Assembly (NCBI GenBank): GCA_020061305.1
Contig: JAGUYM010000014.1
Location: 117,920-181,919, forward strand
DNA from: Candidatus Woesebacteria bacterium
GTDB taxonomy: Bacteria > Patescibacteriota > Microgenomatia > UBA8517
Direction: 5' to 3'
Length of the DNA stretch: 64,000 nt
Made by a program: the position numbers and the translations under genes. The notes under the pieces were generated by a model. It saw nothing but the letters and a program-made list of their open reading frames with translations, did not search any database and had not been told where the DNA came from. Shown piece after piece: positions 1 through 64,000 of the stretch (position 1 is the first letter of the stretch; every line of letters begins with the position of its first letter).

Positions 1-158
1 ATAAAATTTGGTCTAAATTTTTGTTGTGGAATTAAATCTTGACCCGTAATTGGTTTTTCTTTGATAAGTATATTTCTTAGGAAAAAACCAGAATAAAATG
101 AGGTTAAAACTACAACTACAACAGATGTAACGATTAGTATATATGTTTTAGTTGACAT
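1..158 (-). CDS. partial ORF (N-terminal ~52 aa, continues past the window start) with a hydrophobic N-terminus; putative membrane protein
   Basis: manual minus-strand translation from ATG at 158-156 gives MSTKTYILIVTSVVVVVLTSFYSGFF...; overlaps the stop of the upstream gene by 11 nt; absent from the ORF track because it is truncated. Confidence 0.25.
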   Translation of the reverse strand, partial: MSTKTYILIVTSVVVVVLTSFYSGFFLRNILIKEKPITGQDLIPQQKFRPNF

Positions 159-1452
159 TAATCTTTTTGAATACAAACAAACTTCCAAATAATACGCTAA
201 TTCCAAACATGAATAAGCCAATGGTTGGTGTCAAGCTACCGGTTTCTGGGGTTGATTTTGGACTAGAGCTGGCTGATTGGGAGGCCACAGGTGTAGTTGA
301 TGCTTTTGTTGTTGCAGGTGGTGAGGCAGAATTTATAGGTGTAGCTGACGGGGTCGACACAAAAGCTGGGCCTTCAGCTGCTTGAACTATAAAACTTCTG
401 GTAATGGTTCTTACAATTCCTGCCGTGTCAGTCCATTTTAAAGTTAATTTATGTTCTCCTGGCTCTAGATTGTTTGGAGGACTCCAGATCCACTTACCTT
501 GAGAATTAGTAGAAACTGTTGCCGACTGCAGTTCTGATTCTATGGTAACTTCCAAATCTAGATTTTTTGGTCCAGTTCCAAAAAATTCCGGATCAGTTGT
601 TGTTATGATTTCGCCATCTTCGATAGATTCCACGGTAACAGTTGTTTCTTGCGTTTGGCTCGGACTTTTGGTTATTTCAAACCTTGATGATTTTTCAATA
701 GCTTCTGGGACAGAAAGGGAACTCTGAGGCAAGTTTTGGTTATCTGTTGTTTCAATGTTTCTAAAATCATAGGTTTTGCCTATTACCATAACAGGAATGG
801 CTTTTAATAACGAAACTTTTGCAACTGCTGAGGTACTATTGTTTAATTCTGAAACCGCATTGATTTCGGCAATTTGAGTCTCTGACACATTTTCTAGATA
901 TTGAGCTAAAGGAATAACAAAATTTCCTTGACTAGAAGTAAGCGATGACACGGTTTTACCATTTATTGTTATATAGACAAGAGCTTTAGCCGGGGTTGAA
1001 TTTGTTTCATTTAAAATTGTGCCTGATGCAACCGGTAGATTTCCGGAAACAATTGGGCTCCCTAATGTATTAAACAACCATGGTGTGCCATTATTATCAA
1101 AATCTTTTCCTCCGGAATTTATTTTAAAAAAAACTTGCTTTCCTGCCTCAATACCTAAAATGTTTATAGAATGAACTAAAGATTTTTCATTTGTCTCATT
1201 TAGGGCAACTTTGGACAAAGAACCTTGTGATGTTCCCCATTTGACAAAACCTGAAGATTCCTTAGCAGTTACCCATGTTATTGTAGCCTGGCTATCGGTA
1301 ATGTTGGTTACTTTTATGTCATTTGGGACAACATCAACATCTGCTCCGATTTTGAAAGTTTGATTTGAGTTAATTAAAAACACACCAGAGACTATTCCTA
1401 GAATCAGTATAAAGATTCCGATGATGGTTGGTAACTTAAGGGTTTTTTTCAT
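148..1452 (-). CDS. cell-surface protein with N-terminal signal/TM, fibronectin-III-like repeats, Ser/Thr/Pro-rich stalk and a C-terminal sortase-type sorting signal (TPETG + hydrophobic helix + KK tail)
   Basis: N-term MKKTLKLPTIIGIFILILGIVSG; motif ATITW...GFVKWGTS; C-term ...SSPKSTPETGSLTPTIGLFMFGISVLFGSLFVFKKINVN. Confidence 0.55.
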   Translation of the reverse strand: MKKTLKLPTIIGIFILILGIVSGVFLINSNQTFKIGADVDVVPNDIKVTNITDSQATITWVTAKESSGFVKWGTSQGSLSKVALNETNEKSLVHSINILGIEAGKQVFFKINSGGKDFDNNGTPWLFNTLGSPIVSGNLPVASGTILNETNSTPAKALVYITINGKTVSSLTSSQGNFVIPLAQYLENVSETQIAEINAVSELNNSTSAVAKVSLLKAIPVMVIGKTYDFRNIETTDNQNLPQSSLSVPEAIEKSSRFEITKSPSQTQETTVTVESIEDGEIITTTDPEFFGTGPKNLDLEVTIESELQSATVSTNSQGKWIWSPPNNLEPGEHKLTLKWTDTAGIVRTITRSFIVQAAEGPAFVSTPSATPINSASPPATTKASTTPVASQSASSSPKSTPETGSLTPTIGLFMFGISVLFGSLFVFKKINVN

Positions 1453-1633
1453 TGATGGTTTTTATGGTTGCTTCATCAAGTCTGGGATTAATTTCCAAAA
1501 GTAATTCTTCGGGTACGGTTTCACTGGGTTTTTCAGAGAAAACCCTATAAACTGAGAATGAAACCCAAAAAACAACCGTGATGGCGGTTAATATTAGAAG
1601 TATAATTATATTTGGTAATTTATTTTTTTTCAT
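1436..1633 (-). CDS. small single-pass membrane protein in the pilN/pilO operon (possible pilus accessory protein)
   Basis: 65 aa with TM helix IIILLILTAITVVFWVSFSV; start overlaps the pilO-like stop and its end overlaps the downstream start (translational coupling). Confidence 0.35.
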   Translation of the reverse strand: MKKNKLPNIIILLILTAITVVFWVSFSVYRVFSEKPSETVPEELLLEINPRLDEATIKTINEKNP

Positions 1634-2295
1634 CAGTTTTTTTCTATTTCCAAAATAAATGGCGCTCTACCATTAATTGTAAGATTAACACTTCTGCCCG
1701 TATCAGATGATGTCGAATTAAGGGTTAGTCCGTCTATTTTTACAGGTCTCCTAAATTTTTCAACATCTTCGATAAATGCAAAAATGCTAGGATAATCACT
1801 GGCTTTTAAAGTGAGGGTAAACTTAAGCTCGTTTGCACTAATTTGGTTACCCACATTTTTCTTTGATTTTATTGTTTCTCCTCCAACAATTTGTGTATCC
1901 GATGTGGAAAAACTGGTTATGGAAACCGAGTTCGATAAGGCAGTATTTTCAATTTGTTTGATGAAAAAATCAGTTTGGGCAGACTTTGGAACGGCCTGAT
2001 TAATAAGTGTCAGACTTGAAACATTATCCTGTAAAACATTGCTTGCAGTTTGCAAATTTCTAATTTTAGTCTGCATTTTAAAAACGGTGTTTTCTTTTGA
2101 TTTTATTTCTTTATTTAATTCAAGAATTGTGATAACTGTTGGCTTTATTGCAAATAGAGAAAATCCAATTATGGTGACAATTGACAATATCAATTCTAAG
2201 TAGGCTCTAACATTTGGTTTTGCATTATATAATGACCAAATGTTAAGGAAAAAACTTTTATATCTGGCATAGTCTTGTTTCCAATTATTTTTCAT
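1633..2295 (-). CDS. pilO: PilO-like type IV pilus inner-membrane assembly protein
   Basis: ~220 aa with a short cytoplasmic N-term, single TM (LELILSIVTIIGFSLFAI), coiled-coil then a beta-rich C-domain; lies 4 nt downstream of the pilN-like gene. Confidence 0.45.
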   Translation of the reverse strand: MKNNWKQDYARYKSFFLNIWSLYNAKPNVRAYLELILSIVTIIGFSLFAIKPTVITILELNKEIKSKENTVFKMQTKIRNLQTASNVLQDNVSSLTLINQAVPKSAQTDFFIKQIENTALSNSVSITSFSTSDTQIVGGETIKSKKNVGNQISANELKFTLTLKASDYPSIFAFIEDVEKFRRPVKIDGLTLNSTSSDTGRSVNLTINGRAPFILEIEKN

Positions 2296-2298
2296 GAT

Positions 2299-2862
2299 TT
2301 ATTTTTTTCTCAAATTTGTAAAATTAGTTTTAGCCGAAATTCCAAAAACAAAAGCCAAACCACCGTCTTGACCAGATGATATCTGGGACAGTGTTACATT
2401 TGTCAGCCAGCCAAGGCTTTCAAGATTTGCGATAAATTGCGCAATTTCAGGCTCGCTTAAAGACGAGGCTTTTATCTGGACACCATCTTCATTAAATGTT
2501 ATTGAATTTAAGACAATGTTTTCAGAAACATTAGAACTAATTGAGGAGATTGCTTTAGAATGGTTTTGATCTAAGTACAAATTTTTAGCGATTTCAAGCT
2601 GTTTTTGTACCAACCTAAAATCAGATTCGACTTTTGAGTATGCTTTAATTTGTGATTTACTTACATTTAAAATTTCATTTAAATCAGAATTTTTGGCATC
2701 AAGCCAAAAACGAGACAAAAAAGCGCCCATTACTATAAGTTCAGTTGCAATAACCATCACTCTAAAGGTCGAAAGTGCCCATTTTAAAATTCTACCAAAG
2801 GTTGAAGATTCAAAATCATCCGAGGGAAGCAGATTGATTATTTTATTCTTGATTTTGGGCAT
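2299..2862 (-). CDS. pilN: PilN-like type IV pilus assembly protein
   Basis: N-terminal INLLP motif (MPKIKNKIINLLP), the conserved PilM-binding peptide of PilN, followed by one TM helix and a periplasmic coiled-coil domain; 187 aa. Confidence 0.6.
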   Translation of the reverse strand: MPKIKNKIINLLPSDDFESSTFGRILKWALSTFRVMVIATELIVMGAFLSRFWLDAKNSDLNEILNVSKSQIKAYSKVESDFRLVQKQLEIAKNLYLDQNHSKAISSISSNVSENIVLNSITFNEDGVQIKASSLSEPEIAQFIANLESLGWLTNVTLSQISSGQDGGLAFVFGISAKTNFTNLRKK

Positions 2863-2924
2863 ATTTCCAATATATCATATAAGCAAAGCTTGGCCAACCA
2901 TCAAGTTAGCGAAAAACAAAGTTA

Positions 2925-3158
2925 TCACTCAGCTATTTTTGAGAGTCTGGATTTTATTCTTGAAGCTTTGTTTTTGTGAATAACATTTCTTTTTGCTGCC
3001 TTGTCCGCTAAAGATGTCGCACTTAAGATGTCCTTATTTAATTTAGACTTTTTAGCATTTTTTAATGCGGAATCAAGCAAAGCTAAAACCCTTTTATTGA
3101 TTGATTCTTTTCTTTTTGATGACCTCAGTGCTCTTTTGGCTGTTTTAGTAACCGGCAT
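2925..3158 (-). CDS. rpsT: 30S ribosomal protein S20
   Basis: MPVTKTAKRALRSSKRKESINKRVL...VIHKNKASRIKSRLSKIAE matches S20; the start is trimmed to the internal ATG at 3158, whereas the ORF-track start 3257 is an upstream in-frame extension. Confidence 0.85.
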   Translation of the reverse strand: MPVTKTAKRALRSSKRKESINKRVLALLDSALKNAKKSKLNKDILSATSLADKAAKRNVIHKNKASRIKSRLSKIAE

Positions 3159-3180
3159 GAGGGTAGTATAATCAAAAAAA

Positions 3181-4875
3181 ATGAGATTGGCAATTGATAA
3201 ATTTAAAATACTTTTTTTTAAACAACAGCACTCTATTTTGTCTGCAGCAACCCTCATAATGGGGATGATCGTTTTTTCAAGGTTGTTGGGTCTTGTTCGC
3301 CAAAGAGTATTGGCACATTATTTTAATGCCTCAGAACTTTCTTTGTTTTTTGCTGCCTTTAGATTACCTGATACACTTTTTGAAGTATTAGTTTTTGGAA
3401 CATTTGCCTCTGCTTTCATTCCTGTCTTTACAAAGCTTTTAAAAAAAGAGAAAGAAGATGATCATGGAGAGGCATGGAAACTTGCAGGAGTAATTACCAA
3501 CTGGGGGGGGTTGCTTTTTATAATTTTGGCTGTACTTTTTATAGCATTAGCTCATCCAATTTACAAATTGATAACCCCGGGTTTTGGGTCTATTGAGCAG
3601 GAAAAAATTGTGGAAATAGCAAGAATTCTTTTTGCCGCTCAAGGATTTTTTGTGGTTTCATATGTACTAACTGCAGTTTTAGAATCATCTAAAAGATTTT
3701 TGATTCCTGCACTTGCCCCGCTTTTTTATAACTTGGGAATTATCGTTACTACAATTTTGTTCGCCCAAGATCTACATTTGATGGCTCCAACGATAGGGGT
3801 TGTAATTGGTGCACTGTCTCATTTTTTAGTACAAATGCCCTTTGCCTATAAATTAGGGTTTAGATTTACAAAAAGTTTGGAAATAACTACAGATGTCAAA
3901 AAAATTGTAAAACTTGCAATACCCAGAATTCTCGAAGTATCATTTTTACAGGTATCTAAATTTGTGGAGTTGACTTTGGCCACTTTAATTTCAGTCCCTG
4001 CATACACATATTATATGTTTGGGAACACGATTCAACTTTTGCCAGTTGGTTTGTTTGGAACTGCAATAGCCAAGGCCGCACTCCCTACACTGGTTAGAAA
4101 ATCTGACGATTTGGATGAGTTTAAAAAAGTCTTGTATCAGACATTAAACCAGATAATGTTTTTAATGACTCCAGTAGTTGCTTTTTTGATGGTCGCTCGT
4201 GTTCCTGTGGTTAGGCTTATTTTTGGTACTGATATATTCACATGGGACGCAACCGTTCAAACATCATTAGTTGTTTCTGCCTTCGCCTTTGGAATATTTG
4301 CCCAAAGTATAAATGCCATTTTGGCCAGAAGTTTTTACGCTCTAACAGATACCAAAACCCCAGTTATTGTGTCATCAGCAACCCTTTTAGTAAATATAGT
4401 TATAGATTATTTGTTAGTCGTAGTTTATAAACTTCCTGTTTGGAGTTTGGCAGCAGCTTTTTCTTTTTCATCAATTATCCAGTCATTCGCCTTATATATT
4501 TTAATGTCTAAAAGGGTTCACAATGGAGCGAGGTCTGCACTTTATTTGCCTGTTCTTAAATGCCTTGTTGCAGGTTTAACTTCTGGTATTACCATGTTTT
4601 TTATCTTAAAATTTTTTGATAAATCTGTCTGGATTAAAAAAGTTTCGTTTATATCAAATCTGAATCTACCATTTGAGAACTTTGTTTTGGATACAAGATA
4701 TGCCGGAAATTTATTAATACTTACCGTTTTTGTCGGAATTACGGGTTTGGTAATTTATATTTTGATTTTAAAATTACTGAAATCAAAGGAATTAGATGTT
4801 TTTTGGAGGTTAATAAATAGAATGTTTACAGGAAAAACCATGCCCGATCCCCAAACTGAAAACCCAACGGTATAA
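3181..4875 (+). CDS. murJ: lipid II flippase MurJ (MviN family)
   Basis: N-terminal MurJ signature ...FSRLLGLVRQRVLAHYFNASELSLFFAAFRLPDTLFEVLVFGTFASAFIPVF, 14 predicted TM segments; TATAAT at 3167-3172 suggests a very short leader; an alternative start at the internal Met (MGMIVFSR) is possible. Confidence 0.8.
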   Translation: MRLAIDKFKILFFKQQHSILSAATLIMGMIVFSRLLGLVRQRVLAHYFNASELSLFFAAFRLPDTLFEVLVFGTFASAFIPVFTKLLKKEKEDDHGEAWKLAGVITNWGGLLFIILAVLFIALAHPIYKLITPGFGSIEQEKIVEIARILFAAQGFFVVSYVLTAVLESSKRFLIPALAPLFYNLGIIVTTILFAQDLHLMAPTIGVVIGALSHFLVQMPFAYKLGFRFTKSLEITTDVKKIVKLAIPRILEVSFLQVSKFVELTLATLISVPAYTYYMFGNTIQLLPVGLFGTAIAKAALPTLVRKSDDLDEFKKVLYQTLNQIMFLMTPVVAFLMVARVPVVRLIFGTDIFTWDATVQTSLVVSAFAFGIFAQSINAILARSFYALTDTKTPVIVSSATLLVNIVIDYLLVVVYKLPVWSLAAAFSFSSIIQSFALYILMSKRVHNGARSALYLPVLKCLVAGLTSGITMFFILKFFDKSVWIKKVSFISNLNLPFENFVLDTRYAGNLLILTVFVGITGLVIYILILKLLKSKELDVFWRLINRMFTGKTMPDPQTENPTV

Positions 4876-4881
4876 AACCCC

Positions 4882-4919
4882 TTGACAAAGGGTTAGCACT
4901 CGTGGTATAAAACTGCTAA
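4882..4919 (+). promoter_or_regulatory. sigma70-like promoter (TTGACA 4882-4887, 18-bp spacer, TATAAA 4906-4911) overlapped by a CIRCE inverted repeat (TTAGCACTC-N9-AACTGCTAA, 4893-4919), the HrcA operator
   Basis: left arm is a perfect CIRCE half-site; right arm matches 7/9; it sits directly upstream of hrcA-grpE-dnaK-dnaJ. Confidence 0.7.
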
Positions 4920-4925
4920 TAGACT

Positions 4926-5651
4926 ATGAATGCACTATCTTCAAGGCAAACACAAATTTTAAAGGCATTAATTGATGAATATATTGAAACCGCGCTTCCC
5001 GTTGGAAGTGAAGCAATGGATAAAAAATATAACCTTGGTGTTTCACCTGCAACAATTAGAAACGAAATGGCTTATCTGACAAAATCGGGTTATTTAAAAC
5101 AACCCCACACTTCTGCAGGTAGAGTTCCTACTCCCACTGCAATGAAATTCTATGTTGATCAATTGATGGAGGAAAAATCATTAAGTCTCGCAGATGAAGT
5201 AAAAGCAAAAGAGGAAATTTGGGATGTTAAAGACAATTTGGATAAATTAATGGACGAAATGACCCATTCATTGGCTCATAGGACAGGAGGAATTGCTGTT
5301 GCTGCTACGGATGATGGCGATTTTTGGCAGGCTGGTTATGCCAATGTTTTTTCTCACCCTGAATTTTCGGACATTCACACTTGTTCTTCAATCTTTGAGT
5401 TTATAGACAATGATGAGGATATGCTTGATCTATTTTTCAATAGATTTCCAATAGAATCACCTTTTGAGGTTTTGTTTGCTGAAGAAATGGGTATTAAAAA
5501 TTTTCCTGTTGGGATTGTTGCTGCCCATTTTAAGGCTAAAGATAAAAATGGAGCTTTGGGTGTAATTGGGCCGGTTAGACAGTCATACCAAAGAGTGGTG
5601 CCAACAATTAGATATTACAGGGACATGCTGGAGGAACTGATGAGGCTATGA
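4926..5651 (+). CDS. hrcA: heat-inducible transcription repressor HrcA (compact form, 241 aa)
   Basis: N-terminal winged-helix LSSRQTQILKALIDEYIETALPVGSEAMDKKYNLGVSPATIRNEMAYLTKSGYLKQPHTSAGRVPT; position upstream of grpE-dnaK-dnaJ; CIRCE in its own promoter. Confidence 0.8.
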   Translation: MNALSSRQTQILKALIDEYIETALPVGSEAMDKKYNLGVSPATIRNEMAYLTKSGYLKQPHTSAGRVPTPTAMKFYVDQLMEEKSLSLADEVKAKEEIWDVKDNLDKLMDEMTHSLAHRTGGIAVAATDDGDFWQAGYANVFSHPEFSDIHTCSSIFEFIDNDEDMLDLFFNRFPIESPFEVLFAEEMGIKNFPVGIVAAHFKAKDKNGALGVIGPVRQSYQRVVPTIRYYRDMLEELMRL

Positions 5652-6178
5652 CAAAAAATCAAAAAACTAAAAAATTAAAAACCCAAGTTGAAAACGCGGA
5701 GCAGAATGATTTGAAGAATCAGTTGGTAAGGGTAATGGCAGATTATGATAACCTTAAAAAAAGAAGCGAAGATGAACGAAATCAAATGTATAAATTGGCA
5801 AGTATCTCTTTTTTTGGCAAGTTATTACCCATAATCGATAATTTAAAATCGGCGCAAAATCATATAAAAGATAGTGGAATCGCAATTATTATAGGTCAGC
5901 TTGAAACGCTCGCTCGTGAAGAAGGGTTTGAAGAAATAAAAATAGATGTTGGTGATGACTTTAATCATGAGACAATGGAAGTTATTGAGACTATTGAAAC
6001 TAAAGAAGAAAAAGATAATAATAACAATACCAACATGGATGGCAAGGTCGCAGAGGTGGTACAGAGTGGATGGAGACATGCTGGTTCACCAGGACTTGGT
6101 GAGGATGGTGCAACAATAGTCCGTCATGCAAGAGTCAAGGTTTACAAATATAAAAAGGAGGAAAAAATAAATGAGTAA
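5648..6178 (+). CDS. grpE: nucleotide exchange factor GrpE
   Basis: coiled-coil N-term + GrpE core ([24 protein letters not shown]...IIDNLKSA...); ATGA overlap with hrcA. Confidence 0.85.
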
Positions 6179-8069
6179 AATAATTGGAATTGATTTAGGA
6201 ACAACTAATTCGTGTGTTGCTGTAATGGAAGGTGGACAACCTAAAGTTATCCCCGCTTCCGATACTGGCAAAAACACCACCCCCTCTGTTGTTGAAGTTG
6301 TTAAGAATCTCGTTGGCGATGTTGCTAAAAGACAAATGATTTTAAATCCTTCAAATACAATTGCTTCTGTTAAAAGATTGATGGGTAGACGAGAAGATGA
6401 CAAGGAAGTAACAAGAACCAAAAAGATGGTTTCATATAAAATTGTTGCTGGTAAAAATGGAATGGCCGAGGTTGAGATTGATGGTAAAGCATATACTCCA
6501 CAGGAAATATCGGCTCGTGTTTTAATGAAACTTAAAAAAGATGCTGAAAAGTATCTAGGAGAGGAAGTAACTTCAGCAGTTATTACGGTTCCTGCATATT
6601 TTGATGACTCACAAAGGCAAGCAACAAAACAAGCAGGTGAAATCGCGGGGCTTAAAGTTGAAAGAATTATTAATGAGCCTACAGCTGCAGCCCTTGCTTA
6701 TGGTTTAGACAAGAAAAATGCACATAAAATTGCAGTTTATGATTTGGGTGGTGGAACATTTGATATTTCAATTTTAGAGCTTGGTGACGGTATCTTTGAA
6801 GTCAAGTCAACCAATGGAGATACTCATCTAGGGGGAGATGATTTTGACGAAAAGTTAGTTGATTATATTGCTGAAGAATTTAAGAAAGATAATGCAGTTG
6901 ATTTAAGGTTGGATAAACAAGCTCTTCAAAGAATAAGAGATGCCGCGGAAAAAGCAAAAATAGAACTAACCGCTTCTGAAGAAGTTGAAATAAATCAACC
7001 CTATATTACTCAAAAGGATGGTCAACCACTTCATTTAACAATGAAGCTCACAAGAGCCAAATTTGAAAGTCTAGTTGATGGTTTGGTTCAAAAAACTATA
7101 AAACCGGTTGAAGATGCGTTAAAAGATGCAAAACTTAAAGCATCCGACATTGATGAGATTGTTTTGGTCGGAGGTATGACTAGAATGCCAAAAGTTATTG
7201 AAACAGTTAAAAACTTCTTTGGTAAAGAGCCTAATAAATCAGTAAATCCAGATGAGGTTGTTGCGGTCGGAGCGGCAATTCAAGCAGGAGTACTAGCAGG
7301 AGATGTCAAAGATATACTTCTTTTAGATGTTACTCCTCTAACTTTAGCTATTGAAACAATGGGAGGAGTTGCAACCCCAATGATTCCAAGGAATACAACT
7401 GTTCCAACTTCTAAAACTGAAGTTTTTTCAACTGCTGCAGATAACCAAACACAAGTAGAGATAAATATTACTCAAGGTGAACGACCATTGTCTGCGGACA
7501 ACAAGTCTTTAGGTAGATTTATTCTTGATGGTATTCCACCAGCTCCAAGGGGTATACCACAGGTTGAAGTTACATTTGATTTGGATGCGAATGGAATTTT
7601 GACGGTTACAGCAAAAGATAAAGCTACCGGTAAATCTCAAAATATTAAGATTACAGGTTCTGTTGGTCTTTCGGAGGATGAAGTCAAGAAAGCTCAGGAA
7701 GAAGCAGAAAGACACAAAGCGGAAGATGAAAAGAAAGCAGAGATTATCAAAGCGAAAAACAATGCGGATGCTATGGTAACGACTGCCGAAAAGGCACTGA
7801 AGGATGTTGGAGATAAAACACCAGCGGATGTTAAAACAAAAGTAGAAGACAAAATAAAGGCAGTTAAAGAGACTCTTTCAAAAGATTCTACAAAGGAAGA
7901 ATTAGAAAAAGTTACGAAAGAATTATCAGACACCCTTTCTGAAGTGGGCCAACAGATGTATTCCGCACAAGGCGGACAAGAACAAGAAAATAATGAAAAT
8001 GGTGGTGAGCCTAAAACTGAAGATAAGAAAAAAGACGAGCAGGTGGAAGAAGGACAGGTTGTAGAATAA
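6171..8069 (+). CDS. dnaK: molecular chaperone DnaK (Hsp70)
   Basis: [33 protein letters not shown] motifs; GGAGG Shine-Dalgarno upstream. Confidence 0.95.
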
Positions 8070-8075
8070 CTCCAA

Positions 8076-8948
8076 ATGTCTATTAAAAATGATTACTATG
8101 ATATTCTGGGGGTAAATAAATCTGCTAACGCCCAGGAGATTAAAGCTGCATATAGAAAAAAAGCCCTAGAGTGGCATCCTGACAGACACCAAGGAAGTGA
8201 TAAAGAAGAAGCTGAAAAAAAATTTAAAGAAATAAACGAGGCTTACCAAATACTTTCCGATACTTCAAAAAGACAAGCATATGATCAATTTGGACATGAT
8301 GCTTTTGCACCTGGGGGTGGAGGCAATCCATTTGCAGGAGGAGGTTTTGGTGGGCGAACCGGACCATTTACATATACTTGGTCATCTAGTGGTGGACAAA
8401 ATCCCTTTGGGAATATGGATTTTGGGGACCCGTTTGACATCTTTGAAAGTTTTTTTGGTGGAGGTTCTCCATTTAGACAACAAAGACAAGTTCCAAGATA
8501 TTCTGTGAAGCTTAGCTTCATGGAAGCCGTTAATGGTGTTACTAAAGAATTTGAAATTGAAGATAAAAAAAGAAAAATAAAAATCCCTGCGGGGGTTGAT
8601 GAAGGGACAAGAATTAATTTTGGTGATTTTATGCTTTCAATAAATGTGGCTCCCCATGAATTTTTTGAAAGAGATGGCCAGGATATTTATGTTAATGTGA
8701 CAGTCCCCTACTCAATGGCAGTATTAGGTGGAACTATAAAAGTTCCGACCATAGATGGTGAAATTAAAATAAAAGTTCGGGCGGGAACAAAATCGGGGAC
8801 AATGATAAGGTTAAAAGGACAAGGAGTAGTTTCAACCCACAGTAGATCACGAGGTGACCAATATGTGAAATTAAACATATCGATTCCTGTGAAACTTACA
8901 CGGACACAAAAAAGAATAATTGATGATTTGAAGGAAGAAGGTTTGTGA
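8076..8948 (+). CDS. dnaJ: DnaJ-family co-chaperone, type II (J domain + G/F region + C-terminal domains, no Cys-rich zinc-finger domain)
   Basis: DYYDILGV...HPDR J domain with HPD; Gly/Phe-rich linker; no CxxCxGxG repeats. Confidence 0.8.
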   Translation: MSIKNDYYDILGVNKSANAQEIKAAYRKKALEWHPDRHQGSDKEEAEKKFKEINEAYQILSDTSKRQAYDQFGHDAFAPGGGGNPFAGGGFGGRTGPFTYTWSSSGGQNPFGNMDFGDPFDIFESFFGGGSPFRQQRQVPRYSVKLSFMEAVNGVTKEFEIEDKKRKIKIPAGVDEGTRINFGDFMLSINVAPHEFFERDGQDIYVNVTVPYSMAVLGGTIKVPTIDGEIKIKVRAGTKSGTMIRLKGQGVVSTHSRSRGDQYVKLNISIPVKLTRTQKRIIDDLKEEGL

Positions 8949-9085
8949 TAATATGATTATGTTATAAATTATGTCAAGTGAACTCAATAAAACCTTAAAA
9001 CCTAAAGCCAAAGTTTAAACTGACATCAATACTTCCGCATCCAAAAAATAGTGAAAAGTCAAATTTAATATAGTTTTCATTCTCA

Positions 9086-9114
9086 TTGACCGCAAGCCTC
9101 CTTTACTGTAGAAT
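9086..9114 (+). promoter_or_regulatory. sigma70-like promoter for nusA (TTGACC-17-TAGAAT); predicted transcription start is 1-2 nt before the ATG (leaderless)
   Basis: hexamers at 9086-9091 and 9109-9114; ATG at 9123. Confidence 0.5.
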
Positions 9115-9122
9115 TCAGTACT

Positions 9123-10160
9123 ATGGCAAGTAATAACCAACCAAGAACAGAATTTAATCAGGCATTAAAGGCCATTGCTATGGAGAGAGGTCTTGATCCT
9201 AATGTCATATTGGAGGCAATTGAACAGGCAATTATTGCCGCCTTTAGAAGAGATGCTAAAGAGGCAGGAACCGAATATCCTGAAGAAACTGTAATTACGG
9301 CCCAAATTGATTCACTTGATGGCGGAGCCAAAGTTTTTATTGATGGTAAAGATGTTACTCCACCTGGATTTGGACGAATTGCAGCTCAAACTGCAAAACA
9401 AGTAATTCATCAAAAAATAAGAGAGGCTGAAAGAGGATCTGTGATGGAAGAATATATGGGTAAAGTTGGAAGCTTAGTTTCAGGAATTGTTCTTCGATTT
9501 GATGGATCAAATGTAAAAGTTGACCTTGGAAGAACAGAAGGCATAATGCCTGCTGAGGAAAGAATACCACAAGAAAGACTTACTCAAGGTCAGAGACTCA
9601 CATTTTTACTTAAAGACATTAAAGAAACAATAAAAGGTAAAGAAATAATTTTATCTCGTGCCGATCCTCAGTTTGTAGTTAAGCTTTTTGCTCGAGAAGT
9701 CCCTGAAATAAATTCAGGTTCAGTTGAAATAAAACTTATATCAAGAGAAGCGGGAGTTAGGACAAAGATTGCGGTGTTTTCTTCTCAATCTGGCGTTGAT
9801 CCGGTAGGAAGCTGTGTTGGCCAAAAAGGTGTTAGAGTTCAGGCCGTTACAAATGAGTTGGGTGGAGAGAGAGTAGATGTCATTCCTTACACAGAGGATG
9901 TTGCTGAACTTGTTAAATTGGCTTTGGGTCCCGCTGAAAATTTGGAAGTTAAAGTTGTCAAAAAGGACAAAACAGCATCCGTAAAAGCTCCGGAAGACCA
10001 ACTATCTTTGGCAATTGGGAAAGACGGCCAAAATGTTCGCTTGGCAAGTAAGCTTGTCGGTTATAAAATTGAAATAGTCGGTGATGGGTCAATAATTGAA
10101 GATAAAACAATTGAAGAAAAAACAGGAGTAGAAGAAGTAGTTGTCGAAGACACAAAATGA
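9123..10160 (+). CDS. nusA: transcription termination/antitermination factor NusA
   Basis: N-terminal NusA domain, S1 and two KH domains (GSCVGQKGVRVQAV, AIGKDGQNVRLAS). Confidence 0.9.
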   Translation: MASNNQPRTEFNQALKAIAMERGLDPNVILEAIEQAIIAAFRRDAKEAGTEYPEETVITAQIDSLDGGAKVFIDGKDVTPPGFGRIAAQTAKQVIHQKIREAERGSVMEEYMGKVGSLVSGIVLRFDGSNVKVDLGRTEGIMPAEERIPQERLTQGQRLTFLLKDIKETIKGKEIILSRADPQFVVKLFAREVPEINSGSVEIKLISREAGVRTKIAVFSSQSGVDPVGSCVGQKGVRVQAVTNELGGERVDVIPYTEDVAELVKLALGPAENLEVKVVKKDKTASVKAPEDQLSLAIGKDGQNVRLASKLVGYKIEIVGDGSIIEDKTIEEKTGVEEVVVEDTK

Positions 10161-10224
10161 AAATTTTATACATAAATTTTAAAATCTTCGCTTTCTAATT
10201 CCTGATTTCTAATTGCTAATTATT

Positions 10225-11598
10225 ATGTTAAAAAATCGTCAACCGATTGTCACAGTTTTGGGCCATGTGGATCATGGAAAAACATCACTTTTGGATGCCA
10301 TTAGACAAACCACGATTGTTTCAAAAGAAGCCGGGGGGATAACTCAGTCAATTGGCGCATCAGTTGTTTCGGGTATTACCTTTATTGATACACCTGGCCA
10401 CGCACTTTTTTCAAGCATGAGGGAAAGGGGTGCTGATATTGCAGACATTGCACTTTTAATAATTGATGGCTCAAGTGGTATCAAGCCCCAAACTTTAGAA
10501 GCTTTAGAACTAATACAAAAAAATGAAGTTCCGTTTATTGTGGTTATTACCAAAAGTGATTTACCTTCAAGTACTATTGAAAATGTGCTCCCGCCTTTAG
10601 AGGAAAAGGGAATTTATTTCGAAGGCAGAGGTGGTCAAACTCCATTTATTGAGGTTTCGGCCAAAAATAAAATTAATCTTGATAAACTTATTGATTTAAT
10701 ACTTTTATTTGCCGAGGTCAATGAAATTAAGGGAGACGAAGATTTACCGTTGGAAGCCTATGTTATTGAAACTACAAAGGAAAAAGGTGGAATTTATACA
10801 TCTTTAGTTGTTAAAAATGGAAAACTTAAAATTGGAGACGATTTGTATACCAAAAATACAAAAGGCAGAGTGAGAGGTCTTTTTGATTTTCAAAATAAGC
10901 CAGTCAAAGAGGTGTCGCCGGGTTTTCCAGCAAGAGTTTTGGGTTTTGATGAAACGCCTTTGGTTGGATGCGTGGTTTCTGATAAACCATGTGATATAGA
11001 AAAACCTGTAAATAAAAAAACATTTATAAGGCATGATAAAACTAAAATCCCTCTTCTGATAAAAGCCAATAATCAAGGAGCCTTGGATGTTTTAAAAGCA
11101 TCAATTCCTAATGGGTTTATTGTCGTTGATTCTGGAATTGGTGAAGTTGTGGAATCAGATGTTTTAAATGCAAAAGCAAATGAGGCATATCTTTTTGTTT
11201 TTGAAAGCAAGATTTCTTCAAACATAAAAAAATTAGCAGATAGCGAAGGAGTTCATGTCGAAAAATTTGATGTTATTTACGAACTTTTAGAGAAGCTTGA
11301 AAAAATATTAAAAGATGATGTTTTTGAAATAAAAGGAAAGGCTCAAATATTAGCAGAATTTCCATTTGATGGCAAAAAGATTGCGGGTGTTAGAGTGACA
11401 ATGGGAAGAATTGAAAAAACATTAAATTTGAAGATATTAAGAGGGGAAAATGAAATAGGTCAAGCCAAGGCGGTTTCAATTAAAAAACAAAAACAAGAAG
11501 TTCAAGGGGTTTCGCAAGGTGAAGAATGTGGAATACTTTTAAATAAAGAGCTTGATTTTAAAATTGGAGATGTTATTATAGCCGTAAATGAAAAATAG
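10225..11598 (+). CDS. infB: translation initiation factor IF-2, short form lacking the N-terminal domains
   Basis: G domain [30 protein letters not shown]; the ATG at 10225 is preferred over the TTG at 10213 used by the ORF track. Confidence 0.9.
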   Translation: MLKNRQPIVTVLGHVDHGKTSLLDAIRQTTIVSKEAGGITQSIGASVVSGITFIDTPGHALFSSMRERGADIADIALLIIDGSSGIKPQTLEALELIQKNEVPFIVVITKSDLPSSTIENVLPPLEEKGIYFEGRGGQTPFIEVSAKNKINLDKLIDLILLFAEVNEIKGDEDLPLEAYVIETTKEKGGIYTSLVVKNGKLKIGDDLYTKNTKGRVRGLFDFQNKPVKEVSPGFPARVLGFDETPLVGCVVSDKPCDIEKPVNKKTFIRHDKTKIPLLIKANNQGALDVLKASIPNGFIVVDSGIGEVVESDVLNAKANEAYLFVFESKISSNIKKLADSEGVHVEKFDVIYELLEKLEKILKDDVFEIKGKAQILAEFPFDGKKIAGVRVTMGRIEKTLNLKILRGENEIGQAKAVSIKKQKQEVQGVSQGEECGILLNKELDFKIGDVIIAVNEK

Positions 11599-12484
11599 CT
11601 TTGCGCAATTATTATCCCCCGCCAAAGATATCTTGGTTTTACTTCCCAATAGACCCCATTTGGATCAGGTGGCTTCAGGTCTTTCCTTGTTTTTGTCTTT
11701 AAAACAAACAAAAAATGTGACAATTGCTTCTAGTAACCCCATGACTGTTGAGTTTTCAAGACTTGTGGGAGTAGACAATATCACAAAAGAACTTGGAAAT
11801 AAGAATTTAATAATTGAGTTTCCTGGGTATAATCCTGAACATGTAGAAAAAGTTTCTGCAGATATTGATAATAATCAATTTAAATTAACATTTTTACCTA
11901 AAGCAGGATTTAAACCGCCAGAAAAATCACAAGTAGTTTTAAACTATGCAGGTATTTCGGCCGATTTAGTTATTTTAATAGGTGGAGGCGATGAAACACA
12001 TTTTGAGATGCTTAAAAATCCTGAACTTGTCAATTTAAACCTGGTTCATGTTGGGACAAGGCTTTTAGAAATTTCAACAGATCTTAAAGTTTTATCTTTT
12101 GCAAGACAAGCATCATCAACGTCAGAAATTGTATATAGTTTAATTAAAGAAAGTGGACTTCCTGTTGATTCTGACATTGCAACAAATCTTTTGGCGGGAA
12201 TTGAAGATGGAAGTAGAAGTTTTCAAGATGATGGAGTGAGCGCAGATACATTTGCCTATTTTGCAGAACTTTTGAAAGTGGGTGGAAAAAGACTACCTAA
12301 ATTGATGCCTCAAAAATTTCCTGTTGGGTCAATTCCAAATAAACCGTATAACACAAATCTAGGACAGGTGGGGCAAGTAGAACAGGTAGTTGAAGAAGAT
12401 ATTCCAATGCCTGAGGTTGAACCAAAAGACATTCCCAGCTCATGGAGCGAACCAAAAATCTTCACAGGAACAAGCGTGAGTTAA
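11588..12484 (+). CDS. DHH/DHHA1-family (NrnA-like) protein with a degenerate catalytic motif
   Basis: LLPNRPHLDQVASGLSLFLSL aligns with DHH motif I (hhxxHxxPDGDAxGSxLAL) but lacks the Asp pair; IGGGDETH in place of motif III; position between infB and rpsO matches the nrnA locus in other bacteria. Confidence 0.4.
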   Translation: MKNSFAQLLSPAKDILVLLPNRPHLDQVASGLSLFLSLKQTKNVTIASSNPMTVEFSRLVGVDNITKELGNKNLIIEFPGYNPEHVEKVSADIDNNQFKLTFLPKAGFKPPEKSQVVLNYAGISADLVILIGGGDETHFEMLKNPELVNLNLVHVGTRLLEISTDLKVLSFARQASSTSEIVYSLIKESGLPVDSDIATNLLAGIEDGSRSFQDDGVSADTFAYFAELLKVGGKRLPKLMPQKFPVGSIPNKPYNTNLGQVGQVEQVVEEDIPMPEVEPKDIPSSWSEPKIFTGTSVS

Positions 12485-12595
12485 CACAAATTTTTTTGCA
12501 GGTTGCATTTTTCAGTGAGAGATGGTGCTACAAAAGTAGAAAAACCTAAAAAGACTAAGAAGCCAGTTACCAAAAAAGGTAAATAATTTTCCTCT

Positions 12596-12624
12596 TTGTA
12601 AATTTTGAACTTGCCTGATATAAT
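12596..12624 (+). promoter_or_regulatory. sigma70-like promoter for rpsO (TTGTAA-17-TATAAT)
   Basis: hexamers at 12596-12601 and 12619-12624. Confidence 0.45.
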
Positions 12625-12680
12625 ACAACAGCTGGATGATAGCGAGGAGTAAAATCTTTGGCTACACATGACTAATCAAT

Positions 12681-12950
12681 ATGGCATTAAAGATAGACGA
12701 GAAAAAACAAGTAATTACAAAGTTTGCAAGGGAAAAAGGTGATACTGGTTCTCCAGAAGTACAAATTGCACTTCTAAGTACAAAAATTGCAAAACTTGCA
12801 GAGCATTTGAAGGAACACAAAAAAGATGTTCACTCAAGAAGGGGGCTTTTGGCAATGGTTGCAAAAAGAAGAAGACTACTTTCCTACTTGCAAAAGAAGG
12901 ATGAAAAGAGGTATAAAGATCTGATTAAAGAATTAGGACTAAATAAATAA
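12681..12950 (+). CDS. rpsO: 30S ribosomal protein S15
   Basis: [51 protein letters not shown]. Confidence 0.9.
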
Positions 12951-13027
12951 AAAATTAACCTAATTATTCTAATTAACCTAATTGACCAAATAAGCTTCAA
13001 ATAGGACAGAATAATTAAATATACAAA

Positions 13028-15319
13028 ATGAAAAGAATAGAAAAGAAATTAGAAATAGGCGGCAAAATACTGACACTTACAACCGGAGAGTTAGCAGAAC
13101 AAGCAGCCTCTGCCGTGACGGCAAGAATTGGTGATACTGTTGTGCTTGCAACTGTTGCAGTTTCTGATTTAAAGCAGGAATTAGACTATTTTCCTTTAAC
13201 AATTGATTATCAGGAGAGACTTTATGCTGGTGGAAGAATAAAGGGCTCAAGATGGGTTAAAAGAGAAGGAAGACCGACGGATGAAGAAATACTTTCAGGA
13301 AGATTAATTGATAGATCAATTCGACCACTTTTCCCCAAAACCTACAAAAAAGAAGTTCAAATAATTATTACGGTTCTTTCTGTTGATATGGAAAATGATC
13401 CTGCAATTGTCGGCGCCTTGGCCGCATCTGCCGCTGTTCATACAACCACACTTCCATGGAAAGGTCCTGTTTCTACATTTAGAGTTGGTTTTGTAGATGA
13501 AAAATATATATTAAATCCAGTAAATAGTGAAATCGAAACTTCTAAGATGGATTTGGTGGTTTCTTCGACAAAAGAGGCGGTTTTAATGGTTGAGGCAGGA
13601 GCAAACGAGGCAACAGAAGAAGAGATATTAAAGGGGATTAGTTTTGCCTTTGACGAAAGTAAAAGTGTATTAAAACTAATTGAGGAGTTTGCAAATGAAG
13701 TTGGTGTTGTTAGGGATGTATATAAAGTAGAAAAGGCTTCTCCTGAAATTGAAAAACAAGTCAAAGAACTAGTTAAGGACAGGATTCCGTCGTTGGTTAA
13801 AAATATGGCACTTCATGAAGGACATTCTTCAGAATATTCTGAATTTGTTGCAGGAATCCAAGATAAATTTGAGACAGAAGACGAAAAGAAACAAGTTGTT
13901 GATGTAATTGAACATCTTAAAAAAGATCATATCAGAGAGCAAATTCTTAAAAAAGGCATCAGGCCAGATGGTAGAAAACTAACTGAAATAAGAAAGCTTT
14001 CGGCCCAAGTTGGATATTTGCCTAGAGTTCATGGTTCAGGTCTTTTCAAAAGAGGTCAAACACAAGTGCTTTCAGTTTTAACGCTTGCTGCAACATCTCA
14101 AAGTTTGCTTTTAGAGTCGGCAGAAGGAGAAGATGAAAAGCGCTATATCCATCACTACTCAATGCCCCCTTATGCAACTGGTGAAACCGGCAGAGTTGGG
14201 AGTCCTGGAAGAAGAGAAATAGGTCATGGTGCCTTAGCCGAAAGATCACTTGTTCCTGTAATTCCAGACGAGAAAGATTTTCCTTACACAATTAGAGTTG
14301 TTTCAGAAGTGATGAGCAGTAATGGTTCAACTTCAATGGCATCTGTTTGTGGGTCAACATTGGCTTTAATGGATGCGGGTGTTCCAATTTTAGCTCCTGT
14401 TTCAGGAATTGCAATGGGCTTAATCATAGAATCAGATGATAGCTACGCAATTCTTTCAGACATCATGGGCATTGAGGACTTTAATGGCGACATGGATTTT
14501 AAAGTTGCTGGAACATCAAAAGGAATTACAGCACTTCAGCTTGATGTTAAAACATTAAACCTAACTCCAAAAATTCTTGAAGAAGCTTTAGAGCAGGCTA
14601 AAAAAGGTAGGGCAGAAATATTAAAAGTTATGACAGATACTATTTCAGAGTCTAGAAAAGAGGTTAATGCTTTTGCTCCAAAAATTAAGGTAGTAATGAT
14701 TCCTGTCGATAAAATAGGTGAACTTATTGGCCCTTCTGGCAAAAATATAAAGAAATTAGCTGCTGACACTGGGGCTCAAATTGATGTTGAAGATGACGGC
14801 TCTGTTTCAATATCTGCAGTTGATCCGGCATCGATGGAGAAAGCCGTTGCTTATGTGGAGGGAATGATCAAAGAGGTTCAGGTGGGAGAGATTTATGAAG
14901 GTGAAGTAGTTAGGCTTCTTAATTTTGGAGCATTTGTAAACATTTTGCCAGGTAAAGATGGTATGGTTCATGTATCGGATATGGGCAAAGATGGTTATGT
15001 AAATGATGCTTCAGATGTGTTGTCAATTGGTCAAAAAGTAACTGTTAGAGTAAAAAAGATAGATGAAATGAAAAGGATTAGCTTGTCACTCAATCTTGAC
15101 CCAGCAATGGATGAAAAAGTAGAAAGTTTAAAAAGAGATAGAAATGGTGGGGGGGGTGGATATTCAAGAGGACCAAGGCGAGATTTTAATGGGAGAAGTG
15201 GTGGAGGAAGAGGATTTTCAAGAGATAGAGGAGGAGACAAGAGAAATTTTAGCCGACCATCTGGTCCACATTTTCCAACCAGTCGTTACTTCCAAACTGA
15301 CACAAGCCCTGATAGATAA
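13028..15319 (+). CDS. pnp: polynucleotide phosphorylase (PNPase) with an Arg/Gly-rich C-terminal tail
   Basis: two RNase PH domains, KH (IGELIGPSGKNIK) and S1 domains; extra C-terminal RGG/RG-rich ~60 aa. Confidence 0.95.
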   Translation: MKRIEKKLEIGGKILTLTTGELAEQAASAVTARIGDTVVLATVAVSDLKQELDYFPLTIDYQERLYAGGRIKGSRWVKREGRPTDEEILSGRLIDRSIRPLFPKTYKKEVQIIITVLSVDMENDPAIVGALAASAAVHTTTLPWKGPVSTFRVGFVDEKYILNPVNSEIETSKMDLVVSSTKEAVLMVEAGANEATEEEILKGISFAFDESKSVLKLIEEFANEVGVVRDVYKVEKASPEIEKQVKELVKDRIPSLVKNMALHEGHSSEYSEFVAGIQDKFETEDEKKQVVDVIEHLKKDHIREQILKKGIRPDGRKLTEIRKLSAQVGYLPRVHGSGLFKRGQTQVLSVLTLAATSQSLLLESAEGEDEKRYIHHYSMPPYATGETGRVGSPGRREIGHGALAERSLVPVIPDEKDFPYTIRVVSEVMSSNGSTSMASVCGSTLALMDAGVPILAPVSGIAMGLIIESDDSYAILSDIMGIEDFNGDMDFKVAGTSKGITALQLDVKTLNLTPKILEEALEQAKKGRAEILKVMTDTISESRKEVNAFAPKIKVVMIPVDKIGELIGPSGKNIKKLAADTGAQIDVEDDGSVSISAVDPASMEKAVAYVEGMIKEVQVGEIYEGEVVRLLNFGAFVNILPGKDGMVHVSDMGKDGYVNDASDVLSIGQKVTVRVKKIDEMKRISLSLNLDPAMDEKVESLKRDRNGGGGGYSRGPRRDFNGRSGGGRGFSRDRGGDKRNFSRPSGPHFPTSRYFQTDTSPDR

Positions 15320-15471
15320 CATTTAGTTTTTAGTAAAAAGTTATATAATAACCCATATTATGGTTGAAGGCGAATGTAGGTTAACGGATGATTGTATCTC
15401 AATTTTTAGCTGATCGTTGTAGTCTCTTATAATATTTTTAAATTTCAACAATTCAATGCTACAATTAAATT

Positions 15472-16521
15472 ATGAATGATACTGCCTTTAATGAGATAAA
15501 TGTTCTTGGTGAAAAAATTAAAAATTCAACTGTTCCAGAAGAATTAAAAAATTCTGTACAAATAAGACTTGATCAATTAAAAAAATTAACAAATTCTCCT
15601 ACATTTTTACCGGAATATGACAGAATGAATAAATATATAGATTGGATTACGGCTTTACCATGGGAGAAAAAATCACAAGATAATCTTGATTTGGAAAATG
15701 CCAAAAAAATTTTGGACGAACATCATTTCGGGCTTGAAGATATTAAAAATAGGATTATTGAATATCTTGCTGTCATGAAGCTAAAACAAGAAAAAGGTGA
15801 GGGTCAGGATGTCTATCGTGCCCCCATCCTTTGTTTTGTGGGTTTGGTTGGAACTGGAAAAACTACAATTGCCTATTCTATAGCTGGGGCGTTGGGAAGA
15901 AAGATTGCTCGTATCCCATTTGGGGGTATGGGTGATCCGTTGGATTTGAGAGGTCAAAGTAGAATGCATGCAGAAGCAGAACCTGGGAAAATTATTAAAG
16001 CACTTCGTGACACCGGTTATAGAAATTCTGTCATACTTCTTGATGAAATAGACAGAGTAACAGATCAGGGAAGAGCTTCAATTATGGGTGTCTTGGTTGA
16101 ACTTTTAGATCCAGGTCAAAATCATGCTTTTACTGATCATTATATTGATTATCCAGTAAACCTTTCTGAATGTATTTTTATAGCAACTGCAAATAATACA
16201 ACAAATATTTCAACTGCAGTAATGGACAGAATAGAACCAATTATGATGCCTTCTTATACCGATCAAGAAAAAATAACTATTGGTAAAAAATATGTGTTTC
16301 CAAAAGCTTTGAAGGCTTCCGGTCTGCCAATGGATACCATTACTGTTGATGATGAAGTTTGGGTAAATTTAGTTAGGCCATTAGGTTATGATGCAGGAAT
16401 TAGAACGATGGAAAGAACAATCGGTGGGATGGTCCGTAAAGTTGCCAGAATGGTAGTTGAGGGTAAAGGAACCCACTTTGCCATAACTCAACAAAATGTT
16501 AAAGAATTTTTACCACAATAA
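15472..16521 (+). CDS. Lon-like AAA+ ATPase module with no N-terminal LON domain and no S16 protease domain
   Basis: YIDWITALPWEKKSQDNLDLENAKKILDEHHFGLEDIKNRIIEYLAV and PILCFVGLVGTGKTT (Walker A), VILLDEIDR (Walker B), ATANN sensor, MDRIE align along the Lon A-domain; the ORF ends exactly where the protease domain would begin; flanking genes leave no room for the missing domains. Confidence 0.7.
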   Translation: MNDTAFNEINVLGEKIKNSTVPEELKNSVQIRLDQLKKLTNSPTFLPEYDRMNKYIDWITALPWEKKSQDNLDLENAKKILDEHHFGLEDIKNRIIEYLAVMKLKQEKGEGQDVYRAPILCFVGLVGTGKTTIAYSIAGALGRKIARIPFGGMGDPLDLRGQSRMHAEAEPGKIIKALRDTGYRNSVILLDEIDRVTDQGRASIMGVLVELLDPGQNHAFTDHYIDYPVNLSECIFIATANNTTNISTAVMDRIEPIMMPSYTDQEKITIGKKYVFPKALKASGLPMDTITVDDEVWVNLVRPLGYDAGIRTMERTIGGMVRKVARMVVEGKGTHFAITQQNVKEFLPQ

Positions 16522-16535
16522 TATAAAATTATTTC

Positions 16536-16994
16536 ATGAAGATAGTTGTTATTGGCGATACACATGATAATATCCAAAACATTAGACATGTGATGGGGTT
16601 TTCAGAAAAAATTAAGGCAGAGGCGGTAATTCATACTGGAGATTGGAGTAATTTAAAAACATACAAAGAAATTAAAAGTTACAAAATTAAAACATATGGA
16701 GTGTTAGGTAATGCAGACATTTCGTCTGAGATAAAAAGTAAACTCGATGAGTTTTTGGAACTAGAAATAGATAATTTAAAAATTGGCCTGATTCATAATA
16801 TTAAAAAATTAAAATTGATTGAAAATTGGAAATTTAAAATTGAAAATTTGGACATAGTTTTTTGCGGCCATGAGCACAAACAATACCAAAAAAATAAATT
16901 TATTAATCCAGGAAGCCTCGAGAATGATATTAATTTTGCAATTTTCGATACAAAAACAAAAAGAGTAGAATTCATCAACAATGACAAAATTTGA
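16536..16994 (+). CDS. small calcineurin-like metallophosphoesterase (YfcE/MJ0936 family)
   Basis: IGDTHDN, GDW, GNAD, GHEH metal-binding motifs in a 152-aa protein. Confidence 0.7.
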   Translation: MKIVVIGDTHDNIQNIRHVMGFSEKIKAEAVIHTGDWSNLKTYKEIKSYKIKTYGVLGNADISSEIKSKLDEFLELEIDNLKIGLIHNIKKLKLIENWKFKIENLDIVFCGHEHKQYQKNKFINPGSLENDINFAIFDTKTKRVEFINNDKI

Positions 16995-17541
16995 AGAACT
17001 TCACAAACTTAAAGATTTGATGGAAAAAGATGACTCATTACCCTTAAAAGGGGTGGCCAATAAATTAGTTTTTGGGTCGGGGAATACTGAAGCAAAAATA
17101 TTATGCATAGGTGAGGGTCCCGGAAGACAAGAAGATATAGAAGGTTTACCATTTGTAGGTCAGGCTGGAAAACTTTTGGACAAGCTTTTGCTTTTAGCTG
17201 GAGTTGAAAGAAAAAAAGTATTTATCACAAATGTTGTTCATCATAGACCACCAAATAATCGCGATCCGCTTCCCGACGAAATATCTGCATACGGAAAATA
17301 TTTAGACCAAATTATTGAGATAATTAAGCCAAAAATAATTATAACTTTAGGTAGGTTTTCTATGAATAAGTTTTTACCAGATGTGTTTATTTCTCAAGCT
17401 CACGGCAAAAGTTTTAAAATTGGAAAAATTATAGTTATTCCTATGTATCACCCCGCAGCAAGTTTAAGAAACGGCAAAATACTTGAATTAGAAAAAATGG
17501 ATTTTCAAAATTTAAAAAAAATATTGGGGAAGATAATCTGA
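16981..17541 (+). CDS. uracil-DNA glycosylase, family 4
   Basis: GEGPG...E...GLPFVGQAGKLL motif and C-terminal HPAA motif. Confidence 0.8.
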   Translation: MTKFEELHKLKDLMEKDDSLPLKGVANKLVFGSGNTEAKILCIGEGPGRQEDIEGLPFVGQAGKLLDKLLLLAGVERKKVFITNVVHHRPPNNRDPLPDEISAYGKYLDQIIEIIKPKIIITLGRFSMNKFLPDVFISQAHGKSFKIGKIIVIPMYHPAASLRNGKILELEKMDFQNLKKILGKII

Positions 17542-17643
17542 TCATTTCATGTTAAAATTAACTTAATTATTCTAATCAAGTTAATTGTTCTAAATTAGAC
17601 ATTAAGAATTAGAGCTTGGTTGGAAATTAGAAATTAGAAATTT

Positions 17644-19290
17644 ATGTTACGCTTCATAGCTCTTTCAGGAACAATTGGTGTTACCGAGAACTTAAATGTT
17701 TATGAAACAGAAAAAGATTTAATTCTTTTAGACTGCGGTATAGGCTTCCCCGATTTGGAAATGCCCGGGGTTGATCTTGTTATTCCCGATTTTTCATATG
17801 TGGTTAAAAATAAACACAAGCTAAAAGCTATTGTACTTTCTCAAGGTCATGAAGATCATATAGGCTCTTTACCGTTTTTATTTAGGAGTGTTAATGCTCC
17901 CATTTACTGTGCGCCGTTGGTTTCTGAATTTGTAAAACTTAAATTTGATGATTACGGAGTTAAAAATTATACAATAAATGTTTTTAATCCTGAAAACACT
18001 GTGGTCAAAATTGGAGACTTTGCGTTTTATCCCTTTAGAGTCGCCCATTCTGTTCCTGATACCTGTGGATTTTTAGTTGAACACCCGGAAGGTAGATTTA
18101 TGCATGTTCCTGAACACAAAATTGATCAAAAATCAGTTGATGGCATGCCATTTGATTTGATTCGAGCAAGAGAACTTGCCAAAAGAGGTAAAATTGACTG
18201 CCTTATTTCTGATTGCTTGGGAGCAAATAATCCAGGGTTTGCACCAGATTCAGTGGCAATTGAGGAAAATATTTATAAAATTGCCAAGGATGCAAAACAG
18301 GCGATTTACATGACAGCTATGTCATCAGCAATTGGTAGGTTTCAACAAATGATAAATGTTGCGGGTAGGTTAAATAGAAAAGTTGTTTTAATTGGAAGGT
18401 CTATTCAGGAAAAAGTTAATGCTGCACATCTTCTTGGATATATCAAATTTTTACCAAACCAAGTAATTGATTATAAAAAAGCAAGCAAAATGTCTCCGAG
18501 CCATTTAGTTTATATTGTTGCGGGTTGTTATGGTCAGGTAGGAAGTTCTGTTTATAGGATTGCAACGGATGTAGATAATAGATTAACTGTTGTTGAGGGT
18601 GATACATTTGTTTTTTCAGCAAACCCCGCGCCCCCCTATAGTAAAGAAAGTCAGGATTTTGTAATAGATGAATTAGTAGATAAAGGTGTTGATGTTCATT
18701 ACTACGATTTAAACGAAGGGCTTCATGTTTCGGGTCATGGTTACAAAGAAGACATAAAAATGCTTTTTGACATTGCAAAACCCTCATGTTTTATTCCTAC
18801 GGGAGGAACTATAAAACATATGCATTCATATGAAAAATTAGTAATTGAAACTGGGAGGAAAAAAGATCAAGTTTTCAAACTAAAACCAGGTGAATCTGTT
18901 GAATTTACAAATGGTAAAGCAAGAAGGGGTCAAAAGGTAAGGGTTAAAGAAGTAATGGTTCATGGTCTTGGCATTGGAGATATAGGGAAAACTGTATTAG
19001 AACATAGAACTTTACTTGGCAAAGAAGGAATGGTTGTTGTTGCTATCAAGGCGTCAAAAAAAGGAAGGGTTTTGTCAAAACCACAAATTGTTACAAGGGG
19101 ATTTGTTTTTGAGGGAATTTCAAGCGGTCTTTTGAATGATGCGGTTCAAAGACTTTCCAAATATTTAAATACTTTAAGAAATACAGATTCCAAAAAATTA
19201 AAACAAGAGACCATAAAATATCTGGAGGCCCATTTTTATCAAACTACTGGTCGCTCTCCAATGATAATCCCGATTGTGGTTGAAGTATAG
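17644..19290 (+). CDS. rnj: ribonuclease J (metallo-beta-lactamase/beta-CASP)
   Basis: LLDCGIGFPD, SQGHEDHIGSLPF motifs, beta-CASP and C-terminal domain. Confidence 0.85.
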   Translation: MLRFIALSGTIGVTENLNVYETEKDLILLDCGIGFPDLEMPGVDLVIPDFSYVVKNKHKLKAIVLSQGHEDHIGSLPFLFRSVNAPIYCAPLVSEFVKLKFDDYGVKNYTINVFNPENTVVKIGDFAFYPFRVAHSVPDTCGFLVEHPEGRFMHVPEHKIDQKSVDGMPFDLIRARELAKRGKIDCLISDCLGANNPGFAPDSVAIEENIYKIAKDAKQAIYMTAMSSAIGRFQQMINVAGRLNRKVVLIGRSIQEKVNAAHLLGYIKFLPNQVIDYKKASKMSPSHLVYIVAGCYGQVGSSVYRIATDVDNRLTVVEGDTFVFSANPAPPYSKESQDFVIDELVDKGVDVHYYDLNEGLHVSGHGYKEDIKMLFDIAKPSCFIPTGGTIKHMHSYEKLVIETGRKKDQVFKLKPGESVEFTNGKARRGQKVRVKEVMVHGLGIGDIGKTVLEHRTLLGKEGMVVVAIKASKKGRVLSKPQIVTRGFVFEGISSGLLNDAVQRLSKYLNTLRNTDSKKLKQETIKYLEAHFYQTTGRSPMIIPIVVEV

Positions 19291-19311
19291 CTTCCTCACC
19301 CCAAGTTTGGT

Positions 19312-21426
19312 ATGATGTACATATTACATATGGCCAAGAAATATAAAAAGAGAAAAGTAGATAAAAGAGCTTTTAAATTAAAACTTAAACCACAGACTTA
19401 CGCTTCTGTTGCACAGATTGTCTTTTTTGCAATTGCAATTTTAATCGTCATTTCTTTTTCGAGAAATGGTCTTGTTCTTATTAAATTAAATGATTTTATG
19501 GTCAATATTTTTGGTTGGGCTACTATATTCTTGCCTTTTATTTTTTTATCCTTTGCCTTTGTGGTAAGCAGGATTAAACTCCCCATTTCTCAGCCAAATG
19601 TAATAGTTGGTTCAATTTTATTATTTTTGTCTTTAGCCGCTGTTGGAAAATCTGGGAATTTAGGCCTTTTATTTTGGGATGGGATCTCAACTTTAATAAC
19701 ACCAATAGGGGCTTATGTTATTTTAATCGGCCTTTGTCTTACTGGACTTATCGTTATGTTTAACACCTCATTCGATCAGGTTTTTAAATTTGTGAAATCT
19801 GCTTTTAGAGTGGTTTCTTTTTATGTTCTTGGTCAAAAATCGGCAGGTGGTGGGAGGATCTCACCTAAAAAGGATTTCAAAATATCCGGTTCGGGTGTTA
19901 ATCCTACCCCAGCTATTAATAGCATCCAAGATGCTTCAAAGGCAAAAGAGGAAAATTTTGAAGAAAAATTAGTAAGTAATATTAAAGGAGACGATCAAAT
20001 ATGGAAATACCCAACACCTGATATTTTTTCGGATGATGCTTTGGGTAGGGTTGATAGGGGGGATATTAATGGTAATGCCGATATTATTGAAAAAACACTT
20101 GAATCATTTGGGATAACTGCAAAAGTTGTCGAAGTTAATCTTGGCCCTGCAGTTACCCAATACGCAATTGAGGTGGCTTTGGGCACAAAACTTAGTAAAA
20201 TTACAGCCCTTGAAAGAGATTTGGCTCTTGCCCTTTCTGCTCCGACTGGTGCAATAAGAATTGAGGCTCCAATTCCGGGAAGAAATTTAGTTGGGATTGA
20301 ACTTCCAAACAGGTCTCCTGAATTTGTACCAATTAAAAGAGTCTTAGAATCAGAAGAAATGTCTTCTAGAAAATCTAAACTTGCTGTAGCTTTGGGGCTT
20401 GATGTTTCTGGTAAACCTGTTGTTGCCGATATTTCTAAAATGCCTCACCTTTTGGTTGCTGGCCAGACTGGGTCAGGAAAATCGGTTGCCATAAATACAT
20501 TTTTAGCTTCGATTTTATATAGAAGTAGTCCGTCTGAAGTTAAATTTATTATGGTTGACCCCAAAAGAGTTGAGCTAACAGGATACAATGATATCCCACA
20601 TTTATTATCACCTGTAATTGTAGAAAATGACAAAGTTTTATCTGCTCTAAAATGGTTGACAAGGGAAATGGATAGAAGATATGAACTTTTTTCTAAAGCT
20701 GGCGCAAGAAACATTGAGAGTTATAATGAAATGAGTGGCTTTCAGGCTCTTCCTTATATAGTCTTATTTATTGATGAGCTTGCCGACATAATGTTGCTTT
20801 CCCCAGTTGAAGTTGAGGAGGCAATTACAAGACTTGCACAAATGAGTAGAGCTGTTGGAATCCACATGGTACTTGCTACCCAAAGGCCATCGGTAAATGT
20901 TATAACAGGGCTAATCAAGGCCAATATTCCTGCAAGAATTGCTTTTGCGGTATCGTCTTTAATTGATTCAAGGGTTATATTGGATACTCAAGGGGCCGAA
21001 AAGCTTTTGGGTAGAGGTGACATGCTTTATCTTCCTCCTGATCAGGCAAAACCAACTCGTATCCAAGGTGCTTTTGTATCTGATACCGAAATTAAAGGGC
21101 TCCTAAATTTTATTAGAAATCAGGGAGTTCCTGTTCAATATACAGAAGAAGTAACAACTCTTACCAAATCAGGTAAGGTGCCCGTTCCTGGGGTAACAGG
21201 AGATACAGATAATATGTTTGCCGATGCTGTAAAGATTGTTTGCCAATATGATAGAGCCTCTGCATCACTTTTACAAAGGAGGCTTTCGATGGGCTATGCC
21301 AGAGCCGCAAGGGTGATTGACCAACTTGAAGCTGCAGGTGTGATTGGACCATCTGACGGGACATCAAAACCCAGAGATGTTTTGATTAAGGATGCGGAAG
21401 AGTTCCTATCCTCAATTTCAAAATAA
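19312..21426 (+). CDS. ftsK: DNA translocase FtsK/SpoIIIE
   Basis: N-terminal TM helices, linker, motor domain HLLVAGQTGSGKSV, winged-helix gamma domain. Confidence 0.9.
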   Translation: MMYILHMAKKYKKRKVDKRAFKLKLKPQTYASVAQIVFFAIAILIVISFSRNGLVLIKLNDFMVNIFGWATIFLPFIFLSFAFVVSRIKLPISQPNVIVGSILLFLSLAAVGKSGNLGLLFWDGISTLITPIGAYVILIGLCLTGLIVMFNTSFDQVFKFVKSAFRVVSFYVLGQKSAGGGRISPKKDFKISGSGVNPTPAINSIQDASKAKEENFEEKLVSNIKGDDQIWKYPTPDIFSDDALGRVDRGDINGNADIIEKTLESFGITAKVVEVNLGPAVTQYAIEVALGTKLSKITALERDLALALSAPTGAIRIEAPIPGRNLVGIELPNRSPEFVPIKRVLESEEMSSRKSKLAVALGLDVSGKPVVADISKMPHLLVAGQTGSGKSVAINTFLASILYRSSPSEVKFIMVDPKRVELTGYNDIPHLLSPVIVENDKVLSALKWLTREMDRRYELFSKAGARNIESYNEMSGFQALPYIVLFIDELADIMLLSPVEVEEAITRLAQMSRAVGIHMVLATQRPSVNVITGLIKANIPARIAFAVSSLIDSRVILDTQGAEKLLGRGDMLYLPPDQAKPTRIQGAFVSDTEIKGLLNFIRNQGVPVQYTEEVTTLTKSGKVPVPGVTGDTDNMFADAVKIVCQYDRASASLLQRRLSMGYARAARVIDQLEAAGVIGPSDGTSKPRDVLIKDAEEFLSSISK

Positions 21427-21443
21427 CATTAAAACAAAATTAT

Positions 21444-22070
21444 ATGCTTACTATTGGAGAATATTTAAAAAGCAGGCGCCTTGAGAGAAAGATTACTCTT
21501 AATTTTTTAGAAAAAGAAACAAAAATAAAAAAAGAATTTTTACAGGCAATAGAGAATAATTTATGGGATAAATTGCCCGAATTTCCAGTTGTTTCTGGAT
21601 TTGTTAAAAATATTAGTCTAATTTTAAAAATCGACCCAAATACGGCAAACGCGATACTAAGAAGAGATTATCCCCCCAAAAAATTAACAGTTAATCCCAA
21701 ACCTGATATAAAAACAAAAATTTTGTGGTCTCCTAAATTTTCGTTTGTTTTTGGAGTGGTGGCATTTTTATTTGTCGTGCTTTCATATCTGGGATATGAA
21801 TATTCAAAGTTTGTGAAGCCGCCAATTTTAGAAATTTTTGAGCCTAAAGAAAATCAAGTGCTAATTGAAAAAAAGATAAGAGTAGAAGGTAAAACCACCA
21901 CAGATGCAACCATTTTTGTCAACAATCAGCAGGCGATAGTTGACAAAAATGGAAATTTTGAGACAGTAATTGAAATTGATAAAAACACAAAAGAACTTAA
22001 ATTTATTGCAACTTCTCGTTCAGGCAAAAAAACAGAGATTGTCAGACGGGTGTCGGTGGATATAGACTAG
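21444..22070 (+). CDS. RodZ-like membrane protein (N-terminal XRE-type HTH, single TM, C-terminal extracytoplasmic domain)
   Basis: HTH-like N-term LTIGEYLKSRRLERKITLNFLEKETKIKKEFLQAIE; TM FSFVFGVVAFLFVVLSYLGY. Confidence 0.45.
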   Translation: MLTIGEYLKSRRLERKITLNFLEKETKIKKEFLQAIENNLWDKLPEFPVVSGFVKNISLILKIDPNTANAILRRDYPPKKLTVNPKPDIKTKILWSPKFSFVFGVVAFLFVVLSYLGYEYSKFVKPPILEIFEPKENQVLIEKKIRVEGKTTTDATIFVNNQQAIVDKNGNFETVIEIDKNTKELKFIATSRSGKKTEIVRRVSVDID

Positions 22071-22073
22071 TTT

Positions 22074-22310
22074 ATGGATTCAGTACAAAGATTATTAATT
22101 ATCGTTGTTATTAGTTTAACTGTTCTTCTTGTGATAGTTGGAATTCAGGTGGTTTTTATAATTTTAGACCTTAGAAAAGCCATTAAAAGGCTGAACTCAA
22201 TTTTAGAAGATGCAATTTTGGGAGGTGGGTTAATTAGACCTGAGAAATTAACGGGTATTATGGAACTTTTCAAAAAAAACAAAATCACCACAACCCACGG
22301 GCAGGAATAG
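22074..22310 (+). CDS. small hypothetical membrane protein
   Basis: 78 aa with an N-terminal TM helix; 3 nt downstream of the RodZ-like gene. Confidence 0.3.
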   Translation: MDSVQRLLIIVVISLTVLLVIVGIQVVFIILDLRKAIKRLNSILEDAILGGGLIRPEKLTGIMELFKKNKITTTHGQE

Positions 22311-22325
22311 TGTATAATTAGCCTC

Positions 22326-24026
22326 ATGATTACTAGTGATCAGGTTAGAGAAAAGTATTTAAAGTTTTTTGAAAAGAGGGGGCATAAGATTATTAACCCT
22401 GCTCCATTAGTTCTTGAAAATGATCCAACCACACTGTTTACAAGTTCTGGCATGCAACCGCTTGTCCCCTACCTAATGGGAGAACCTCATAACGACGGGA
22501 AAAGGTTAGTTGATAGCCAACCCGCAATAAGACTTCAGGACATTGATGAAGTTGGTGACAATCGCCACACAACATATTTTAAAATGCTGGGTAATTGGAG
22601 TTTGGGTGATTATTTTAAAAAAGAACAACTTTCATGGATTTGGGAATTTTTAACTAAGGAATTAAGATTGCCAAAAGAAAAATTATATGTTTCTGTTTTT
22701 GAGGGTGATGGTTTGGTTCCTAAAGATTTAGAATCTAAAAGAATATGGCTTGATTTGGGAGTTGGTGAAAATCAAATTTTTGAGTATGGAGTAAAAAAGA
22801 ACTGGTGGAGTAGAAGTGGGACTCCTTCCCAAATGCCAGTTGGTGAAATTGGAGGGCCAGATAGTGAAATATTTTTTGATTTTGGTGATGACTTAAAACT
22901 TCATGAAAATTCGCAGTGGAAAGATGAAGTTTGCCACCCAAATTGTGACTGTGGTAGATTTTTAGAGATTGGTAATTCAGTTTTTATCCAATATAAAAAA
23001 ACTGACATGGGATTGGAAGAACTTCCCCAGAGAAATGTTGATTTTGGAGGTGGACTTGAAAGAATAACTGCAGCTTTAAACAACGATCCTGATATGTTTA
23101 AAACTGATATCTACTGGCCAACAATTGAAAAATTAGAAAAAATAACTGGCAAACAGTATGATGATCAGAGAAAAAATTTCAGAATAATTGCAGATCACTT
23201 GAGAGCTTCAGAAGCTTTAATTAAAGACGGACTGGTGCCTTCAAATAAAATGCATGGTTATGTTTTAAGAAGACTAATTAGAAGAATTGCAACAAAAATA
23301 GATGACTTTGAAAAAATAACTGACAATAGAGTAATTATAGAAGAACTTAAGAAATTTAAAGTAAGTTTAGATAAAGGACTAAAAGAAATTTCAAAAGTTG
23401 AAAAAATCACAGGTAAGATTGCATTTAATTTATACCAGTCATATGGTTTTCCGCTTGAACTGACAGTTGAACTTTTCAGAGAAAAAGGCCAAGAAGTCAA
23501 TTTAGAAGAATTTAGAAAAGAATTTGAAGGGCACAAAGAAAAATCCCGCTCGCTTTCATCTGGGGTATTTAAAGGTGGGCTTGCTGATCATTCTCCAGAA
23601 GTAGTTAAATTACATACCGCTACACATTTACTTTTGGCCTCTTTAAGAAAAGTATTAGGTCCTCATGTTATACAAAAGGGACAAAATATAATCAAAGAGA
23701 GGTGTAGATTTGACTTTCCTCACACGCAAAAGTTAGATCAAGTTCAGCTTAAAGAAGTTGAGGATATGGTAAACAATGTTATTAAAAGGGGTCTACCAGT
23801 CAGTTATAAAGTAATGCCTAAAGATGAAGCTATTAAAACCGGTGCTATCCATGCTTTTAACGAAAAATATGCTGATACGGTAAAGGTTTATACTATTGGT
23901 GATTTCAGTAACGAATTTTGCGGTGGGCCGCATGTTGAAAATACAAAAGAGATTGGTCATGTTACAATTAAGAAGCAAGAGAAAATAGGTAGTGGAATAA
24001 TTAGAATTTATGCTGTCCTTACTTAA
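22326..24026 (+). CDS. alaS: alanine--tRNA ligase, short form (catalytic core + editing-domain zinc motifs, no C-Ala domain)
   Basis: N-term [34 protein letters not shown]; editing-type HTATHLL and CGGPHV motifs near the C-terminus; 566 aa. Confidence 0.8.
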   Translation: [566 protein letters not shown]

Positions 24027-26025
24027 CAAAAAGCCAGAAAAAAAAGAAAATTATTGGGCCATCTTGATTGAAAGTAATTGGGTGGCTTCTGCAATATGGG
24101 AAATTGAAAACGGAATTGTAAAAACTATAGCTGTTTCTGAAACAGTAAGATTTGAAGACAATCTCGTTCAGGCCGTTGATACAGCGCTTTCTAGTTGCGT
24201 ACAAAAAATTGACGAAAAGATTCCCGAACCTGAAAAAACGGTTTTTGGACTTCCATCTTCATGGACTACAAACGGCGAAATTACCAGCGAAAATTTAGAA
24301 AAGTTAAAAAAGGTCTGCGAGGGTTTGTCGCTTGTGCCATCAGGGTTTGTGGTTTTAGCTGATGCTCTTGCCCACTATCTTAAAAATGAAGAGCAAGTTC
24401 CATTTAGCGGAGCACTTTTAGGAATTAGTGATGACACTTTAGATTTCTCGATTTTTAACCTGGGTAAGGTCACTAATTCTACAAATATTTCAAGAAGCGT
24501 GTCAGTTGCTGACGATTTAGTTGAAGGGTTGTCTAGATTTGGTCTTGATTCATCAAATCTACCATCGAGAATTATTTTATATAACCAAAAAGAAACAGAA
24601 CTCGAGGAGATTCAAAACGAACTTAATAGTTCTGATTGGCAAAATTTTGATACTGTTAAATTTATTCATCCCCCCAAAATTGAGATCTTAAACTCTGAAA
24701 AAAAGATACTTGCAGTTTGTCTTGCGGGGGGTGTTGAGTTGGGAGATGTTTCAGGCATTGAAACAGAAAATGCAGTTGAAGAGGATATAAATATAGCTCC
24801 TCCTGACACATCCATCGCCAAAGACTTGGGCTTCGAAGAAATTGAGGTTGGTCAAAAATCTAAAATTGAATTGTCAAAAATAAATGTTCCAAAGATTAAC
24901 ATGCCGAAGATAAATTTTAAATTACCACGGTTAAATGGTAAACCCGTAGTTATAGGCGTGGTATCCTTTGCCACCTTTTTAACTGCCGGTTTTATAATGT
25001 GGTGGTTTTTGCCAAAAGCTGGTGTTACGGTCTATGTTTTACCCAAAAAATTAGAAGAAATGATATCTATTGATTTATCAAAAGACTTAGAAAGTAAAGA
25101 AATAAATGTTAGTGTTGAAGGAGAAAAAACAAAATCTACAACAGGTATAAAAACTGTAGGTGAAAAAGCAAAGGGAAAAGTTGAAATAAGAAATTCTATG
25201 GGTATTCCCGTTGACTTGCCTTCTGGAACTGTTTTGACATCGTCCTCAAATTTAAAATTCACAACAGCTCAATCAAGCTCCGTTTCTGGCCAAGTTTTGG
25301 TCGGGTCTCCTGGTAAATCCGAAGTTGATGTTGAGGCGTCGTCAATTGGTTCGGAATATAATTTATCAAAAGATGAGGTTTTTAAGGTCGGAAGTTACCC
25401 CCAGTATGAATTGGCGGCATTTTCATTGGATAATTTTTCAGGTGGAACAAGCAGGCAAATATCTGCGGTATCTGAAGAAGACAGAGAGGTGTTATTAAAA
25501 CAGTTGGAGGACGAATTGATGGACTTGGCAAAAGAAAAATTAAAAGAAAGATTGAATTCAAAGGAAATGATGGTTGAATCTACACTAACTAAAGAAAATA
25601 TAAATGAAGGCTTCAGCAACAAAGTGGGAGACGAGGCAACGAGTTTGAGATTGTCGTTAAAGTTTGAAGTCAAAGTAAAAATTGTATCATCTGAAAAACT
25701 AGCCGAAATTGCTAAAAACACTTTAGAAATGAAAATACCCGAAGGCTTTATATTAAGAAATGATCAAATATCATACGATTTTGAAGGACTGGAAAAAGAT
25801 AGTAGATTAGAAGCGAGAGTTTCAGCCAATCTTTTACCTGATATTGATACATCTGAAATTGCAAAAAAAATTTCCGGAAAATATCCAGAGATTGCCGAAG
25901 AATATTTAAAAAGCGTGCCGGGGTATGTAAGGGCACAGTTTAGGTTTAAACCACTACCTGGAAAACTTGGAACACTTCCCCATGTTCCAAAAAATATTTC
26001 AGTTGGGTTATCTGCTGAGAAGTGA
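24010..26025 (+). CDS. membrane protein with a PilM/FtsA-like actin-fold N-domain, one TM and a large extracytoplasmic C-domain
   Basis: N-terminus MLSLLNKKPEKKENYWAILIESNWVASAIWEIENGIVKTIAVSE resembles the PilM N-terminus; TM VVIGVVSFATFLTAGFIMWWF; translationally coupled (ATGA) to the sortase gene. Confidence 0.4.
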   Translation: MLSLLNKKPEKKENYWAILIESNWVASAIWEIENGIVKTIAVSETVRFEDNLVQAVDTALSSCVQKIDEKIPEPEKTVFGLPSSWTTNGEITSENLEKLKKVCEGLSLVPSGFVVLADALAHYLKNEEQVPFSGALLGISDDTLDFSIFNLGKVTNSTNISRSVSVADDLVEGLSRFGLDSSNLPSRIILYNQKETELEEIQNELNSSDWQNFDTVKFIHPPKIEILNSEKKILAVCLAGGVELGDVSGIETENAVEEDINIAPPDTSIAKDLGFEEIEVGQKSKIELSKINVPKINMPKINFKLPRLNGKPVVIGVVSFATFLTAGFIMWWFLPKAGVTVYVLPKKLEEMISIDLSKDLESKEINVSVEGEKTKSTTGIKTVGEKAKGKVEIRNSMGIPVDLPSGTVLTSSSNLKFTTAQSSSVSGQVLVGSPGKSEVDVEASSIGSEYNLSKDEVFKVGSYPQYELAAFSLDNFSGGTSRQISAVSEEDREVLLKQLEDELMDLAKEKLKERLNSKEMMVESTLTKENINEGFSNKVGDEATSLRLSLKFEVKVKIVSSEKLAEIAKNTLEMKIPEGFILRNDQISYDFEGLEKDSRLEARVSANLLPDIDTSEIAKKISGKYPEIAEEYLKSVPGYVRAQFRFKPLPGKLGTLPHVPKNISVGLSAEK

Positions 26026-26663
26026 TAATGATTAAAAGAAAAATCATAAGAATTGCGGCCACAATTTCAGCCCTTTCGGGCATTGTCATTATTGTTTCAA
26101 CAATTTGGCCGATAATAGAATACCAATTAACGGATGCTAATGCGTATTCTACTTTAATCTCCCCTCTTTCAAACGATTCAGATTATACTAAGGCCTCAAC
26201 TTGGTTTCCAAGTGCCCCTAATAATGATAAATTTAATGAAACAAAAGTCTCTTTTTATACAATATCAATACCTAAACTTAAAATAGATAAAGCAACTGTT
26301 GCCATAGGAGGCGAGGATTTGTCAAAAAGTTTAGTACAGTATCCTGGAACGGCACTTCCTGGTAAAAATGGTAATGCGGTAATTTTTGGTCATTCAATAC
26401 TTCCTATTTTTTATAACCCTAAAAATTATATGGCAATTTTTTCAACATTACCGACTCTTAAAAAAGGAGATGATATTTTTATAAATTTTGACGGAATAGA
26501 ATATAAGTTCAAAGTTGAGGAGATGGTTGAAATATATCCGTCTGATATACAAATTCTGGAACAAAATTTATCGGACTCTTTTATAACCCTTGTAACTTGT
26601 GTTCCGCCAGGTGACCCTCGAAATCCCAAAAGGTTATTAGTAAAAGCAAGGGTGGTAACATGA
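26022..26663 (+). CDS. sortase (cysteine transpeptidase)
   Basis: N-terminal membrane anchor; catalytic His (AVIFGHSILP), TLVTCVPPG active-site Cys motif, conserved Arg (RLLVKARV). Confidence 0.75.
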   Translation: MIMIKRKIIRIAATISALSGIVIIVSTIWPIIEYQLTDANAYSTLISPLSNDSDYTKASTWFPSAPNNDKFNETKVSFYTISIPKLKIDKATVAIGGEDLSKSLVQYPGTALPGKNGNAVIFGHSILPIFYNPKNYMAIFSTLPTLKKGDDIFINFDGIEYKFKVEEMVEIYPSDIQILEQNLSDSFITLVTCVPPGDPRNPKRLLVKARVVT

Positions 26664-26667
26664 GTAT

Positions 26668-27054
26668 ATGAAATACTTAGGCATTGATTATGGAAGGAAA
26701 AAAGTAGGTCTTGCAATTTCTGATGGGAAATTGGCGGACCCCCTGAAAGTGATTAGATATAAAGATATAAATTGGTTAGTAGAACAAGTAGGACAAATAG
26801 TAGAAACAGAACAGGTGGGACAGGTGGTAGTGGGAGTGTCAGAAGGTAAAATGGCAGATGAAATTAAAAATTTTGTTTTGACTCTTTCCTTGTCACTCTC
26901 TCATGTTTCCTGTGTATTGTTTGATGAAACATTAACCTCACAAGACGCAATTAATTTTTCAATTCAAGGTGGAATAAAAAGAAAGAAAAGAAAGAAAATG
27001 GAAGATGCTTATGCAGCAACAATAATGCTTCAAAATTATTTAGATTCAAAATAG
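26668..27054 (+). CDS. ruvX: Holliday-junction-resolvase-like pre-16S rRNA nuclease RuvX/YqgF
   Basis: MKYLGIDYGRKKVGLAISDG N-terminal RNase H-like motif; 128 aa. Confidence 0.75.
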   Translation: MKYLGIDYGRKKVGLAISDGKLADPLKVIRYKDINWLVEQVGQIVETEQVGQVVVGVSEGKMADEIKNFVLTLSLSLSHVSCVLFDETLTSQDAINFSIQGGIKRKKRKKMEDAYAATIMLQNYLDSK

Positions 27055-27065
27055 TCTTTTCCCAA

Positions 27066-27092
27066 TTGACTACGCATTTTTCATGGTATAAT
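27066..27092 (+). promoter_or_regulatory. promoter TTGACT-15-TGgTATAAT (extended -10) directly upstream of the zinc-ribbon ORF; predicted leaderless transcript
   Basis: hexamers at 27066-27071 and 27087-27092; ATG at 27101. Confidence 0.5.
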
Positions 27093-27100
27093 TTACTAAG

Positions 27101-27301
27101 ATGTTTAAAAATGTGATAGCACCCATACAAGCATGGCTTTTGTCGCAGGGCAAATGTGTGGGTTGTGGCATGCCCCTTTCCAAAGCTAAATCTACCCCAT
27201 ATAAGGGTAATAACAAGATGGTTACTTGTAAATGTAATCGTATGTATGTATTAGACACCAAGGCCAATAAATACAGAAGAGCGCTTTTGAGTGAGATATG
27301 A
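27101..27301 (+). CDS. small zinc-ribbon protein (CxxC...CxC)
   Basis: 66 aa with CVGCG ... CKC; strong promoter immediately upstream; the overlapping minus-strand ORF has no features. Confidence 0.4.
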   Translation: MFKNVIAPIQAWLLSQGKCVGCGMPLSKAKSTPYKGNNKMVTCKCNRMYVLDTKANKYRRALLSEI

Positions 27302-27347
27302 TCTCACAAATCCTAATTCCTAATCAGATTCTAATAAACAATTATCA

Positions 27348-28262
27348 ATGAAAAAAGTTTTGTTAACTTTAATTATTTTTATAATACTGGTATCTATTGG
27401 AGTTTTTTTTATCAAGTTTCAAATGTCTCCAGTTTCAAGCGATAATTTGGTACAGGAGTTTTTAATAACTAAGGGTTCAAGCGTGGCTAAAATTGGTAAA
27501 GATTTAAAAAAGGCGGGTTTAATTAAAAATGACATTGTCTTTAAGTTTTATGTTCAGGCTACAAATTCTCAGACCAAAATTCAGGCGGGTGAATATGAAC
27601 TTTCAAAAAACTTAAGTTTAAATCAAATTGTAGAAATTTTAAAAAAGGGTCCAAAAGAAATTTGGGTAACAATTCCGGAGGGAATGAGGAGGGAGGAAAT
27701 AGCTTTAAAATTTGCATCAAGCTTAGATAAAGATGAAACTTTTGTAAAAGAATTTTTGAAATTAACAGAAGATAAAGAAGGTTATTTATTTCCTGATACA
27801 TATCTTTTCCCAAAAACTGCTTCAGCTTCAAGTATAGTTAAAAAAATGACAGGACTTTTTGATATAAAATTTAAAGATGTAAGTTACAAAGAACTAATTA
27901 TAGCTTCTCTTTTAGAGAGAGAAACATTAACCGATGAAGAAAAGCCTGTTGTTGCAGGAATTCTTTATAAAAGGCTTGAAAATGACTGGCCATTGCAAGT
28001 TGATGCAACCCTTCAGTATATAAAGGGCGATTGGAAACCAGTTTTCCCACAAGATAAAGAATTAAAATCTCCATATAACACTTATAAAAATCTTGGCCTT
28101 CCACCCAGACCAATTTCAAATCCCGGAAGTTCATCAATCAATGCTTCCCAAAATCCTGAAATTTCAGATTATTGGTTTTATATTCATGATACAAAGGGAG
28201 TTATTCATTATGCCAAAACAATCGAAGAACATAATCTTAATATTAGAAGATACTTGAATTAA
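27348..28262 (+). CDS. mltG: endolytic murein transglycosylase MltG (YceG-like)
   Basis: N-terminal TM, LysM-like region, YceG core with catalytic-region motif LQVDATLQY. Confidence 0.75.
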   Translation: MKKVLLTLIIFIILVSIGVFFIKFQMSPVSSDNLVQEFLITKGSSVAKIGKDLKKAGLIKNDIVFKFYVQATNSQTKIQAGEYELSKNLSLNQIVEILKKGPKEIWVTIPEGMRREEIALKFASSLDKDETFVKEFLKLTEDKEGYLFPDTYLFPKTASASSIVKKMTGLFDIKFKDVSYKELIIASLLERETLTDEEKPVVAGILYKRLENDWPLQVDATLQYIKGDWKPVFPQDKELKSPYNTYKNLGLPPRPISNPGSSSINASQNPEISDYWFYIHDTKGVIHYAKTIEEHNLNIRRYLN

Positions 28263-28272
28263 TTTTTTCCTA

Positions 28273-28300
28273 TTGACAGAGTTTGAAAATTGAATATAAT
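28273..28300 (+). promoter_or_regulatory. sigma70-like promoter for rpoBC (TTGACA-16-TATAAT)
   Basis: hexamers at 28273-28278 and 28295-28300; two hairpins follow in the 5' leader (28308-28326; 28328-28341 + U-tract). Confidence 0.55.
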
Positions 28301-28363
28301 CCAGTTTAGGCCTACGATTGTAGGCTCTCCCGTTTTCGGGACTTTTATTTTATCTAAAAATTA

Positions 28364-31300
28364 ATGAAGTCCAAAAGAAGAAATTTCGGCAAAGAGGAAA
28401 GCAATTTACCAAAACTTGATTTGGTTGCTATTCAAAAAGAATCCTGGATTCAATTTTTGGAAAAAGGTATTAAAGAAGAATTGATTTCAATTTCCCCAAT
28501 TGATGATTTTACAGGTAAAAATTGGCAACTTATATTTGGAGATCATTCACTGGGAAGACCCCAAATTACATCTTCATACGCCAAACTTAAGGGTTTGACC
28601 TACTCAGCTCCATTAAAAATTACAGCAACTCTTATAAACAAAAGAACGGGTAAGGAAGTATCTCAAGAGGTCTTTTTGGGTGATCTTCCTCAAATGACCG
28701 ATAGGGGAACATTTATTATAAACGGTATTGAAAGAACCGTAATTAATCAAATCGTCAGATCTCCCGGCGTTTATTTTTCAGGGGAACTCGATCCATCTTC
28801 AGGAAGGATTTTGTATAAAGGTGAAATTAGACCAATGCACGGCACATGGCTTGAGTTTGAAATAACTAGAGGAGACTTGGTTTATGCAAGAATAGATAGA
28901 AGGAAAAAAGTATTGGCGACAGTTCTTCTTAGGGCTTTTGGGATGGAGGATGAAGGGGCAATTTTAGATTTCTTTAAGGAAATTGATAGAGATAAGGATC
29001 ATAAATATATTACTAAAACTCTTGAAAAAGACAACACCAAATCAAGAGACGAAGCCCTTCTGGAAATTTATAGAAAACTAAGACCAGGCGAACCAGTTTT
29101 AGTTGATAATGCCACAACTCTTTTTGAAGGAATGTTTTTGGATAAAAGAAGATACGATTTGGGGGCTGTTGGAAGATATAAAATGAATAAAAGGTTAAAC
29201 AATCAAAATGTTGAAAAAAATGTTACAGTATTAAGTCTTAAAGACATTGTTTCGACGCTTGCATATTTAATTGGGCTCCAAAATGGTGATGGAAGGGTGG
29301 ATGATATAGATCACCTTTCAAATAGAAGATTAAGAAGGGTTGGTGAGTTGGTAAGTATCAATGCTTTTAGAATTGGACTTCTAAGATTAGAAAGAAGCAT
29401 TAAAGAAAAAATGAGCCTGATTTCTCCTGATGATAAGCCACTTCCATCAAATTTAATAAATGCTAGACCTTTGATCTCGTCCCTTAATGAGTTCTTTAGG
29501 AGTAATCAGCTTTCAACAATTTTAGATAATACAAATCCGCTTTCTGAGATTGATAATCTAAGAAGAGTTTCGGTTTTAGGAAGTGGTGGAATAAATAGAG
29601 AAAGGGCATCGTTCTCAATTCGTGATGTTAACTCGTCCCAATATGGAAGAATTGACCCGGTTAAAAGTCCAGAAGGACCAAACATTGGGCTGGTTACTTA
29701 TTTGACACTTTATACAAGAGTAAATGAATTTGGATTTTTGGAAACCCCCTATAGAAAGGTTGAAAAAATAGACAAAAAAGTAAGAGTAACTGATGAGATA
29801 GTTTATTTAACTGCAGAAGATGAAGAAGACTACAATATTTCCCATTCTGGAATAAACATTGATGAAAAAGGGTACATTTTGGATAAAAGGGTGGCCATTA
29901 GAAATAAAGGGAATTTTACTGAAGGACCAGCAGAAACTTTGGATTTTGTAGATGTTACACCCAGACAAATTGTTAGCGCTTCGACTTCCCTAATTCCATT
30001 TTTGGCTCATGATGAAGGAAATAGAGCCCTAATGGGATCAAATATGCAAGGTCAATCTGTTCCTTTGGTTCTCCCTGAATCTCCGGTTGTTGGAACTGGG
30101 ATGGAGGCTGAAGTTGCAAATGCAATGGGCAAAGTCGTTGTGGCCAGAAATTCAGGAATTGTTGAATATGCAGACAATGAGAAAATTATAGTTAAACTTG
30201 ATTCAAAAATTTCGGTAGACCAGTCAACTGAAGATATTGAGGTTATTGATGGTGGTAAAAAAGAATCCTATTTTTTGATCAAATTTGAGAGGACTGCACA
30301 CTCAACTTGCTATAACCAAAGAGTGTTAGTGGTGCCCGGTCAAAAAGTCAATAAAGGGGATGTTTTGGCAGATGGTCCTGCTTGTGAAAACGGGGAGCTT
30401 GCATTAGGAAGAAATTTAGTTGTTGCATATACAACTTATGGAGGATATGGGTTTGAAGATGCAATTTTAATTTCTGATAGATTGGTAAAAGAGGATCTTT
30501 TAACATCGATTCATATTGAAGAATATGATGCAGAAGTGGTGGATACTAAACTTGGACCCGAAGAAAGAACCAAAGATATTCCAAATGTTTCAGAGGCCGA
30601 ACTCGCAAATTTGGCCGATGATGGAATAGTGGTGGTTGGTGCTGAAGTGGGGCCAAATGATATTTTAGTCGGTAAAATTGCCCCGAAGGGTGAAACAGAA
30701 TTAACTGCTGAAGAAAGACTTCTTCGAGCTATTTTTGGTGAAAAAGCAAGAGAAGTAAGGGATACCTCACTTCGAGTTCCGCATGGAGAAAAAGGAATTG
30801 TTGTTGGAGTAAATATTTTAGACAGAAGCAAGGGCGATGAATTGGGCCCGGGTGTGATTGAAAAAATTACCGTTAAAGTGGCCCAGATTCGAAAAATCAC
30901 AGTGGGGGATAAAATTGCGGGAAGGCATGGCAATAAGGGTGTTATTGCAAAAATCATGGCAACAGAAGATATGCCATATATGCCCGACGGAACGCCTGTT
31001 GATATAATTATTTCACCACTTTCAGTCTTGTCCCGTATGAATTTAGGGCAACTATTGGAGGCTCATTTTGGATTGGCTTTAAAACTAAAAGGAGAAAAAG
31101 GAGCATTTCCAGTTTTTGATCATATTGCTGAAGACGATTTAATAAGGGAATTAAAATTAGCTGGTTTATCTGTAAATGGCAAAACAAGACTTACAGACGG
31201 AAGAACAGGCGAACAATTTAAAGAAGACACGGTTGTCGGAATTGGCTATATCCTCAAACTTAAACATATGGTTGAGGATAAAACTCATGCGAGGTCAACT

Positions 31301-31696
31301 GGACCATACTCACTTGTTACACAACAGCCCTTAGGCGGTAAGGCGCAAATGGGTGGACAAAGACTAGGAGAAATGGAAGTATGGGCACTAGAGGCACACA
31401 GAGCCCAACATATTTTACAGGAAATGCTTACTATAAAGTCTGATGATATTGTGGGAAGGGCCAAGGCTTTTGAGGCGATAGTCAAGGGAATCGATATTCC
31501 TCAATCTACCATACCTGAGTCGTTTAAGGTTTTAGTTAGAGAGCTTAATTCTTTGGGGTTAAATATTATACCTAAGGGAGTGGTTCTTGCCAAAAATACC
31601 GATGATGAGGTATTATTCGAAAAAGCTTCGGAAATTGTTGCTGTGGAAAAACCGACTAATGCTGAAGGTCCAATGGAAGTGAAGGTACTAGAATAA
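28364..31696 (+). CDS. rpoB: DNA-directed RNA polymerase subunit beta
   Basis: full-length RpoB conserved blocks (GDKIAGRHGNKGV, etc.). Confidence 0.97.
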   Translation: MKSKRRNFGKEESNLPKLDLVAIQKESWIQFLEKGIKEELISISPIDDFTGKNWQLIFGDHSLGRPQITSSYAKLKGLTYSAPLKITATLINKRTGKEVSQEVFLGDLPQMTDRGTFIINGIERTVINQIVRSPGVYFSGELDPSSGRILYKGEIRPMHGTWLEFEITRGDLVYARIDRRKKVLATVLLRAFGMEDEGAILDFFKEIDRDKDHKYITKTLEKDNTKSRDEALLEIYRKLRPGEPVLVDNATTLFEGMFLDKRRYDLGAVGRYKMNKRLNNQNVEKNVTVLSLKDIVSTLAYLIGLQNGDGRVDDIDHLSNRRLRRVGELVSINAFRIGLLRLERSIKEKMSLISPDDKPLPSNLINARPLISSLNEFFRSNQLSTILDNTNPLSEIDNLRRVSVLGSGGINRERASFSIRDVNSSQYGRIDPVKSPEGPNIGLVTYLTLYTRVNEFGFLETPYRKVEKIDKKVRVTDEIVYLTAEDEEDYNISHSGINIDEKGYILDKRVAIRNKGNFTEGPAETLDFVDVTPRQIVSASTSLIPFLAHDEGNRALMGSNMQGQSVPLVLPESPVVGTGMEAEVANAMGKVVVARNSGIVEYADNEKIIVKLDSKISVDQSTEDIEVIDGGKKESYFLIKFERTAHSTCYNQRVLVVPGQKVNKGDVLADGPACENGELALGRNLVVAYTTYGGYGFEDAILISDRLVKEDLLTSIHIEEYDAEVVDTKLGPEERTKDIPNVSEAELANLADDGIVVVGAEVGPNDILVGKIAPKGETELTAEERLLRAIFGEKAREVRDTSLRVPHGEKGIVVGVNILDRSKGDELGPGVIEKITVKVAQIRKITVGDKIAGRHGNKGVIAKIMATEDMPYMPDGTPVDIIISPLSVLSRMNLGQLLEAHFGLALKLKGEKGAFPVFDHIAEDDLIRELKLAGLSVNGKTRLTDGRTGEQFKEDTVVGIGYILKLKHMVEDKTHARSTGPYSLVTQQPLGGKAQMGGQRLGEMEVWALEAHRAQHILQEMLTIKSDDIVGRAKAFEAIVKGIDIPQSTIPESFKVLVRELNSLGLNIIPKGVVLAKNTDDEVLFEKASEIVAVEKPTNAEGPMEVKVLE

Positions 31697-31700
31697 AATT

Positions 31701-34700
31701 ATGTCAAACAATCAAAACGATCAAATATTAGATTTTAAAAATTTAGAGGATTTTAACTCTTTAGTTATTAGACTTGCATCAAATGATGACATTCGAAAAT
31801 GGAGTAGGGGTGAGATTACAAAACCAGAAACAATAAATTATCGGACACTAAAGTCGGAAAAAGACGGGCTTTTTGATGAAAAGATTTTTGGACCAACAAA
31901 AGATTGGGAGTGTTACTGTGGAAAATACAAAAGAATCAGATATAAAGGGGTAATTTGCGACAAATGTGGAGTTGAGGTCGCACAGTCAAGAGTCAGAAGA
32001 GAAAGAATGGGACATATAAGTTTAGCTTGCCCAGTTGCCCACATTTGGTACTTTAAAGGTGCCCCAAGTAAAATTTCAACCATCTTAGGCGTACCCCCAA
32101 GGTCACTTGAGCAAGTTGTTTATTTTGCTAGGTACCTGGTTTTAAGCGTAGATGAAGACAAAAAGAAAGATGCCATAAAAATATTGGAGAATGCCTTAAA
32201 GGAAAACGAGACTAAGATTAAAGAGGATTTCAAATCAAAAAGAGAAGCATTAAAACAAGAATCTGAAAAAGCAAGAGAAAGAATTGAAGCAAAGGTGAAA
32301 GATAAAGAACAAGCCTCTTTAGCTATTTCAGAAGTTGATTTAACCGCCAGAAAAAAAGAAACACTTTTAAACGAAGAAGAAAATTCAAGTATTTCAAGAA
32401 ATTCAAGGCTTTTTGAGAACTTGACAAGTTTAGTTAAAGGGCTAAAAGTTTTAAGTATTCTCTCAGAAGAAGAATATGATGAACTCTATAATTATGGTGC
32501 ATCTGAATTTTTTGATGCTAAAATGGGAGCTGAGGCGGTTTTGCAAGTCTTAGACAAAGTGAATTTAGATAATCTCTCTTTAGAGTTAAGAAAAGAAATT
32601 GAAGATGTTAAAAATAATTCATTAAAATATTTAAAAGCAGTAAAAAGGTTGAAACTGATTGATGGGATCAGGAAAGCTAAAGTTATTCCATCTTGGATGA
32701 TATTAAAGGTTCTCCCCGTCCTTCCACCCGATCTTCGCCCAATGGTTCAGCTTTCAGGAGGCAGGTTTGCAACATCTGATTTAAATGATCTTTATAGAAG
32801 AGTGATAAATAGAAACAATCGTTTAAAGCATCTGATTGGGCTTGGTGCGCCCGAAATAATACTTCGTAACGAAAAAAGAATGCTTCAGGAAGCCGTCGAT
32901 TCGCTTTTGGATTCGTCTCAAAGAAAAGCAACCAGAAGAGCAAGAGGAAGACAGCCTTTGAGGTCGCTTTCAGACATGTTAAAAGGTAAACAAGGAAGAT
33001 TTAGACAAAATCTGCTAGGAAAAAGAGTTGATTATTCAGGAAGAAGTGTAATTATAGTTGGACCAGAACTTAAACTTAATCAGTGCGGTCTTCCAAAAGA
33101 AATGGCTTTGGAGATGTTTAAGCCATTCGTCTTAAAGGAGATGATTGAAAGAGGAATTGCCCCAAATGTCAAATCGGCTAAAAATATGCTTGATAGAAGA
33201 CCACCTGAAGTGTTTGATATTTTGGAGGAGATTACAAAAGATCATCCTGTTCTTCTAAATCGTGCGCCAACACTTCATAAGCTCTCGATTCAAGCTTTTT
33301 ACCCAATATTAATTGAAGGGCAGGCGATAAGGCTTCATCCTGCAGTTTGCGCTGGCTTTAACGCAGATTTTGACGGAGACCAAATGGCAGTTCATGTTCC
33401 CTTATCCAAAAAAGCTATCGAAGAGGCAAGAAATTTAATGCTTCCAGAAAAGAACCTATTAAGGCCAGCAGACGGTACTCCCGTATCTACTCCCGCCAGT
33501 AAGGAAATGGCCTTGGGAGTTTACTACTTAACATCAATTGACTCAAGAATTGAAGAAAGTAAGACTGTCTATGCAGACAAAAATGAGGCAATTTTGGCTC
33601 ATCAGAGTGGAAAAATTGAATTGAGACAGGAGATAAGCGTATTTGTCGATGGGAAAATAATTAAAACTACGGTTGGAAGGATTTACTTTAATGAAATACT
33701 TCCTGAAAATTTCTCATTTGTCAATGAATCAGCGACATCAAGTGTTATAAAGAAATTATTTAGCCAGGCTTATGCCACATCTACATCGGAGAGGGTGGTT
33801 CAAATGATAGATGATGTTAAGTCAGTAGGGTTTATGGCCGGAACAATTTCTGGAATTTCATTCGGAGTTTTTGATGCACCAATATTGCCTAATAAAAAAG
33901 ATATTTTGAAGAAAGCTGAAGAAAGAATTGCCGAGATTGAGGAAAACTTTAATTTAGGGCTTATTACAACGGAAGAAAAGAAGAGAATGAGTAAGGAGAT
34001 TTGGCTTGAGGTGTCAGATGATTTGGCAGATAAAACATGGGATTTGATGGAGCCCACTAATCCAATTAGAGTAGTAATTGATGCAAAAGTAGGTAGGGCA
34101 TCTCGTGATCAGGTTAAACAGTTATCAGCAATTAGGGGGTTGGTCGTAGATCCTCTTGGAAAAATTGTTGAGCTTCCAATTAAGAGCAACTTTAGGGAGG
34201 GTCTTTCTGTTTTTGAATATGTAACATCATCAAGAGGTTCAAGAAAAGGTTTGACTGATACAGCAATCAAGACGGCAGATGCGGGATATTTAACCAGAAG
34301 ACTTGTTGATGTGTCCCATGATTTAATTATTAGACTTGATGATTGTGGAACTGATAAGTTTATCGAAGTTGTTAAAAGTGAAAGACCATCAAGTTTTAAC
34401 CAAAGAATTACTGGTAGATTTTTGGCAAGTGACATCAAAGATAAAAACAATAAAGTTTTGGCGGTTAATGGAGATTTAATTACTGAAGATTTGGCATCTA
34501 AAATTGAAGAAAATGAAATTGAAACAGTAAAGGTCAGATCACCTTTGACATGTCAGGCTAGATATGGTTTGTGTGCCAAATGTTATGGTTGGGACTTGTC
34601 GACAAAGTCAGTTGTCGAATTGGGGTCACCTGTTGGGGTTGTTGCGGCCCAGTCTATTGGTGAACCTGGAACACAGTTAACACTTAGAACTAAACACGCA

Positions 34701-35429
34701 GCAGGAGCGGTTGGTGTTGATGTCACACAAGGTTTACCTAGAGTTGAAGAATTGGTTGAAGCTAGGACTCCAAAAGTTGTATCTGCAATTTCTGAAATTT
34801 CTGGAAAAGCAATTGTTTCTGAATTAGACGAAGGTTATAAGGTTGTCATTAGGGGGTCAGGTAAAACTAAAGATGAAAAAGAGTATATTGTTGCCAAGAC
34901 TTTAGAGCTTAGAATTAAAGATAATGAAGTTATTGAAGCTGGTACACCCCTTGCTTATGGCCCATTAGATATTAGAGAAGTATTAACAATTCAAGGTCTA
35001 AAAGCAGCTCAAGAGTATTTAGTCGCTGAGCTTCAAAAAGTCTACGAGTCACAAGGAATTGGTATAAATGACAAACATTTTGAAGTGATTGTCAGGAAAA
35101 TGAGTGACGAGGTGAGAATAGTAAGTGCTGGAGATAGCCAGTTTTTGCCAGGCGAGATAACAAGCATTGCCACATTCGAAATTGAGAATGAAAAAATTAT
35201 TGCTGCTGGGGGTGAACCGGCAACGGCGCAAAGAATACTTTTAGGGATAACTAAGAGATCTCTTTATACAGATTCGTGGCTTTCAGCTGCATCGTTTGAA
35301 CAAACAACAGATGTCTTAACAGAAAGCTCACTGCTAGCTAGGGAAGACAAACTAATGGGCCTTAAGGAGAATGTTATAATCGGAAGGCTCATTCCGGTTA
35401 CCCCCGAAAGAGCCAGAATGGATATGTAA
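31701..35429 (+). CDS. rpoC: DNA-directed RNA polymerase subunit beta'
   Basis: zinc-binding CYCGKYKRIRYKGVICDKCG; NADFDGDQMAVH catalytic motif. Confidence 0.97.
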   Translation: MSNNQNDQILDFKNLEDFNSLVIRLASNDDIRKWSRGEITKPETINYRTLKSEKDGLFDEKIFGPTKDWECYCGKYKRIRYKGVICDKCGVEVAQSRVRRERMGHISLACPVAHIWYFKGAPSKISTILGVPPRSLEQVVYFARYLVLSVDEDKKKDAIKILENALKENETKIKEDFKSKREALKQESEKARERIEAKVKDKEQASLAISEVDLTARKKETLLNEEENSSISRNSRLFENLTSLVKGLKVLSILSEEEYDELYNYGASEFFDAKMGAEAVLQVLDKVNLDNLSLELRKEIEDVKNNSLKYLKAVKRLKLIDGIRKAKVIPSWMILKVLPVLPPDLRPMVQLSGGRFATSDLNDLYRRVINRNNRLKHLIGLGAPEIILRNEKRMLQEAVDSLLDSSQRKATRRARGRQPLRSLSDMLKGKQGRFRQNLLGKRVDYSGRSVIIVGPELKLNQCGLPKEMALEMFKPFVLKEMIERGIAPNVKSAKNMLDRRPPEVFDILEEITKDHPVLLNRAPTLHKLSIQAFYPILIEGQAIRLHPAVCAGFNADFDGDQMAVHVPLSKKAIEEARNLMLPEKNLLRPADGTPVSTPASKEMALGVYYLTSIDSRIEESKTVYADKNEAILAHQSGKIELRQEISVFVDGKIIKTTVGRIYFNEILPENFSFVNESATSSVIKKLFSQAYATSTSERVVQMIDDVKSVGFMAGTISGISFGVFDAPILPNKKDILKKAEERIAEIEENFNLGLITTEEKKRMSKEIWLEVSDDLADKTWDLMEPTNPIRVVIDAKVGRASRDQVKQLSAIRGLVVDPLGKIVELPIKSNFREGLSVFEYVTSSRGSRKGLTDTAIKTADAGYLTRRLVDVSHDLIIRLDDCGTDKFIEVVKSERPSSFNQRITGRFLASDIKDKNNKVLAVNGDLITEDLASKIEENEIETVKVRSPLTCQARYGLCAKCYGWDLSTKSVVELGSPVGVVAAQSIGEPGTQLTLRTKHAAGAVGVDVTQGLPRVEELVEARTPKVVSAISEISGKAIVSELDEGYKVVIRGSGKTKDEKEYIVAKTLELRIKDNEVIEAGTPLAYGPLDIREVLTIQGLKAAQEYLVAELQKVYESQGIGINDKHFEVIVRKMSDEVRIVSAGDSQFLPGEITSIATFEIENEKIIAAGGEPATAQRILLGITKRSLYTDSWLSAASFEQTTDVLTESSLLAREDKLMGLKENVIIGRLIPVTPERARMDM

Positions 35430-35432
35430 ACT

Positions 35433-35840
35433 ATGCCAACACCTAATCAATTAATAAAATACGGAAGAAAGTCAGATAAAAAAAAGTCCAAAACTACTTC
35501 ATTAAAAAAGTGGTTTAATGCAAAGGATAGATTTTTTGGAGAAAACCCATCCCCCTTTAAGAGGGGTGTGGTTATAGCTGTTCGAACCATGACACCTAGA
35601 AAACCTAATTCTGCACTTCGAAAAGTTGCAAGGGTTAGACTTTCGAATAAGCAGGAAGTAACGGCCTATATTCCAGGAGAAGGGCATGAACTTGCTGAAC
35701 ATTCCGTAGTTTTGGTTAGAGGTGGAAGGGTTAAAGATTTATCAGGTGTAAAATATACAATAGTTAGAGGCAAACTTGACACAACAGGTGTTGCAGGAAG
35801 AAAAACATCAAGGTCAAGATATGGAGCTAAAAAACAATAA
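35433..35840 (+). CDS. rpsL: 30S ribosomal protein S12 (with ~12-aa N-terminal insertion)
   Basis: [15 protein letters not shown]...[19 protein letters not shown]. Confidence 0.95.
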
Positions 35841-35842
35841 AT

Positions 35843-36322
35843 ATGGCAAGAAAAGGAAGAGCAGTTAAAAGAAAAATTGAAAAAGACCCAGTTTATGGAA
35901 GCGTTTTGGTGTCAAGGCTTATAAACAGAAGCATGTATGAGGGTAAAAAATCTGTTGCCCAAAAAGAAGTTTATCGGGCCTTTGAAATAATTAAGACAAA
36001 AACTAATGATGAGCCTCTGTCTGTTTTTGAAAAAGCAGTTGAGACAGTGAAGCCTGAAATGGAAGTTAGAAGTAGAAGAGTTGGGGGTGCCGCTTACCAA
36101 GTACCAACCCAAGTTAGAGGAGATAGAAAGATTTCGCTTGCACTAAGATGGTTGATCACTGCAGCAAGGGCAAGGAGTAATTCAGAATTTCATACATATG
36201 GAGAAAAATTAGCCCAAGAAATTTTAGATGTTCTAAAAGGTGAAGGCGGAGCTATCAAGAAAAAACAAGATGTAGAAAAACAGGCAGAAGCAAATAAAGC
36301 ATTCTCTCACTTCAAATGGTAA
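35843..36322 (+). CDS. rpsG: 30S ribosomal protein S7
   Basis: S7 family sequence throughout. Confidence 0.95.
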   Translation: MARKGRAVKRKIEKDPVYGSVLVSRLINRSMYEGKKSVAQKEVYRAFEIIKTKTNDEPLSVFEKAVETVKPEMEVRSRRVGGAAYQVPTQVRGDRKISLALRWLITAARARSNSEFHTYGEKLAQEILDVLKGEGGAIKKKQDVEKQAEANKAFSHFKW

Positions 36323-36429
36323 ACCTATGGTGCTATGTCTAGCGAACTTCAGGAGAAACTCCAAAGAATACAGAAATTATGTGGAAAAGATAGATCAAAA
36401 AAAGATATGAATTTGAAATTCATTGATTT

Positions 36430-36702
36430 TTATGTGATTGATTTAGCTACATAGTTTTGAAGTAAAATTCCTGACATCAAATATTTATCTGCTAATTCCT
36501 GTTTAATATCTTTAAACTCATTTAATTCAATTAATATGCTTTTTAAATATTGTGGGTAATTATGATCTTTTACTTTTTCAATTGATTTATTTGCTTCATT
36601 TGCGAAAATTAGAGCATTATTAATCGAATTTTTGTGAGTATAATTTGCAATGCGAAACAAATCGTTTGAAATTGCACCTAATAATACTTTAGTATCGCTC
36701 AT
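36430..36702 (-). CDS. hypothetical small helical protein (second gene of an antisense two-gene cassette)
   Basis: 90 aa; 4-nt ATGA overlap with the upstream 113-aa ORF; contains FRIANYTH (an Rx5H pattern); AT-rich relative to flanks. Confidence 0.4.
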   Translation of the reverse strand: MSDTKVLLGAISNDLFRIANYTHKNSINNALIFANEANKSIEKVKDHNYPQYLKSILIELNEFKDIKQELADKYLMSGILLQNYVAKSIT

Positions 36703-37040
36703 GATAAGATTTCTTTAAAAAAATATTCAGTCAATTTTTTATATTTTTCTTTTATTTCTTCACTTTGAATTTCATTTTTAAGATTGTTATCATTTGGGCG
36801 AATATTTATAAAAGAATTAAAATCAATTTCACTAGTTTCTAAATCAATTCCACCGCCCCAAATATTACTTTGTTTTGAACCTTGTTCAAGAAGTATTTTT
36901 TCTCCCTCAAAATGCATGTTCATTCCTGCAATGCAGATTTTATTTTCAATATCTATAACTGTTTTGATATAGACCTTAAACATCTCTTTTAAGCCATCAA
37001 TCTCATTTTTTGTAAACGGCTCAGACTTAGTAATTATCAT
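36699..37040 (-). CDS. hypothetical protein (first gene of the antisense two-gene cassette)
   Basis: 113 aa; TACAAT 6 nt upstream of the ATG suggests a leaderless transcript; QGS-x10-DLE pattern; no recognisable family. Confidence 0.4.
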   Translation of the reverse strand: MIITKSEPFTKNEIDGLKEMFKVYIKTVIDIENKICIAGMNMHFEGEKILLEQGSKQSNIWGGGIDLETSEIDFNSFINIRPNDNNLKNEIQSEEIKEKYKKLTEYFFKEILS

Positions 37041-37271
37041 GGTTAGATTGTAACATAAGTTTCAAGCCTTGAATTCTTCAGAGAAAGAGTAGTATACGAC
37101 TTATTAAGGAACAAGAAAAAGTTTTTGATGAAGACCTTCTTATTGAAAATTACAAAAAATAATCCCATTGAGTCTTGATTAATTTCTTGTTAAAATCATA
37201 TTTACTCCATGTTTTTTGGAGTGTTGTTTTGGACTAGTTCCTAACTCCTAGTTTCTAATTACTATTTTTGT

Positions 37272-39440
37272 ATGGCCGAGGAAAAAGCAAAAAAGTCCAG
37301 TATGGTTATGACGGTTACTAAAGACCGTCAAGTTCCTTTGGATAAAATTAGAAACATCGGGATTATTGCCCACATTGATGCAGGAAAAACTACAACAACA
37401 GAAAGACTTCTTTATGAAACAGGAAGAACTTATAAATTAGGATCAGTCGATGATGGGACAACAGTTACTGACTGGATGGCACAGGAAAGAGAAAGAGGCA
37501 TAACAATAGTTTCAGCCGCAATTACCGCTTTTTGGGAATTAAAGGAAACCAGTTCCGTAGAGAATGGAAAATATAGAATTAATTTAATAGACACTCCTGG
37601 TCATATTGATTTTACTGCAGAAGTTGAAAGATCTCTTAGGGTTCTTGACGGAGCTTTGATGGTTTTTGACGGTAGAACTGGAGTTGAAAGCCAATCTGAA
37701 ACGGTTTGGAGACAGGCTGATAAATATGATGTTCCAAGAATTTGTGTTTTAAATAAACTTAATTTAATTGGGGCTGATTTTGAAGCTTCAATAAAATCAA
37801 TTAGAGAAAGATTGGGTGCAAATGCCTCACCTGTAACTTACCCAATTGGATTGGAACATGCACATCGTGGAGTAGTTGATTTAATATCTATGAAGGCCTT
37901 AACCTATAAAGCAATTGAAGATCATGCATTAACTGAAGAAGAAATCCCTGCAGACCTACTTGAAATTGTTAAAAAATATAGACAAGAACTTATCGAAAAA
38001 GTTTCCGAATTTGATGATAAAGCACTTGAGTATTACATGGAAGGAAAAGAACCAGATGAAATTACTTTAAAAAGAGCAATTAGAAAAGGTGTTATAAGTG
38101 GCAAGTTTTTCCCAGTATTTGGTGGAGATAACAGAACTGCAGAAAGCCAACTTTTATTAGATGGAGTTGTTGAATATTTACCATCTCCTACTGATTTGGT
38201 AGCAGTAACAGGAACAAACCCCAAAACTGGAGAGGTAGTTAAAAGAGAAAGAAAAAATGAGGAAGTTTTTTCAGGTCTTGCCTTTAAAGTCGTGACCGAT
38301 CCACATGTGGGAAGGCTTGTTTATGTCAGGGTTTATTCGGGGACACTAAAAACAGGTCAAACAGTATTAAACACCACAAAACAAATTCAAGAAAGAATTG
38401 GAAAATTGGTTCTTCTTCATGCTGACCAAAGAGAACTTATAGAAGAAGCATTTGCTGGTGAAATCGTTGCAGTAGTCGGGGTTAAAGACACTTCAACGGG
38501 TCACACTATTTGCGATCCATCTCAGCCGATTTATCTCGAGTCGATATCTTTCCCTGAACCAGTTATTTCCCTTGCTATTGAACCTGCAACAAAATCAGAT
38601 CAGGAAAAAATGGGAATTGCATTAAATAAACTTTCTGATGAAGACCCCACATTTAGAATCAAAACAAATCAGGAAACCGGCCAGACAATTATTGCAGGTA
38701 TGGGGGAACTTCAGTTGGAGGTTTTGGTTGATAGAATGAAAAGAGAATTTAATGTGGTCGCGACCACAGGTGCACCTCAAGTTGCCTACAAAGAAACTAT
38801 TAAAAAATATGCAGAGGGTGAGGGTAAATACATTAGGCAAACTGGGGGTAGAGGTCAATATGGGCACTGTTTCATCAAAGTTGAGCCAAAAGGTAGAGGT
38901 GAAGGATTTGAGTTTGTTAATCAAATTAAAGGTGGAGCAATTCCGGCAGAATATATTCCTGCAATTGAAAAAGGTGTTAAGGAAAAACTTGAAAATGGAA
39001 TCATGGCAGGATTTCCACTAGTTGATGTTAAGGTGATCGTTTATGATGGAACCTATCACGATGTAGATTCTTCTGAAATGGCCTTTAAGATTGCGGGATC
39101 GATGGGGGTTGAGGATGCTGTCAGAAAAGCTGACATGGTTCTTCTGGAACCTATTATGAAGGTTGAGGTTTTTACACCTGCAGAATATATGGGTGATGTT
39201 ATGGGAGACCTTTCTAGTAAAAGAGGGCAGATTTCAGGGAGTGAAGAAAAGGCAGGAGAAACAGTTATCTATGGGATGGCACCTTTAGCTGAACTTTCAG
39301 GTTATGCAACTAAATTGAGATCTCTTACACAAGGAAGGGCAAGAGCATTCATAGAACCTTCCCATTATGAAGAGGTTCCAGCTCATATTGCAGCTCAAAT
39401 TGTAGCTAAATCCGGCAAGGTCGAAATGCCTCGTGGCTAA
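37272..39440 (+). CDS. fusA: elongation factor G
   Basis: AHIDAGKTTTTERLL, DTPGHIDF, NKLN G-domain motifs; domains II-V. Confidence 0.95.
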   Translation: MAEEKAKKSSMVMTVTKDRQVPLDKIRNIGIIAHIDAGKTTTTERLLYETGRTYKLGSVDDGTTVTDWMAQERERGITIVSAAITAFWELKETSSVENGKYRINLIDTPGHIDFTAEVERSLRVLDGALMVFDGRTGVESQSETVWRQADKYDVPRICVLNKLNLIGADFEASIKSIRERLGANASPVTYPIGLEHAHRGVVDLISMKALTYKAIEDHALTEEEIPADLLEIVKKYRQELIEKVSEFDDKALEYYMEGKEPDEITLKRAIRKGVISGKFFPVFGGDNRTAESQLLLDGVVEYLPSPTDLVAVTGTNPKTGEVVKRERKNEEVFSGLAFKVVTDPHVGRLVYVRVYSGTLKTGQTVLNTTKQIQERIGKLVLLHADQRELIEEAFAGEIVAVVGVKDTSTGHTICDPSQPIYLESISFPEPVISLAIEPATKSDQEKMGIALNKLSDEDPTFRIKTNQETGQTIIAGMGELQLEVLVDRMKREFNVVATTGAPQVAYKETIKKYAEGEGKYIRQTGGRGQYGHCFIKVEPKGRGEGFEFVNQIKGGAIPAEYIPAIEKGVKEKLENGIMAGFPLVDVKVIVYDGTYHDVDSSEMAFKIAGSMGVEDAVRKADMVLLEPIMKVEVFTPAEYMGDVMGDLSSKRGQISGSEEKAGETVIYGMAPLAELSGYATKLRSLTQGRARAFIEPSHYEEVPAHIAAQIVAKSGKVEMPRG

Positions 39441-39549
39441 CACCAAATTTCAAATTTATAATGAAAATTATCAACTAATTGATAATTAAATATTAAATAA
39501 ATGAAAATTTATTGAAAATTGTAAATTAGATTTAACCTTATTTTAGGTG

Positions 39550-39579
39550 TTGACACTTTTTGTTGGTGTCATTTATAAT
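39550..39579 (+). promoter_or_regulatory. sigma70-like promoter for tuf (TTGACA-18-TATAAT), followed by a terminator-like hairpin (39590-39618)
   Basis: hexamers at 39550-39555 and 39574-39579; GAGGCA-ATAGAGA-TGCCTC + TTGTTTTTTG. Confidence 0.6.
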
Positions 39580-39646
39580 ACCTTTGCTTGAGGCAATAGA
39601 GATGCCTCTTGTTTTTTGAAAGATTTGAAAATATAATAATAAAACT

Positions 39647-40852
39647 ATGGCACCAGCAGATACAAAACAAAAATTTGATAGGACGAAACCACATGTCAAT
39701 GTTGGTACTATTGGCCATGTAGATCATGGAAAGACAACTTTAACGGCTGCTATTACTACCGTTCTTGCAAAAAATTTTCCGGGTGGAGTAAATAAGGCCT
39801 ATGCATTTGATCAAATTGATGCGGCACCAGAAGAAAAGCAAAGAGGAGTTACAATTAACATTTCCCATGTAGAGTACGAAACCAACAAAAGGCACTATGC
39901 TCATATTGATGCTCCAGGCCACGCAGACTACATCAAAAACATGATTACGGGTGCAGCTCAAATGGACGGTGCCATTTTGGTTGTATCGGCTCCGGATGGA
40001 CCAATGCCTCAAACAAGAGAACATGTTATTCTTGCCCGTCAGGTTAATGTTCCGGCACTTGTAGTTGCGCTTAATAAGTGTGATGCCATGACAGATCCAG
40101 AGCTTTTGGATTTGGTCGAAGCAGACATTCGAGACCTTCTTAAGAAATATCAGTTCCCTGGTGATGAAATCCCAGTTGTAAGGGTTTCCGCACTTAAGGC
40201 AATGGAAGGTGATGCAGAGGCTCAGAATGGAATCTTGGAACTCATGAAAAAAGTAGATGAGTATATTCCTGATCCAGTCAGAGATACTGAAAAGCCATTC
40301 TTGATGCCGGTTGAAGATGTTTTCTCAATCTCGGGTCGTGGAACGGTTGTTACAGGTAGAGTTGAAAGAGGTCAGATTAATGTTAATGAGGAAATTGAGA
40401 TAGTTGGTATTAAAGCGACACAAAAATCTACAGTTACAGGTCTTGAAATGTTTAGAAAGCTTCTTGATTCAGCAGTTGCTGGCGACAATGTTGGAGTACT
40501 TTTAAGAGGTATTGAAAAAGATCAAGTTGAAAGAGGACAAGTGTTGGCAAAGCCCGGATCAGTTACACCACACACAGAGTTTGAAGCTGAGGTTTATATT
40601 CTTTCCAAGGACGAAGGTGGAAGACACACACCGTTCTTTACTGGTTACAAACCACAGTTCTTTATAAGAACCGGGGATATTACAGGTGAAGTAAAACTTC
40701 CTGAAGGTGTTGAAATGGTTATGCCTGGAGACAATGCAAAGATGAGTGTTAAACTTATTGCTCCAGTTGCAATGGAAGAAGGTTTGAGGTTCGCTATAAG
40801 AGAAGGTGGACATACAGTTGGAGCGGGTATTATTACAAAGATAATTGCCTAA
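39647..40852 (+). CDS. tuf: elongation factor Tu
   Basis: [27 protein letters not shown]. Confidence 0.97.
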
Positions 40853-40876
40853 ATATTATTATTAGCACTTTATTTT

Positions 40877-41179
40877 ATGCAGAGAATTAGAGTTAAGCTA
40901 AAAGCTTACGACCACAGAGTACTAGACGAAGCGGCTAGTAAAATTATTGATAGCGCATTGGCTTCAGGTGCAAAAGTTTCAGGACCGACCCCACTTCCAA
41001 CAGAACGATCGATAACAGTTATTAAGGAATCTCCATTTACGGATAAAGATGCCCAAGAGCATTATGAAGTGTTAATTCACAAAAGAATGATTGATATTAT
41101 TGATCCCACACCTAGAACAGTGGATTCCTTGGGTAATTTTGACCTCCCTGCTGGCGTCTCCATAGAAATCAAAATATAA
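40877..41179 (+). CDS. rpsJ: 30S ribosomal protein S10
   Basis: MQRIRVKLKAYDHRVLDEAASKIIDSALASGAKVSGPTPLPT. Confidence 0.95.
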   Translation: MQRIRVKLKAYDHRVLDEAASKIIDSALASGAKVSGPTPLPTERSITVIKESPFTDKDAQEHYEVLIHKRMIDIIDPTPRTVDSLGNFDLPAGVSIEIKI

Positions 41180-41199
41180 ATTTTAAATAAATCATTTAC

Positions 41200-41229
41200 T
41201 TGCGTAAACCCAGCTTTGTTTGATATAAT
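41200..41229 (+). promoter_or_regulatory. sigma70-like promoter (TTGCGT-18-TATAAT) inside the rpsJ-rplC intergenic region
   Basis: hexamers at 41200-41205 and 41224-41229. Confidence 0.5.
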
Positions 41230-41300
41230 TCTATTCTATAGAAACATGGAGGTGGTTATACTAGTCTAAACCTTGGAGTTCCTTAGGCTTAAAGGATTAA

Positions 41301-41323
41301 AGACGCCTTCGGCGTTTTTTTTT
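41301..41323 (+). terminator. intrinsic terminator (GC stem with a UUC(G)-type loop + 9 U) ~25 nt upstream of rplC
   Basis: AGACGCC-TTC-GGCGT followed by TTTTTTTTT (41315-41323). Confidence 0.6.
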
Positions 41324-41346
41324 GGCTAGCTAGTCTTACTAAAAAA

Positions 41347-41970
41347 ATGAATAAACTATTTGGTATAAAAGATAGAATGACACAAGTTTTTGTCAATGAT
41401 ATTCGTGTTCCTGTAACTGTGGTCAAAATGGAGCCTTCAGTTGTTGCGCAGATTAAGACTATGAAAAAAGATGGTTATCAGGCAATTCAACTAGCTACCC
41501 ACTTTAATAGAAAACCCAAAAACACTTCTAAACAGCTTCGGGGAAAAATTAAACCACAAAATAATAAATATCCGAGATTTTTAAGAGAAATAAGGGTCGA
41601 TGATGAGTTTCAATATAAAATTGGAGATCTAATTAAAATAGAAGATGTTTTTGCTGTTGGGGATAAAGTAAAAGTAACTAGTGTAACAAAAGGCAAGGGT
41701 TTTGCTGGAGGAATTAGAAGATATGGCTTCCATGGTGGCCCTAAAACACATGGTCAATCGGATCGTCATAGAGCCCCAGGTTCTATTGGTCAAACCACAA
41801 CTCCTGGGAGAGTTTATAAAGGTAAAAGAATGGCAGGAAGAATGGGGTCAGATACGAAAACAGTTAAAAATTTAAAAATACTTTCTATAGATAATGAAAA
41901 AAATACCATTAATTTAAATGGTCCAATACCTGGAGTTCCAGGATCACTGGTTACAATTATTAAATTATGA
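41347..41970 (+). CDS. rplC: 50S ribosomal protein L3
   Basis: L3 family, GKGFAGGIRRYGF motif. Confidence 0.95.
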   Translation: MNKLFGIKDRMTQVFVNDIRVPVTVVKMEPSVVAQIKTMKKDGYQAIQLATHFNRKPKNTSKQLRGKIKPQNNKYPRFLREIRVDDEFQYKIGDLIKIEDVFAVGDKVKVTSVTKGKGFAGGIRRYGFHGGPKTHGQSDRHRAPGSIGQTTTPGRVYKGKRMAGRMGSDTKTVKNLKILSIDNEKNTINLNGPIPGVPGSLVTIIKL

Positions 41971-42551
41971 AAATATCTGACTTAAAATTACCGAAGAAAT
42001 TTAAGACCAAAGAATTAAATAAATCTACTTTAAAGCAGGTTTTGGGAGTTTATGAAGATAAACTTCATTTAGGACTAAATAAAGTAAAAACTAGATCAGA
42101 GATAAACAGAACAAAGAAAAAATGGTATAAACAAAAAGGCACCGGAGGGGCAAGGCATGGAGCAAGATCGGCGCATGTTTTTGTGGGTGGTGGAGTAGCG
42201 CATGGCCCAACTGGAGTAAAAAGAATCAAAAAACTTACTAAAAATATCAAAAAATTGGCAACAAATTATGCGATTTCTTTGAAAGAAAAGGAGAAAAATT
42301 TGGTTTTGGTTTCGGCTCTTGAAAAGGTTAAAAAAACTGCAGAAATTTCCAAATTTATTAAAAATTTGAACACAGGAAATAAAAAAATATTATTTGCGAT
42401 AAGTGAAAAAAATAAAGATTCGGTAAAATTTATTAGAAACTTAAGGAATGTCAATGTGATGACTTTTGAAAATCTGAATGCATACCAAATTATAAAGCAT
42501 GGTATGTTAATAATTGATGAAACTGTGTTTAAAAAAGAAAAAATAAAATGA
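41967..42551 (+). CDS. rplD: 50S ribosomal protein L4
   Basis: KQKGTGGARHGARSAHVFVGGGVAHGP. Confidence 0.93.
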   Translation: MKISDLKLPKKFKTKELNKSTLKQVLGVYEDKLHLGLNKVKTRSEINRTKKKWYKQKGTGGARHGARSAHVFVGGGVAHGPTGVKRIKKLTKNIKKLATNYAISLKEKEKNLVLVSALEKVKKTAEISKFIKNLNTGNKKILFAISEKNKDSVKFIRNLRNVNVMTFENLNAYQIIKHGMLIIDETVFKKEKIK

Positions 42552-42844
42552 AAATAAAGCCAATTTATACTGAAAAAAGCTTAGATTTAAGTAAAAAAGG
42601 AGTTTACAGTTTTTGGGTTTTGCCAAATTTTAGTAAAAATGAAATTTCAAATTACCTAAAATCCAACTTTGATGTTGTTGTTGGTAATATCAAAACTTTA
42701 AATTACAAAAAGCTTAAGAAAAAAACAATGAGAGGGGTAGTTAAAACTATTCCTGCAATGAAGAAGGTGTTGGTAACCTTAAAATCGGGGACACTTAATT
42801 GGTATGAGGAAGAGAAAAAGAAGATTAAACCTAAAAAGAAATGA
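42548..42844 (+). CDS. rplW: 50S ribosomal protein L23
   Basis: L23 family; position in S10 operon. Confidence 0.9.
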
Positions 42845-43602
42845 GAAAACTTAAAATTTTATTAAATAAAAAATCAGGCCGAAACAACCAAGGAAGGCTG
42901 ACCATAAGGCATCAAGGTGGGAGGCATAAAAGATTTTTAAGGCTCATTGATTTTGTGAGAAGCAAAAAAGATGTTTGGGCCAAGGTGGAAGGAATTGAAT
43001 ATGATCCAAATAGAAATGCAAAAATCGCAAAAATTGTCTATGAAGATGGGTTAAGAAGTTATATAATAGCTCCCATTGGACTTGAAGTGGGTATGAAGAT
43101 ATTGTCTTCAAGTGATGCCCCCATTGAAGTTGGAAATTGTCTTCCACTAGGAAAAATTCCAGTGGGGCGAATGGTACATAATATTGAAATAAAACCTGGT
43201 AAGGGTGGTCAAGTTGCAAGAGGTGCTGGGGTAGGAGCAGTTGTTTTTGGGAGAGAAGACAAATATGTTTTAGTAAAAATGCCATCCAGTGAAATTAGGA
43301 GATTTTTACCCGAATGCACTGCAGTTATCGGGCAAGTCGGAAATGAGGAAGCAAAAAATGTCAATTTAAGAAAAGCAGGTGCTAGAAGGTGGAGGGGGAT
43401 AAGGCCAACTGTTCGTGGAGTTGCAATGCATCCTAAGGCTCATCCGCATGGTGGTGGTGAAGGAAGAAGCGGTGTTGGACTTAAATATCCAAAGACACCA
43501 TGGGGTAAAAAGGCCGTTGGAAAAACAAGAAAATATAAAAAATATTCAGACTATTTAATAGTTGAGGGTAGAAAAAGAGGAAAGGCGGGTTTGACCAAAT
43601 AA
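42841..43602 (+). CDS. rplB: 50S ribosomal protein L2
   Basis: [19 protein letters not shown] motif. Confidence 0.95.
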
Positions 43603-43604
43603 AT

Positions 43605-43886
43605 ATGAGTAGAAGTAACAAAAAAGGACCGTTTGTAGATGAAAGACTAGTAAAAAAAGTCGCTTCCGGTATGGGCAATAAGGAAAACCCGATAAAAACA
43701 TGGTCAAGAGCCTGTCAAATATCGCCTGAGTTTGTAAATAAATATTTCCAAGTTCACAATGGAAAAATATTTATAGATGTTTTTGTAACTGAGGATATGG
43801 TGGGGCACAGACTTGGGGAATTTGCTCCAACAAGAACATTTAAAGGACATGGGGAAATAGTTAAAAGAACAATGGACAAGACTTAA
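43605..43886 (+). CDS. rpsS: 30S ribosomal protein S19
   Basis: [15 protein letters not shown]...[16 protein letters not shown]. Confidence 0.95.
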
Positions 43887-43890
43887 TAAT

Positions 43891-44250
43891 ATGCAAATAA
43901 TATCTGAACAAAAACATTTACTAATTAGTCCTAGAAAAGTTAGGCCAGTTATCGATCTGATTAAAAAGATGACACCAAATGAAGCATTGGAAAAATTGCC
44001 ATTTATTAAAAAAAGAGCATCTGAAATCGTAGCTAAAGTAGTAAAATCAGCGATTTCAAATGCAATACAAAAAGGTATGGATTCAACAAACCTTATGTTT
44101 AAAGAGATAGTTGCTAATGAAGGACCAAGACTTAAAAGAGGTCAACCTGTGTCAAGAGGAAGGTGGCATCCGATTAAAAAAAGAATGACACACATTCGTG
44201 TTGTATTAACGACAAGAAAGGAGATAAAAAGAAATGAGTCAAAAAATTAA
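43891..44250 (+). CDS. rplV: 50S ribosomal protein L22
   Basis: L22 family; operon position. Confidence 0.92.
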   Translation: MQIISEQKHLLISPRKVRPVIDLIKKMTPNEALEKLPFIKKRASEIVAKVVKSAISNAIQKGMDSTNLMFKEIVANEGPRLKRGQPVSRGRWHPIKKRMTHIRVVLTTRKEIKRNESKN

Positions 44251-44887
44251 TCCAATCGGCTTTAGAGTGGGAAGAACCATAAACTGGAAATCTAGGTGGT
44301 TTGCTGGAAACAACAATTACAAAGATTTTCTTTTAGAGGATATTAAGCTCAGAAAAGAAATTATGAAAAAACTTGTTCCAGCTGGAGTAACCGAGGTTGA
44401 AATTGAGAGACTTCCTAAAAGTCTTTCAATTTCAGTTACAGTTTCAAGGCCAGGTGTGGTTATTGGCCGAGGCGGAACAGGGATTGAAGAACTCAAAAAT
44501 TTTGTGACCTTTTTACTTAAAGGTAGTAATGTGACTAACATTTCTCAAGTTAAAATCGATCTTAAAGTTAAAGAACTTAAAAATCCTGAGATGTCTGCAC
44601 ATTTGGTAGCTGAAAAAATTGCACTTGATTTGGAAAGAAGAATTCCTCACAGAAGGGTAGTTATGAAGGCCATGGAAAGAGTCATGACATCGGGAGCTGA
44701 AGGTATAAAAATAGTTCTTTCCGGAAGAATAAATGGGGCAGAAATTTCAAGAGTTGAAAAGTTTAAACAAGGTTCCGTATCCACCCAAACACTTAGAGAA
44801 ATCATAGATTATGGACAGCGTCCTGCATTGACCAAAAGAGGTTATGTTGGTGTAAAAGTTTGGATACACAAAAGAGAGGAAGACTAA
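44234..44887 (+). CDS. rpsC: 30S ribosomal protein S3
   Basis: KH domain + S3 C-terminal domain (MSQKINPIGFRVG...). Confidence 0.95.
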   Translation: MSQKINPIGFRVGRTINWKSRWFAGNNNYKDFLLEDIKLRKEIMKKLVPAGVTEVEIERLPKSLSISVTVSRPGVVIGRGGTGIEELKNFVTFLLKGSNVTNISQVKIDLKVKELKNPEMSAHLVAEKIALDLERRIPHRRVVMKAMERVMTSGAEGIKIVLSGRINGAEISRVEKFKQGSVSTQTLREIIDYGQRPALTKRGYVGVKVWIHKREED

Positions 44888-45288
44888 TGTTAAAACCAAG
44901 AAGAAGAAAATATATAAAAGATTTTAGAGGCAGAAGAAAGGGCCTTGCCGTAAGAGGAAGTGAAGTAGTTTTTGGAGATTTTGGGTTAAAATCCCTTGGT
45001 GTTTCTTGGGTAACTGCAAATCAAATAGAAGCTGCTAGAAGAGCAATTACCCATCATTTAAAAAGAGGTGGAAGGGTTTGGATTAGAATTTTTCCGGATA
45101 AACCAATAACTGGAAGGGCGGCGGGAAAGAGAATGGGTGGAGGAAAAGGTGATATAGTTAACCATGTTGCTGTAGTAAAACCGGGGAAAATTATGTTTGA
45201 AGTTGGAGGTGCAAGCGAAGAATTAATAAAAGAAGCTTTTGCAAAGGCAAGTGCCAAGCTTCCTGTTAAAACAAAAATGGTTTCTTAA
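44887..45288 (+). CDS. rplP: 50S ribosomal protein L16
   Basis: MLKPRRRKYIKDFRGRRKG...; start trimmed to the ATG at 44887 (TAATG overlap with rpsC). Confidence 0.93.
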   Translation: MLKPRRRKYIKDFRGRRKGLAVRGSEVVFGDFGLKSLGVSWVTANQIEAARRAITHHLKRGGRVWIRIFPDKPITGRAAGKRMGGGKGDIVNHVAVVKPGKIMFEVGGASEELIKEAFAKASAKLPVKTKMVS

Positions 45289-45296
45289 AAAAAGAT

Positions 45297-45455
45297 ATGA
45301 ATAATAGTGAACTAAAAAAATTGATTAGCAAAAAACGAGTTGAACTGGCAAAAATTCAGGTTAAAATAGCTAGTGGAAAAGAAAAAAACTTAAAACTTGC
45401 CAATAATATCAGAAAAGAAATAGCAAGGTTATTAACAAAATTAAATCAAAAATGA
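45297..45455 (+). CDS. rpmC: 50S ribosomal protein L29 (52 aa; absent from ORF track because <60 aa)
   Basis: manual translation MNNSELKKLISKKRVELAKIQVKIASGKEKNLKLANNIRKEIARLLTKLNQK; ATGA overlap with rpsQ. Confidence 0.85.
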   Translation: MNNSELKKLISKKRVELAKIQVKIASGKEKNLKLANNIRKEIARLLTKLNQK

Positions 45456-45673
45456 AAATATTTACAGGAAGAATAATTGGCATTAAAAACAATAAAACCA
45501 TTTCAGTTGAGGTGGAAAGATTCTTGTCACATAAACTTTATAAAAAAAGATACAAAAGAAGTAAGAAATATCAAGTACATAGCGAAAAAGAACATAAAGT
45601 TGGTGAAACTGTAAAGTTCATTGAATGTAAACCTATAAGTAAAACTAAAAAATGGAGAATAGTAGAAAAATAA
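45452..45673 (+). CDS. rpsQ: 30S ribosomal protein S17
   Basis: S17 family; operon position. Confidence 0.92.
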   Translation: MKIFTGRIIGIKNNKTISVEVERFLSHKLYKKRYKRSKKYQVHSEKEHKVGETVKFIECKPISKTKKWRIVEK

Positions 45674-45674
45674 C

Positions 45675-46040
45675 ATGGTACAACTGAGAACAATTTTACG
45701 ACCGGCAGACAACTCAGGAGCTAAAAAGTTGATGGTTATTGGGGTTCCGGGGAGGGTTGGTAGAAACGCATCTTTAGGAAAAGTGGTCTTGTGTGTTGTT
45801 ATGGGGGCAGATCCAAATGGTGCAGTTAAGGATCATGAAAAAGTAAAGGTGGTAATTGTTAGAACCAGAAAAGAAGTAAAAAGACCTGACGGCACCTATC
45901 TAAGGTTTGATGACAATGCAGGTGTGGTAATAGATAAACAAGGTTTACCTTTAGGGACAAGAGTTTTAGGTCCAATTGCACGAGAAGTTAAAGAAGCAGG
46001 ATTTAATAAAATTGCATCGTTGTCTAGAGAGGTCGTATGA
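45675..46040 (+). CDS. rplN: 50S ribosomal protein L14
   Basis: MVQLRTILRPADNSGAKKLMVIGV. Confidence 0.95.
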   Translation: MVQLRTILRPADNSGAKKLMVIGVPGRVGRNASLGKVVLCVVMGADPNGAVKDHEKVKVVIVRTRKEVKRPDGTYLRFDDNAGVVIDKQGLPLGTRVLGPIAREVKEAGFNKIASLSREVV

Positions 46041-46342
46041 ATAAAATTAAAGTAGGAGACACAGTCAAAGTGATAAGCGGTAAAGACAAGGGTCGTGAGG
46101 GCAAAGTGGAAAAAATTTTACCCAAAAAAAAGTCTGCAGTAGTTGTTGGGGTAAATATGTATAAAAGGCACTTGAAAGGTTTTCAAGGCCAAAAAGGAGG
46201 AATACACGATATAGCTAGGCCAATTTTAATTTCAAAGGTGATCTTAATTTGTCCCAATTGTAAAAAGGCGACCAGAGTTGGTGTAAAAATTGAAAAAGAA
46301 GAAAAATTAAGAATTTGTAAAAAGTGTAACAAAAAAATATGA
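46037..46342 (+). CDS. rplX: 50S ribosomal protein L24 with a C-terminal Cys4 zinc-ribbon-like extension
   Basis: KOW motif VKVISGKDKGREGKV; C-term CPNCKK...x19...CKKCNKKI. Confidence 0.9.
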   Translation: MNKIKVGDTVKVISGKDKGREGKVEKILPKKKSAVVVGVNMYKRHLKGFQGQKGGIHDIARPILISKVILICPNCKKATRVGVKIEKEEKLRICKKCNKKI

Positions 46343-46881
46343 CAAAGTTATTAGAAAAATATCAGAAAGAAATTAGACCTAAATTGATGGAAGAGTTTGG
46401 GATTAATAATTCAATGGCCACGCCTAGACTTATTAAAATTATCATAAATATCGGAATTGGAGACTTATTGAAGAACAAAGAGGGCAAAGAAGCTATACTT
46501 AGAGATTTTTCAGCCATTTTGGGACAGAAATTGGCCGAGAGAAAGGCCAGGATTTCAGTTTCTGCCTTTTCTGTTAGAGAAGGGATGGTTGTTGGTTTAA
46601 CGGGTACTTTAAGAAAGGTTAGAATGTATGATTTTTTTGATAAATTTGTTAATATAGTCCTTCCTCGGTTAAGAGATTTTAGGGGAGTTTCAAGGAAAAG
46701 CTTTGATGGTAGAGGAAATTATACGATTGGTTTTACTGATCATACAGTTTTTCCTGAAATTGATGTTACAAAATCAGCTCCTGCTCACGGATTTGAGATT
46801 ACTTTTGTAACAAATGCAAAAGGGGACGGAAAGGGAGAGAGGTTATTAGAATTATTGGGAATGCCCTTTACGAAAAATTAA
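46339..46881 (+). CDS. rplE: 50S ribosomal protein L5
   Basis: L5 family. Confidence 0.95.
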   Translation: MTKLLEKYQKEIRPKLMEEFGINNSMATPRLIKIIINIGIGDLLKNKEGKEAILRDFSAILGQKLAERKARISVSAFSVREGMVVGLTGTLRKVRMYDFFDKFVNIVLPRLRDFRGVSRKSFDGRGNYTIGFTDHTVFPEIDVTKSAPAHGFEITFVTNAKGDGKGERLLELLGMPFTKN

Positions 46882-46884
46882 ATT

Positions 46885-47070
46885 ATGGCAACAACAGCAA
46901 AAGAACAGAGAGAGTTAAAAAAATTAAAGTATAAAATAAGGTATAGAAACCGATGTAAGTTGTGTGGGAGACCAAGGGGTTATATAAGAAAATTTGGTCT
47001 ATGCAGACTTTGTTTTAGAGAACAGGCATTGGCGGGTAATTTACCCGGCGTTAGAAAGGCAAGTTGGTAA
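46885..47070 (+). CDS. rpsZ: 30S ribosomal protein S14 type Z (zinc-binding, 61 aa)
   Basis: [20 protein letters not shown]. Confidence 0.93.
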
Positions 47071-47450
47071 TGACAAACTATCAAGTAGCAGATTTTTTGA
47101 TTAGGCTTAAGAATGCCGTGATGGCAGATAAAAAAGAAGTTGAGATGAAATCGACTAAACTTATTTTGGCTGTCGCCAAAACCTTAAAGGATGAAAAATA
47201 TATTAGTAATTTGGTTTTGGACAAAAATGGAAATATTAAAGTTACTCTCTCGATTTTTGCTAAAAAACCAATTTTAAGAGATGTTCGAATCGTATCGAAA
47301 CCTGGCCTTAGGATTTATGTAAATGTTGATGAATTGAAAAACAAAAGAGGACCTGAGATTTATATTCTCTCAACAAATAAAGGTGTAATGTCGGATAAAG
47401 TCGCAATTAAGAAAAATTTAGGAGGAGAACTAATAGCAAAAATATCTTAA
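47070..47450 (+). CDS. rpsH: 30S ribosomal protein S8
   Basis: [16 protein letters not shown]; start at the ATG at 47070 (TAATG overlap). Confidence 0.93.
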   Translation: MTNYQVADFLIRLKNAVMADKKEVEMKSTKLILAVAKTLKDEKYISNLVLDKNGNIKVTLSIFAKKPILRDVRIVSKPGLRIYVNVDELKNKRGPEIYILSTNKGVMSDKVAIKKNLGGELIAKIS

Positions 47451-47454
47451 CATT

Positions 47455-48000
47455 ATGAGTAAAATTGGCAAATTACCGGTAGAAATAAAGTCAGGAGTTG
47501 AGGTATCAATAACCCCATCGGAAATTGTGGTAAAAGGACCAAAAGGTGAATTGTCACTTAACTTACCTTCAATAGTTGAAGTTTCTCAAAACGAAGGAAA
47601 GATTGAAGTTAAAGTTAAAGACCAGAGCAAGCAATCCTTTAGTGTTTGGGGAACAGTTAGAAAATTGATTTCAAACATGGTTATTGGCGTTACTGATGGT
47701 TTTAAAAAACAACTGGAACTGGTGGGAACAGGATATAGAGCAGAGGTTCAGGGGGAGACTTTAGTTTTAAGCGTTGGATATTCTCACCCTGTCAAAATAC
47801 AAGCACCAAAGGGTGTAACCTTTAAAGTCGAAAAAAGTGTTATTACAGTAGATGGAATTGATAGGCAAGTCGTAGGACAGGTTGCGGCCAAAATAAGAGA
47901 GGTTAGAAAACCAGAACCGTACAAAGGAAAAGGAATAAAATACACAGATGAAGTTATAAGAAGAAAGGCGGGTAAGGCAGCAAAAGCAACCGTGTCTTAA
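47455..48000 (+). CDS. rplF: 50S ribosomal protein L6
   Basis: L6 family two-domain protein. Confidence 0.95.
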   Translation: MSKIGKLPVEIKSGVEVSITPSEIVVKGPKGELSLNLPSIVEVSQNEGKIEVKVKDQSKQSFSVWGTVRKLISNMVIGVTDGFKKQLELVGTGYRAEVQGETLVLSVGYSHPVKIQAPKGVTFKVEKSVITVDGIDRQVVGQVAAKIREVRKPEPYKGKGIKYTDEVIRRKAGKAAKATVS

Positions 48001-48010
48001 AAAATAAAAC

Positions 48011-48262
48011 ATGGTAAAAATTAAAATAAACAAATCAAACAAATTTATTTATATACAGGCCATTGATGATGATGGTAAGGTCCTTTTTGGAATTAGGAAA
48101 AGTAAAAAGATGATTGAAAGTAAAAGGGGTGGCCTTGAGATGGCTGAAAAACTTCTTAATCTTAAAATTAAACAAGTTGTTTTTGACAGAAATAGATATA
48201 GATATCAAGGGCGGGTAAAAGAAGTGGCAGAAGGGTTAAGAGGGGGGGGTATTAAAGTATGA
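48011..48262 (+). CDS. rplR: 50S ribosomal protein L18, N-terminally truncated (83 aa)
   Basis: C-terminal L18 core ...FDRNRYRYQGRVKEVAEGLRGGGIKV; lacks the basic N-terminal extension. Confidence 0.85.
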   Translation: MVKIKINKSNKFIYIQAIDDDGKVLFGIRKSKKMIESKRGGLEMAEKLLNLKIKQVVFDRNRYRYQGRVKEVAEGLRGGGIKV

Positions 48263-48726
48263 TTGAAAAAGAATTTAACGAATCGGTAGTTGAAATAAAT
48301 AGGATTTCCAAAAAAACAAAAGGTGGAAATCAAATAAGATTTGCCGCTGTGGTAGTTGTTGGAGACAAAAATGGCAAAGTGGGTGTTGGAATATCAAAGG
48401 CAACTGATGTTAGGAATGCCATAAGAAAAGCGATTGAAGATGCTAAAAAACACATGGTTTCAATTATTATGAAAAGTACTACAATTCCTTATTCTGTGGT
48501 GTCAAAAGTTGGCGCCTCAAAAGTTTTGTTAAAACCAGCCCCCCCTGGTTCTGGTATTATTGCTGGAGGTCCAATGAGAATTGTCTTGGAAGCGTCGGGG
48601 ATTAGGGACATTGTAGGAAAAACTTTGGGAAGTAACAATAAACTTTCAAATATCAGAGCAACGATTAAAGCCTTAGTTGAATCGTCAGAAATTCACATCA
48701 GAAAGGAGACTATTAAAAATGGCTAA
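48259..48726 (+). CDS. rpsE: 30S ribosomal protein S5
   Basis: S5 dsRBD and C-domain (GGNQIRFAAVVVVGDKNGKVGVG). Confidence 0.95.
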   Translation: MIEKEFNESVVEINRISKKTKGGNQIRFAAVVVVGDKNGKVGVGISKATDVRNAIRKAIEDAKKHMVSIIMKSTTIPYSVVSKVGASKVLLKPAPPGSGIIAGGPMRIVLEASGIRDIVGKTLGSNNKLSNIRATIKALVESSEIHIRKETIKNG

Positions 48727-49087
48727 AAGAGTAGGAAGGGGTTATGGTAGTGGTAAGGGTGGGCACACTACAGGCAGGGGTCAAAAAGGACAAAAAGCCA
48801 GAGGGAAACTGCACATTCTGTTTGAGGGTTTAAAAGTAAAGAAGTCAACACTTAAAAAATTACCCTTTTTAAGAGGAAGAGGAAAATTTAAAGCAGTAGC
48901 GAAGCCTGTTATTGTTAGTATTAAAAAAATTGAGGAAAAATTTAAGAAAGGCGAAACAATAAGTGTTGAGTCTTTAGCAAAACATGGCTTAATAAATAAA
49001 AAAGATGCATTAAAATTTGGAGTTAAGGTATTAGGAAAAAGTGTTAATAAAGAAAATTATAAATTTGAGGTTAAAGTTTCAAAATAA
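48719..49087 (+). CDS. rplO: 50S ribosomal protein L15
   Basis: MAKRVGRGYGSGKGGHTTGRGQKGQKAR; start at 48719 overlaps the rpsE end by 8 nt, so there is no L30 gene in between. Confidence 0.9.
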   Translation: MAKRVGRGYGSGKGGHTTGRGQKGQKARGKLHILFEGLKVKKSTLKKLPFLRGRGKFKAVAKPVIVSIKKIEEKFKKGETISVESLAKHGLINKKDALKFGVKVLGKSVNKENYKFEVKVSK

Positions 49088-50368
49088 ATGTTTCAAAAAA
49101 TTGCCCAGTTTTTCAAAAAAATAATATCCCACCATACTTTAAGAAAGAAAGTTCTTATAACAGCAGGGATAATACTTTTTTTTAGAATTGCAGCCCACAT
49201 ACCCGTTTCTGGAGTTGATAAGGCAAGTCTTTCTGCACTATTTTTAGGTAGTCCCCTACTTTCACTTTTAGATGTATTTTCAGGCGGAACCCTTGCAAAC
49301 TTTTCAATAATGGCACTGGGCCTCAATCCATATATTAATGCCTCGATTATTATGCAAATTTTAGGGTATGTTGTTCCTCAACTTGAGGAATTACAAAAAG
49401 AGGGAGAATATGGACAGGAAAAAATAAATCAATACACAAGATATCTAACAGTCCCACTTTCAATTATGCAGAGTTTTGGGATGTATGCGCTTTTGAAATC
49501 TCAAGGAATAATGGGAAATTTGGGATTAACAGATCTAATAATCTTATGCCTTACGATGACAGCAGGGACAATGCTTGCAGTTTGGTTCGGAGATTTAATT
49601 ACTCAATATGCCTTTAAAAATGGAGTATCAATTTTAATTTTTGTAGGTATTATCTCAAGGCTTCCTGTAACTGTAGGCCAAACCCTAACAGGTTTAAGAC
49701 AAGAAGACATATTAAAACTTATAATATTTGTTGTACTTGCGATAGTTGTTATGGGACTTATTATTTTTGTAAATGAAGCCATAAGAAGAATTCCAATAAG
49801 TTATGCCAAATCATCTCTTTCATTAAGACAAGGTGCCTCCTATCTACCGCTTCGTTTAAATCAGGCGGGAGTAATACCAATTATCTTTGCTGTTTCATTG
49901 ATACTTATGCCGTCAATGATTACCCAATTTTTGGGTGCATCTGGAAACTCAGCAATTTCTCAAATTTCTTTAAATATTCAAAAGTATTTTAATCCTAATT
50001 CATTAATATATAATTTGGTTTATTTCATTTTGGTTATGGGTTTTACATATTTTTATACAACCGTGGTTTTTAATCCAGAAAAAATCTCAGAAAATTTACA
50101 GAAATCGGGCGGATTTATACCGGGAATAAGACCCGGTTCGTCGACAATTAAATATTTAAGTTTTGTTTTAAATAGATTGACTTTGGTGGGAGCGGGTTTT
50201 TTAGCAACGGTTGCAGTATTGCCATCCTTTTTCCAAAATTCAATAGGAGTAAGTAATCTTGCAATCGGCGGAACTGGTGTTTTAATTGCAATTTCAGTGG
50301 TTCTAGAACTCATCCGCGAAATCGAAGGAGATATTTTAATGAGTAGATATGAAGGCTTTTCAGAATGA
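49088..50368 (+). CDS. secY: preprotein translocase subunit SecY
   Basis: 10 TM segments, SecY signature regions. Confidence 0.95.
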   Translation: MFQKIAQFFKKIISHHTLRKKVLITAGIILFFRIAAHIPVSGVDKASLSALFLGSPLLSLLDVFSGGTLANFSIMALGLNPYINASIIMQILGYVVPQLEELQKEGEYGQEKINQYTRYLTVPLSIMQSFGMYALLKSQGIMGNLGLTDLIILCLTMTAGTMLAVWFGDLITQYAFKNGVSILIFVGIISRLPVTVGQTLTGLRQEDILKLIIFVVLAIVVMGLIIFVNEAIRRIPISYAKSSLSLRQGASYLPLRLNQAGVIPIIFAVSLILMPSMITQFLGASGNSAISQISLNIQKYFNPNSLIYNLVYFILVMGFTYFYTTVVFNPEKISENLQKSGGFIPGIRPGSSTIKYLSFVLNRLTLVGAGFLATVAVLPSFFQNSIGVSNLAIGGTGVLIAISVVLELIREIEGDILMSRYEGFSE

Positions 50369-51009
50369 ATATAGTATTTTTAGGGACACAGGGATCAGGT
50401 AAGGGAACACAAGCAAGACTTCTTTGCGAGAAATTTGGTTTTTTTTATTTTGAGTCTGGGGCATATCTAAGAAAAATAGCTCAAGATAATCAAGAAGTAA
50501 GAGATATGTTAAATCAGGGAATAATGGTCCCTGATAAAGAAATGACCTCATATTTAACAGCTTACCTTGATCAAGAGCATCTATATGATGATATCATCTT
50601 TGATGGGTTTCCGAGAAATATAGATCAATATTTTTTTTTAAAAAAATGGCTTTTTGATAAAAAAGTTGAAATTAATCTTTGCTTTGTTTTAACAATTTCA
50701 GAAAACGAAACAATAAGAAGACTATCAGGCAGAAGAATAGATCCTGAGACCGGAAAAATTTATAATCTTGTTACTGAAAAAATTCCAGAAAGTGTTGATG
50801 TAAATAAACTAATACAAAGAGAAGATGACAAACTCGTAGCCATTAAAAAAAGACTCGAACTTTATAATACTAAGACAAAAGTTTTAATTTCTGAAATTAA
50901 AAAAGACACCACTGTTTATGAAATAAATGGTGAAAGGACAGTTGATGAAGTACAGCAAGAATTAGTTTCTATAATTGAAAAATTTAAAAATGAACAAACT
51001 TCAAATTAA
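50365..51009 (+). CDS. adk: adenylate kinase
   Basis: P-loop FLGTQGSGKGTQA; lid without Cys4. Confidence 0.93.
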   Translation: MNIVFLGTQGSGKGTQARLLCEKFGFFYFESGAYLRKIAQDNQEVRDMLNQGIMVPDKEMTSYLTAYLDQEHLYDDIIFDGFPRNIDQYFFLKKWLFDKKVEINLCFVLTISENETIRRLSGRRIDPETGKIYNLVTEKIPESVDVNKLIQREDDKLVAIKKRLELYNTKTKVLISEIKKDTTVYEINGERTVDEVQQELVSIIEKFKNEQTSN

Positions 51010-51745
51010 AACCCCTAAAGATTTTGAAATTATGAAAGAAGGAGGAAAACTCCTTAATAAGATTAAAAATGTGTTGGTTAAAAAAATTAAAATAGGAGTA
51101 AATGCCAAAGATATTGATGATTTGGCTGAAAAGTTAATTCTTGAAAGTGGTGGTAAGCCATCCTTTAAGATGGTGCCCCATTATAAATGGAGTACTTGTA
51201 TAAATGTGAATGAAGGTGTGGTTCATGGGATACCTCATAAAGAAATTGTTTTTAAAGAGGGAGATTTGGTAAGCCTTGACATTGGAATGTATTACAAAGG
51301 ATTTCATACTGATACATCAATAAGTTTGGGCTTAAACACTGACAAAAAGATTAATAAATTTCTGGGAGTGGGGAGAGAAGCTTTTAATAATGCTGTTTTG
51401 ACAATTATTCCAAACAAATCTTATATCTACGATATTTCACTGGCAATTGAAAAAACTTTGGATGTACACAACTTAAATCCAATTTTGGATTTAACCGGTC
51501 ATGGTATAGGTAAAAAATTACATGAATACCCTTATGTGCCTTGTTTTGTTGAGGATATTCGAGAAAATACACTAAAAATTATTCCAGGGATGGCCATAGC
51601 GGTTGAGGTAATGTATACTTTTGGAAAACCCGACTTAATTAAAGCCAGTGATGGGTGGACAATTAAGACTAAGGATGGTAAAATAGCAGGACTTTTTGAA
51701 GATACGGTAATTGTTACTGAAAACGGTTATCAGATAATCACATAA
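50990..51745 (+). CDS. map: methionine aminopeptidase type I
   Basis: pita-bread fold motifs; start at the internal ATG at 50990 is preferred (ORF track 50975). Confidence 0.88.
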   Translation: MNKLQIKTPKDFEIMKEGGKLLNKIKNVLVKKIKIGVNAKDIDDLAEKLILESGGKPSFKMVPHYKWSTCINVNEGVVHGIPHKEIVFKEGDLVSLDIGMYYKGFHTDTSISLGLNTDKKINKFLGVGREAFNNAVLTIIPNKSYIYDISLAIEKTLDVHNLNPILDLTGHGIGKKLHEYPYVPCFVEDIRENTLKIIPGMAIAVEVMYTFGKPDLIKASDGWTIKTKDGKIAGLFEDTVIVTENGYQIIT

Positions 51746-51772
51746 GTACTTTGTGGTTATTTTTTTGTCAAG

Positions 51773-51988
51773 ATGAAAAGAAACGATAATTTTACAAAAA
51801 TAGGTGAAGTCAAGGAACTTCTTCCAAACACCATGTTTAGAATCGCAATGGATGATGGGAAGCTGGTTTTGGCTACCCTAAAAGGTTCTTTAAGAAAATC
51901 GTATGTAAGAGTTTTCCCTGGGGATAGAGTCAGAGTTGAGATGACTCCTTATGATGAGGCAAGGGGAAGAATAGTGGGTAAATTGTAA
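51773..51988 (+). CDS. infA: translation initiation factor IF-1
   Basis: S1-like OB fold, 71 aa. Confidence 0.93.
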
Positions 51989-51992
51989 ATAT

Positions 51993-52106
51993 ATGAAAGT
52001 TGTAGCGTCCGTAAAGAAAAGATGTAAGAGTTGCAAACTCATCAAAAGAGCTGGGGTGTTGCGTGTTATTTGTATAAACCCAAGACATAAACAAAGACAG
52101 GGATAA
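51993..52106 (+). CDS. rpmJ: 50S ribosomal protein L36 (37 aa; absent from ORF track)
   Basis: manual translation [37 protein letters not shown] with zinc-ribbon Cys/His. Confidence 0.88.
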
Positions 52107-52107
52107 T

Positions 52108-52512
52108 ATGGCGAGAATATCAGGAATAGAACTAAACGACAATTTAAGGATTGATTATGCCTTAACAAGAGTTAAAGGTATAGGTTGGGCATTGTCTAAA
52201 AAAATACTTGAAGATTTAAAAGTTGATTCTTCTGTCAGGCTTAAAGACATTAAACCTGAAGATTTAAATAAAATTAATTCAAAAATGGAAGAGTATCCAA
52301 CGGAGGGAGAGCTGGTAAGAAGAGTACGAAGTGATATTTCAAGACTTCAGGCAATTGGTTCGTATAAGGGACTAAGGCATTCAAGGGGTTTGCCCGTAAG
52401 AGGTCAACGAACCAAAACAAATGCCAGAACCAAAAGAGGAAAGAGGAAGACTGTGGGAGCATTTAAGAAGGAGGAGCTTGCCAAACAGAAACAGGCACAA
52501 AAAGACAAATGA
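52108..52512 (+). CDS. rpsM: 30S ribosomal protein S13
   Basis: [26 protein letters not shown]. Confidence 0.95.
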
Positions 52513-52862
52513 TGAAAAAACAAATAGGTAAAGTATATGTTAGCGCATCCTTTAATAATACACTGGTAAGTGTTTGTGATGAAAAAGGTAATATACTGGT
52601 GTGGTCATCTTCCGGAGCAGTTGGTTTCAAGGGAACAAGAAGGTCAACTCCCTTCGCTGCAACTACGGCAATCGAAACGGCTATGACAAAAGCTAAAGAC
52701 AAAGGAATTAGTGAAGTTGAAATTTACATTAAGGGGCCTGGGGCAGGTAGAGATGCAGCACTTCGTGCGATTAAAGCTTCAGGACTAAAAATATCATTAA
52801 TAGCTGATGTGACGCCAATGCCACATAATGGACCAAGACCAAAAAAGAAAAGGAGGGCATGA
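52509..52862 (+). CDS. rpsK: 30S ribosomal protein S11
   Basis: S11 family. Confidence 0.95.
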
Positions 52863-53464
52863 TGGGAAAATATAATGGACCAAAAGATAGGTTAAGTAGG
52901 AGAGAGGGAATAGATTTGTTTGGTAAGGGTGTAAAATTAACTCGACTAAATATTCCCCCCGGAGTGCATGGACCGAAAGGGGTTACGAAATCTCAATCAC
53001 AATACGGTAAACAACTAAGAGAAAAACAAAAAGTCAAAAGATTGTACGGTTTATTTGAAAAGCAATTTTCTCGTTATATAGAAAAAGCCTTAAAACATAA
53101 AGGAAATACAGGAGAAGCACTTTTATCACTTCTTGAGAGAAGGTTGGACAATGTGGTTTATAGATTAGGATTTGCCAAAACCAGACCAATGGCAAGACAA
53201 CTTGTTTCTCATGGGCATATCTTAGTAAATGGCAAGAAGGTTAATATTTCATCTTATATGGTTAAAGTTAATGATGTAGTATCTCTATCTCCCAAATCCG
53301 TAGCAATACCTCATGTTAAAAAGCTTTTGGAAATAGAAGGCTACATGGTACCGAATTGGCTTGAGAGAAAGGAATTTGTGGGTAAAATTGTGGAAGTTCC
53401 AGAGAGGTCGGATATAGTTGAGCCTATTTTCGAACAAGATGTCGTTGAGTTCTACTCAAGATAG
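52859..53464 (+). CDS. rpsD: 30S ribosomal protein S4
   Basis: S4 N-domain and S4 RNA-binding domain; alternative start 52862. Confidence 0.93.
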
Positions 53465-53491
53465 TGGTAGAATCGAAAAACTTGAAATGAG

Positions 53492-54409
53492 GTGATTTTT
53501 ATGTCGCAAACAATATTTGAATTAATCGAAGAAGAAAAAGGTAAAAATTACTCTAGGGTGGTCATTTCCCCGCTTCAGCAGGGATATGGTTACACACTAG
53601 GACACTCGTTGAGAAGGGTTTTATTATCCTCGCTTCCTGGAGCAGCCTTTACTTCCGTAAAAATCGCAGGTGTAAATCATCAATTTTCATCACTTTCAGG
53701 AATGAAAGAGGATATAGTTGAATTTTGCTTAAATTTAAAAAAAGTAAGACTTTCATATACAGGTGATAAGCAAGTTTTAGCAAGTCTAAAAGTTGCTACA
53801 CCAGGTGAAGTTAAAGCAGGAGATATTAAATTACCCACGGGGGTAACTGTATCAAATCCTGATTTAGTTTTGGCTGTGTTGAATAAAGGTGCCAAACTTG
53901 AAGCTCAGATGACTATTGAGTCGGGAGTCGGATATTCAACAGCGGATACGCGATCAACAGGAGAATTGGGTTTAATAGCTTTAGATGCATCTTTTTCCCC
54001 AGTTGTCCGTGTCAATTATAAAGTAGAGGAAACTCGTGTAGGAAGACTTACAAATTATGACAAACTAACTCTTGAAATTTGGACAGACGGGACGATTGAT
54101 GGCAAAAAAGCCATCCAATTAGGTGCTCAAATTCTTTCGGATTATTACATGCAGATAGTTAATCCAAAAGTAGTTAAAAAAGAAGAGATAGATGAAACAA
54201 AAAATGACTTGGGATTAGTAGGAAAACTTTCAGTTGAAGAAATTGGTCTTCCAACAAGAGTAGCAAACGCCTTAGTAAAAGCTGGTTATGAGTCAGTTGA
54301 AGCTTTAGTTAATGCCGATAAAAATGAACTGGTAAAAGTGAGAAATCTTGGTGAAAAGTCCTTAAAAATTATTTCAGCCGCATTGGGTGAAAAAGGTGTC
54401 TCCTTTTAA
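53492..54409 (+). CDS. rpoA: DNA-directed RNA polymerase subunit alpha
   Basis: NTD dimerisation motifs (GYGYTLGHSLRRVLLSSLPGAA) and CTD; alternative start 53501. Confidence 0.93.
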   Translation: MIFMSQTIFELIEEEKGKNYSRVVISPLQQGYGYTLGHSLRRVLLSSLPGAAFTSVKIAGVNHQFSSLSGMKEDIVEFCLNLKKVRLSYTGDKQVLASLKVATPGEVKAGDIKLPTGVTVSNPDLVLAVLNKGAKLEAQMTIESGVGYSTADTRSTGELGLIALDASFSPVVRVNYKVEETRVGRLTNYDKLTLEIWTDGTIDGKKAIQLGAQILSDYYMQIVNPKVVKKEEIDETKNDLGLVGKLSVEEIGLPTRVANALVKAGYESVEALVNADKNELVKVRNLGEKSLKIISAALGEKGVSF

Positions 54410-54425
54410 TTTTAACTAGGTTATC

Positions 54426-54818
54426 ATGAAGAAAAAGATATTTGGCAGAAAGCTTTCCAGAGAAAGGGCATCAAGAGAGGCCTTGTTTGTGTCACTGGTG
54501 GAGAATTTTATCTTAAACGGAAAAATTACTACAACAAAAGCAAAGGCTAAGGCGGTGGTTGGTTTAATTGATGGTTTGGTTGTCTTGTCTAAAAAAACAA
54601 CACTTGGAGCTAGGAGATTGATACTTAAAAAAGTTAGAGGAAATACAAAAGTTTTAGCAAAACTTTCAAAAGAGGCAGAAAATTTCAAAGATAGAATTGG
54701 AGGCTATACAAAATTAATACCACTTCCAAATCGAAAAGGTGATATGGCCAAAATGGTAAGAATTGAGTGGGTCAAAAATAAAAATGAAAACTTATCAACC
54801 AAAAAAGAGGGAAATTAA
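54426..54818 (+). CDS. rplQ: 50S ribosomal protein L17
   Basis: L17 family. Confidence 0.92.
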   Translation: MKKKIFGRKLSRERASREALFVSLVENFILNGKITTTKAKAKAVVGLIDGLVVLSKKTTLGARRLILKKVRGNTKVLAKLSKEAENFKDRIGGYTKLIPLPNRKGDMAKMVRIEWVKNKNENLSTKKEGN

Positions 54819-55197
54819 AAGAAGTTGGCATCTATTGGATGCCAAAGACCAGATTTTAGGAAGACTTGCAGCTAAAACGAGTCAGCTTCTGATGGGGAAA
54901 CATAAAGTCAGCTATTCTACACATATGGATTCTGGTGATAATGTCGTAATTATTAATTGCGAGAAAGTAAAACTTTCAGGTAAAAAGAATGAAAGCAAAA
55001 TTTATGTTAGCCATTCAGGATACCCAGGAGGATATAAAGAAACTAAAATTCAAAAATTGAGGAAAGAAAATCCTGAAAGAATCCTCGAAAAAGCAATTTA
55101 TGGAATGCTTCCTGCAAATAGGTTAAGAAGCAACAGGATGAATAGACTTTTTTTAATAAAAGGGGATAAAAATAAATATGAAAACAAGTTTAAATAA
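54784..55197 (+). CDS. rplM: 50S ribosomal protein L13
   Basis: MKTYQPKKREIKRSWHLLDAKDQILGRLAA; start at the internal ATG overlaps the rplQ 3' end by 35 nt. Confidence 0.88.
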   Translation: MKTYQPKKREIKRSWHLLDAKDQILGRLAAKTSQLLMGKHKVSYSTHMDSGDNVVIINCEKVKLSGKKNESKIYVSHSGYPGGYKETKIQKLRKENPERILEKAIYGMLPANRLRSNRMNRLFLIKGDKNKYENKFK

Positions 55198-55591
55198 TAA
55201 AAAATATATATATACTGTTGGCAGAAGAAAAACATCTTCCGCTAGGATAAGGCTGTTTAAAGGTAAGGGGGAGTCAATTGTTAACGGCCTAAGTCTTTCT
55301 GACTTTGTAAAAAATTCTAAGTACAAAATTTTACTTGAAAAGCCCCTAAAATTAACTGACACAATTGATAACTTTTACTTTACTGCAAAAGTTGCTGGCG
55401 GTGGAGTTGTTAGTCAAATTTCTGCAATTGTACATGGAATTTCAAGAGCACTCATTAAAGTTTCAGCTGAGAAACATAAGTCGATTCTTAAAAAAGCAGG
55501 ACTATTAACCCGCGACCCAAGAGAAAGACAAAGAAGAATGGCGGGAACAGGGGGAAAAGCTAGAAGACAAAAGCAATCCCCTAAGCGTTAA
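55178..55591 (+). CDS. rpsI: 30S ribosomal protein S9
   Basis: ...GGKARRQKQSPKR C-terminus, S9 family. Confidence 0.93.
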   Translation: MKTSLNNKKYIYTVGRRKTSSARIRLFKGKGESIVNGLSLSDFVKNSKYKILLEKPLKLTDTIDNFYFTAKVAGGGVVSQISAIVHGISRALIKVSAEKHKSILKKAGLLTRDPRERQRRMAGTGGKARRQKQSPKR

Positions 55592-55897
55592 GATGAAAAA
55601 GAAAAACTCAATAAATCAAAAAAGGGTAATTTAAGGAAGTATGCGAGTAAATTGCTTCACTTTGTTCGTAATGACATTGGGGTTCATGGTATAATCGTGC
55701 AACTTAAAATTATTTTGGTCACATTTGTAACCAACTGAAATTAACTGAAATAATTTGATCAAATTATTTTGACGGAGATTAGTTTAAGAGTAGAATGGGT
55801 GCATGGGGTGCATCTGGCGAGTGTGCGACTCACTCATCTCCGACTAAATCGCTACTTGCATTTGGTAATACTTCGTATTATTGTATAAACAATAGCA

Positions 55898-56986
55898 ATG
55901 GCAAAGAAGAAGAATGAAACAGTTGAAACTCCAGTAAAACAGGAAGGTTCTGCTCAAAAACTTCAGGCAATTAAGATTGCCATGGAACAAATTGAAAAAC
56001 AATATGGCAAAGGTTCTATTATGAAACTTGGCGAGGGTACAAAAGACATTAAAATTGATGTTATACCAACCGGGTCAATTGCACTTGATCTAGCTCTTGG
56101 CGTTGGAGGTTTACCTAGAGGTAGAATAATTGAAATATATGGCCCCGAAGCTTCAGGTAAAACGACCCTTGCTTTATCTGTTATCGCAGAAGCTCAAAAG
56201 ACGGGAGGGCAATGTGCCTTTGTTGATGCTGAACACGCCCTTGATCCTGTCAGGGCCGAGACAATTGGTGTCAATTTGGATGAACTTTTGTTATCTCAGC
56301 CCGATACAGGCGAACAGGCCTTGGAGATTACTGAGACTTTGGTTAGGAGTGGAGCCTTAGATGTAATTGTTGTCGATTCGGTAGCAGCCCTTGTTCCAAG
56401 AGCTGAGCTTGAGGGGCAGATGGGTGATGCTGTAATGGGTCTTCAGGCTCGTTTGATGTCTCAGGCATTAAGGAAATTAACGGGTGCAATTAGTAAAAGC
56501 AAAACAGTTCTGATATTTACAAATCAACTTCGCCAAAAAATTGGAGTCATGTTTGGTAACCCTGAAACTACAACGGGTGGAATGGCTTTAAAGTTTTACG
56601 CTTCAGTAAGACTTGACATTAGGAGAGTAGAATCGATAAAAGGTGAGGGAGATAATATAATTGGAACAAGAGCAAGAGTCAGGGTTGTTAAAAATAAAGT
56701 TGCACCCCCCTTAAAGGTGGCCGAGTTTGACATCATGAATGATGAAGGAATCAGTAAATCAGGGAATTTTTTAGATGTGGCTTTGGATTTAGGAATTTTG
56801 ACAAAGTCAGGATCTTTTGTAAATTATGAAGGAAAAGTTTTAGCACAAGGGAGAGAGGGTGCCAAAAATTACATAAAAGAAAATTTTAAATTTGCAGAAG
56901 AATTAGAAAAAAGAATCAGAACAATGATGACTTCTGGTAAAAAACTTCCTAAAGAAATAGGAGAAGAAGAAAAAGAGGATGAATGA
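55898..56986 (+). CDS. recA: recombinase RecA
   Basis: [12 protein letters not shown] Walker A, RecA L1/L2 loops. Confidence 0.97.
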
Positions 56987-57010
56987 TTTCTAATCGTTTT
57001 AGTTGATTTA

Positions 57011-57628
57011 ATGCCCAAAATAACTTCAATAGTTACACAAAAAAACAAAAACAGGGTTAGTGTCTTTTTGGATGACAAATTTTCATTTGGAATTGATCTT
57101 GATAATTTTTTCAAATTTAAATTAAAAGTAGAACAAGAGCTAAGTGAAGAAGAAATTGAAAAGATAAAAGAAACTTCAAATAAAAAAAAGATTTTAGACA
57201 ATATCATAAAGTTTGCAATGATTAGGCCACGAAGTGAAAAAGAAATTGTGGATTGGCTAAAACGCAGGCATATCGATGTATTAATACATCGATATGTGAT
57301 TAAAAAATTAGCAGGCCTAAAACTTATTAATGATTTAGACTTTGCAAAGTGGTGGGTGGAAATGCGACTTTCACAGGGAAAGTCGCAAAGATCTATGATT
57401 TATGATTTAAGATCTAAGGGAATAAGCGTGGAAACAATAAAACAAGTTTTGTCAGAAGTAGAAATTGATGAAGTGAAAATGGCAAAAGATTTAATAAATA
57501 AAAAAATGTATAAATGGCAAAGATTTGATGAAAAAATCCGTCGTCAAAAAATATCACAATACTTATTGGGCAAAGGTTTTGATTGGAATGTTATTAATAA
57601 TGTGGTAAAATTCGGAATAGGAGAATAA
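57011..57628 (+). CDS. recX: RecA regulator RecX
   Basis: three-helix-repeat protein directly downstream of recA. Confidence 0.75.
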   Translation: MPKITSIVTQKNKNRVSVFLDDKFSFGIDLDNFFKFKLKVEQELSEEEIEKIKETSNKKKILDNIIKFAMIRPRSEKEIVDWLKRRHIDVLIHRYVIKKLAGLKLINDLDFAKWWVEMRLSQGKSQRSMIYDLRSKGISVETIKQVLSEVEIDEVKMAKDLINKKMYKWQRFDEKIRRQKISQYLLGKGFDWNVINNVVKFGIGE

Positions 57629-57678
57629 AGGTATGAGTAAATTAGATACATTTGCTTCCAGATTAAGCTCCGTTTTAT

Positions 57679-58842
57679 ATGGTAACGAATAACGATTATA
57701 TTAAAAAATTAGAGCAGGTTTCTAAAATGACTGCTGATGAGGCCAAAAAAGCACTTCTTGAGGAGGTCCAAAAGGGATTAACTTCAGAAATTGCTAAAAG
57801 AATAAGACAAGCTGAAGAAAAGATAAAACTTGAAGCCCACGAAAAATCGAAAGAAATCTTAGCAGATAGTCTAAAACATGGTGTTACTTCATTTGTTGCA
57901 GAGTATACAGTTTCTTCAATCACAGTTCCAAACGAAGAAGTAAAGGGAAGGATAATTGGTGCTGAAGGAAGAAATATTAGAGCTTTTGAAAAAGAAGCAG
58001 GAGTGGAGATTTTAATTGATGAAACAAATGAAATTAGGATATCAAGTTTTGATGCAGTCAGGCGCGAAATTGCCAAGAGAGCACTAGAAATTTTGATAAA
58101 AGACTCAAGAATTCAACCTTCAAGAATTGAAGAAGTCTTAAAACAGGTCAAGATAAATATGGAAGACGTACTATTGGAGGAAGGTAAGAAGGTTGCAGAG
58201 GAGTGTGGCGTTTATAATCTTCCTGTAGATTTGGTCAAATTAATTGGAAAGTTTAAATTCAGAACTTCTTATGGTCAAAACTTAGGACATCACACGATTG
58301 AAGAAACCAAAATCGGTGTTGCAATTGCTAACGAAATCGGAGCAAAAGTAGACACTGTTCGTTTAGGATGCTTGCTTCACGATATTGGAAAAGTTGTAAC
58401 TGACGAAGAAGGAAATCATGTGGATGTTGGAGTAGCAACACTTAAGAAATTCGGCATGCCGAAAGAGGTAATTGCTGTTGTCGCCGAACATCATGAAGAT
58501 AAGCCATTTTCTTCAATTGAAAGTTATGTCGTTTGGATTGCAGATGCGGCATCTGGTTCAAGGCCTGGTGCAAGGTATGAACCACACGAAGGTTATGTTA
58601 AAAGAATGGAAAAAATCGAGAATATTGCCAAAAGTTTCGAAGGTGTTGAACAGGCATTTGCATTCCAAGCAGGTCGTGATGTAAGAGTTTTTGTTAATCC
58701 TAAAGAAATTGACGATGATGGATTAACTGTTTTGGTTCATGATTTGGTCGGAAAACTTGAAAAAGAGGCTGAATACGCAGGCCAAGTAAAGGTTACGGCT
58801 GTTCGAGAAGTTAAGGTGGTTGACACAACTAAAGCCAAATAG
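57679..58842 (+). CDS. rny: ribonuclease Y (coiled-coil + KH + HD), lacking the usual N-terminal transmembrane anchor
   Basis: KH GRIIGAEGRNIRAFE; HD motif LGCLLHDIGK; no hydrophobic N-terminus. Confidence 0.85.
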   Translation: MVTNNDYIKKLEQVSKMTADEAKKALLEEVQKGLTSEIAKRIRQAEEKIKLEAHEKSKEILADSLKHGVTSFVAEYTVSSITVPNEEVKGRIIGAEGRNIRAFEKEAGVEILIDETNEIRISSFDAVRREIAKRALEILIKDSRIQPSRIEEVLKQVKINMEDVLLEEGKKVAEECGVYNLPVDLVKLIGKFKFRTSYGQNLGHHTIEETKIGVAIANEIGAKVDTVRLGCLLHDIGKVVTDEEGNHVDVGVATLKKFGMPKEVIAVVAEHHEDKPFSSIESYVVWIADAASGSRPGARYEPHEGYVKRMEKIENIAKSFEGVEQAFAFQAGRDVRVFVNPKEIDDDGLTVLVHDLVGKLEKEAEYAGQVKVTAVREVKVVDTTKAK

Positions 58843-58858
58843 TATATTACAAACTGTA

Positions 58859-59134
58859 ATGACAAAAAGAGAATTAGTTGACCAAGTCTCAAGAAAGGCT
58901 CATTCTACAAAAAAAGGTGTTGAAGAAGTAATCGATGTTTTCCTCTCAGAAATTGGTAGAATTCTTTCAAAAGGAGAAAAAGTGGTCCTTTCTGGATTTG
59001 GAACTTTTAGGGTAATTTCAATGAAAGGAAAAACTGTAAAAATTCCAAAAACTGAAAAACTTGTAACAATTAAAACTCACAGAGCTCCCAAATTTACTCC
59101 TGGCAAAACCCTCAAGAGACAGGTATCAAGGTAA
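58859..59134 (+). CDS. hup: DNA-binding protein HU
   Basis: MTKRELVDQVS...GFGTFRV...R.PKTG-like arm; start trimmed to the ATG at 58859. Confidence 0.85.
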   Translation: MTKRELVDQVSRKAHSTKKGVEEVIDVFLSEIGRILSKGEKVVLSGFGTFRVISMKGKTVKIPKTEKLVTIKTHRAPKFTPGKTLKRQVSR

Positions 59135-59204
59135 GCCAGACAAATGTTATTGCGAACCACATGGCGGGTGTGGTAATCTCTTGTTTTAGATTGTTTCGCC
59201 GCAA

Positions 59205-59240
59205 CAGCTACTCCCAATAACACCGATAGCTGTTTTTATT
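59205..59240 (+). terminator. intrinsic terminator downstream of hup (CAGCTA-16 nt loop-TAGCTG + TTTTTATT)
   Basis: 6-bp stem and U-tract at 59233-59240. Confidence 0.45.
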
Positions 59241-59280
59241 CGTGTCATTAGTGTCGTATAATGAAAATGGATGTAATAAA

Positions 59281-60264
59281 ATGGATAAGGCGATTGTTGT
59301 CGATAAACTCGTTAAAAATTTTGTTGTAACTGAAAAAGAAGCAGGGTTTGTGGGGGCATTGTCTTCAATATTTCATCCCGTTAAAAAAACTGTTGAAGCT
59401 TTAAAAAATATAACTTTCACAATTCAAAAAGGAGAACTGGTTGGGTTTATTGGCCCCAATGGTGCAGGCAAAACTACAACAATGAAGGTTCTTTCAGGCC
59501 TAATTCATCCCGATTCTGGTTTTGTATCAGTAATGGGACATGATCCATGGAAAAAATCTGGAAAATATTTAAAAAACATATCTCTTATAATGGGTCAAAA
59601 AAATCAGTTATGGTGGGATTTGCCTGTTATTGATTCATTGGAATTTAATAAGGCAGTTTATCAAATAAAAGATTCAGATTATGAAAAAAATCTAAGTAGT
59701 TTAGTCGAAATTTTAAAAATAGGGAATCTTCTTAAAACCCCAGTTAGAAAATTATCACTGGGGCAAAGAATGAAGGTTGAATTGGTTGCAGCTCTTATTC
59801 ATAACCCCCAAGTTTTATTTCTTGATGAGCCAACAGTTGGCCTTGATTTAGTAGCTCAGCAAGCTTTGAGGGATTTTATCTTTGAATATAACAGAAAAAA
59901 CGAGTCAACTGTTCTTTTAACCTCCCATAATATGGCTGATTTGGCAGATTTATCAAGAAGGGTGATTGTTATAAACGAAGGGAATATTGTTTATGATGGC
60001 CTACTTGAAAAATTGACTAAAAAATATGCGCCAAATAAAATTATAAAAGTTCTTTTTGAAAAAGAAGTAAGCTTGGAAGATTTACAAAAAATTGGAAATA
60101 TTGATAAATATAACTATCCTGAAGCAGTTATTTCTGTTCCCAGATCAACGATATCATATGTAGCTTCGGAACTTTTACAAAATTTTGATGTAATTGATAT
60201 CGATATTGAAGAGCCACCAATAGAAGATGTTATAAGGCAAGTGTTTGAGACAAAAGATTTTTAA
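59281..60264 (+). CDS. ABC transporter ATP-binding protein (ABC-2 type exporter)
   Basis: Walker A GPNGAGKTT, signature LSLGQRMKV, Walker B LFLDEPT; start at the ATG at 59281 is preferred (ORF track 59242 abuts the terminator). Confidence 0.85.
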   Translation: MDKAIVVDKLVKNFVVTEKEAGFVGALSSIFHPVKKTVEALKNITFTIQKGELVGFIGPNGAGKTTTMKVLSGLIHPDSGFVSVMGHDPWKKSGKYLKNISLIMGQKNQLWWDLPVIDSLEFNKAVYQIKDSDYEKNLSSLVEILKIGNLLKTPVRKLSLGQRMKVELVAALIHNPQVLFLDEPTVGLDLVAQQALRDFIFEYNRKNESTVLLTSHNMADLADLSRRVIVINEGNIVYDGLLEKLTKKYAPNKIIKVLFEKEVSLEDLQKIGNIDKYNYPEAVISVPRSTISYVASELLQNFDVIDIDIEEPPIEDVIRQVFETKDF

Positions 60265-61069
60265 AAGCATGCAAAAGTATATTTCTATTTTTAGGATCTC
60301 ACTTCAGCAGGAATTTATCTACAGATTAAATTTTATAATGTGGAGGGTTAGAAATATTATTCAAATATTAATTTTTTTCTTTCTTTGGGATTCGGTGTTT
60401 AGAGATCATCATCAAATAATTTTTGGGTATTCAAAAGAAAAAATTTTAACTTACGCATTTTTACTTTTATTTGTTAGAGCTTTTGTGATGTCGTCTCGTT
60501 CAAATGACGCAGCGGGTCAAATTGCAAATGGAGATTTATCAAATCTACTTCTGAAGCCATTAAATTTCTTCAAATATTGGTTGACAAGAGATTTGGCAAG
60601 TAAGTTTCTTAATTTAATTTTTTCAAGTTTCGAAATTGCAATATTGTTTTTTTTATTAAGACCTGACATTTTTATTCAGTTTAATCTATTAAACTGGTTA
60701 TATTTTGTTTTAGCAACACTTATTGCGATATTTATTTTTTTTAATATTTTAATGCTAACAAATTTTGTTCCATTTTGGGCTCCAGAAACTGCCTGGGGAG
60801 CACAGTTTTTGATAATAGTTATTATCACTGAATTTTTGTCAGGTGCATTTTTCCCCCTAGATGTGTTTCCGGAGGTGGTATTTGATATATTAAAATTTAC
60901 GCCTTTTCCATATTTAATTTATGTTCCAATTAAAATTTATTTAGGTGCTGATATAAGTTTTATTATTCAAAGTTTTGCAATTTCTGTTTTTTGGTCAATT
61001 GCTTTATGGAAAATAACCAATTTAGTTTATCAAAAGGGATTAAAAGTTTATGAAGGAGTTGGAAGATGA
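60245..61069 (+). CDS. ABC-2 family transporter permease
   Basis: 6 TM helices; overlaps the ATPase gene. Confidence 0.75.
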   Translation: MRQKIFKSMQKYISIFRISLQQEFIYRLNFIMWRVRNIIQILIFFFLWDSVFRDHHQIIFGYSKEKILTYAFLLLFVRAFVMSSRSNDAAGQIANGDLSNLLLKPLNFFKYWLTRDLASKFLNLIFSSFEIAILFFLLRPDIFIQFNLLNWLYFVLATLIAIFIFFNILMLTNFVPFWAPETAWGAQFLIIVIITEFLSGAFFPLDVFPEVVFDILKFTPFPYLIYVPIKIYLGADISFIIQSFAISVFWSIALWKITNLVYQKGLKVYEGVGR

Positions 61070-61860
61070 ATAAGAGAAAATTAAAATTTTACATAAAAAT
61101 TTGGTCAATAATGGCTAGGAATTCGTTTTTATCATGGTTAAATAAAAGAAGTACTCTTTTGATATTCATAACAGGGAAACTAATTCGTTATGCTTTTTCA
61201 TTTGGGTTTTTATATTTTTTGGTTAAAAACACCAATGGTTTTGGTGTTTTCAATGCAAACCAAGCCTTGTTTTTTGCCATAACCTTTTTATTTATTGATA
61301 CATTGGGTCAGCTGTTTTTTAGAAATGTTTATACATTTAGGCAATTAGTGGTTTCAGGAGACCTTGATATGGTTTTGGTAAAACCTGTAAATCCGCTATT
61401 CAGAGTTTTATTGGGTGGCCCTGATGTTATGGATTTAATTACTCTTCCACCAATTTTATTTGTAGTAATTTATATTGGTTCCCTTCTTGAGCCATCCATA
61501 CTACATACCATATTCTACATATTGCTAGTTCTGAATAGTCTTATAATATCTGCTTCAATCCACATTTTTGTTTTGGCAATTGGGATAATTACTTTAGAAA
61601 TTGATCATACGATAATGATTTTTAGGGATATTTCCTCAATGGGCAGAATTCCAATAGATTTATATAAAGAGCCATTAAAAAGCCTTTTAATTTTTGGAAT
61701 CCCAGTGGGGGTAATGATGACAATTCCTGCAAAAGCTATGATGGGAATAATATCTTTTTGGGGTGTGTTTTTCTCAATAGTTTTTGGAATTTCTTTATTT
61801 TATTTATCACTGCAATTTTGGAATTTCGCCCTAAAGAAGTATACTAGTGCCAGTAGTTAA
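61066..61860 (+). CDS. ABC-2 family transporter permease (second subunit)
   Basis: 6 TM helices; 4-nt overlap with the previous permease. Confidence 0.75.
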   Translation: MNKRKLKFYIKIWSIMARNSFLSWLNKRSTLLIFITGKLIRYAFSFGFLYFLVKNTNGFGVFNANQALFFAITFLFIDTLGQLFFRNVYTFRQLVVSGDLDMVLVKPVNPLFRVLLGGPDVMDLITLPPILFVVIYIGSLLEPSILHTIFYILLVLNSLIISASIHIFVLAIGIITLEIDHTIMIFRDISSMGRIPIDLYKEPLKSLLIFGIPVGVMMTIPAKAMMGIISFWGVFFSIVFGISLFYLSLQFWNFALKKYTSASS

Positions 61861-62836
61861 AATGAAAAATAAGCAAAGATTGATACTTCGTAATAAACTT
61901 CTGGTAATTGTGGGGGTGACGGGGATGGGTAAGACGAAATTAGCCCTCTATCTTGCCCAAAAGTTTAATGGTGAAATAATTTCAGCCGATTCAAGGCAAG
62001 TCTATAAATACATGGACATAGGAACTGGTAAGGAATGGGGGAGTATTCACATACATGGATATGGCTTAGTTGATCCAAGAGAAAATTATAGTGTCTATGA
62101 TTTTTTTAAGTTTGGAAAAGCTACAATTGAAAATATTTGGTCAAGAAATAAACTTCCAATACTTGCTGGTGGCACTGGATTATATATAAAGAGCATTGTT
62201 GACGGAATTCAGACAATTGATATTCCCAAGAATGACAATTTAAGGATTGAGCTTGAAAAATTATCAACAAAAGAACTATTTGAAAAACTCGCAATACTTG
62301 ATAGCAGTAAAGCCGCCTCAATGAATTTGTCAGACAAAAATAATCCCAGAAGATTAATAAGGGCAATTGAAATAGCTACATGGAATATTGAAAATGGAGT
62401 TTCGTATAAAGAAATTGAAAAAAGAAAAGAAGTTTTAAATAAAAATGTTTCAGTTTTGATAATTGGATTAACTGCGCCAATTGAAAGAATTAATCAAAGA
62501 ATTGAAAAAAGAATTGAAGAAAGACTGAACAATGGATTTATTGATGAAATTGAAAATTTATTAAAAATGGGAGTTTCTTGGAAAAATCAATCTTTGAAAT
62601 CAATAGGATATAAAGAAGCAGAAGAATTTTTAAAAAAGGGGTTGGGATTTGAGGAGTTTATTGAAAAGTGGATAAAAAGCGAAACAGATTATGCCAAACG
62701 GCAAATAACTTGGTTTAAGAAGAATAAAAAAATATTATGGTTTGATATTTATAATAGAAATTATCCCAAGGATGTGGAAAGTGTAGTTAATAAATGGTAT
62801 TATTCTAATATTAATACAGATGACGAGAAAGGTTGA
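61847..62836 (+). CDS. miaA: tRNA dimethylallyltransferase
   Basis: P-loop VIVGVTGMGKTKLAL, DSRQVYKYMDIGTGK. Confidence 0.88.
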   Translation: MPVVKMKNKQRLILRNKLLVIVGVTGMGKTKLALYLAQKFNGEIISADSRQVYKYMDIGTGKEWGSIHIHGYGLVDPRENYSVYDFFKFGKATIENIWSRNKLPILAGGTGLYIKSIVDGIQTIDIPKNDNLRIELEKLSTKELFEKLAILDSSKAASMNLSDKNNPRRLIRAIEIATWNIENGVSYKEIEKRKEVLNKNVSVLIIGLTAPIERINQRIEKRIEERLNNGFIDEIENLLKMGVSWKNQSLKSIGYKEAEEFLKKGLGFEEFIEKWIKSETDYAKRQITWFKKNKKILWFDIYNRNYPKDVESVVNKWYYSNINTDDEKG

Positions 62837-63794
62837 AATTTCACATAAAACAATAATATTTATCGCCGTTTTTATTGCCTCCTTGTGGTTTTTATATCTT
62901 ATTCGTGATATTGCACTTCAATTTTTTATAGCCCTTCTTTTAATGACAATTTTAAACCCTTTTATTGTCAGACTTTCAAAATTTAAAATTCCAAAAGCTA
63001 TATCAATTCTTTTTTCCTATGTTTTGTTTTTTGGAGTTTTAGGCTATGCAATTGCATCGATAATTCCCGCCTTAGTCGAACAGACAACCAATCTTGTTAA
63101 TAGTTTCCCTCGCTATATGCAAAATTTGGGACTGCAAAATTATTTGAATGATAATATAAATAGTGAACTAATTGCTCAGTTGGGCGCAATTCCGAGTCAA
63201 ATAATAAAGATTGTATTCTCACTTTTTGGCAATGTCTTAAGTATCTTAACTGTTGCCATTTTTGCATTTTATCTCCTTCTTCAAAGAGACAAATTAAGTG
63301 AAAGCTTAGCTTATATGGTAGGTGATGACAGGGCCAAAGGATTTACAAAATTTTTGGACAGCTTGGAAATTAATCTAGGGGGATGGGCTAGAGGTCAGTT
63401 TTTGTTGATGTTTTTAATTGGTCTTTCAACCTATATTGGACTGTTACTATTGGGTATTCCATATGCACTTCCACTTGCAATGTTTGCAGGAGTTTTTGAA
63501 ATTATTCCTTATGTCGGGCCAATTATTGCAGCGGTGCCAGTTGTAATTTTAGGCTTTAGCATTTCTCCATTTTTAGGACTTGCAGCATTGGGCTTAACAA
63601 TTCTAATTCAACAATTGGAAAATTATGTGTTTGTCCCAAAAATAATGGAAAAATCAACAGGGGTACCACCAGTTATTACACTTTTGTCACTTGCAATTGG
63701 TTATGAATTTGCAGGAATTGTGGGGATGATAATATCAGTTCCAATTGTAGTAATTCTTCAAACTATCCTGATTCACAAATACGGGAAAAACTAG
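62820..63794 (+). CDS. AI-2E family transporter (PerM/UPF0118)
   Basis: 8 TM segments, AI-2E family architecture. Confidence 0.75.
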   Translation: MTRKVEISHKTIIFIAVFIASLWFLYLIRDIALQFFIALLLMTILNPFIVRLSKFKIPKAISILFSYVLFFGVLGYAIASIIPALVEQTTNLVNSFPRYMQNLGLQNYLNDNINSELIAQLGAIPSQIIKIVFSLFGNVLSILTVAIFAFYLLLQRDKLSESLAYMVGDDRAKGFTKFLDSLEINLGGWARGQFLLMFLIGLSTYIGLLLLGIPYALPLAMFAGVFEIIPYVGPIIAAVPVVILGFSISPFLGLAALGLTILIQQLENYVFVPKIMEKSTGVPPVITLLSLAIGYEFAGIVGMIISVPIVVILQTILIHKYGKN

Positions 63795-63802
63795 AGCGAT
63801 TT

Positions 63803-63811
63803 TGGTATAAT
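63803..63811 (+). promoter_or_regulatory. extended -10 promoter (TGgTATAAT) for RNase P RNA
   Basis: places the transcription start ~7 nt downstream, at the GAAGC that begins the RNA. Confidence 0.5.
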
Positions 63812-63817
63812 ACACTT

Positions 63818-64000
63818 GAAGCATATTAATAGGTGGGACAATTGCTCCGTTTTTTTGGCGGAGAGGAAAGTCCAGGCAGTAGGAAACAGGGTGTTCCGTC
63901 GCAAGGCGGGAGGGTTCGGTATAATAACCGGACGACAGTCAGAGCAACAGAGACGATAAATATGAAACGGGCAATCCTCCCCACTGCAACCTCCGAATTA
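63818..64000 (+). ncRNA. rnpB: RNase P RNA (bacterial type), 5' portion; continues past the window end
   Basis: starts GAAGC; contains the P4 consensus GAGGAAAGTCCAGGC, then ...ACAGGGTG... and CAGTCAGAGCAACAGAGAC, matching universally conserved RNase P RNA regions. Confidence 0.8.

What the first reader, a model, noticed from the sequence alone, without database searches (positions are those of the whole stretch)
148..1452. Surface protein with a TPETG-type C-terminal sorting signal encoded downstream of pilN/pilO-like genes
The 434-aa protein has a signal/anchor sequence, fibronectin-III-like motifs, an STP-rich stalk and ends with ...STPETG + hydrophobic helix + KK tail. That is the architecture of sortase substrates, but with TPETG rather than LPXTG. 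A sortase gene is present in the window (26022-26663). The gene is the last in a minus-strand operon that begins with a PilN homologue carrying the diagnostic INLLP peptide. In Gram-positives, type IV pilus assembly components and sortase-anchored proteins are normally unrelated systems. Their co-operonic arrangement in a CPR-like organism may indicate a surface appendage or adhesin used for host or episymbiont attachment.
Basis: partly seen in the sequence, partly recalled or inferred. Interest (0 to 1): 0.5.

Follow-up and report, generated by a model that had tools for sequence, protein, structure and literature searches.

The report
Wall-anchored stalk protein in pilN/pilO operon
A small uncultured bacterium (Microgenomates group) encodes a three-domain surface protein with a variant cell-wall sorting signal (TPETG), always directly after two type IV pilus platform genes, so it may be a wall-attached part of the pilus machine rather than a free-standing adhesin.

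Summary
ORF 148..1452(-) encodes a 434-aa protein with an N-terminal hydrophobic helix, three beta-sandwich domains and an S/T/P-rich linker. It ends in TPETG, a hydrophobic helix and KK.

In 118 full-length homologues the pentapeptide is [T/V/L]-P-[E/D/x]-[T/S]-G. P is kept in 117/118 and G in 118/118, and some members carry canonical LPETG or LPDTG. It scores just below the LPXTG_anchor cut-off (14.4-15.2 vs 15.9 bits).

The cassette S20-pilN-pilO-65aa-this gene, divergent from murJ, is present in every related locus examined, down to 25% identity (Woesebacteria to Gottesmanbacteria), with overlapping or near-abutting reading frames.

The gene is not the last in the operon; the window start hides further genes. 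The sortase (26022..26663) is a conserved housekeeping gene that fits no established class. In 76 of 77 loci it directly follows a protein with an FtsA/PilM-like cytoplasmic domain, a membrane helix and a baseplate-J-like ectodomain.

Best reading: a sortase-anchored, probably glycosylated wall protein that works with the PilN/PilO platform. Cleavage by sortase, the pilus role and the adhesin idea are untested. No other protein with this exact tail was found. Two neighbouring families carry looser PxxG+helix tails.

This is a new variant of a known kind, of moderate interest.

The parts
148..1452 (-). X434: 434-aa surface protein (the finding)
   Evidence: ORF. 306 homologues, all about 420-460 aa, from Microgenomates/Woesebacteria. 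Big_13 Pfam hit.
1369..1434 (-). N-terminal hydrophobic helix (residues 7-28), preceded by a conserved K-[L/I]-P-T and followed by an invariant A37 (FKLGA; possible signal-peptidase site)
   Evidence: AF2 helix 7-28. K6, P8, T9, L16, G23 and A37 are invariant or nearly so in 40 sequences. [KR]-[IL]-P-T is kept in most Gottesmanbacteria orthologues. Cleavage not tested.
1069..1323 (-). beta-sandwich domain 1 (residues 44-128), FN3-like
   Evidence: AF2 pLDDT about 90. PF16656/PF00041 precomputed in homologues. Foldseek matches to FN3 arrays.
766..1032 (-). beta-sandwich domain 2 (residues 141-229), CarboxypepD_reg-like
   Evidence: Weak PF13620 hit at 143-182. AF2 strands.
646..741 (-). conserved but predicted-disordered segment (residues 238-269), LPESxLxxPESxExSSRFE; candidate partner-binding peptide
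   Evidence: pLDDT below 50, yet P242, P249, S256, R257, F258 and E259 are invariant and S255 nearly so.
385..612 (-). beta-sandwich domain 3 (residues 281-356), Big_13 Ig-like
   Evidence: PF19077 at 3e-09, above cut-off. AF2.
259..375 (-). S/T/P-rich linker (residues 360-398), variable in length and sequence after a conserved AEGPAFxSTPSAT start
   Evidence: Alignment. pLDDT below 50.
238..252 (-). TPETG pentapeptide (residues 401-405), LPXTG-like sorting motif
   Evidence: Motif counts in 118 homologues. TIGR01167 scores 11.3 bits on the full length and 14.4 bits on the tail alone, against a cut-off of 15.9.
163..237 (-). C-terminal hydrophobic helix (residues 407-428) plus K429 K430
   Evidence: AF2 helix 408-430. 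116/118 homologues have 1-3 K/R in the last 12 residues.
1436..1633 (-). s65: 65-aa single-helix membrane protein; overlaps the X434 start by 17 nt
   Evidence: ORF. An orthologue sits between pilO and X434 in 29 related loci; no hit passed the threshold in the rest.
1633..2295 (-). PilO homologue
   Evidence: PF04350, 28.1 bits against a cut-off of 22. Conserved synteny.
2299..2862 (-). PilN homologue; INLLP (residues 9-13) at nt 2824..2838
   Evidence: PF05137 at 1e-11. The only PDB sequence hit is M. xanthus PilN 3jc8. INLL is kept in nearly all of the 37 orthologues (IDLL in two).
2925..3158 (-). ribosomal protein S20 gene, first gene of the conserved array
   Evidence: PF01649 in the syntenic loci. 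phmmer matches in 35 loci.
3181..4875 (+). MurJ (lipid II flippase), divergent neighbour in all loci
   Evidence: PF03023 in the syntenic loci. Synteny.
24010..26025 (+). P671: FtsA/PilM-like cytoplasmic domain (14-252), membrane helix (312-332) and baseplate-J-like ectodomain (336-669); its stop overlaps the sortase start
26022..26663 (+). sortase (N-terminal membrane anchor; FGHS His, TLVTC Cys and a downstream Arg read directly from the sequence)
   Evidence: PF04203 at 4.5e-22. TIGR01076 scores 56.2 against a cut-off of 39.35. No class model passes. It follows P671 in 76/77 loci.

Best explanation
X434 is exported by Sec. Its C-terminal [T/V/L]PE[T/S]G + helix + KK signal is most likely recognised by the genome's single conserved housekeeping sortase. 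The sortase would cut after Thr404 and join the protein to the peptidoglycan precursor. That would leave a stalk of three beta-sandwich domains held in or on the wall by an S/T/P-rich, probably O-glycosylated, linker.

The gene is translationally coupled to pilN, pilO and a 65-aa membrane protein in every relative examined. The product therefore most likely acts with the PilN/PilO inner-membrane platform of the type IV pilus machine. It could be a wall-fixed accessory that ties or guides the machine through the wall of a cell without an outer membrane. In operon order it occupies the position that PilP/PilQ hold in diderms.

Shown here: the architecture, the motif conservation, the conserved cassette, the presence and conservation of the sortase, and the sortase's coupling to an FtsA/PilM-like membrane protein.

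Inferred: cleavage by sortase, attachment to the wall, glycosylation, physical contact with PilN/PilO, and any role in the pilus.
For: Motif:
- P is kept in 117/118 and G in 118/118 homologues. Position 4 is T108/S9/A1 and position 1 is T/V/L.
- Canonical LPETG/LPDTG occurs in some members.
- Most of the linker before the motif varies in length and sequence.
- Isolated tails score 14.4-15.2 bits against TIGR01167 and hit a sortase-dependent family, EF0750_LPXTG. No exosortase-type CTERM model hits.

Specificity: the tail pattern gives 0 hits in 1821 control ORFs.

Sortase:
- It is intact and 70-76% identical among relatives in which X434 is only 50-56% identical.
- It lies on the same chromosome about 27 kb away in CP011214.1 (L012, L039).
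- The sortase family is reported as near-ubiquitous in Microgenomates (PMC6744442).

Cassette:
- murJ<-|S20-pilN-pilO-s65-X434 is present in all related loci with enough sequence, down to 25% identity.
- Median gaps are 1, -1 and -4 nt.
- PilN keeps the PilM-binding INLL motif in nearly all orthologues.

Envelope context: PMT-family glycosyltransferase, LytR-CpsA-Psr and FemAB genes lie within 10 kb in the three relatives whose gene calls were read.

The sortase follows a protein with an FtsA/PilM-fold cytoplasmic domain in 76/77 loci. The pilN operon has no pilM of its own.
Against: - The tail is below the curated TIGR01167 cut-off.
- Distant orthologues have IPESG, APDAG, TPVAG, VPSPG, VYDSG, VPTSG and one IPTTA, and often lack a basic tail. 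Position 4 and the charge rule of classical sortase signals are therefore relaxed.
- Both hydrophobic ends are unusually well conserved (mean column identity 0.73-0.74). This would also fit helices that are kept and functional.
- No other protein with this exact tail was found.
- The sortase is not next to its presumed substrate.
- No pilM, pilB, pilC, pilT or pilin was seen among the roughly 35 window ORFs scanned, so the pilus assignment of this PilN/PilO pair rests on homology alone.
- The PilM-likeness of P671 is at fold level only. FtsA scores equally or better, and a sequence profile finds no PilM.
Confidence: 0.45

Rival explanations
1. The C-terminal segment is simply a membrane anchor that is never cut. 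X434 then stays in the cytoplasmic membrane, by its C-terminal helix or by both ends, as an extracytoplasmic partner of PilN/PilO. The conserved PxxG would be a hinge before the helix.
For: - The C-terminal helix and the N-terminal helix are among the best conserved parts of the protein.
- Position 4 and the basic tail degrade in distant orthologues.
- Two neighbouring families carry LP[x][V/A]G or VPVAG + helix tails that end without any basic residue. These are poor sortase signals.
- The tail scores below the TIGR01167 cut-off.
- In the CPR Pam pilus system, FN3/Ig proteins with a C-terminal helix are interpreted as membrane-anchored (10.64898/2026.03.03.709456).
Against: - A hinge would not need near-invariant P and G at fixed spacing with T/S between them, nor drift to canonical LPETG/LPDTG.
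- The S/T/P-rich linker directly before the motif is the classical wall-spanning arrangement.
- A highly conserved sortase needs a conserved substrate, and this is the only candidate seen.
Confidence: 0.25
2. The tail is a sorting signal for a different processing enzyme, such as an exosortase, archaeosortase or rhombosortase-like enzyme or an unknown one, as with PEP-CTERM or VPDSG-CTERM signals.
For: - LPESG, LPDSG, IPESG and VPETG resemble the VPDSG-CTERM variant of exosortase signals (resemblance from my own knowledge of TIGR03778, not a test).
- Related PxxG+helix tails with V/A at position 4 and no basic tail lie in the same locus.
Against: - No PEP-CTERM, VPDSG-CTERM, PGF-CTERM or other CTERM model hits the tails even at E<=10. 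LPXTG_anchor and an LPXTG family do hit.
- No exosortase-like gene appears among the called genes of the syntenic loci.
- Sortase is present and conserved.
Confidence: 0.08
3. X434 is a subunit of a sortase-polymerised (Gram-positive type) pilus or fibre.
For: - The best class-level sortase model is class C (64.7 bits). The second-best PDB sequence hit is a class C pilus sortase (24rr; the top hit, 4d70, is deposited only as 'sortase family protein').
- First-position variants (V/I/T-P-x-T-G) recall pilin signals such as IPQTG/VPDTG (own knowledge).
- The protein has Ig-like domains.
- 'IYPK' is present in 14 of 40 aligned members.
Against: - The Lys of 'YPK' is not conserved (K/Q/R/T/S/...). 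The window protein has no YPK at all.
- The sortase scores far below the class C cut-off of 160 bits and has no C-terminal helix.
- No cluster of tip, shaft and base pilins with a dedicated sortase is present.
- The sortase sits in a housekeeping context.
Confidence: 0.05
4. X434 is an ordinary adhesin for host or particle attachment that merely shares a transcript with pilN/pilO.
For: - Tandem FN3/Ig arrays are typical of adhesins. Foldseek hits include SiiE and the ice-binding adhesin.
- CPR bacteria depend on contact with hosts (PMC6744442).
Against: - Adhesins are usually variable, lineage-specific and mobile in position. This protein is single-copy and of fixed length (about 420-460 aa), and it holds a fixed position from Woesebacteria to Gottesmanbacteria.
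- No recognisable binding domain was found.
- A conserved disordered peptide suggests a constant protein partner.
Confidence: 0.12

Closest known systems
LPXTG cell-wall sorting signal / housekeeping sortase pathway of Gram-positive bacteria (S. aureus SrtA; A. oris SrtA with its glycosylated substrate GspA and an LCP enzyme)
   Same: Hydrophobic N-terminus, beta-sandwich domains, S/T/P-rich linker, xPxTG, hydrophobic helix and basic tail. One conserved membrane-anchored sortase with His/Cys/Arg. LCP and FemAB genes lie in the neighbourhood in relatives.
   Different: The first motif residue is T or V rather than L. S/A appear at position 4 in relatives. The tail is below the TIGR01167 cut-off. 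The sortase belongs to no defined class and is fused in an operon to an FtsA/PilM-like membrane protein. The substrate gene sits inside a pilN-pilO operon.
PilMNOPQ alignment subcomplex of type IVa pili (P. aeruginosa, M. xanthus)
   Same: pilN (with INLLP) and pilO are followed by two further envelope genes in the operon positions of pilP and pilQ. X434 has beta-sandwich domains and a long flexible region, as PilP does.
   Different: There is no sequence relationship to PilP or PilQ (no Pfam hit). There is no outer membrane and no secretin. No pilM is adjacent. The anchor would be a covalent link to the wall, not a lipid or a secretin.
Pam pilus system of CPR bacteria (PamR/PamC/PamD; bioRxiv 10.64898/2026.03.03.709456)
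   Same: A CPR-specific (Saccharimonadia/Microgenomatia) set of exported FN3/Ig-fold proteins with a C-terminal helix, proposed to hold a surface filament to the cell.
   Different: The pam operon lies next to ATP-synthase genes and contains chaperone-like proteins and donor-strand pilins. It contains no pilN/pilO. Homology to X434 was not tested. No sortase motif is reported there.
VPDSG-CTERM / PEP-CTERM exosortase signals
   Same: A short acidic P-containing motif (VPDSG against LPDSG/IPESG/VPETG), then a helix, at the extreme C-terminus.
   Different: No HMM match. No exosortase was seen. The organism is a monoderm with a sortase.

Membership tests
Sortase substrate (LPXTG-type cell wall sorting signal) | Pentapeptide LPXTG or an accepted variant, 30-40 residues from the C-terminus | tested here: inconclusive
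   TPETG at residues 401-405. Across 118 homologues the family pattern is [T/V/L]P[E/D/x][T/S]G, with some canonical LPETG/LPDTG. T at position 1 is not an established variant.
Sortase substrate (LPXTG-type cell wall sorting signal) | Hydrophobic segment followed by a positively charged tail | tested here: met
   Residues 407-428 are hydrophobic, followed by K429 K430. 116/118 homologues have 1-3 K/R in the last 12 residues. The feature is weaker or absent in Gottesmanbacteria orthologues.
Sortase substrate (LPXTG-type cell wall sorting signal) | Score above the curated cut-off of TIGR01167 LPXTG_anchor (15.9 bits) | tested here: not met
   11.3 bits on the full length and 14.4 on the tail alone. 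An LPDTG relative scores 15.2. 12/40 members hit at E<=1.
Sortase substrate (LPXTG-type cell wall sorting signal) | N-terminal signal peptide | tested here: inconclusive
   A charged n-region, a 21-residue hydrophobic helix and an invariant A37 in FKLGA. No signal-peptide predictor was available, so it could be an uncleaved anchor.
Sortase substrate (LPXTG-type cell wall sorting signal) | A sortase encoded in the same genome | tested here: met
   Window 26022..26663. Both genes lie on CP011214.1 (L012, L039).
Sortase substrate (LPXTG-type cell wall sorting signal) | Cleavage between T and G and amide linkage to peptidoglycan | not testable with these tools
   Needs biochemistry or mass spectrometry.
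Type IV pilus alignment subcomplex (PilM/N/O/P) | PilN and PilO homologues with the PilM-binding N-terminal INLLP on PilN | tested here: met
   PF05137 scores 45.1 bits and PF04350 28.1 bits, both above cut-off. INLL is conserved in nearly all of the 37 orthologues.
Type IV pilus alignment subcomplex (PilM/N/O/P) | Adjacent pilM and co-localised pilB/pilC/pilins | tested here: not met
   None appear among the called genes within +/-10 kb in L002-L004 or among the roughly 35 window ORFs scanned. A Microgenomates genome is reported to have pilM in a separate pilus locus without pilN/O listed (PMC7143001).
Type IV pilus alignment subcomplex (PilM/N/O/P) | X434 or s65 homologous to PilP | tested here: not met
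   No PilP Pfam or NCBIfam hit at E<=1.
Exosortase/archaeosortase C-terminal signals (PEP-CTERM, VPDSG-CTERM, PGF-CTERM) | Match to a CTERM sorting-domain model and presence of the cognate enzyme | tested here: not met
   No CTERM model hits seven tails at E<=10. No such enzyme appears among the called genes of the loci. Whole genomes were not scanned.
Sortase-assembled pilin (class C sortase system) | Conserved pilin-motif lysine (YPK) and a class C sortase | tested here: not met
   The K after YP is present in 14/40 members and absent from the window protein. The class C model scores 64.7 bits against a cut-off of 160.
Sortase classes A-F | Score above a class-specific NCBIfam cut-off | tested here: not met
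   Class C 64.7/160, SrtD 45/140, E 43.5/160, D 39.5/165, F 26.4/166. Only the general TIGR01076 model passes.

The most novel reading that the evidence does not exclude
Microgenomates may build a wall-fixed part of the type IV pilus basal body with a dedicated sortase module. In this reading, X434 is covalently attached to peptidoglycan at the machine and stands in for the PilP/PilQ/secretin-anchoring layer of diderms. The sortase is brought to the site because its operon partner P671 docks by its FtsA/PilM-fold cytoplasmic domain on the INLLP peptide of the PilM-less PilN encoded with X434. This would be the first covalently wall-anchored component of a type IV pilus machine, and the first sortase with a built-in targeting partner.
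Probability: 0.2. Interest if true: 0.75.

Novelty: new variant of a known kind. Interest (0 to 1): 0.5.

Why it matters
How type IV pili cross and are held in the wall of cells without an outer membrane is unresolved. CPR bacteria rely on these pili for contact with hosts and for DNA uptake. A conserved wall-anchored protein encoded with PilN/PilO gives a concrete candidate to test.

The finding also points to the likely main substrate of the sortase that is nearly universal in Microgenomates, whose substrates have not been described in the literature searched. It also widens the range of sortase-type motifs (T/V at position 1, S at position 4).

Tried and rejected
1. Looking for other proteins with the same tail:
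- Regex scans of the window, of 38 pilNO loci and of 1.2 Mb of sortase loci found no other PETG-tailed protein.
- A tail-only phmmer search against 1.84 billion representatives returned only three hits, all the same family. A 36-residue query has little power there, so this is weak negative evidence.

2. Structure search of X434 against the PDB gave only generic FN3/Ig tandem arrays (TM about 0.17). No functional lead came from it.

3. The promoter/terminator scan of 1..3400 gave counts close to the shuffled expectation (promoters within one sd, terminators about 1.5 sd above) and is uninformative.

4. The pilin-motif idea (IYPK) was rejected because the Lys is not conserved.

5. Sequence-level tests of P671 against PilM (Pfam at E<=1, phmmer, and a profile against PDB sequences) found nothing. 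Only fold comparison links it to FtsA/PilM.

6. The C. perfringens type IV pilus/sortase paper (PMC11580942) describes an unrelated arrangement.

7. The Pam pilus preprint describes a different operon.
Full report
**What is at the coordinates**

ORF 148..1452 on the minus strand encodes 434 residues and ends ...KSTPETG-SLTPTIGLFMFGISVLFGSLFVF-KK-INVN. It overlaps by 17 nt the end of a 65-aa single-helix protein gene (s65, 1436..1633). That gene abuts pilO (1633..2295) and pilN (2299..2862).

Both pilus genes pass Pfam's cut-offs: PF04350 at 28.1 bits against 22, and PF05137 at 45.1 bits against 22.8. PilN starts MPKIKNKIINLLP. Ribosomal protein S20 (2925..3158) lies upstream, and murJ (3181..4875) is divergent.

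A 213-aa sortase is at 26022..26663. It matches PF04203 at 4.5e-22 and TIGR01076 at 56.2 bits against a cut-off of 39.35. Its FGHS histidine, TLVTC cysteine and downstream arginine can be read directly from the sequence.

One point is wrong: the gene is not the last in the operon. On a contig that extends past the window start, a 327-aa membrane-protein gene overlaps its stop codon.

**Is the tail more than chance?**

In the window only this real ORF has xPxTG + helix + basic tail. A broader pattern (P-x-x-G, then at least 15 uncharged and mostly hydrophobic residues, close to the C-terminus) hits 0 of 1821 ORFs (>=80 aa) in 1.2 Mb of other loci from the same lineage.

The protein has 306 detectable homologues. 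All are about 420-460 aa and come from Microgenomates, Woesebacteria or the 'Patescibacteria group'. In the 118 full-length sequences among the best 120, the pentapeptide composition is as follows:

| Position | Residues (count) |
|---|---|
| 1 | T83, V20, L13, I1, S1 |
| 2 | P117, M1 |
| 3 | E100, V7, D6, others |
| 4 | T108, S9, A1 |
| 5 | G118 |

- After a conserved start, the S/T/P-rich linker before the motif varies in length and sequence.
- Some members have canonical LPETG or LPDTG.
- Isolated tails score 14.4-15.2 bits against TIGR01167 LPXTG_anchor (cut-off 15.9). They also hit a sortase-dependent protein family. No exosortase-type CTERM model hits, even at E<=10.
- More distant orthologues (25-42% identity) carry IPESG, APDAG, TPVAG, VPSPG, VYDSG, VPTSG, VPVSG, IPETG and one IPTTA, and often lack basic residues.

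The signal is thus LPXTG-like and strongly constrained in the Woesebacteria-level clade. It becomes looser further out, and it narrowly fails the curated model.

**Anatomy**

An AlphaFold model built with 40 homologues (mean pLDDT 77) shows these parts:

| Residues | Feature |
|---|---|
| 7-28 | hydrophobic helix |
| 44-128 | FN3-like beta-sandwich |
| 141-229 | beta-sandwich |
| 238-269 | disordered segment |
| 281-356 | Big_13 Ig-like beta-sandwich |
| 360-398 | disordered S/T/P-rich linker |
| 408-430 | helix |

- Foldseek against the PDB returns only generic FN3/Ig arrays (contactins, SiiE, the ice adhesin) with low TM-scores.
- The disordered segment 238-269 is conserved: LPESxLxxPESxExSSRFE, with P242, P249, S256, R257, F258 and E259 invariant and S255 nearly so. 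This is typical of a peptide that binds a constant partner.
- The N-terminal region is also conserved. K-[L/I]-P-T precedes the helix in most orthologues, including Gottesmanbacteria, and A37 in FKLGA is invariant. It may be a signal peptide with a conserved cleavage site, or a retained anchor. I could not decide between these.

**Context in relatives**

A scan of species-representative genomes gave 34 loci from Woesebacteria, Microgenomates and Gottesmanbacteria, at 55% down to 25% identity. Together with four loci fetched by exact protein look-up, every locus with enough sequence shows the same order: murJ<-|S20-pilN-pilO-(s65)-X434.

- The median gap is 1 nt for pilN>pilO, -1 nt for pilO>s65 and -4 nt for s65>X434.
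- PilN keeps INLL in nearly all of the 37 orthologues; two have IDLL.
- Within 10 kb in three relatives lie a PMT-family glycosyltransferase, two further putative glycosyltransferases, a LytR-CpsA-Psr gene and femAB. No pilM, pilB, pilC, pilT or pilin is called there.
- None of these pilus genes appears among the roughly 35 window ORFs scanned either.
- A published complete Microgenomates genome lists a single pilus locus with PilA, minor pilins and PilD/B/T/C/M, without PilN/O, plus one sortase (PMC7143001). This fits the PilN/PilO pair here being the machine's pair, encoded apart from the rest. I could not verify that in this genome.

**The sortase**

It fits no class. The class C model scores 64.7 bits against a cut-off of 160, and the others score lower. 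Among PDB sequence hits, one chain is named as a class C pilus sortase and the others carry generic sortase names, with E-values of about 1e-9 to 1e-7.

- It is more conserved than its presumed substrate: 70-76% identity against 50-56%.
- It lies in a fixed housekeeping array: alaS-P671-sortase-ruvX-65aa-yceG-rpoB-rpoC.
- In CP011214.1 the sortase and X434 are about 27 kb apart, as in the window (L012, L039).
- Its upstream partner P671 (24010..26025) overlaps its start. In a metagenome scan the sortase directly follows P671 in 76 of 77 loci with room, most often with a 4-nt overlap.

The P671 model (pLDDT 83) has an actin-like cytoplasmic domain (14-252), a membrane helix (312-332) and an ectodomain.

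- The top six Foldseek hits are P. aeruginosa PilM, including the PilM:PilN(1-12) complex.
- The ectodomain resembles phage baseplate wedge proteins.
- There is no sequence-level match to PilM.

The sortase is therefore tied to an FtsA/PilM-fold membrane protein, while the pilN operon that carries the candidate substrate has no pilM. That is suggestive but not demonstrated. An FtsA-like, division-site role is equally compatible.

**Other tails**

The exact tail was not found in any other family. Two further families in the same locus carry related signals.

- A Cys-rich protein of 145-435 aa lies one to three genes downstream. It ends LP[E/D/S/V/T][V/A]G-TSWPTILG...LLLAL, or VPVAG/IPVSG in Gottesmanbacteria, with no basic tail.
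- A shorter X434 paralogue lies beyond murJ in Gottesmanbacteria and ends IPVSG/IPVTG + helix.

V or A at position 4 is not what known sortases cut. Either this sortase has a relaxed P-x-x-G specificity, or these tails are plain anchors, or another enzyme is involved.

**Explanation**

The best-supported reading is a sortase-anchored, probably glycosylated wall protein that acts together with the PilN/PilO platform. I give about 0.6 to sortase processing, about 0.8 to a functional link with PilN/PilO, and about 0.4 to a structural role in the pilus machine rather than adhesion. That is about 0.45 for the combined statement.

The rivals are an uncleaved membrane anchor (0.25), an ordinary adhesin (0.12), a non-sortase sorting system (0.08) and a sortase-polymerised pilin (0.05).

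**Comparison with what is known and novelty**

Sortase and type IV pilus genes are both known to be enriched in CPR, and the sortase family is nearly universal in Microgenomates (PMC6744442). In the literature searched, I found no description of sortase substrates in CPR, or of a sorting-signal protein inside a pilN-pilO operon.

The recently described Pam pili of CPR use Ig-fold proteins with C-terminal helices, but in a different operon.

I class this as a new variant of a known kind: an LPXTG-type signal with unusual residues, in an unusual and deeply conserved genetic partnership. Interest is moderate (0.5). It would be higher if the wall-anchored pilus-machine model holds.

Noticed in passing
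window 24010..26025 (+), with 26022..26663: A 671-aa protein is translationally coupled to the sortase: adjacent in 76/77 related loci, most often with a 4-nt overlap. Its parts are an FtsA/PilM-fold cytoplasmic domain, a disordered stretch, a membrane helix and a phage baseplate-J/gp47-like ectodomain. It is annotated only as 'baseplate J/gp47 family' or hypothetical. A sortase with a fixed actin-fold membrane partner appears undescribed.
   Followed up: partly
L002:12511-13101, L001:5594-5935 (partial) and equivalents in most pilNO loci: A second conserved family lies one to three genes downstream of X434. It has an N-terminal helix (MKNKFTxIGIIL...), a Cys-rich ectodomain and the tail LP[E/D/S/V/T][V/A]G-TSWPTILG...LLLAL, which ends at the helix with no basic residues. 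Gottesmanbacteria versions end VPVAG/IPVSG. No NCBIfam model matches the tail.
   Followed up: partly
L023:4028-5065, L024:3976-5004, L025:3669-4775, L028:2434-3552 and others: In Gottesmanbacteria-like loci a shorter paralogue of X434 (about 345-372 aa) lies beyond murJ. It has its own IPVSG/IPVTG + helix tail.
   Followed up: no
L002:13149-21329, and the same region in L003 and L004: A cell-envelope island lies next to the cassette in relatives: a PMT-family protein O-mannosyltransferase-like gene (about 800 aa), two putative glycosyltransferases (weak LA_3751/3752 family hits), LytR-CpsA-Psr and FemAB. This suggests the S/T/P linker of X434 is glycosylated and that a cross-bridge nucleophile for sortase is made nearby. 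The window does not cover this side.
   Followed up: no
window 1436..1633 (-): The 65-aa protein is a conserved member of the cassette. It has one helix and a conserved C-terminal L-x-P-x-L-D motif. In the Woesebacteria clade it shares a K-L-P-[S/N] start with X434. No family match.
   Followed up: partly
window 1..64000, switch near 3160-3180: Almost all genes from 3.2 kb to 64 kb are on the + strand, with positive GC and AT skew throughout. The S20-pilN operon to the left is on the - strand, and AT skew is negative there (-0.10). The divergent S20|murJ point may lie near a replication origin. A strong strand disparity has been reported for a Microgenomates genome (PMC7143001).
   Followed up: no
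L001:2506-3489: In this organism the gene directly after X434 encodes a 327-aa single-helix protein with no family match. In relatives the gene at this position (for example the roughly 390-aa Pro-rich + helix + Cys-rich protein of L002 and L003) corresponds to a gene found about 2 kb further on in this organism (L001:4512-5582). The downstream end of the operon is therefore variable.
   Followed up: no

Follow-up and report, generated by a model that had tools for sequence, protein, structure and literature searches.

Direct repeats of a heptamer precede start codons in a Microgenomates genome

We found short direct-repeat arrays, built on the unit CTAATTN, upstream of the start codons of infB, fusA, mltG, and pnp in a genome of the Microgenomates. 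These arrays are a genuine, selected, and lineage-specific leader element, of the same kind as the TAACTGA repeats described from other bacteria and built on a different unit. As far as sequence can tell, they probably act on translation start.

The DNA analyzed here, which we call the window, is a stretch of 64,000 nucleotides. Its host is an uncultured groundwater bacterium of the Microgenomates, in the candidate phyla radiation (CPR). In protein searches, relatives of its PNPase were 66-81% identical and named Microgenomates or Woesebacteria, and the related loci used below come from such MAGs. The window is compact, with 30-39% GC, a single tRNA, and genes nearly all on the + strand. It starts with hrcA-grpE-dnaK-dnaJ, continues with nusA (9123), infB (10225), a truB-like gene, rpsO (12683), and pnp (13028), and then with an AAA ATPase gene, rnj (17644), ftsK, and alaS. 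A small zinc-ribbon open reading frame (ORF; 27101) precedes mltG (27348), followed by rpoB, rpoC, rpsL, rpsG, fusA (37272), and tuf (39647), the S10-spc-alpha ribosomal clusters, and finally recA, recX, RNase Y, and HU. An Rfam scan of the whole window, arrays included, returned no family at gathering score. Together with 9.8 kb of the same genome beyond the window, where 12 more leaders held zero arrays, 74 kb of this genome were covered, with about 5 arrays in total.

The infB array (10195..10222, + strand) lies in the nusA-infB spacer and ends 2 nt before the ATG at 10225. It consists of four contiguous heptads arranged head to tail, CTAATTC CTGATTT CTAATTG CTAATTA, followed by TT and the start codon. 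The fusA array (37234..37268, + strand) has five contiguous heptads, CTAGTTC CTAACTC CTAGTTT CTAATTA CTATTTT, then TGT and the ATG at 37272, leaving a gap of 3 nt. The mltG array (27313..27337, + strand) has three, arranged as CTAATTC CTAATCA and, after a 4-nt gap (GATT), CTAATAA; it ends 10 nt before the ATG (27348). Between the small zinc-ribbon ORF and mltG there is an insertion of 46 nt, of which this array is a part. The array lies directly 3' of a hairpin (GTGAGAT-ATG-ATCTCAC, 27291..27307, + strand) that spans the stop codon of the small ORF, and four other assemblies of the strain have the array unchanged. The pnp array (12953..12986, + strand), in the rpsO-pnp spacer and 41 nt from the ATG, departs from the heptamer in that the CTAATTN unit is extended to 9 nt. 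It reads AATTAAC CTAATTATT CTAATTAAC CTAATTGAC, with the last three units at 12960-86, and TRF describes it as period 9 with 4.3 copies.

The 12 heptads of infB, fusA, and mltG give the consensus C12 T12 A11 A9 T11 T10 N. Copies are imperfect, with positions 4-7 variable, and G is scarce (1-2 per array). A phase-variable contingency locus would have long perfect tracts and strain-variable copy number; these arrays have 3-5 imperfect copies, and no copy-number variation was seen across five assemblies of the strain, which are 100% identical overall.

A preliminary description of this DNA, made from the sequence alone, had placed arrays of CTAATT before infB, pnp, rnj, mltG, fusA, and tuf. Exact copies are present at all three positions given for infB (10195, 10209, and 10216) and for pnp (12960, 12969, and 12978). 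At mltG, CTAATT is exact at 27313, while 27320 reads CTAATC and 27331 reads CTAATA. The fusA array, placed at 37241-37260, is real as an array, with one exact CTAATT (37255) and the rest (CTAGTT, CTAACT, CTAGTT, and CTATTT) in 7-nt register. The arrays at infB, pnp, mltG, and fusA stand, and the exactness of the motif at mltG and fusA, the sense motif at rnj, and the tuf array do not.

The rnj 5' leader (17563..17643, + strand; ATG at 17644) carries the unit as its reverse complement. ATTAGA occurs four times, at 17594, 17608, 17626, and 17633, and the only sense TCTAAT is at 17571; the preliminary description had placed the motif at 17562-17600. UAG/UAA triplets at 17596, 17603, and 17610, then at 17628 and 17635, are spaced by 7 nt, and the 3' end of the leader, just before the ATG, is GAAATTAGAAATTAGAAATTT in DNA or GAAAUUAGAAAUUAGAAAUUU in RNA. 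The lone TCTAAT is predicted to pair with GUUGGA in a leader hairpin (z = -1.7), and the G-U pairs within it make this hairpin specific to the RNA strand. The supposed array member at tuf (39475) is a single, unrelated copy within the near-palindrome TTATCAACTAATTGATAA, upstream of the tuf promoter. A further isolated TCTAAT(C) (56989..56994, + strand) lies between recA and recX, 16 nt from the recX ATG, and is not part of an array.

Arrays are concentrated in sense-strand intergenic DNA

We compared the motif between intergenic, coding, and shuffled DNA, as an equal density in coding or random AT-rich sequence had been named in advance as grounds for discounting it. CTAATT alone is not enriched window-wide (90 copies versus 76 +/- 8.5 expected), but this count is ill-suited as a test, AATTAG being abundant in the purine-rich coding strand. 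Clusters of at least three YCTAAT within 40 nt occur three times, versus 0.05 in dinucleotide shuffles (shuffle maximum, 2). Sense-strand YCTAAT has a density of 3.63/kb in intergenic DNA versus 0.30/kb in coding DNA, a 12-fold excess, with 11 of the 31 sense copies falling in the 4.7% of the sequence that is intergenic (p = 9e-8). CTA-N4-CTA is found 6 times in 3 kb of intergenic DNA versus once in 57.6 kb of + strand coding DNA, and all sense-strand clusters are intergenic and near start codons. With a first-order model built on the intergenic DNA as background, the most over-represented of the frequent intergenic hexamers are TCTAAT, CTAATT, and TTCTAA, besides TATAAT (the -10 box) and AAATTA. 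Density in coding and random DNA is thus far from equal to that between genes. The arrays are non-random, intergenic, sense-strand biased, and downstream of predicted promoters.

Arrays lie downstream of predicted promoters in leaders without Shine-Dalgarno sequences

The best sigma-70-type promoter matches upstream of the arrays precede nusA (9086-9114), rpsO (12596-12624), and fusA (37168-37196). For the small ORF before mltG, inspection of the sequence gave a promoter at ~27066-27092 (TTGACT-17-TATAAT). At fusA, the promoter (TTGAGT-17-TAAAAT with TG), a 5'-terminal hairpin, and a U tract together span 37168..37223 on the + strand, upstream of the array, and relatives whose fusA is without an array retain the same promoter and hairpin. 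Three arrays are internal to operons. Since the arrays lie downstream of predicted promoters, they do not appear to be promoters or UP elements, one of the options in the preliminary description. Their AT richness and the match of TCTAAT to TATAAT at 5/6 positions would suit a promoter, UP element, or alternative-sigma site, but TCTAAT is without the essential A at position 2, and no usable -10 box lies downstream: only 2-3 nt separate the infB and fusA arrays from the ATG, too few to hold one. With real promoters upstream, we consider this explanation very improbable. The arrays were also considered as leaderless promoters, and this reading was dropped for want of a suitable -10 box: no -10-like hexamer (A2/T6) occurs 4-11 nt before the ATGs of array-bearing genes, and 9 other genes have one.

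The array leaders are, as first described, without a clear Shine-Dalgarno (SD) sequence. Duplex energies with ACCUCCUUU are +0.2 to +1.3 kcal/mol, with rnj at -3.3. About three quarters of the 61 genes scored are without an SD and about one quarter use one, and operon-first genes often look leaderless. Canonical GGAGG-type SDs at normal spacing precede dnaK, rpsC, rpsD, and others in the window, from which it follows that the anti-SD is canonical. These observations bear on whether the motif could serve as an alternative ribosome-binding site, replacing the SD by pairing with 16S rRNA, either through an altered 3' tail or through AUUAGA of the 790 loop. UCUAAU is exactly complementary to AUUAGA, which is universally conserved in that loop, and the leaders are SD-less as this would predict. 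However, the arrays of the window lie 2, 3, 10, and 41 nt from the start and one in species B (a close relative, below) lies ~70 nt away, most relatives share the ribosome and are without the motif, and GGAGG-type SDs are in normal use. Because the distance varies from 2 to ~70 nt, the arrays are not expected to be SD substitutes, and the rRNA-pairing form of that idea in the preliminary description is highly unlikely to be correct. No sequence able to pair with the CCUCC core lies 5-10 nt from these starts, and no 16S rRNA gene is present in the window or in ~100 related loci.

Predicted structure differs between leaders. The infB, mltG, and fusA leaders fold no better than shuffles (z = +0.27, -0.83, and -0.30), and no complementary partner was found near their arrays. 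The mean predicted unpaired probability is 0.33-0.62 for arrays versus 0.35-0.69 for other leaders; with array accessibility this ordinary, a structure-free landing pad was dropped as the main mechanism. A long-range helix (GGACU/AGUCC) around the fusA array was dropped as well, as it is not conserved in species C, a second close relative. In the pnp leader, an irregular hairpin is predicted at 12961..13017 (+ strand; 57 nt, -13.5 kcal/mol, z = -2.8), in which UAAUUAUUCU pairs with AGAAUAAUUA, with additional inner helices, and the first two repeat units form the 5' arm. A long irregular rpsO-pnp stem of the RNase III type is therefore predicted, and its sequence is kept in species B.

We also rejected provision of stop codons in all three frames as the purpose of the repeats. 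It holds for infB and fusA, and by hand count about half of period-7 units have stops, near our hand estimate of ~0.4 for AT-rich heptamers.

Array leaders are conserved in the closest relatives and absent from others

Comparison with relatives, suggested in the preliminary description, gave a divided result. Exact YCTAAT clusters are essentially absent from 80 PNPase-centered loci of GTDB species with 49-77% PNPase identity, and arrays are present in the closest relatives, species B and C, which we reached through Logan assemblies. Species B, with a PNPase 81% identical, retains the pnp array, and its pnp leader is identical at 74/78 positions versus 124/277 fourfold-degenerate sites (45%; p = 2e-17). 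It also has the fusA array, an additional CTAAT pair before a Fic gene, and CTAATTaCTAATT right after nusA, ~70 nt upstream of the infB start; the rnj and mltG arrays are absent from this species. Species C, with an EF-G 91% identical, retains the fusA array, and the last 53 nt of the fusA leader are identical at 51/53 positions versus 144/291 fourfold-degenerate sites (49%; p = 5e-12). The number of fusA heptads is equal in species B and C. The mltG junction of species C retains the hairpin, altered by two compensatory pair changes, ahead of another repeat, ATTTACA; in locus L090 the hairpin reads GCGAAAT/ATTTCGC, two such changes from that of the window. At the level of nucleotide comparison, these results show that leaders with arrays are under strong purifying selection in the nearest relatives.

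Relatives with EF-G 87-89% identical have the fusA promoter and hairpin and no array, and the fusA array is absent from loci L092, L094, and L096. L083 and L084 have a small ORF that extends over the start of mltG, and no array there. The arrays are therefore lineage-specific insertions. In a more distant relative (L012), six CTA-N4 heptads precede infB.

Conservation spans the whole leaders, and the evidence that singles out the units is solely the comparison of fusA with species B. In this one pairwise comparison, made on heptads one to four, whose alignment is ungapped (one gap is required for the fifth), CTA was kept at 11/12 positions and heptad positions 5-7 at 4/12 (p = 0.009). Retained CTA triplets with diverged spacers are the pattern expected of a repeated short recognition element. 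Selection thus appears to act on the phased CTA triplet and not on the filler.

Repeats with a 7-nt period are widespread in Microgenomates leaders

We next considered the intergenic DNA of the window and of 88 non-redundant Microgenomates loci. Short tandem repeats exceeded shuffles at period 7 (45 versus 11.6), period 8 (25 versus 7.8), and period 9 (13 versus 4.8). A second, assumption-free count, of the same triplet occurring three times at fixed spacing, gave a clear excess at period 7 only (263 versus 130 expected), with periods 8 and 9 slightly raised (ratios of 1.30 and 1.35) and periods 4-6 and 11 at expectation. The main period-7 triplets are ATT (29 versus 2.6), AAT (18 versus 3.3), TTG, GAA, CTA (6 versus 0.17), and CGA. 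Repeats with other units precede the same genes in other lineages: pnp in L024 ((TAG-N4)4), L051, and L015; rnj in L021 and L064; nusA in L037 and L025; truB in L027; and the AAA ATPase gene in L022, L023, and L003. Both orientations occur across lineages (rnj; L022, L027, and L037). Taken together, this points to phased repeats of 7 nt as a general property of leaders in the Microgenomates.

A peak of this kind could also mean that the arrays are mutational by-products, that is, slippage heptanucleotides in AT-rich spacers with no function of their own, conserved through other constraints on the leaders. Periods 8 and 9 also exceed expectation, units are many and vary by lineage and gene, and the arrays are insertions relative to more distant relatives, with fast turnover. 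Heptanucleotides are also the most abundant 5-11 nt repeat class in most bacterial genomes, possibly through polymerase slippage, according to the summary of that work given in PMC4679880. Yet a by-product would not be expected to put one unit into four or five unlinked leaders of a single genome and to do so in species B and C as well, nor to hold leader identity at 95-96% versus 45-49% at fourfold-degenerate sites with CTA triplets kept and spacers diverged. The sense arrays are, moreover, solely intergenic and close to start codons, and the five strain assemblies, though 100% identical overall, show no copy-number variation. We therefore regard a purely mutational origin without function as unlikely.

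Adjacent purine-type and pyrimidine-type arrays in other lineages are predicted to fold as segmented stems, with z = -3.7 before truB in L027, z = -3.1 before nusA in L025, and z = -1.6 in L022. The units could accordingly be RNA duplex arms that pair with their complements, in cis as segmented AU-rich processing or stability hairpins, comparable to the RNase III-cut pnp leader element of E. coli, and in trans between the rnj leader and infB, mltG, and fusA. The z scores of the pnp and rnj hairpins fit this, as do the predicted duplexes of the rnj leader with the infB array (-23.9 kcal/mol, where the best 60-nt window within +/-1.5 kb gives -21.1) and with the mltG array (-19.1, versus -15.2). 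But the infB, mltG, and fusA arrays are without a cis partner and their leaders fold like shuffles, pairing in trans is a trivial consequence of a motif held in common, and species B has not kept the rnj array. Duplex formation as the general role of the units is unlikely, if slightly less so than the absence of function.

Comparison with known repeat elements

The closest parallel is the TAACTGA heptamer of marine Beggiatoaceae, some cyanobacteria, and Bacteroidetes (MacGregor 2015, PMC4679880). Sets of 2-6 copies, some split by a related heptamer, are mostly intergenic and forward, and the commonest class ends 1 nt before the start codon (PMC4679880). They occur within translation operons and before fusA, pnp, and ribosomal-protein genes; only ~10% of TAACTGA-bearing spacers have an SD, and genome-wide ~25% of genes do (PMC4679880). 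Our arrays share the 7-nt head-to-tail unit, the copy number, the forward intergenic placement near starts, the SD-less leaders, the association with fusA and pnp, the occasional splitting of a set by a related heptamer, and a patchy, strain-specific distribution. Forward placement near the start describes infB, fusA, and mltG; pnp is 41 nt away and rnj is reversed. Unlike the near-perfect TAACTGA copies, the unit here is CTAATTN, imperfect at positions 4-7, with ~5 arrays/74 kb in a different phylum. Complementary orientation and hairpin-forming paired arrays, common in Microgenomates relatives, are a further difference from TAACTGA, and no tandem TAACTGA was found in the window or the 88 loci. 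Based on these sequence features, the CTAATTN arrays are the same kind of element as TAACTGA and not the same family.

Classical STRR heptamer repeats are found in heterocystous cyanobacteria. In Nostoc PCC 7120, three to four copies of TTTTGAA/TTCAAAA lie near start codons or promoters, and deleting heptamer repeats near promoters changed reporter activity (10.1101/2022.06.06.494920). Like these, the arrays here are AT-rich, have 3-4 copies, lie <100 nt from start codons, and occur in both orientations, and TTCAAAA doublets are also present in a Microgenomates pnp leader (L015). Unlike them, they have different units, and cyanobacterial arrays can be long. In Vibrio cholerae, ToxT and H-NS bind TTTTGAT heptads of the ctxAB promoter (10.1101/2021.05.14.444153). 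Those are likewise AT-rich heptad direct repeats that control expression, but they precede the -35 box and work as double-stranded DNA, whereas the arrays here are downstream of promoters.

Heptad direct repeats are thus known as DNA sites (10.1101/2021.05.14.444153), and the reporter effects in Nostoc concern promoter-proximal copies. Here, too, a transcription factor or nucleoid protein might bind the heptads as a duplex-DNA operator and block or modulate transcription through the leader. The unit occurs in both orientations (rnj; L022, L027, and L037), its AATT core is self-complementary, and ATT and AAT have the strongest 7-nt periodicity clade-wide. Four observations run counter to this: the arrays lie downstream of promoters, within operons, and against the ATG; a 7-bp spacing puts successive sites on different helix faces; the window has a four-to-one sense bias; and hairpins built from the units contain G-U pairs and so exist in the RNA strand only. 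We consider an operator doubtful, more so than duplex arms or slippage products.

Two regulators read triplet repeats in RNA. TRAP sites are (G/U)AG triplets with 2-3 nt spacers, and HutP recognizes UAG-N4-UAG-N4-UAG; in both, a short conserved triplet with a variable spacer is repeated 3-11 times in a leader, and some TRAP sites overlap initiation regions and repress translation. The 7-nt period is that of HutP, and the rnj, L024, and L027 leaders are literally (UAG-N4)n (UAG/UAA in rnj). In contrast to TRAP and HutP sites, the sense arrays conserve CUA and not NAG, and they are downstream of a terminator-like hairpin without overlapping it.

The rpsO-pnp region recalls that of E. coli, where RNase III and PNPase mediate autoregulation, in having the same genes, the same operon positions, and a long irregular hairpin in the pnp leader. 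The sequences are dissimilar, and the E. coli leaders are without repeats. E. coli nusA, infB, and pnp are cold-shock genes, for which antitermination by Csp proteins was proposed (PMC12562117); this role has been questioned in favor of mRNA stabilization and translational bias (PMC6511841). Csp proteins bind single-stranded RNA in ~7-nt units, and by analogy a Csp-like protein could be linked to the arrays.

A possible role in translation initiation

The evidence favors reading the arrays as a cis element for a post-transcriptional regulator or an initiation enhancer. Such a role was among the options in the preliminary description, and the sense bias, transcribed position, SD-less leaders, and purifying selection speak for it, leaving aside the part in which the motif substitutes for an SD. 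Most likely, the arrays would have arisen by local tandem duplication and then have been retained as cis-acting mRNA elements at or next to the translation initiation region. The phased units could serve as side-by-side sites for a single-strand RNA-binding protein with a ~7-nt footprint. A cold-shock-domain or S1-type OB fold would be a candidate reader, or alternatively a TRAP/HutP-like oligomeric protein that reads triplet repeats. Its binding may raise or lower SD-independent initiation on cistrons that are internal or have long leaders, and in the pnp and rnj leaders the units might double as arms of long hairpins. This would fit the translation signals of the host, because its operon-first genes often look leaderless and about 1/4 of genes have an SD.

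We infer action at the RNA level, a protein reader, and a direction of effect on translation. In its specific form, phased sites through which a single-strand RNA-binding protein controls initiation without an SD, the proposal is plausible but tentative, and we would put it somewhat short of probable. There is precedent in the TAACTGA work, where S1, Csp, and CsrA were proposed as candidate readers (PMC4679880). Work cited in PMC4679880 showed that CspB occupies direct repeats of a heptamer, one protein on each copy. Several points were counted against an RNA reader, namely that the arrays are missing from most relatives and that the pnp unit is 9 nt. A single reader of RNA sequence cannot account for the opposite orientation in rnj and many relatives, and a 7-nt period does not by itself imply a 7-nt footprint, because heptanucleotides are, for mutational reasons, the commonest of the longer simple repeats in bacteria (as reviewed in PMC4679880). 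No csp gene was found in 1.6 Mb of related loci, all from two syntenic regions, so this absence is uninformative.

A broader version can be imagined, in which the Microgenomates have an as yet undescribed post-transcriptional system whose oligomeric or cooperative RNA-binding protein reads phased heptads, (CUA-N4)n and kin, at SD-less starts. Its genes would be infB, fusA, pnp, rnj, nusA, and truB, linking translation and RNA decay. We think such a system quite unlikely as a whole. If it existed, it would amount to a dedicated initiation or feedback circuit for minimal, SD-poor cells that translate in part from leaderless mRNAs, and complementary arrays, as in the rnj leader, might be built-in antagonists.

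Heptamer repeats at start codons were previously reported from giant sulfur bacteria and cyanobacteria. If those described here are mere tolerated products of slippage, then the 7-nt intergenic periodicity of the Microgenomates is a caution for motif discovery. The same architecture with a new unit, before fusA and pnp in the CPR and with purifying selection, argues for a recurrent solution rather than a curiosity of one lineage. The arrays are compact, testable cases, being elements of 28-35 nt with a defined CTA-N4 register. Should there be a reader protein, it would show how SD-poor, ribosome-poor cells initiate translation on internal cistrons.

Hairpins at mRNA 5' ends and the fusA-tuf region

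Almost directly 3' of each strong promoter lies a hairpin followed by a U tract, terminator-like in form and placed at the 5' end of the mRNA. This arrangement was seen at rpoB (28310-28341), fusA (37203-37223), tuf (39590-39608), and rplC (41299-41319), and the order of promoter, hairpin, and U tract is kept in the related loci L084, L090, L092, L094, and L096. Its role could be that of a leader attenuator or of a 5' stabilizer against RNase J.

Over its first ~70 coding nucleotides (37272-37340), fusA is near-invariant in nucleotide sequence across five species, in which fourfold-degenerate sites are otherwise near saturation, suggesting constraint at the RNA level inside the coding sequence. 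A hairpin lies within this stretch at 37309-37330. Within the fusA-tuf spacer (39441-39646) lie a near-palindrome at 39468-39485, TTATCAA-CTAA-TTGATAA, and heptad doublets of three kinds: CAAATTT (39444), ATTAAAT (39485), and ATTGAAA/ATTGTAA (39511). The tuf promoter is downstream of all of these. The close relative species C has an inserted PIN-domain gene pair in this spacer (positions 12211-12856 of its locus L090).

The small ORF before mltG

A conserved ORF of 66 amino acids (27101-27301), cysteine-rich and zinc-ribbon-like, lies 5' of mltG; a Pfam match for it was not found. The ORF extends over the mltG start in two relatives. Its stop codon is covered by a hairpin (27291-27307) shared by the window and species C, with two compensatory base-pair changes between them.

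Other repeats and record titles

A 7-nt repeat, ATTGAAA ATTGGAA ATTTAAA ATTGAAA ATT, occurs within the metallophosphoesterase coding sequence (16818-16848), and is unusual there because its period is not a multiple of three. Two distant Microgenomates share a two-part element, before different genes, nusA and UDG (L025 1285-1355 and L060 13320-13410), in which a purine array (AGAGnnn) precedes a pyrimidine array (CTCTTTTA). The element represents a second family of repeats, separate from CTAATT.

Many GTDB records carrying Microgenomates-type PNPase loci (L003, L008, L012-L014, and others) are titled "uncultured Gammaproteobacteria bacterium", and further such loci appear under Alphaproteobacteria, Nanoarchaeia, and Nevskiaceae. 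These non-Microgenomates titles are mislabels.

Translation initiation and RNA decay

IF2 (10225-11598) is very short, with 457 amino acids from the ATG at 10225, and begins directly with the GTPase domain. RNase Y (57679-58842) has 387 amino acids, and its match to the RNase_Y_N domain is confined to the C-terminal part of that domain. RNase J and PNPase are also encoded in the window. This RNA decay set is of the Gram-positive type.

A recognizable Shine-Dalgarno sequence was present in only about one-quarter of the 61 genes scored. At approximately nine genes, a -10-like hexamer (TATAAT, TAGAAT, or TACAAT, with A2 and T6 present) ends 6 to 8 nt 5' of the start codon (3181, 8076, 9123, 15472, 16536, 22326, and 27101, and on the minus strand 37040 and 2862). 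From this spacing, leaderless or near-leaderless mRNAs are probably the translation templates for many first cistrons.

Follow-up and report, generated by a model that had tools for sequence, protein, structure and literature searches.

By its usual definition, Lon is one polypeptide chain in which an ATPase is fused to a protease, and proteolysis-independent, chaperone-like roles of Lon have long been under discussion. Little is understood of the biology of the ultra-small CPR bacteria, and our search of the literature turned up no relevant paper on Lon in this group or on a Lon that lacks its protease. In the LonA enzyme MtaLonA, a tyrosine of pore loop 1 and an aromatic residue of pore loop 2 (Trp431) touch the substrate and are needed for degradation (PMC8503904), and the E. 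coli fragment EcLon(235-584) crystallises as an open hexameric spiral (PMC6722904).

The window analysed here (the whole stretch of 64,000 nucleotides of Woesebacteria DNA, hereafter the 64-kb window) encodes a stand-alone ATPase module of the LonA type, which we call Lon-AAA. The reading frames for this protein, for a YfcE-type phosphodiesterase and for a uracil-DNA glycosylase (UDG) were all found on the plus strand where an earlier sequence-only reading of the same DNA had placed them. The features discussed below are as follows.

13028..15319, plus strand: PNPase, the conserved upstream neighbour (context only)
15472..16521, plus strand: stand-alone LonA-type AAA+ ATPase (Lon-AAA), 349 aa, from the ORF with profile and structure alignments
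15841..15864, plus strand: Walker A GLVGTGKT, aa 124-131; GL[VA]GTGKT is near-invariant in 81 sequences
15949..15987, plus strand: remodelled pore loop 1, RGQSRMHAEAEPG, aa 160-172, aligned to 3m6a and 4ypl (Lon RGHRRTY[IV]G[AS]MPG)
16036..16080, plus strand: Walker B LLDEID, aa 189-194, then the pore-loop-2 region RVTDQGRAS, aa 195-203
16180..16236, plus strand: sensor-1 ATANN (N241/N242) and Arg finger MDRIE (R253); none of these three residues varies among 81 sequences
16390..16416, plus strand: sensor-2 region DAGIRTMER (R311), from the family alignment
16536..16994, plus strand: YfcE/MJ0936-type metallophosphodiesterase, 152 aa (Pfam Metallophos_2, 3.8e-25)
16981..17541, plus strand: family-4 UDG, 186 aa (TIGR00758, 169.4 bits, cut-off 125.3)
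17644..19290, plus strand: RNase J, the conserved downstream neighbour (context only)

Lon-AAA is composed of an NTD3H three-helix bundle (about aa 1-107), an alpha/beta NB domain (about aa 115-260) and an H or lid domain (about aa 264-340). The 349-aa protein matches the Pfam families AAA (1.1e-16) and Lon_lid (1.2e-08) and matches neither LON_substr_bdg (PF02190) nor Lon_C. The NCBIfam model TIGR00763 ('lon') is matched at positions 255-570 of its 795, the score being 326 bits where the cut-off is 608, and the protein is collinear with residues ~243-579 of the solved LonA structures (E = 3.5e-76 with B. subtilis Lon, 3m6a). The collinearity that had been proposed from the letters, running from the helices before the AAA+ domain through the alpha-helical subdomain, is thus borne out by profile and structure alignments. 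A structure prediction, which the same reading had called for, gave an AlphaFold (AF2) monomer model with a pLDDT of 89.8; its best whole-chain structural match is EcLon 235-584 (6n2i), on which it superposes with TM 0.87/0.90 and an rmsd of 2.4 Å, and Foldseek relates it to LonA and LONP1 chains with E values of 1e-27 to 1e-32. Membership in a different AAA+ clade is ruled out: the lon model scores best (6e-97) against 1e-6 or worse for the RFC, CbbX and ClpA models of NCBIfam, and the top matches of the fold search are all Lon. The A-type AAA+ module, the NTD3H bundle and the Lon lid of LonA are present, and the C-terminal S16 domain with its Ser-Lys dyad and the N-terminal LON domain with the long helical region are absent. 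Only the ATP-driven motor of Lon has been retained, and the protease has been lost.

The missing domains are not encoded elsewhere in the neighbourhood. Custom HMMs for the S16 domain and for the Lon N-domain, run on six frames of the 64-kb window and of 80 related loci (±10 kb), gave nothing (best E 0.37 and 0.31, respectively); held-out full-length Lons used as positive controls were recovered at 1e-43 to 1e-87 for S16 and 1e-32 to 1e-67 for the N-domain. S16-like sequence is likewise absent around divergent members, and the N- or C-terminal extensions carried by some members gave no Pfam or custom-HMM signal of a concealed Lon domain. The view that a stand-alone Lon AAA+ protein is encoded here therefore stands, since the profile search in all frames returned neither S16 nor N-domain; so does the view that no N-domain could be encoded before the gene, given that only 152 nt, read from the sequence, separate the pnp stop from the Lon-AAA start. 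The protein has 348-349 aa in all 120 best database clusters, a form of 346-353 aa recurs in over 120 clusters of the database and in the genomes of 80 species, and all 80 of these genomes conserve both the length and the position of the stop, where the lid ends. A frameshift or assembly error whose correction would bring back a protease domain is thereby rejected, as no frame holds S16 or N-domain signal and the position of the stop is conserved. A recent truncation of a local full-length Lon was also discarded: the full-length Lons closest to it, those of Negativicutes and Deinococcus, reach no more than ~43-44% identity, and the stand-alone proteins are monophyletic.

The distribution of the truncated form, which the sequence-only reading had suggested to check, proved to be wide in Microgenomates. 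The Lon-AAA clade is present in every sampled Microgenomates lineage (Woese-, Levy-, Gottesman- and Cerribacteria) and also in a small number of relatives further away, and all 31 stand-alone modules fall in one clade of a neighbour-joining (NJ) tree (31/31; bootstrap 156/200). Tandem AAA-AAA-S16 proteins were considered as partners or parents of Lon-AAA and rejected; their hosts belong to different lineages, Dependentiae among them, and in the tree they fall outside the stand-alone clade. Lon-AAA is the most constrained gene of the block. Its dN values are 0.08-0.14 (dS being saturated), whereas PNPase and RNase J, compared over the same pairs of genomes, give 0.17-0.35, and the evolutionary rate of YfcE is 3-4 times that of the ATPase. 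Lon-AAA descends from the LonA ATPase by vertical inheritance and is under strong constraint.

The motifs GLVGTGKT, ILLDEID, ATANN and MDRIE, all announced by the sequence-only reading, were found. The Walker A lysine, the Walker B Asp-Glu pair, the sensor-1 asparagine, the trans-acting arginine finger and the sensor-2 arginine are invariant or nearly so in the 81 family sequences: Walker A has a single exception (T128A), and R311 is kept in 80 of the 80 sequences that span its column, the 81st (L020) ending before it. Conservation of a trans-acting arginine finger implies a ring or spiral oligomer, and from this finger and the hexameric spiral in which the corresponding E. coli fragment packs we infer a hexameric assembly for Lon-AAA. 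It speaks against this that in LonA hexamers much of the stability comes from the protease ring, which Lon-AAA does not have.

The pore loops have been rewritten. In the alignments to 3m6a and 4ypl, His166-Ala167 stand where Lon has its translocating Tyr-[Ile/Val], and Gly200 aligns with the canonical Phe, Trp or Met of pore loop 2, so that the conserved Tyr-[Ile/Val] pair and the pore-loop-2 aromatic residue typical of LonA are not present in Lon-AAA. Across the stand-alone clade, pore loop 1 takes the form x[H/F/..][P/A][D/E]AEPG in place of the TY[IV]G[AS]MPG of Lon, and the aromatic residue of pore loop 2 is replaced by Gly or Ala. Among the 81 family sequences, position 166 is His in 42, Phe in 23, Tyr in 6 and another residue in the rest, position 168 is Asp or Glu, and E170 is invariant; the acidic signature formed by E168 and E170 is specific to the clade. 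The canonical Lon modules listed (40 of the 74 representatives) all keep RGHR[RK]TY[IV]G..PG together with the pore-loop-2 aromatic residue. The remodelled loop is found in 18 of the 19 single-module stand-alone representatives, most of which have ..[DE]AEPG, and the position of the tyrosine varies freely between R, H, F, S, E, Q, N, D and K; the lone exception, P0186, resembles a fragment of a canonical Lon. Histidine can also stack, and some ability to thread may remain, judging from this possible stacking and from the Phe or Tyr kept in 23 and 6 of the 81 sequences. The sequence-only reading made no mention of the change in the pore loops.

The two genes that follow Lon-AAA encode proteins that exceed the curated cut-offs of their families. 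The YfcE protein scores 69.9 bits with TIGR00040 (cut-off 56.25), and its alignment to MJ0936 (2ahd/1s3l) shows that the metal-ligand motifs are kept (DTHD, GD, GNAD and GHEH). A [4Fe-4S] cluster is typical of family-4 UDGs. In the UDG encoded here motifs A (GEGPG) and B (HPAA) are intact, and they are conserved in 36 of 37 orthologues; the four cluster cysteines are missing. The protein has a single Cys, the cysteine positions of 4zbx/1ui0 align with His88 and Tyr104, and the orthologues have 0-3 Cys each (n = 37). Tight spacing of the three genes had been put forward as a sign of co-expression: the 14-nt overlap between YfcE and UDG is confirmed, and the gap between Lon-AAA and YfcE, given as 15 bp, measures 14 nt. 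Our scan detected no terminator-like site between the three genes and 23 promoter-like sites for 24.1 expected, and no Rfam family or tRNA was detected in the intergenic gaps. Of the related loci, 65 extend far enough downstream to be informative; 15 of them have YfcE, 30 have UDG and 15 have both, which makes the two genes variable neighbours. Close relatives often have 300-970 nt of other sequence between Lon-AAA and YfcE, and many lineages have UDG or RNase J as the gene immediately after Lon-AAA instead.

The surroundings common to the clade consist of a housekeeping backbone, nusA-infB-rpsO-pnp-[LonAAA]-RNase J-FtsK, with synteny over ~20 kb from nusA to alaS. The pnp gene lies at most 3.5 kb upstream of Lon-AAA in 51 of 66 loci, and RNase J lies at most 4.5 kb downstream in 64 of 65 and directly abuts it in 31 of 65 informative loci; adjacency to RNase J is seen again in a member that is only 41% identical. 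The most divergent members sit in unrelated contexts: P0160, P0168, P0153 and P0229 have no adjoining RNase J, and P0168, P0153 and P0229 lack pnp as well. The C-terminal tail of PNPase is basic and RG-rich, with a conserved motif SGPHFPTSRYF, and in all 65 readable loci the tail of the orthologue is basic, with a net charge of +4 to +13, and contains a short motif that is conserved.

We lean, on balance, towards a reading in which Lon-AAA is a ring-forming, non-proteolytic ATPase derived from Lon that would act on specific, possibly basic, clients. That the gene could be a Lon gene cut short or frameshifted, or else a decaying pseudogene fragment, is hardly credible: its unusual architecture invites the idea and nothing further does, and over 120 clusters, as well as 80 genomes, show the same length and stop, no frame contains a protease-domain remnant, the catalytic motifs are invariant and purifying selection is strong, above that on PNPase. 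More thought is due to a Lon divided over two chains, in which the ATPase ring would dock in trans on a separately encoded S16 or another self-compartmentalised peptidase and so remake an ATP-dependent protease. In its favour, the AAA+ module is intact in other respects, its end coincides exactly with the point where the P-domain of LonA begins, and the architecture of the family is plastic elsewhere, as in the tandem AAA-AAA-S16 forms. This is nonetheless unlikely, because S16-like sequence is absent from the 64-kb window, within ±10 kb in the 80 genomes and around divergent members, the pore-loop-1 Tyr and pore-loop-2 aromatic residue are unconserved across the clade, which is unexpected of a motor that must thread its substrate into a chamber, and we found no precedent in the literature, the described Lons all being single-chain A+P enzymes (PMC9569914). 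The loss of these substrate-gripping residues in the clade also weakens the proposal of the sequence-only reading that the protein is an unfoldase or pairs with a separate protease, and Lon-AAA is probably not a general unfoldase supplying a peptidase. The same reading had grouped the ATPase with the phosphoesterase and the glycosylase as a functional unit, for nucleic-acid processing or, as we also considered, DNA repair. The three genes are indeed tight here, with no terminator-like site within, and canonical Lon can bind DNA (PMC11719849), but no more than 15 of 65 loci have the trio, with sequence inserted before YfcE in close relatives and UDG or RNase J often following the ATPase directly, YfcE diverges much faster than the ATPase, the counterpart of the DNA-binding lysine patch of Lon is mixed or acidic on sequence inspection, and no profile of a defence or repair system is matched. 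Such a unit, largely refuted by the unconserved linkage, is very unlikely; the tight YfcE/UDG spacing would instead reflect the compact co-directional gene packing of one Woesebacteria sub-lineage.

A link with RNA decay would account for other parts of the evidence. The ATPase could work with PNPase and RNase J by remodelling RNPs or by engaging the PNPase tail, in a role like that of the DEAD-box helicase of other degradosomes. The frequent proximity of pnp and RNase J, repeated for RNase J at 41% identity, the basic tail and motif of PNPase in all readable loci and the acidic, clade-specific pore loop are consistent with it. We regard it as improbable, since divergent members lack one or both neighbours, an acidic pore speaks against direct translocation of RNA, and with ~20 kb of synteny around the gene the adjacency may be mere inherited gene order. 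Its most developed version, and a slightly more doubtful one, would make Lon-AAA a dedicated, non-proteolytic ATPase whose acidic axial loops bind basic disordered tails, the prime candidate being the RG-rich tail of the PNPase encoded upstream; it would then drive a minimal assembly of PNPase and RNase J for RNA decay in these reduced genomes. A non-proteolytic ring ATPase is likelier than either a divided Lon or a module for DNA repair. Under the ring-ATPase reading, Lon-AAA would assemble in the manner of the Lon AAA+ ring and spend ATP on non-destructive work, which could be the remodelling, holding or release of a specific client; the likeliest candidate would be a positively charged protein segment met by the acidic axial loops, as their charge suggests.

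A whole bacterial lineage thus carries a Lon gene without protease and recognition domain, with an ATPase more conserved than PNPase and with acidic loops of its own. If Lon-AAA is an active ring ATPase, it would offer a natural experiment on what the Lon motor does without proteolysis and a handle on proteostasis, and possibly on the organisation of RNA decay, in ultra-small CPR bacteria. The database labels 'Lon protease' and 'ATP-dependent Lon protease' are misleading for stand-alone modules, which should not be counted as a protease in metabolic reconstructions of Microgenomates.

Several known systems can be set beside Lon-AAA. BrxL, from BREX phage defence, is a Lon-related AAA+ protein with a use other than classical proteolysis; it is larger, DNA-binding and chambered, and is encoded in defence islands. 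A BrxL-like defence system was rejected for our locus, where PADLOC gave no BrxL match and weak generic AAA matches only (DolB, 3.2e-10) and the neighbours of Lon-AAA are housekeeping genes. With LonA proteins (E. coli, B. subtilis and M. taiwanensis Lon and human LONP1; endopeptidase La, MEROPS S16), Lon-AAA shares the A-type AAA+ module, NTD3H and the Lon lid, 36-44% identity, equal positions of Walker A/B, sensor-1, Arg finger and sensor-2, and TM values up to 0.87; it lacks the N-terminal substrate-binding domain, the long helix/NTD5H and the S16 Ser-Lys protease, and replaces the TY[IV]G[AS]MPG motif and the pore-loop-2 aromatic residue. EcLon(235-584) (6n2i) has nearly the same domain boundaries (the C-terminal part of HI(CC) with NB and H), but it is a laboratory fragment of a protease with canonical pore loops, whereas Lon-AAA is natural, evolves independently and has remodelled loops. 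ClpX without ClpP, and ClpB, would share with Lon-AAA the concept of a protease-motor-related AAA+ ring used for non-degradative remodelling; these Clp/Hsp100 remodellers belong to a different AAA+ clade and keep aromatic pore loops, and the ClpA model matches Lon-AAA at only 8e-4. The NB domain and HI(CC) of LonA have been compared with ClpB (PMC6722904). LonC of Meiothermus taiwanensis (MEROPS S16.007) likewise derives from Lon and has lost one of its two activities (PMC9569914), and Lon-AAA appears as its mirror image: LonC keeps the protease next to a degenerate, inactive ATPase, whereas Lon-AAA has intact ATPase motifs, suggesting a working motor, and no protease.

Lon-AAA, the stand-alone LonA-type AAA+ ATPase under study, and its neighbours are arranged in the window as follows:

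13028-15319, + strand, PNPase (pnp), upstream of Lon-AAA
15472-16521, + strand, Lon-AAA, ORF of 349 aa; Pfam AAA and Lon_lid, no other Pfam domain
16536-16994, + strand, YfcE family, ORF of 152 aa; Pfam Metallophos_2; above the NCBIfam cut-off
16981-17541, + strand, UDG family 4, ORF of 186 aa; Pfam UDG; above the NCBIfam cut-off
17644-19290, + strand, RNase J, downstream of the UDG/Lon-AAA block

The gap between pnp and Lon-AAA is 152 nt, 14 nt separate Lon-AAA from YfcE, and YfcE and UDG overlap by 14 nt; the coordinates and lengths of the Lon-AAA, YfcE and UDG ORFs agree with the sequence-only reading. Lon-AAA matches the NCBIfam ‘lon’ equivalog over model positions 255-570 of 795 (326 bits; full-length cut-off, 608 bits) and aligns without a break to LonA residues ~243-579 of solved structures (E = 3.5e-76 for B. 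subtilis Lon, 3m6a). It consists of the C-terminal three-helix part of the HI(CC)/NTD3H region preceding the AAA+ domain, the nucleotide-binding (NB) domain and the helical (H, or lid) domain; the Pfam and NCBIfam scans returned no model specific for such a stand-alone form. The AlphaFold2 model, computed from a family alignment of 23 sequences, is confident (pLDDT 89.8, pTM 0.82) and adopts the Lon AAA+ fold. Foldseek retrieved Lon chains exclusively, the top end-to-end match being 6n2i, the E. coli Lon 235-584 fragment (TM 0.87/0.90, rmsd 2.4 Å), which indicates that the natural protein begins and ends almost where this laboratory construct does. Membership of another AAA+ clade is ruled out by the ‘lon’ match and the Lon-exclusive Foldseek result.

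The truncated form is widespread. A scan of species-representative genomes recovered 80 Lon-AAA loci (52-88% identity) across Microgenomates, in lineages including Woesebacteria, Levybacteria, Gottesmanbacteria and Cerribacteria, and in all complete loci the stop codon lies no more than a few codons from the end of the lid. The best 120 database clusters, from Microgenomates and Patescibacteria, all have 348-349 aa and 73-100% identity to Lon-AAA; their labels vary between ‘Lon protease’, ‘ATP-dependent Lon protease’ and ‘AAA family ATPase’. Custom HMMs for the Lon N-region and the S16 protease domain, built from 33 full-length Lons, recovered held-out full-length Lons at 1e-32 to 1e-87 and detected neither domain when the 64-kb window and the 80 loci were searched in all six frames (best E 0.31 and 0.37); both were likewise absent around divergent members. 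The proposal of a Lon ATPase devoid of N-domain and S16 is thus borne out by these negatives, the Pfam/NCBIfam scans and the structure alignment. Codon comparison with six close relatives gave a dN of 0.08-0.14 for Lon-AAA, with saturated dS; between the same genomes, dN is about twice as high for PNPase (0.17-0.27) and RNase J (0.21-0.35). Lon-AAA is a real gene under strong purifying selection. A frameshift or assembly error hiding a protease domain is ruled out by the HMM negatives, the constant stop and the dN, and we give an artefact of any kind practically no weight.

The ATPase motifs, namely Walker A (GL[VA]GTGKT), Walker B (LLDE[IL]D), sensor-1 (N241/N242), the Arg finger (R253) and sensor-2 (R311), are invariant or nearly so among 81 family sequences, suggesting that ATPase activity is maintained, the trans-acting inter-subunit residue included. 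The pore loops are remodelled. In the alignment to solved structures, pore loop 1 reads RGHRRTY[IV]GAMPG in solved Lons versus RGQSRMHAEAEPG in Lon-AAA, and Gly200 aligns with the pore-loop-2 aromatic (F/W/M) of solved Lons; at these positions, Tyr397 and Trp431 of MtaLonA contact the translocating substrate and are needed for degradation (PMC8503904). We read the pore loops in every AAA module of 150 representatives from an exhaustive search. The canonical N-AAA-S16 proteins listed (40 of 74) all retain RGHR[RK]TY[IV]G[AS][MLI]PG and the pore-loop-2 aromatic. Pore loop 1 is remodelled in 18 of the 19 single-module stand-alone representatives, most of them with a ...[D/E]AEPG signature, and the single exception, P0186, resembles a fragment of a canonical Lon. 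Among stand-alone representatives the former Tyr position is unconstrained (R, H, F, S, E, Q, N, D, K); in the 81 Microgenomates sequences it is His in 42, Phe in 23, Tyr in six and another residue in 10, with D/E168 and E170 fixed.

All 31 stand-alone sequences fall into one clade of the NJ tree of AAA modules (bootstrap 156/200). On average they share 51% identity with one another (minimum 31%) and 41% with canonical Lon, and the nearest full-length Lons, from Negativicutes and Deinococcus, are ~43-44% identical. This monophyly and distance point to one old event, and the loss of the N and P (S16) domains is coupled to an acidic loop replacing the canonical threading residues. Some stand-alone members carry N-terminal extensions of 100-320 aa (P0141, 669 aa, L082 6844-8853; P0126, P0130, P0145), in which no Pfam or Lon N-domain signal was detected, and P0168 continues for ~196 aa at its C-terminus with no resemblance to S16. 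Novel domains or wrongly called start codons may account for these extra segments. Separately, 27 of the 150 nearest representatives, none in the window, combine two or three tandem Lon AAA+ modules with a single S16 and no Lon N-domain (including P0121-P0125, P0127, P0129 and P0131-P0138; 890-1675 aa), and the pore loops differ among modules of one protein. One comes from Candidatus Dependentiae, and others lie on contigs of 1.1-5.3 Mb. To our knowledge, such ‘type-II-like’ Lons have not been described.

The housekeeping gene order around Lon-AAA is kept throughout the clade (dnaK-dnaJ, nusA-infB-orf298-rpsO-pnp, Lon-AAA, RNase J, FtsK, HTH protein, alaS, ruvX, mltG). RNase J lies at most 4.5 kb downstream in 64 of the 65 loci with at least 3.5 kb of downstream sequence, directly after Lon-AAA in 31, and pnp is found within 3.5 kb in 51 of 66 loci with enough upstream sequence. 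Among more distant members, P0141 (49% identical) follows pnp, P0169 (41%) is followed by RNase J, P0160 (40%) sits in an rpsO-pnp...FtsK region that is interrupted by unrelated genes and lacks RNase J, and P0168, P0153 and P0229 occupy unrelated contexts. The association with pnp and RNase J is broad, yet inseparable from inherited synteny. P0168 and P0153 have a Big_5 + Peptidase_C39_2 protein one or two genes away (L085 9481-10674, L086 4406-5599, L088 2450-4477), which could be plain synteny, the two perhaps forming one sub-lineage. A 671-aa ORF between alaS and a sortase gene (24010-26025), with a weak Baseplate_J-like Pfam match (1.5e-05), also keeps its position in many related loci.

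YfcE is present in only 15 of the 65 loci and UDG in 30. An extra 300-970 nt often separates Lon-AAA from YfcE, even in close relatives, and in other lineages UDG (gap -8 to 22 nt) or RNase J (-1 to ~60 nt) directly adjoins Lon-AAA. The YfcE/UDG association therefore appears local to a Woesebacteria sub-lineage; the operon module proposed from the sequence alone finds no support, and with so variable a linkage a functional unit of the three proteins is very improbable. Promoter and terminator scans around the three genes were uninformative, and an RNA family and tRNA search of the intergenic gaps found none. A TTTAAA-17-TACAAT promoter-like site with an extended TG (15437-15471) ends 6 nt before the Lon-AAA ATG, and an obvious Shine-Dalgarno sequence is missing from all three genes; the transcript might be leaderless, although promoter-like sites are no commoner in the region than in shuffled sequence. 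The YfcE homologue aligns with the MJ0936 phosphodiesterase, retains the metal-ligand motifs and evolves fast (dN 0.27-0.46). In the UDG both catalytic motifs, GEGPG and HPAA, are kept, but there is a single Cys, and the four residues that bind [4Fe-4S] in solved family-4 enzymes are missing: VKCRPP is replaced by VHHRPP (His88) and the second aligned Cys by Tyr104. With 0-3 Cys each in total and conserved catalytic motifs, the 37 Microgenomates orthologues look, from their sequences, like an Fe-S-free family-4 lineage.

We somewhat favour the view that Lon-AAA performs non-proteolytic, ATP-driven work on a specific client as a ring or spiral. Such an assembly would be expected because the Arg finger is conserved, and an open hexameric spiral is seen in the packing of the equivalent E. 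coli Lon fragment (PMC6722904); the acidic axial loop would suit positively charged segments and be unfavourable to nucleic acid. The earlier idea of an unfoldase, or of a split Lon working with a protease in trans, is weakened by the replacement of the canonical threading residues and the lack of a nearby S16 in the window and the 80 loci, and we regard a split Lon as unlikely. We are equally doubtful that Lon-AAA serves the flanking PNPase and RNase J as an accessory ATPase in RNA decay, for which the basic PNPase C-terminal tail is suggestive. This tail (window 15120-15319, aa ~695-763), of 25-95 aa, often RG-rich and with a net charge of +4 to +13, occurs with a conserved short motif in 65 of 65 readable loci. 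The motif is SGPHFP[TA]SR[YLF] in Woesebacteria-type and HPL[STA]xQF[RK]RER in Levybacteria-type pnp orthologues (L001-L080), and resembles the linear interaction motifs of disordered tails; a link between the basic tail and the acidic pore of Lon-AAA is speculation.

The accepted definition of Lon requires an A domain with a P domain after it in every chain, and each of the subfamilies (LonA, LonB, LonC and LonBA) consists of proteases (PMC9569914). Our literature searches turned up no account of a Lon lacking its protease or of any Lon from CPR; stand-alone Lon-AAA proteins are already in databases, mislabelled and uncharacterised. Of the four LonA-defining features tested, Lon-AAA retains one, the A-type AAA+ module, and lacks the P domain, the N domain and the canonical pore loops; it should therefore be classed, judged on sequence, as a LonA-derived stand-alone ATPase and not as a Lon protease. 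The genomic context of BrxL is unrelated to that of Lon-AAA. LonC combines an active protease with a dead ATPase, and Lon-AAA is its functional mirror image: a clear-cut natural example, found throughout the clade, of a protease-free Lon motor with rewritten pore loops.
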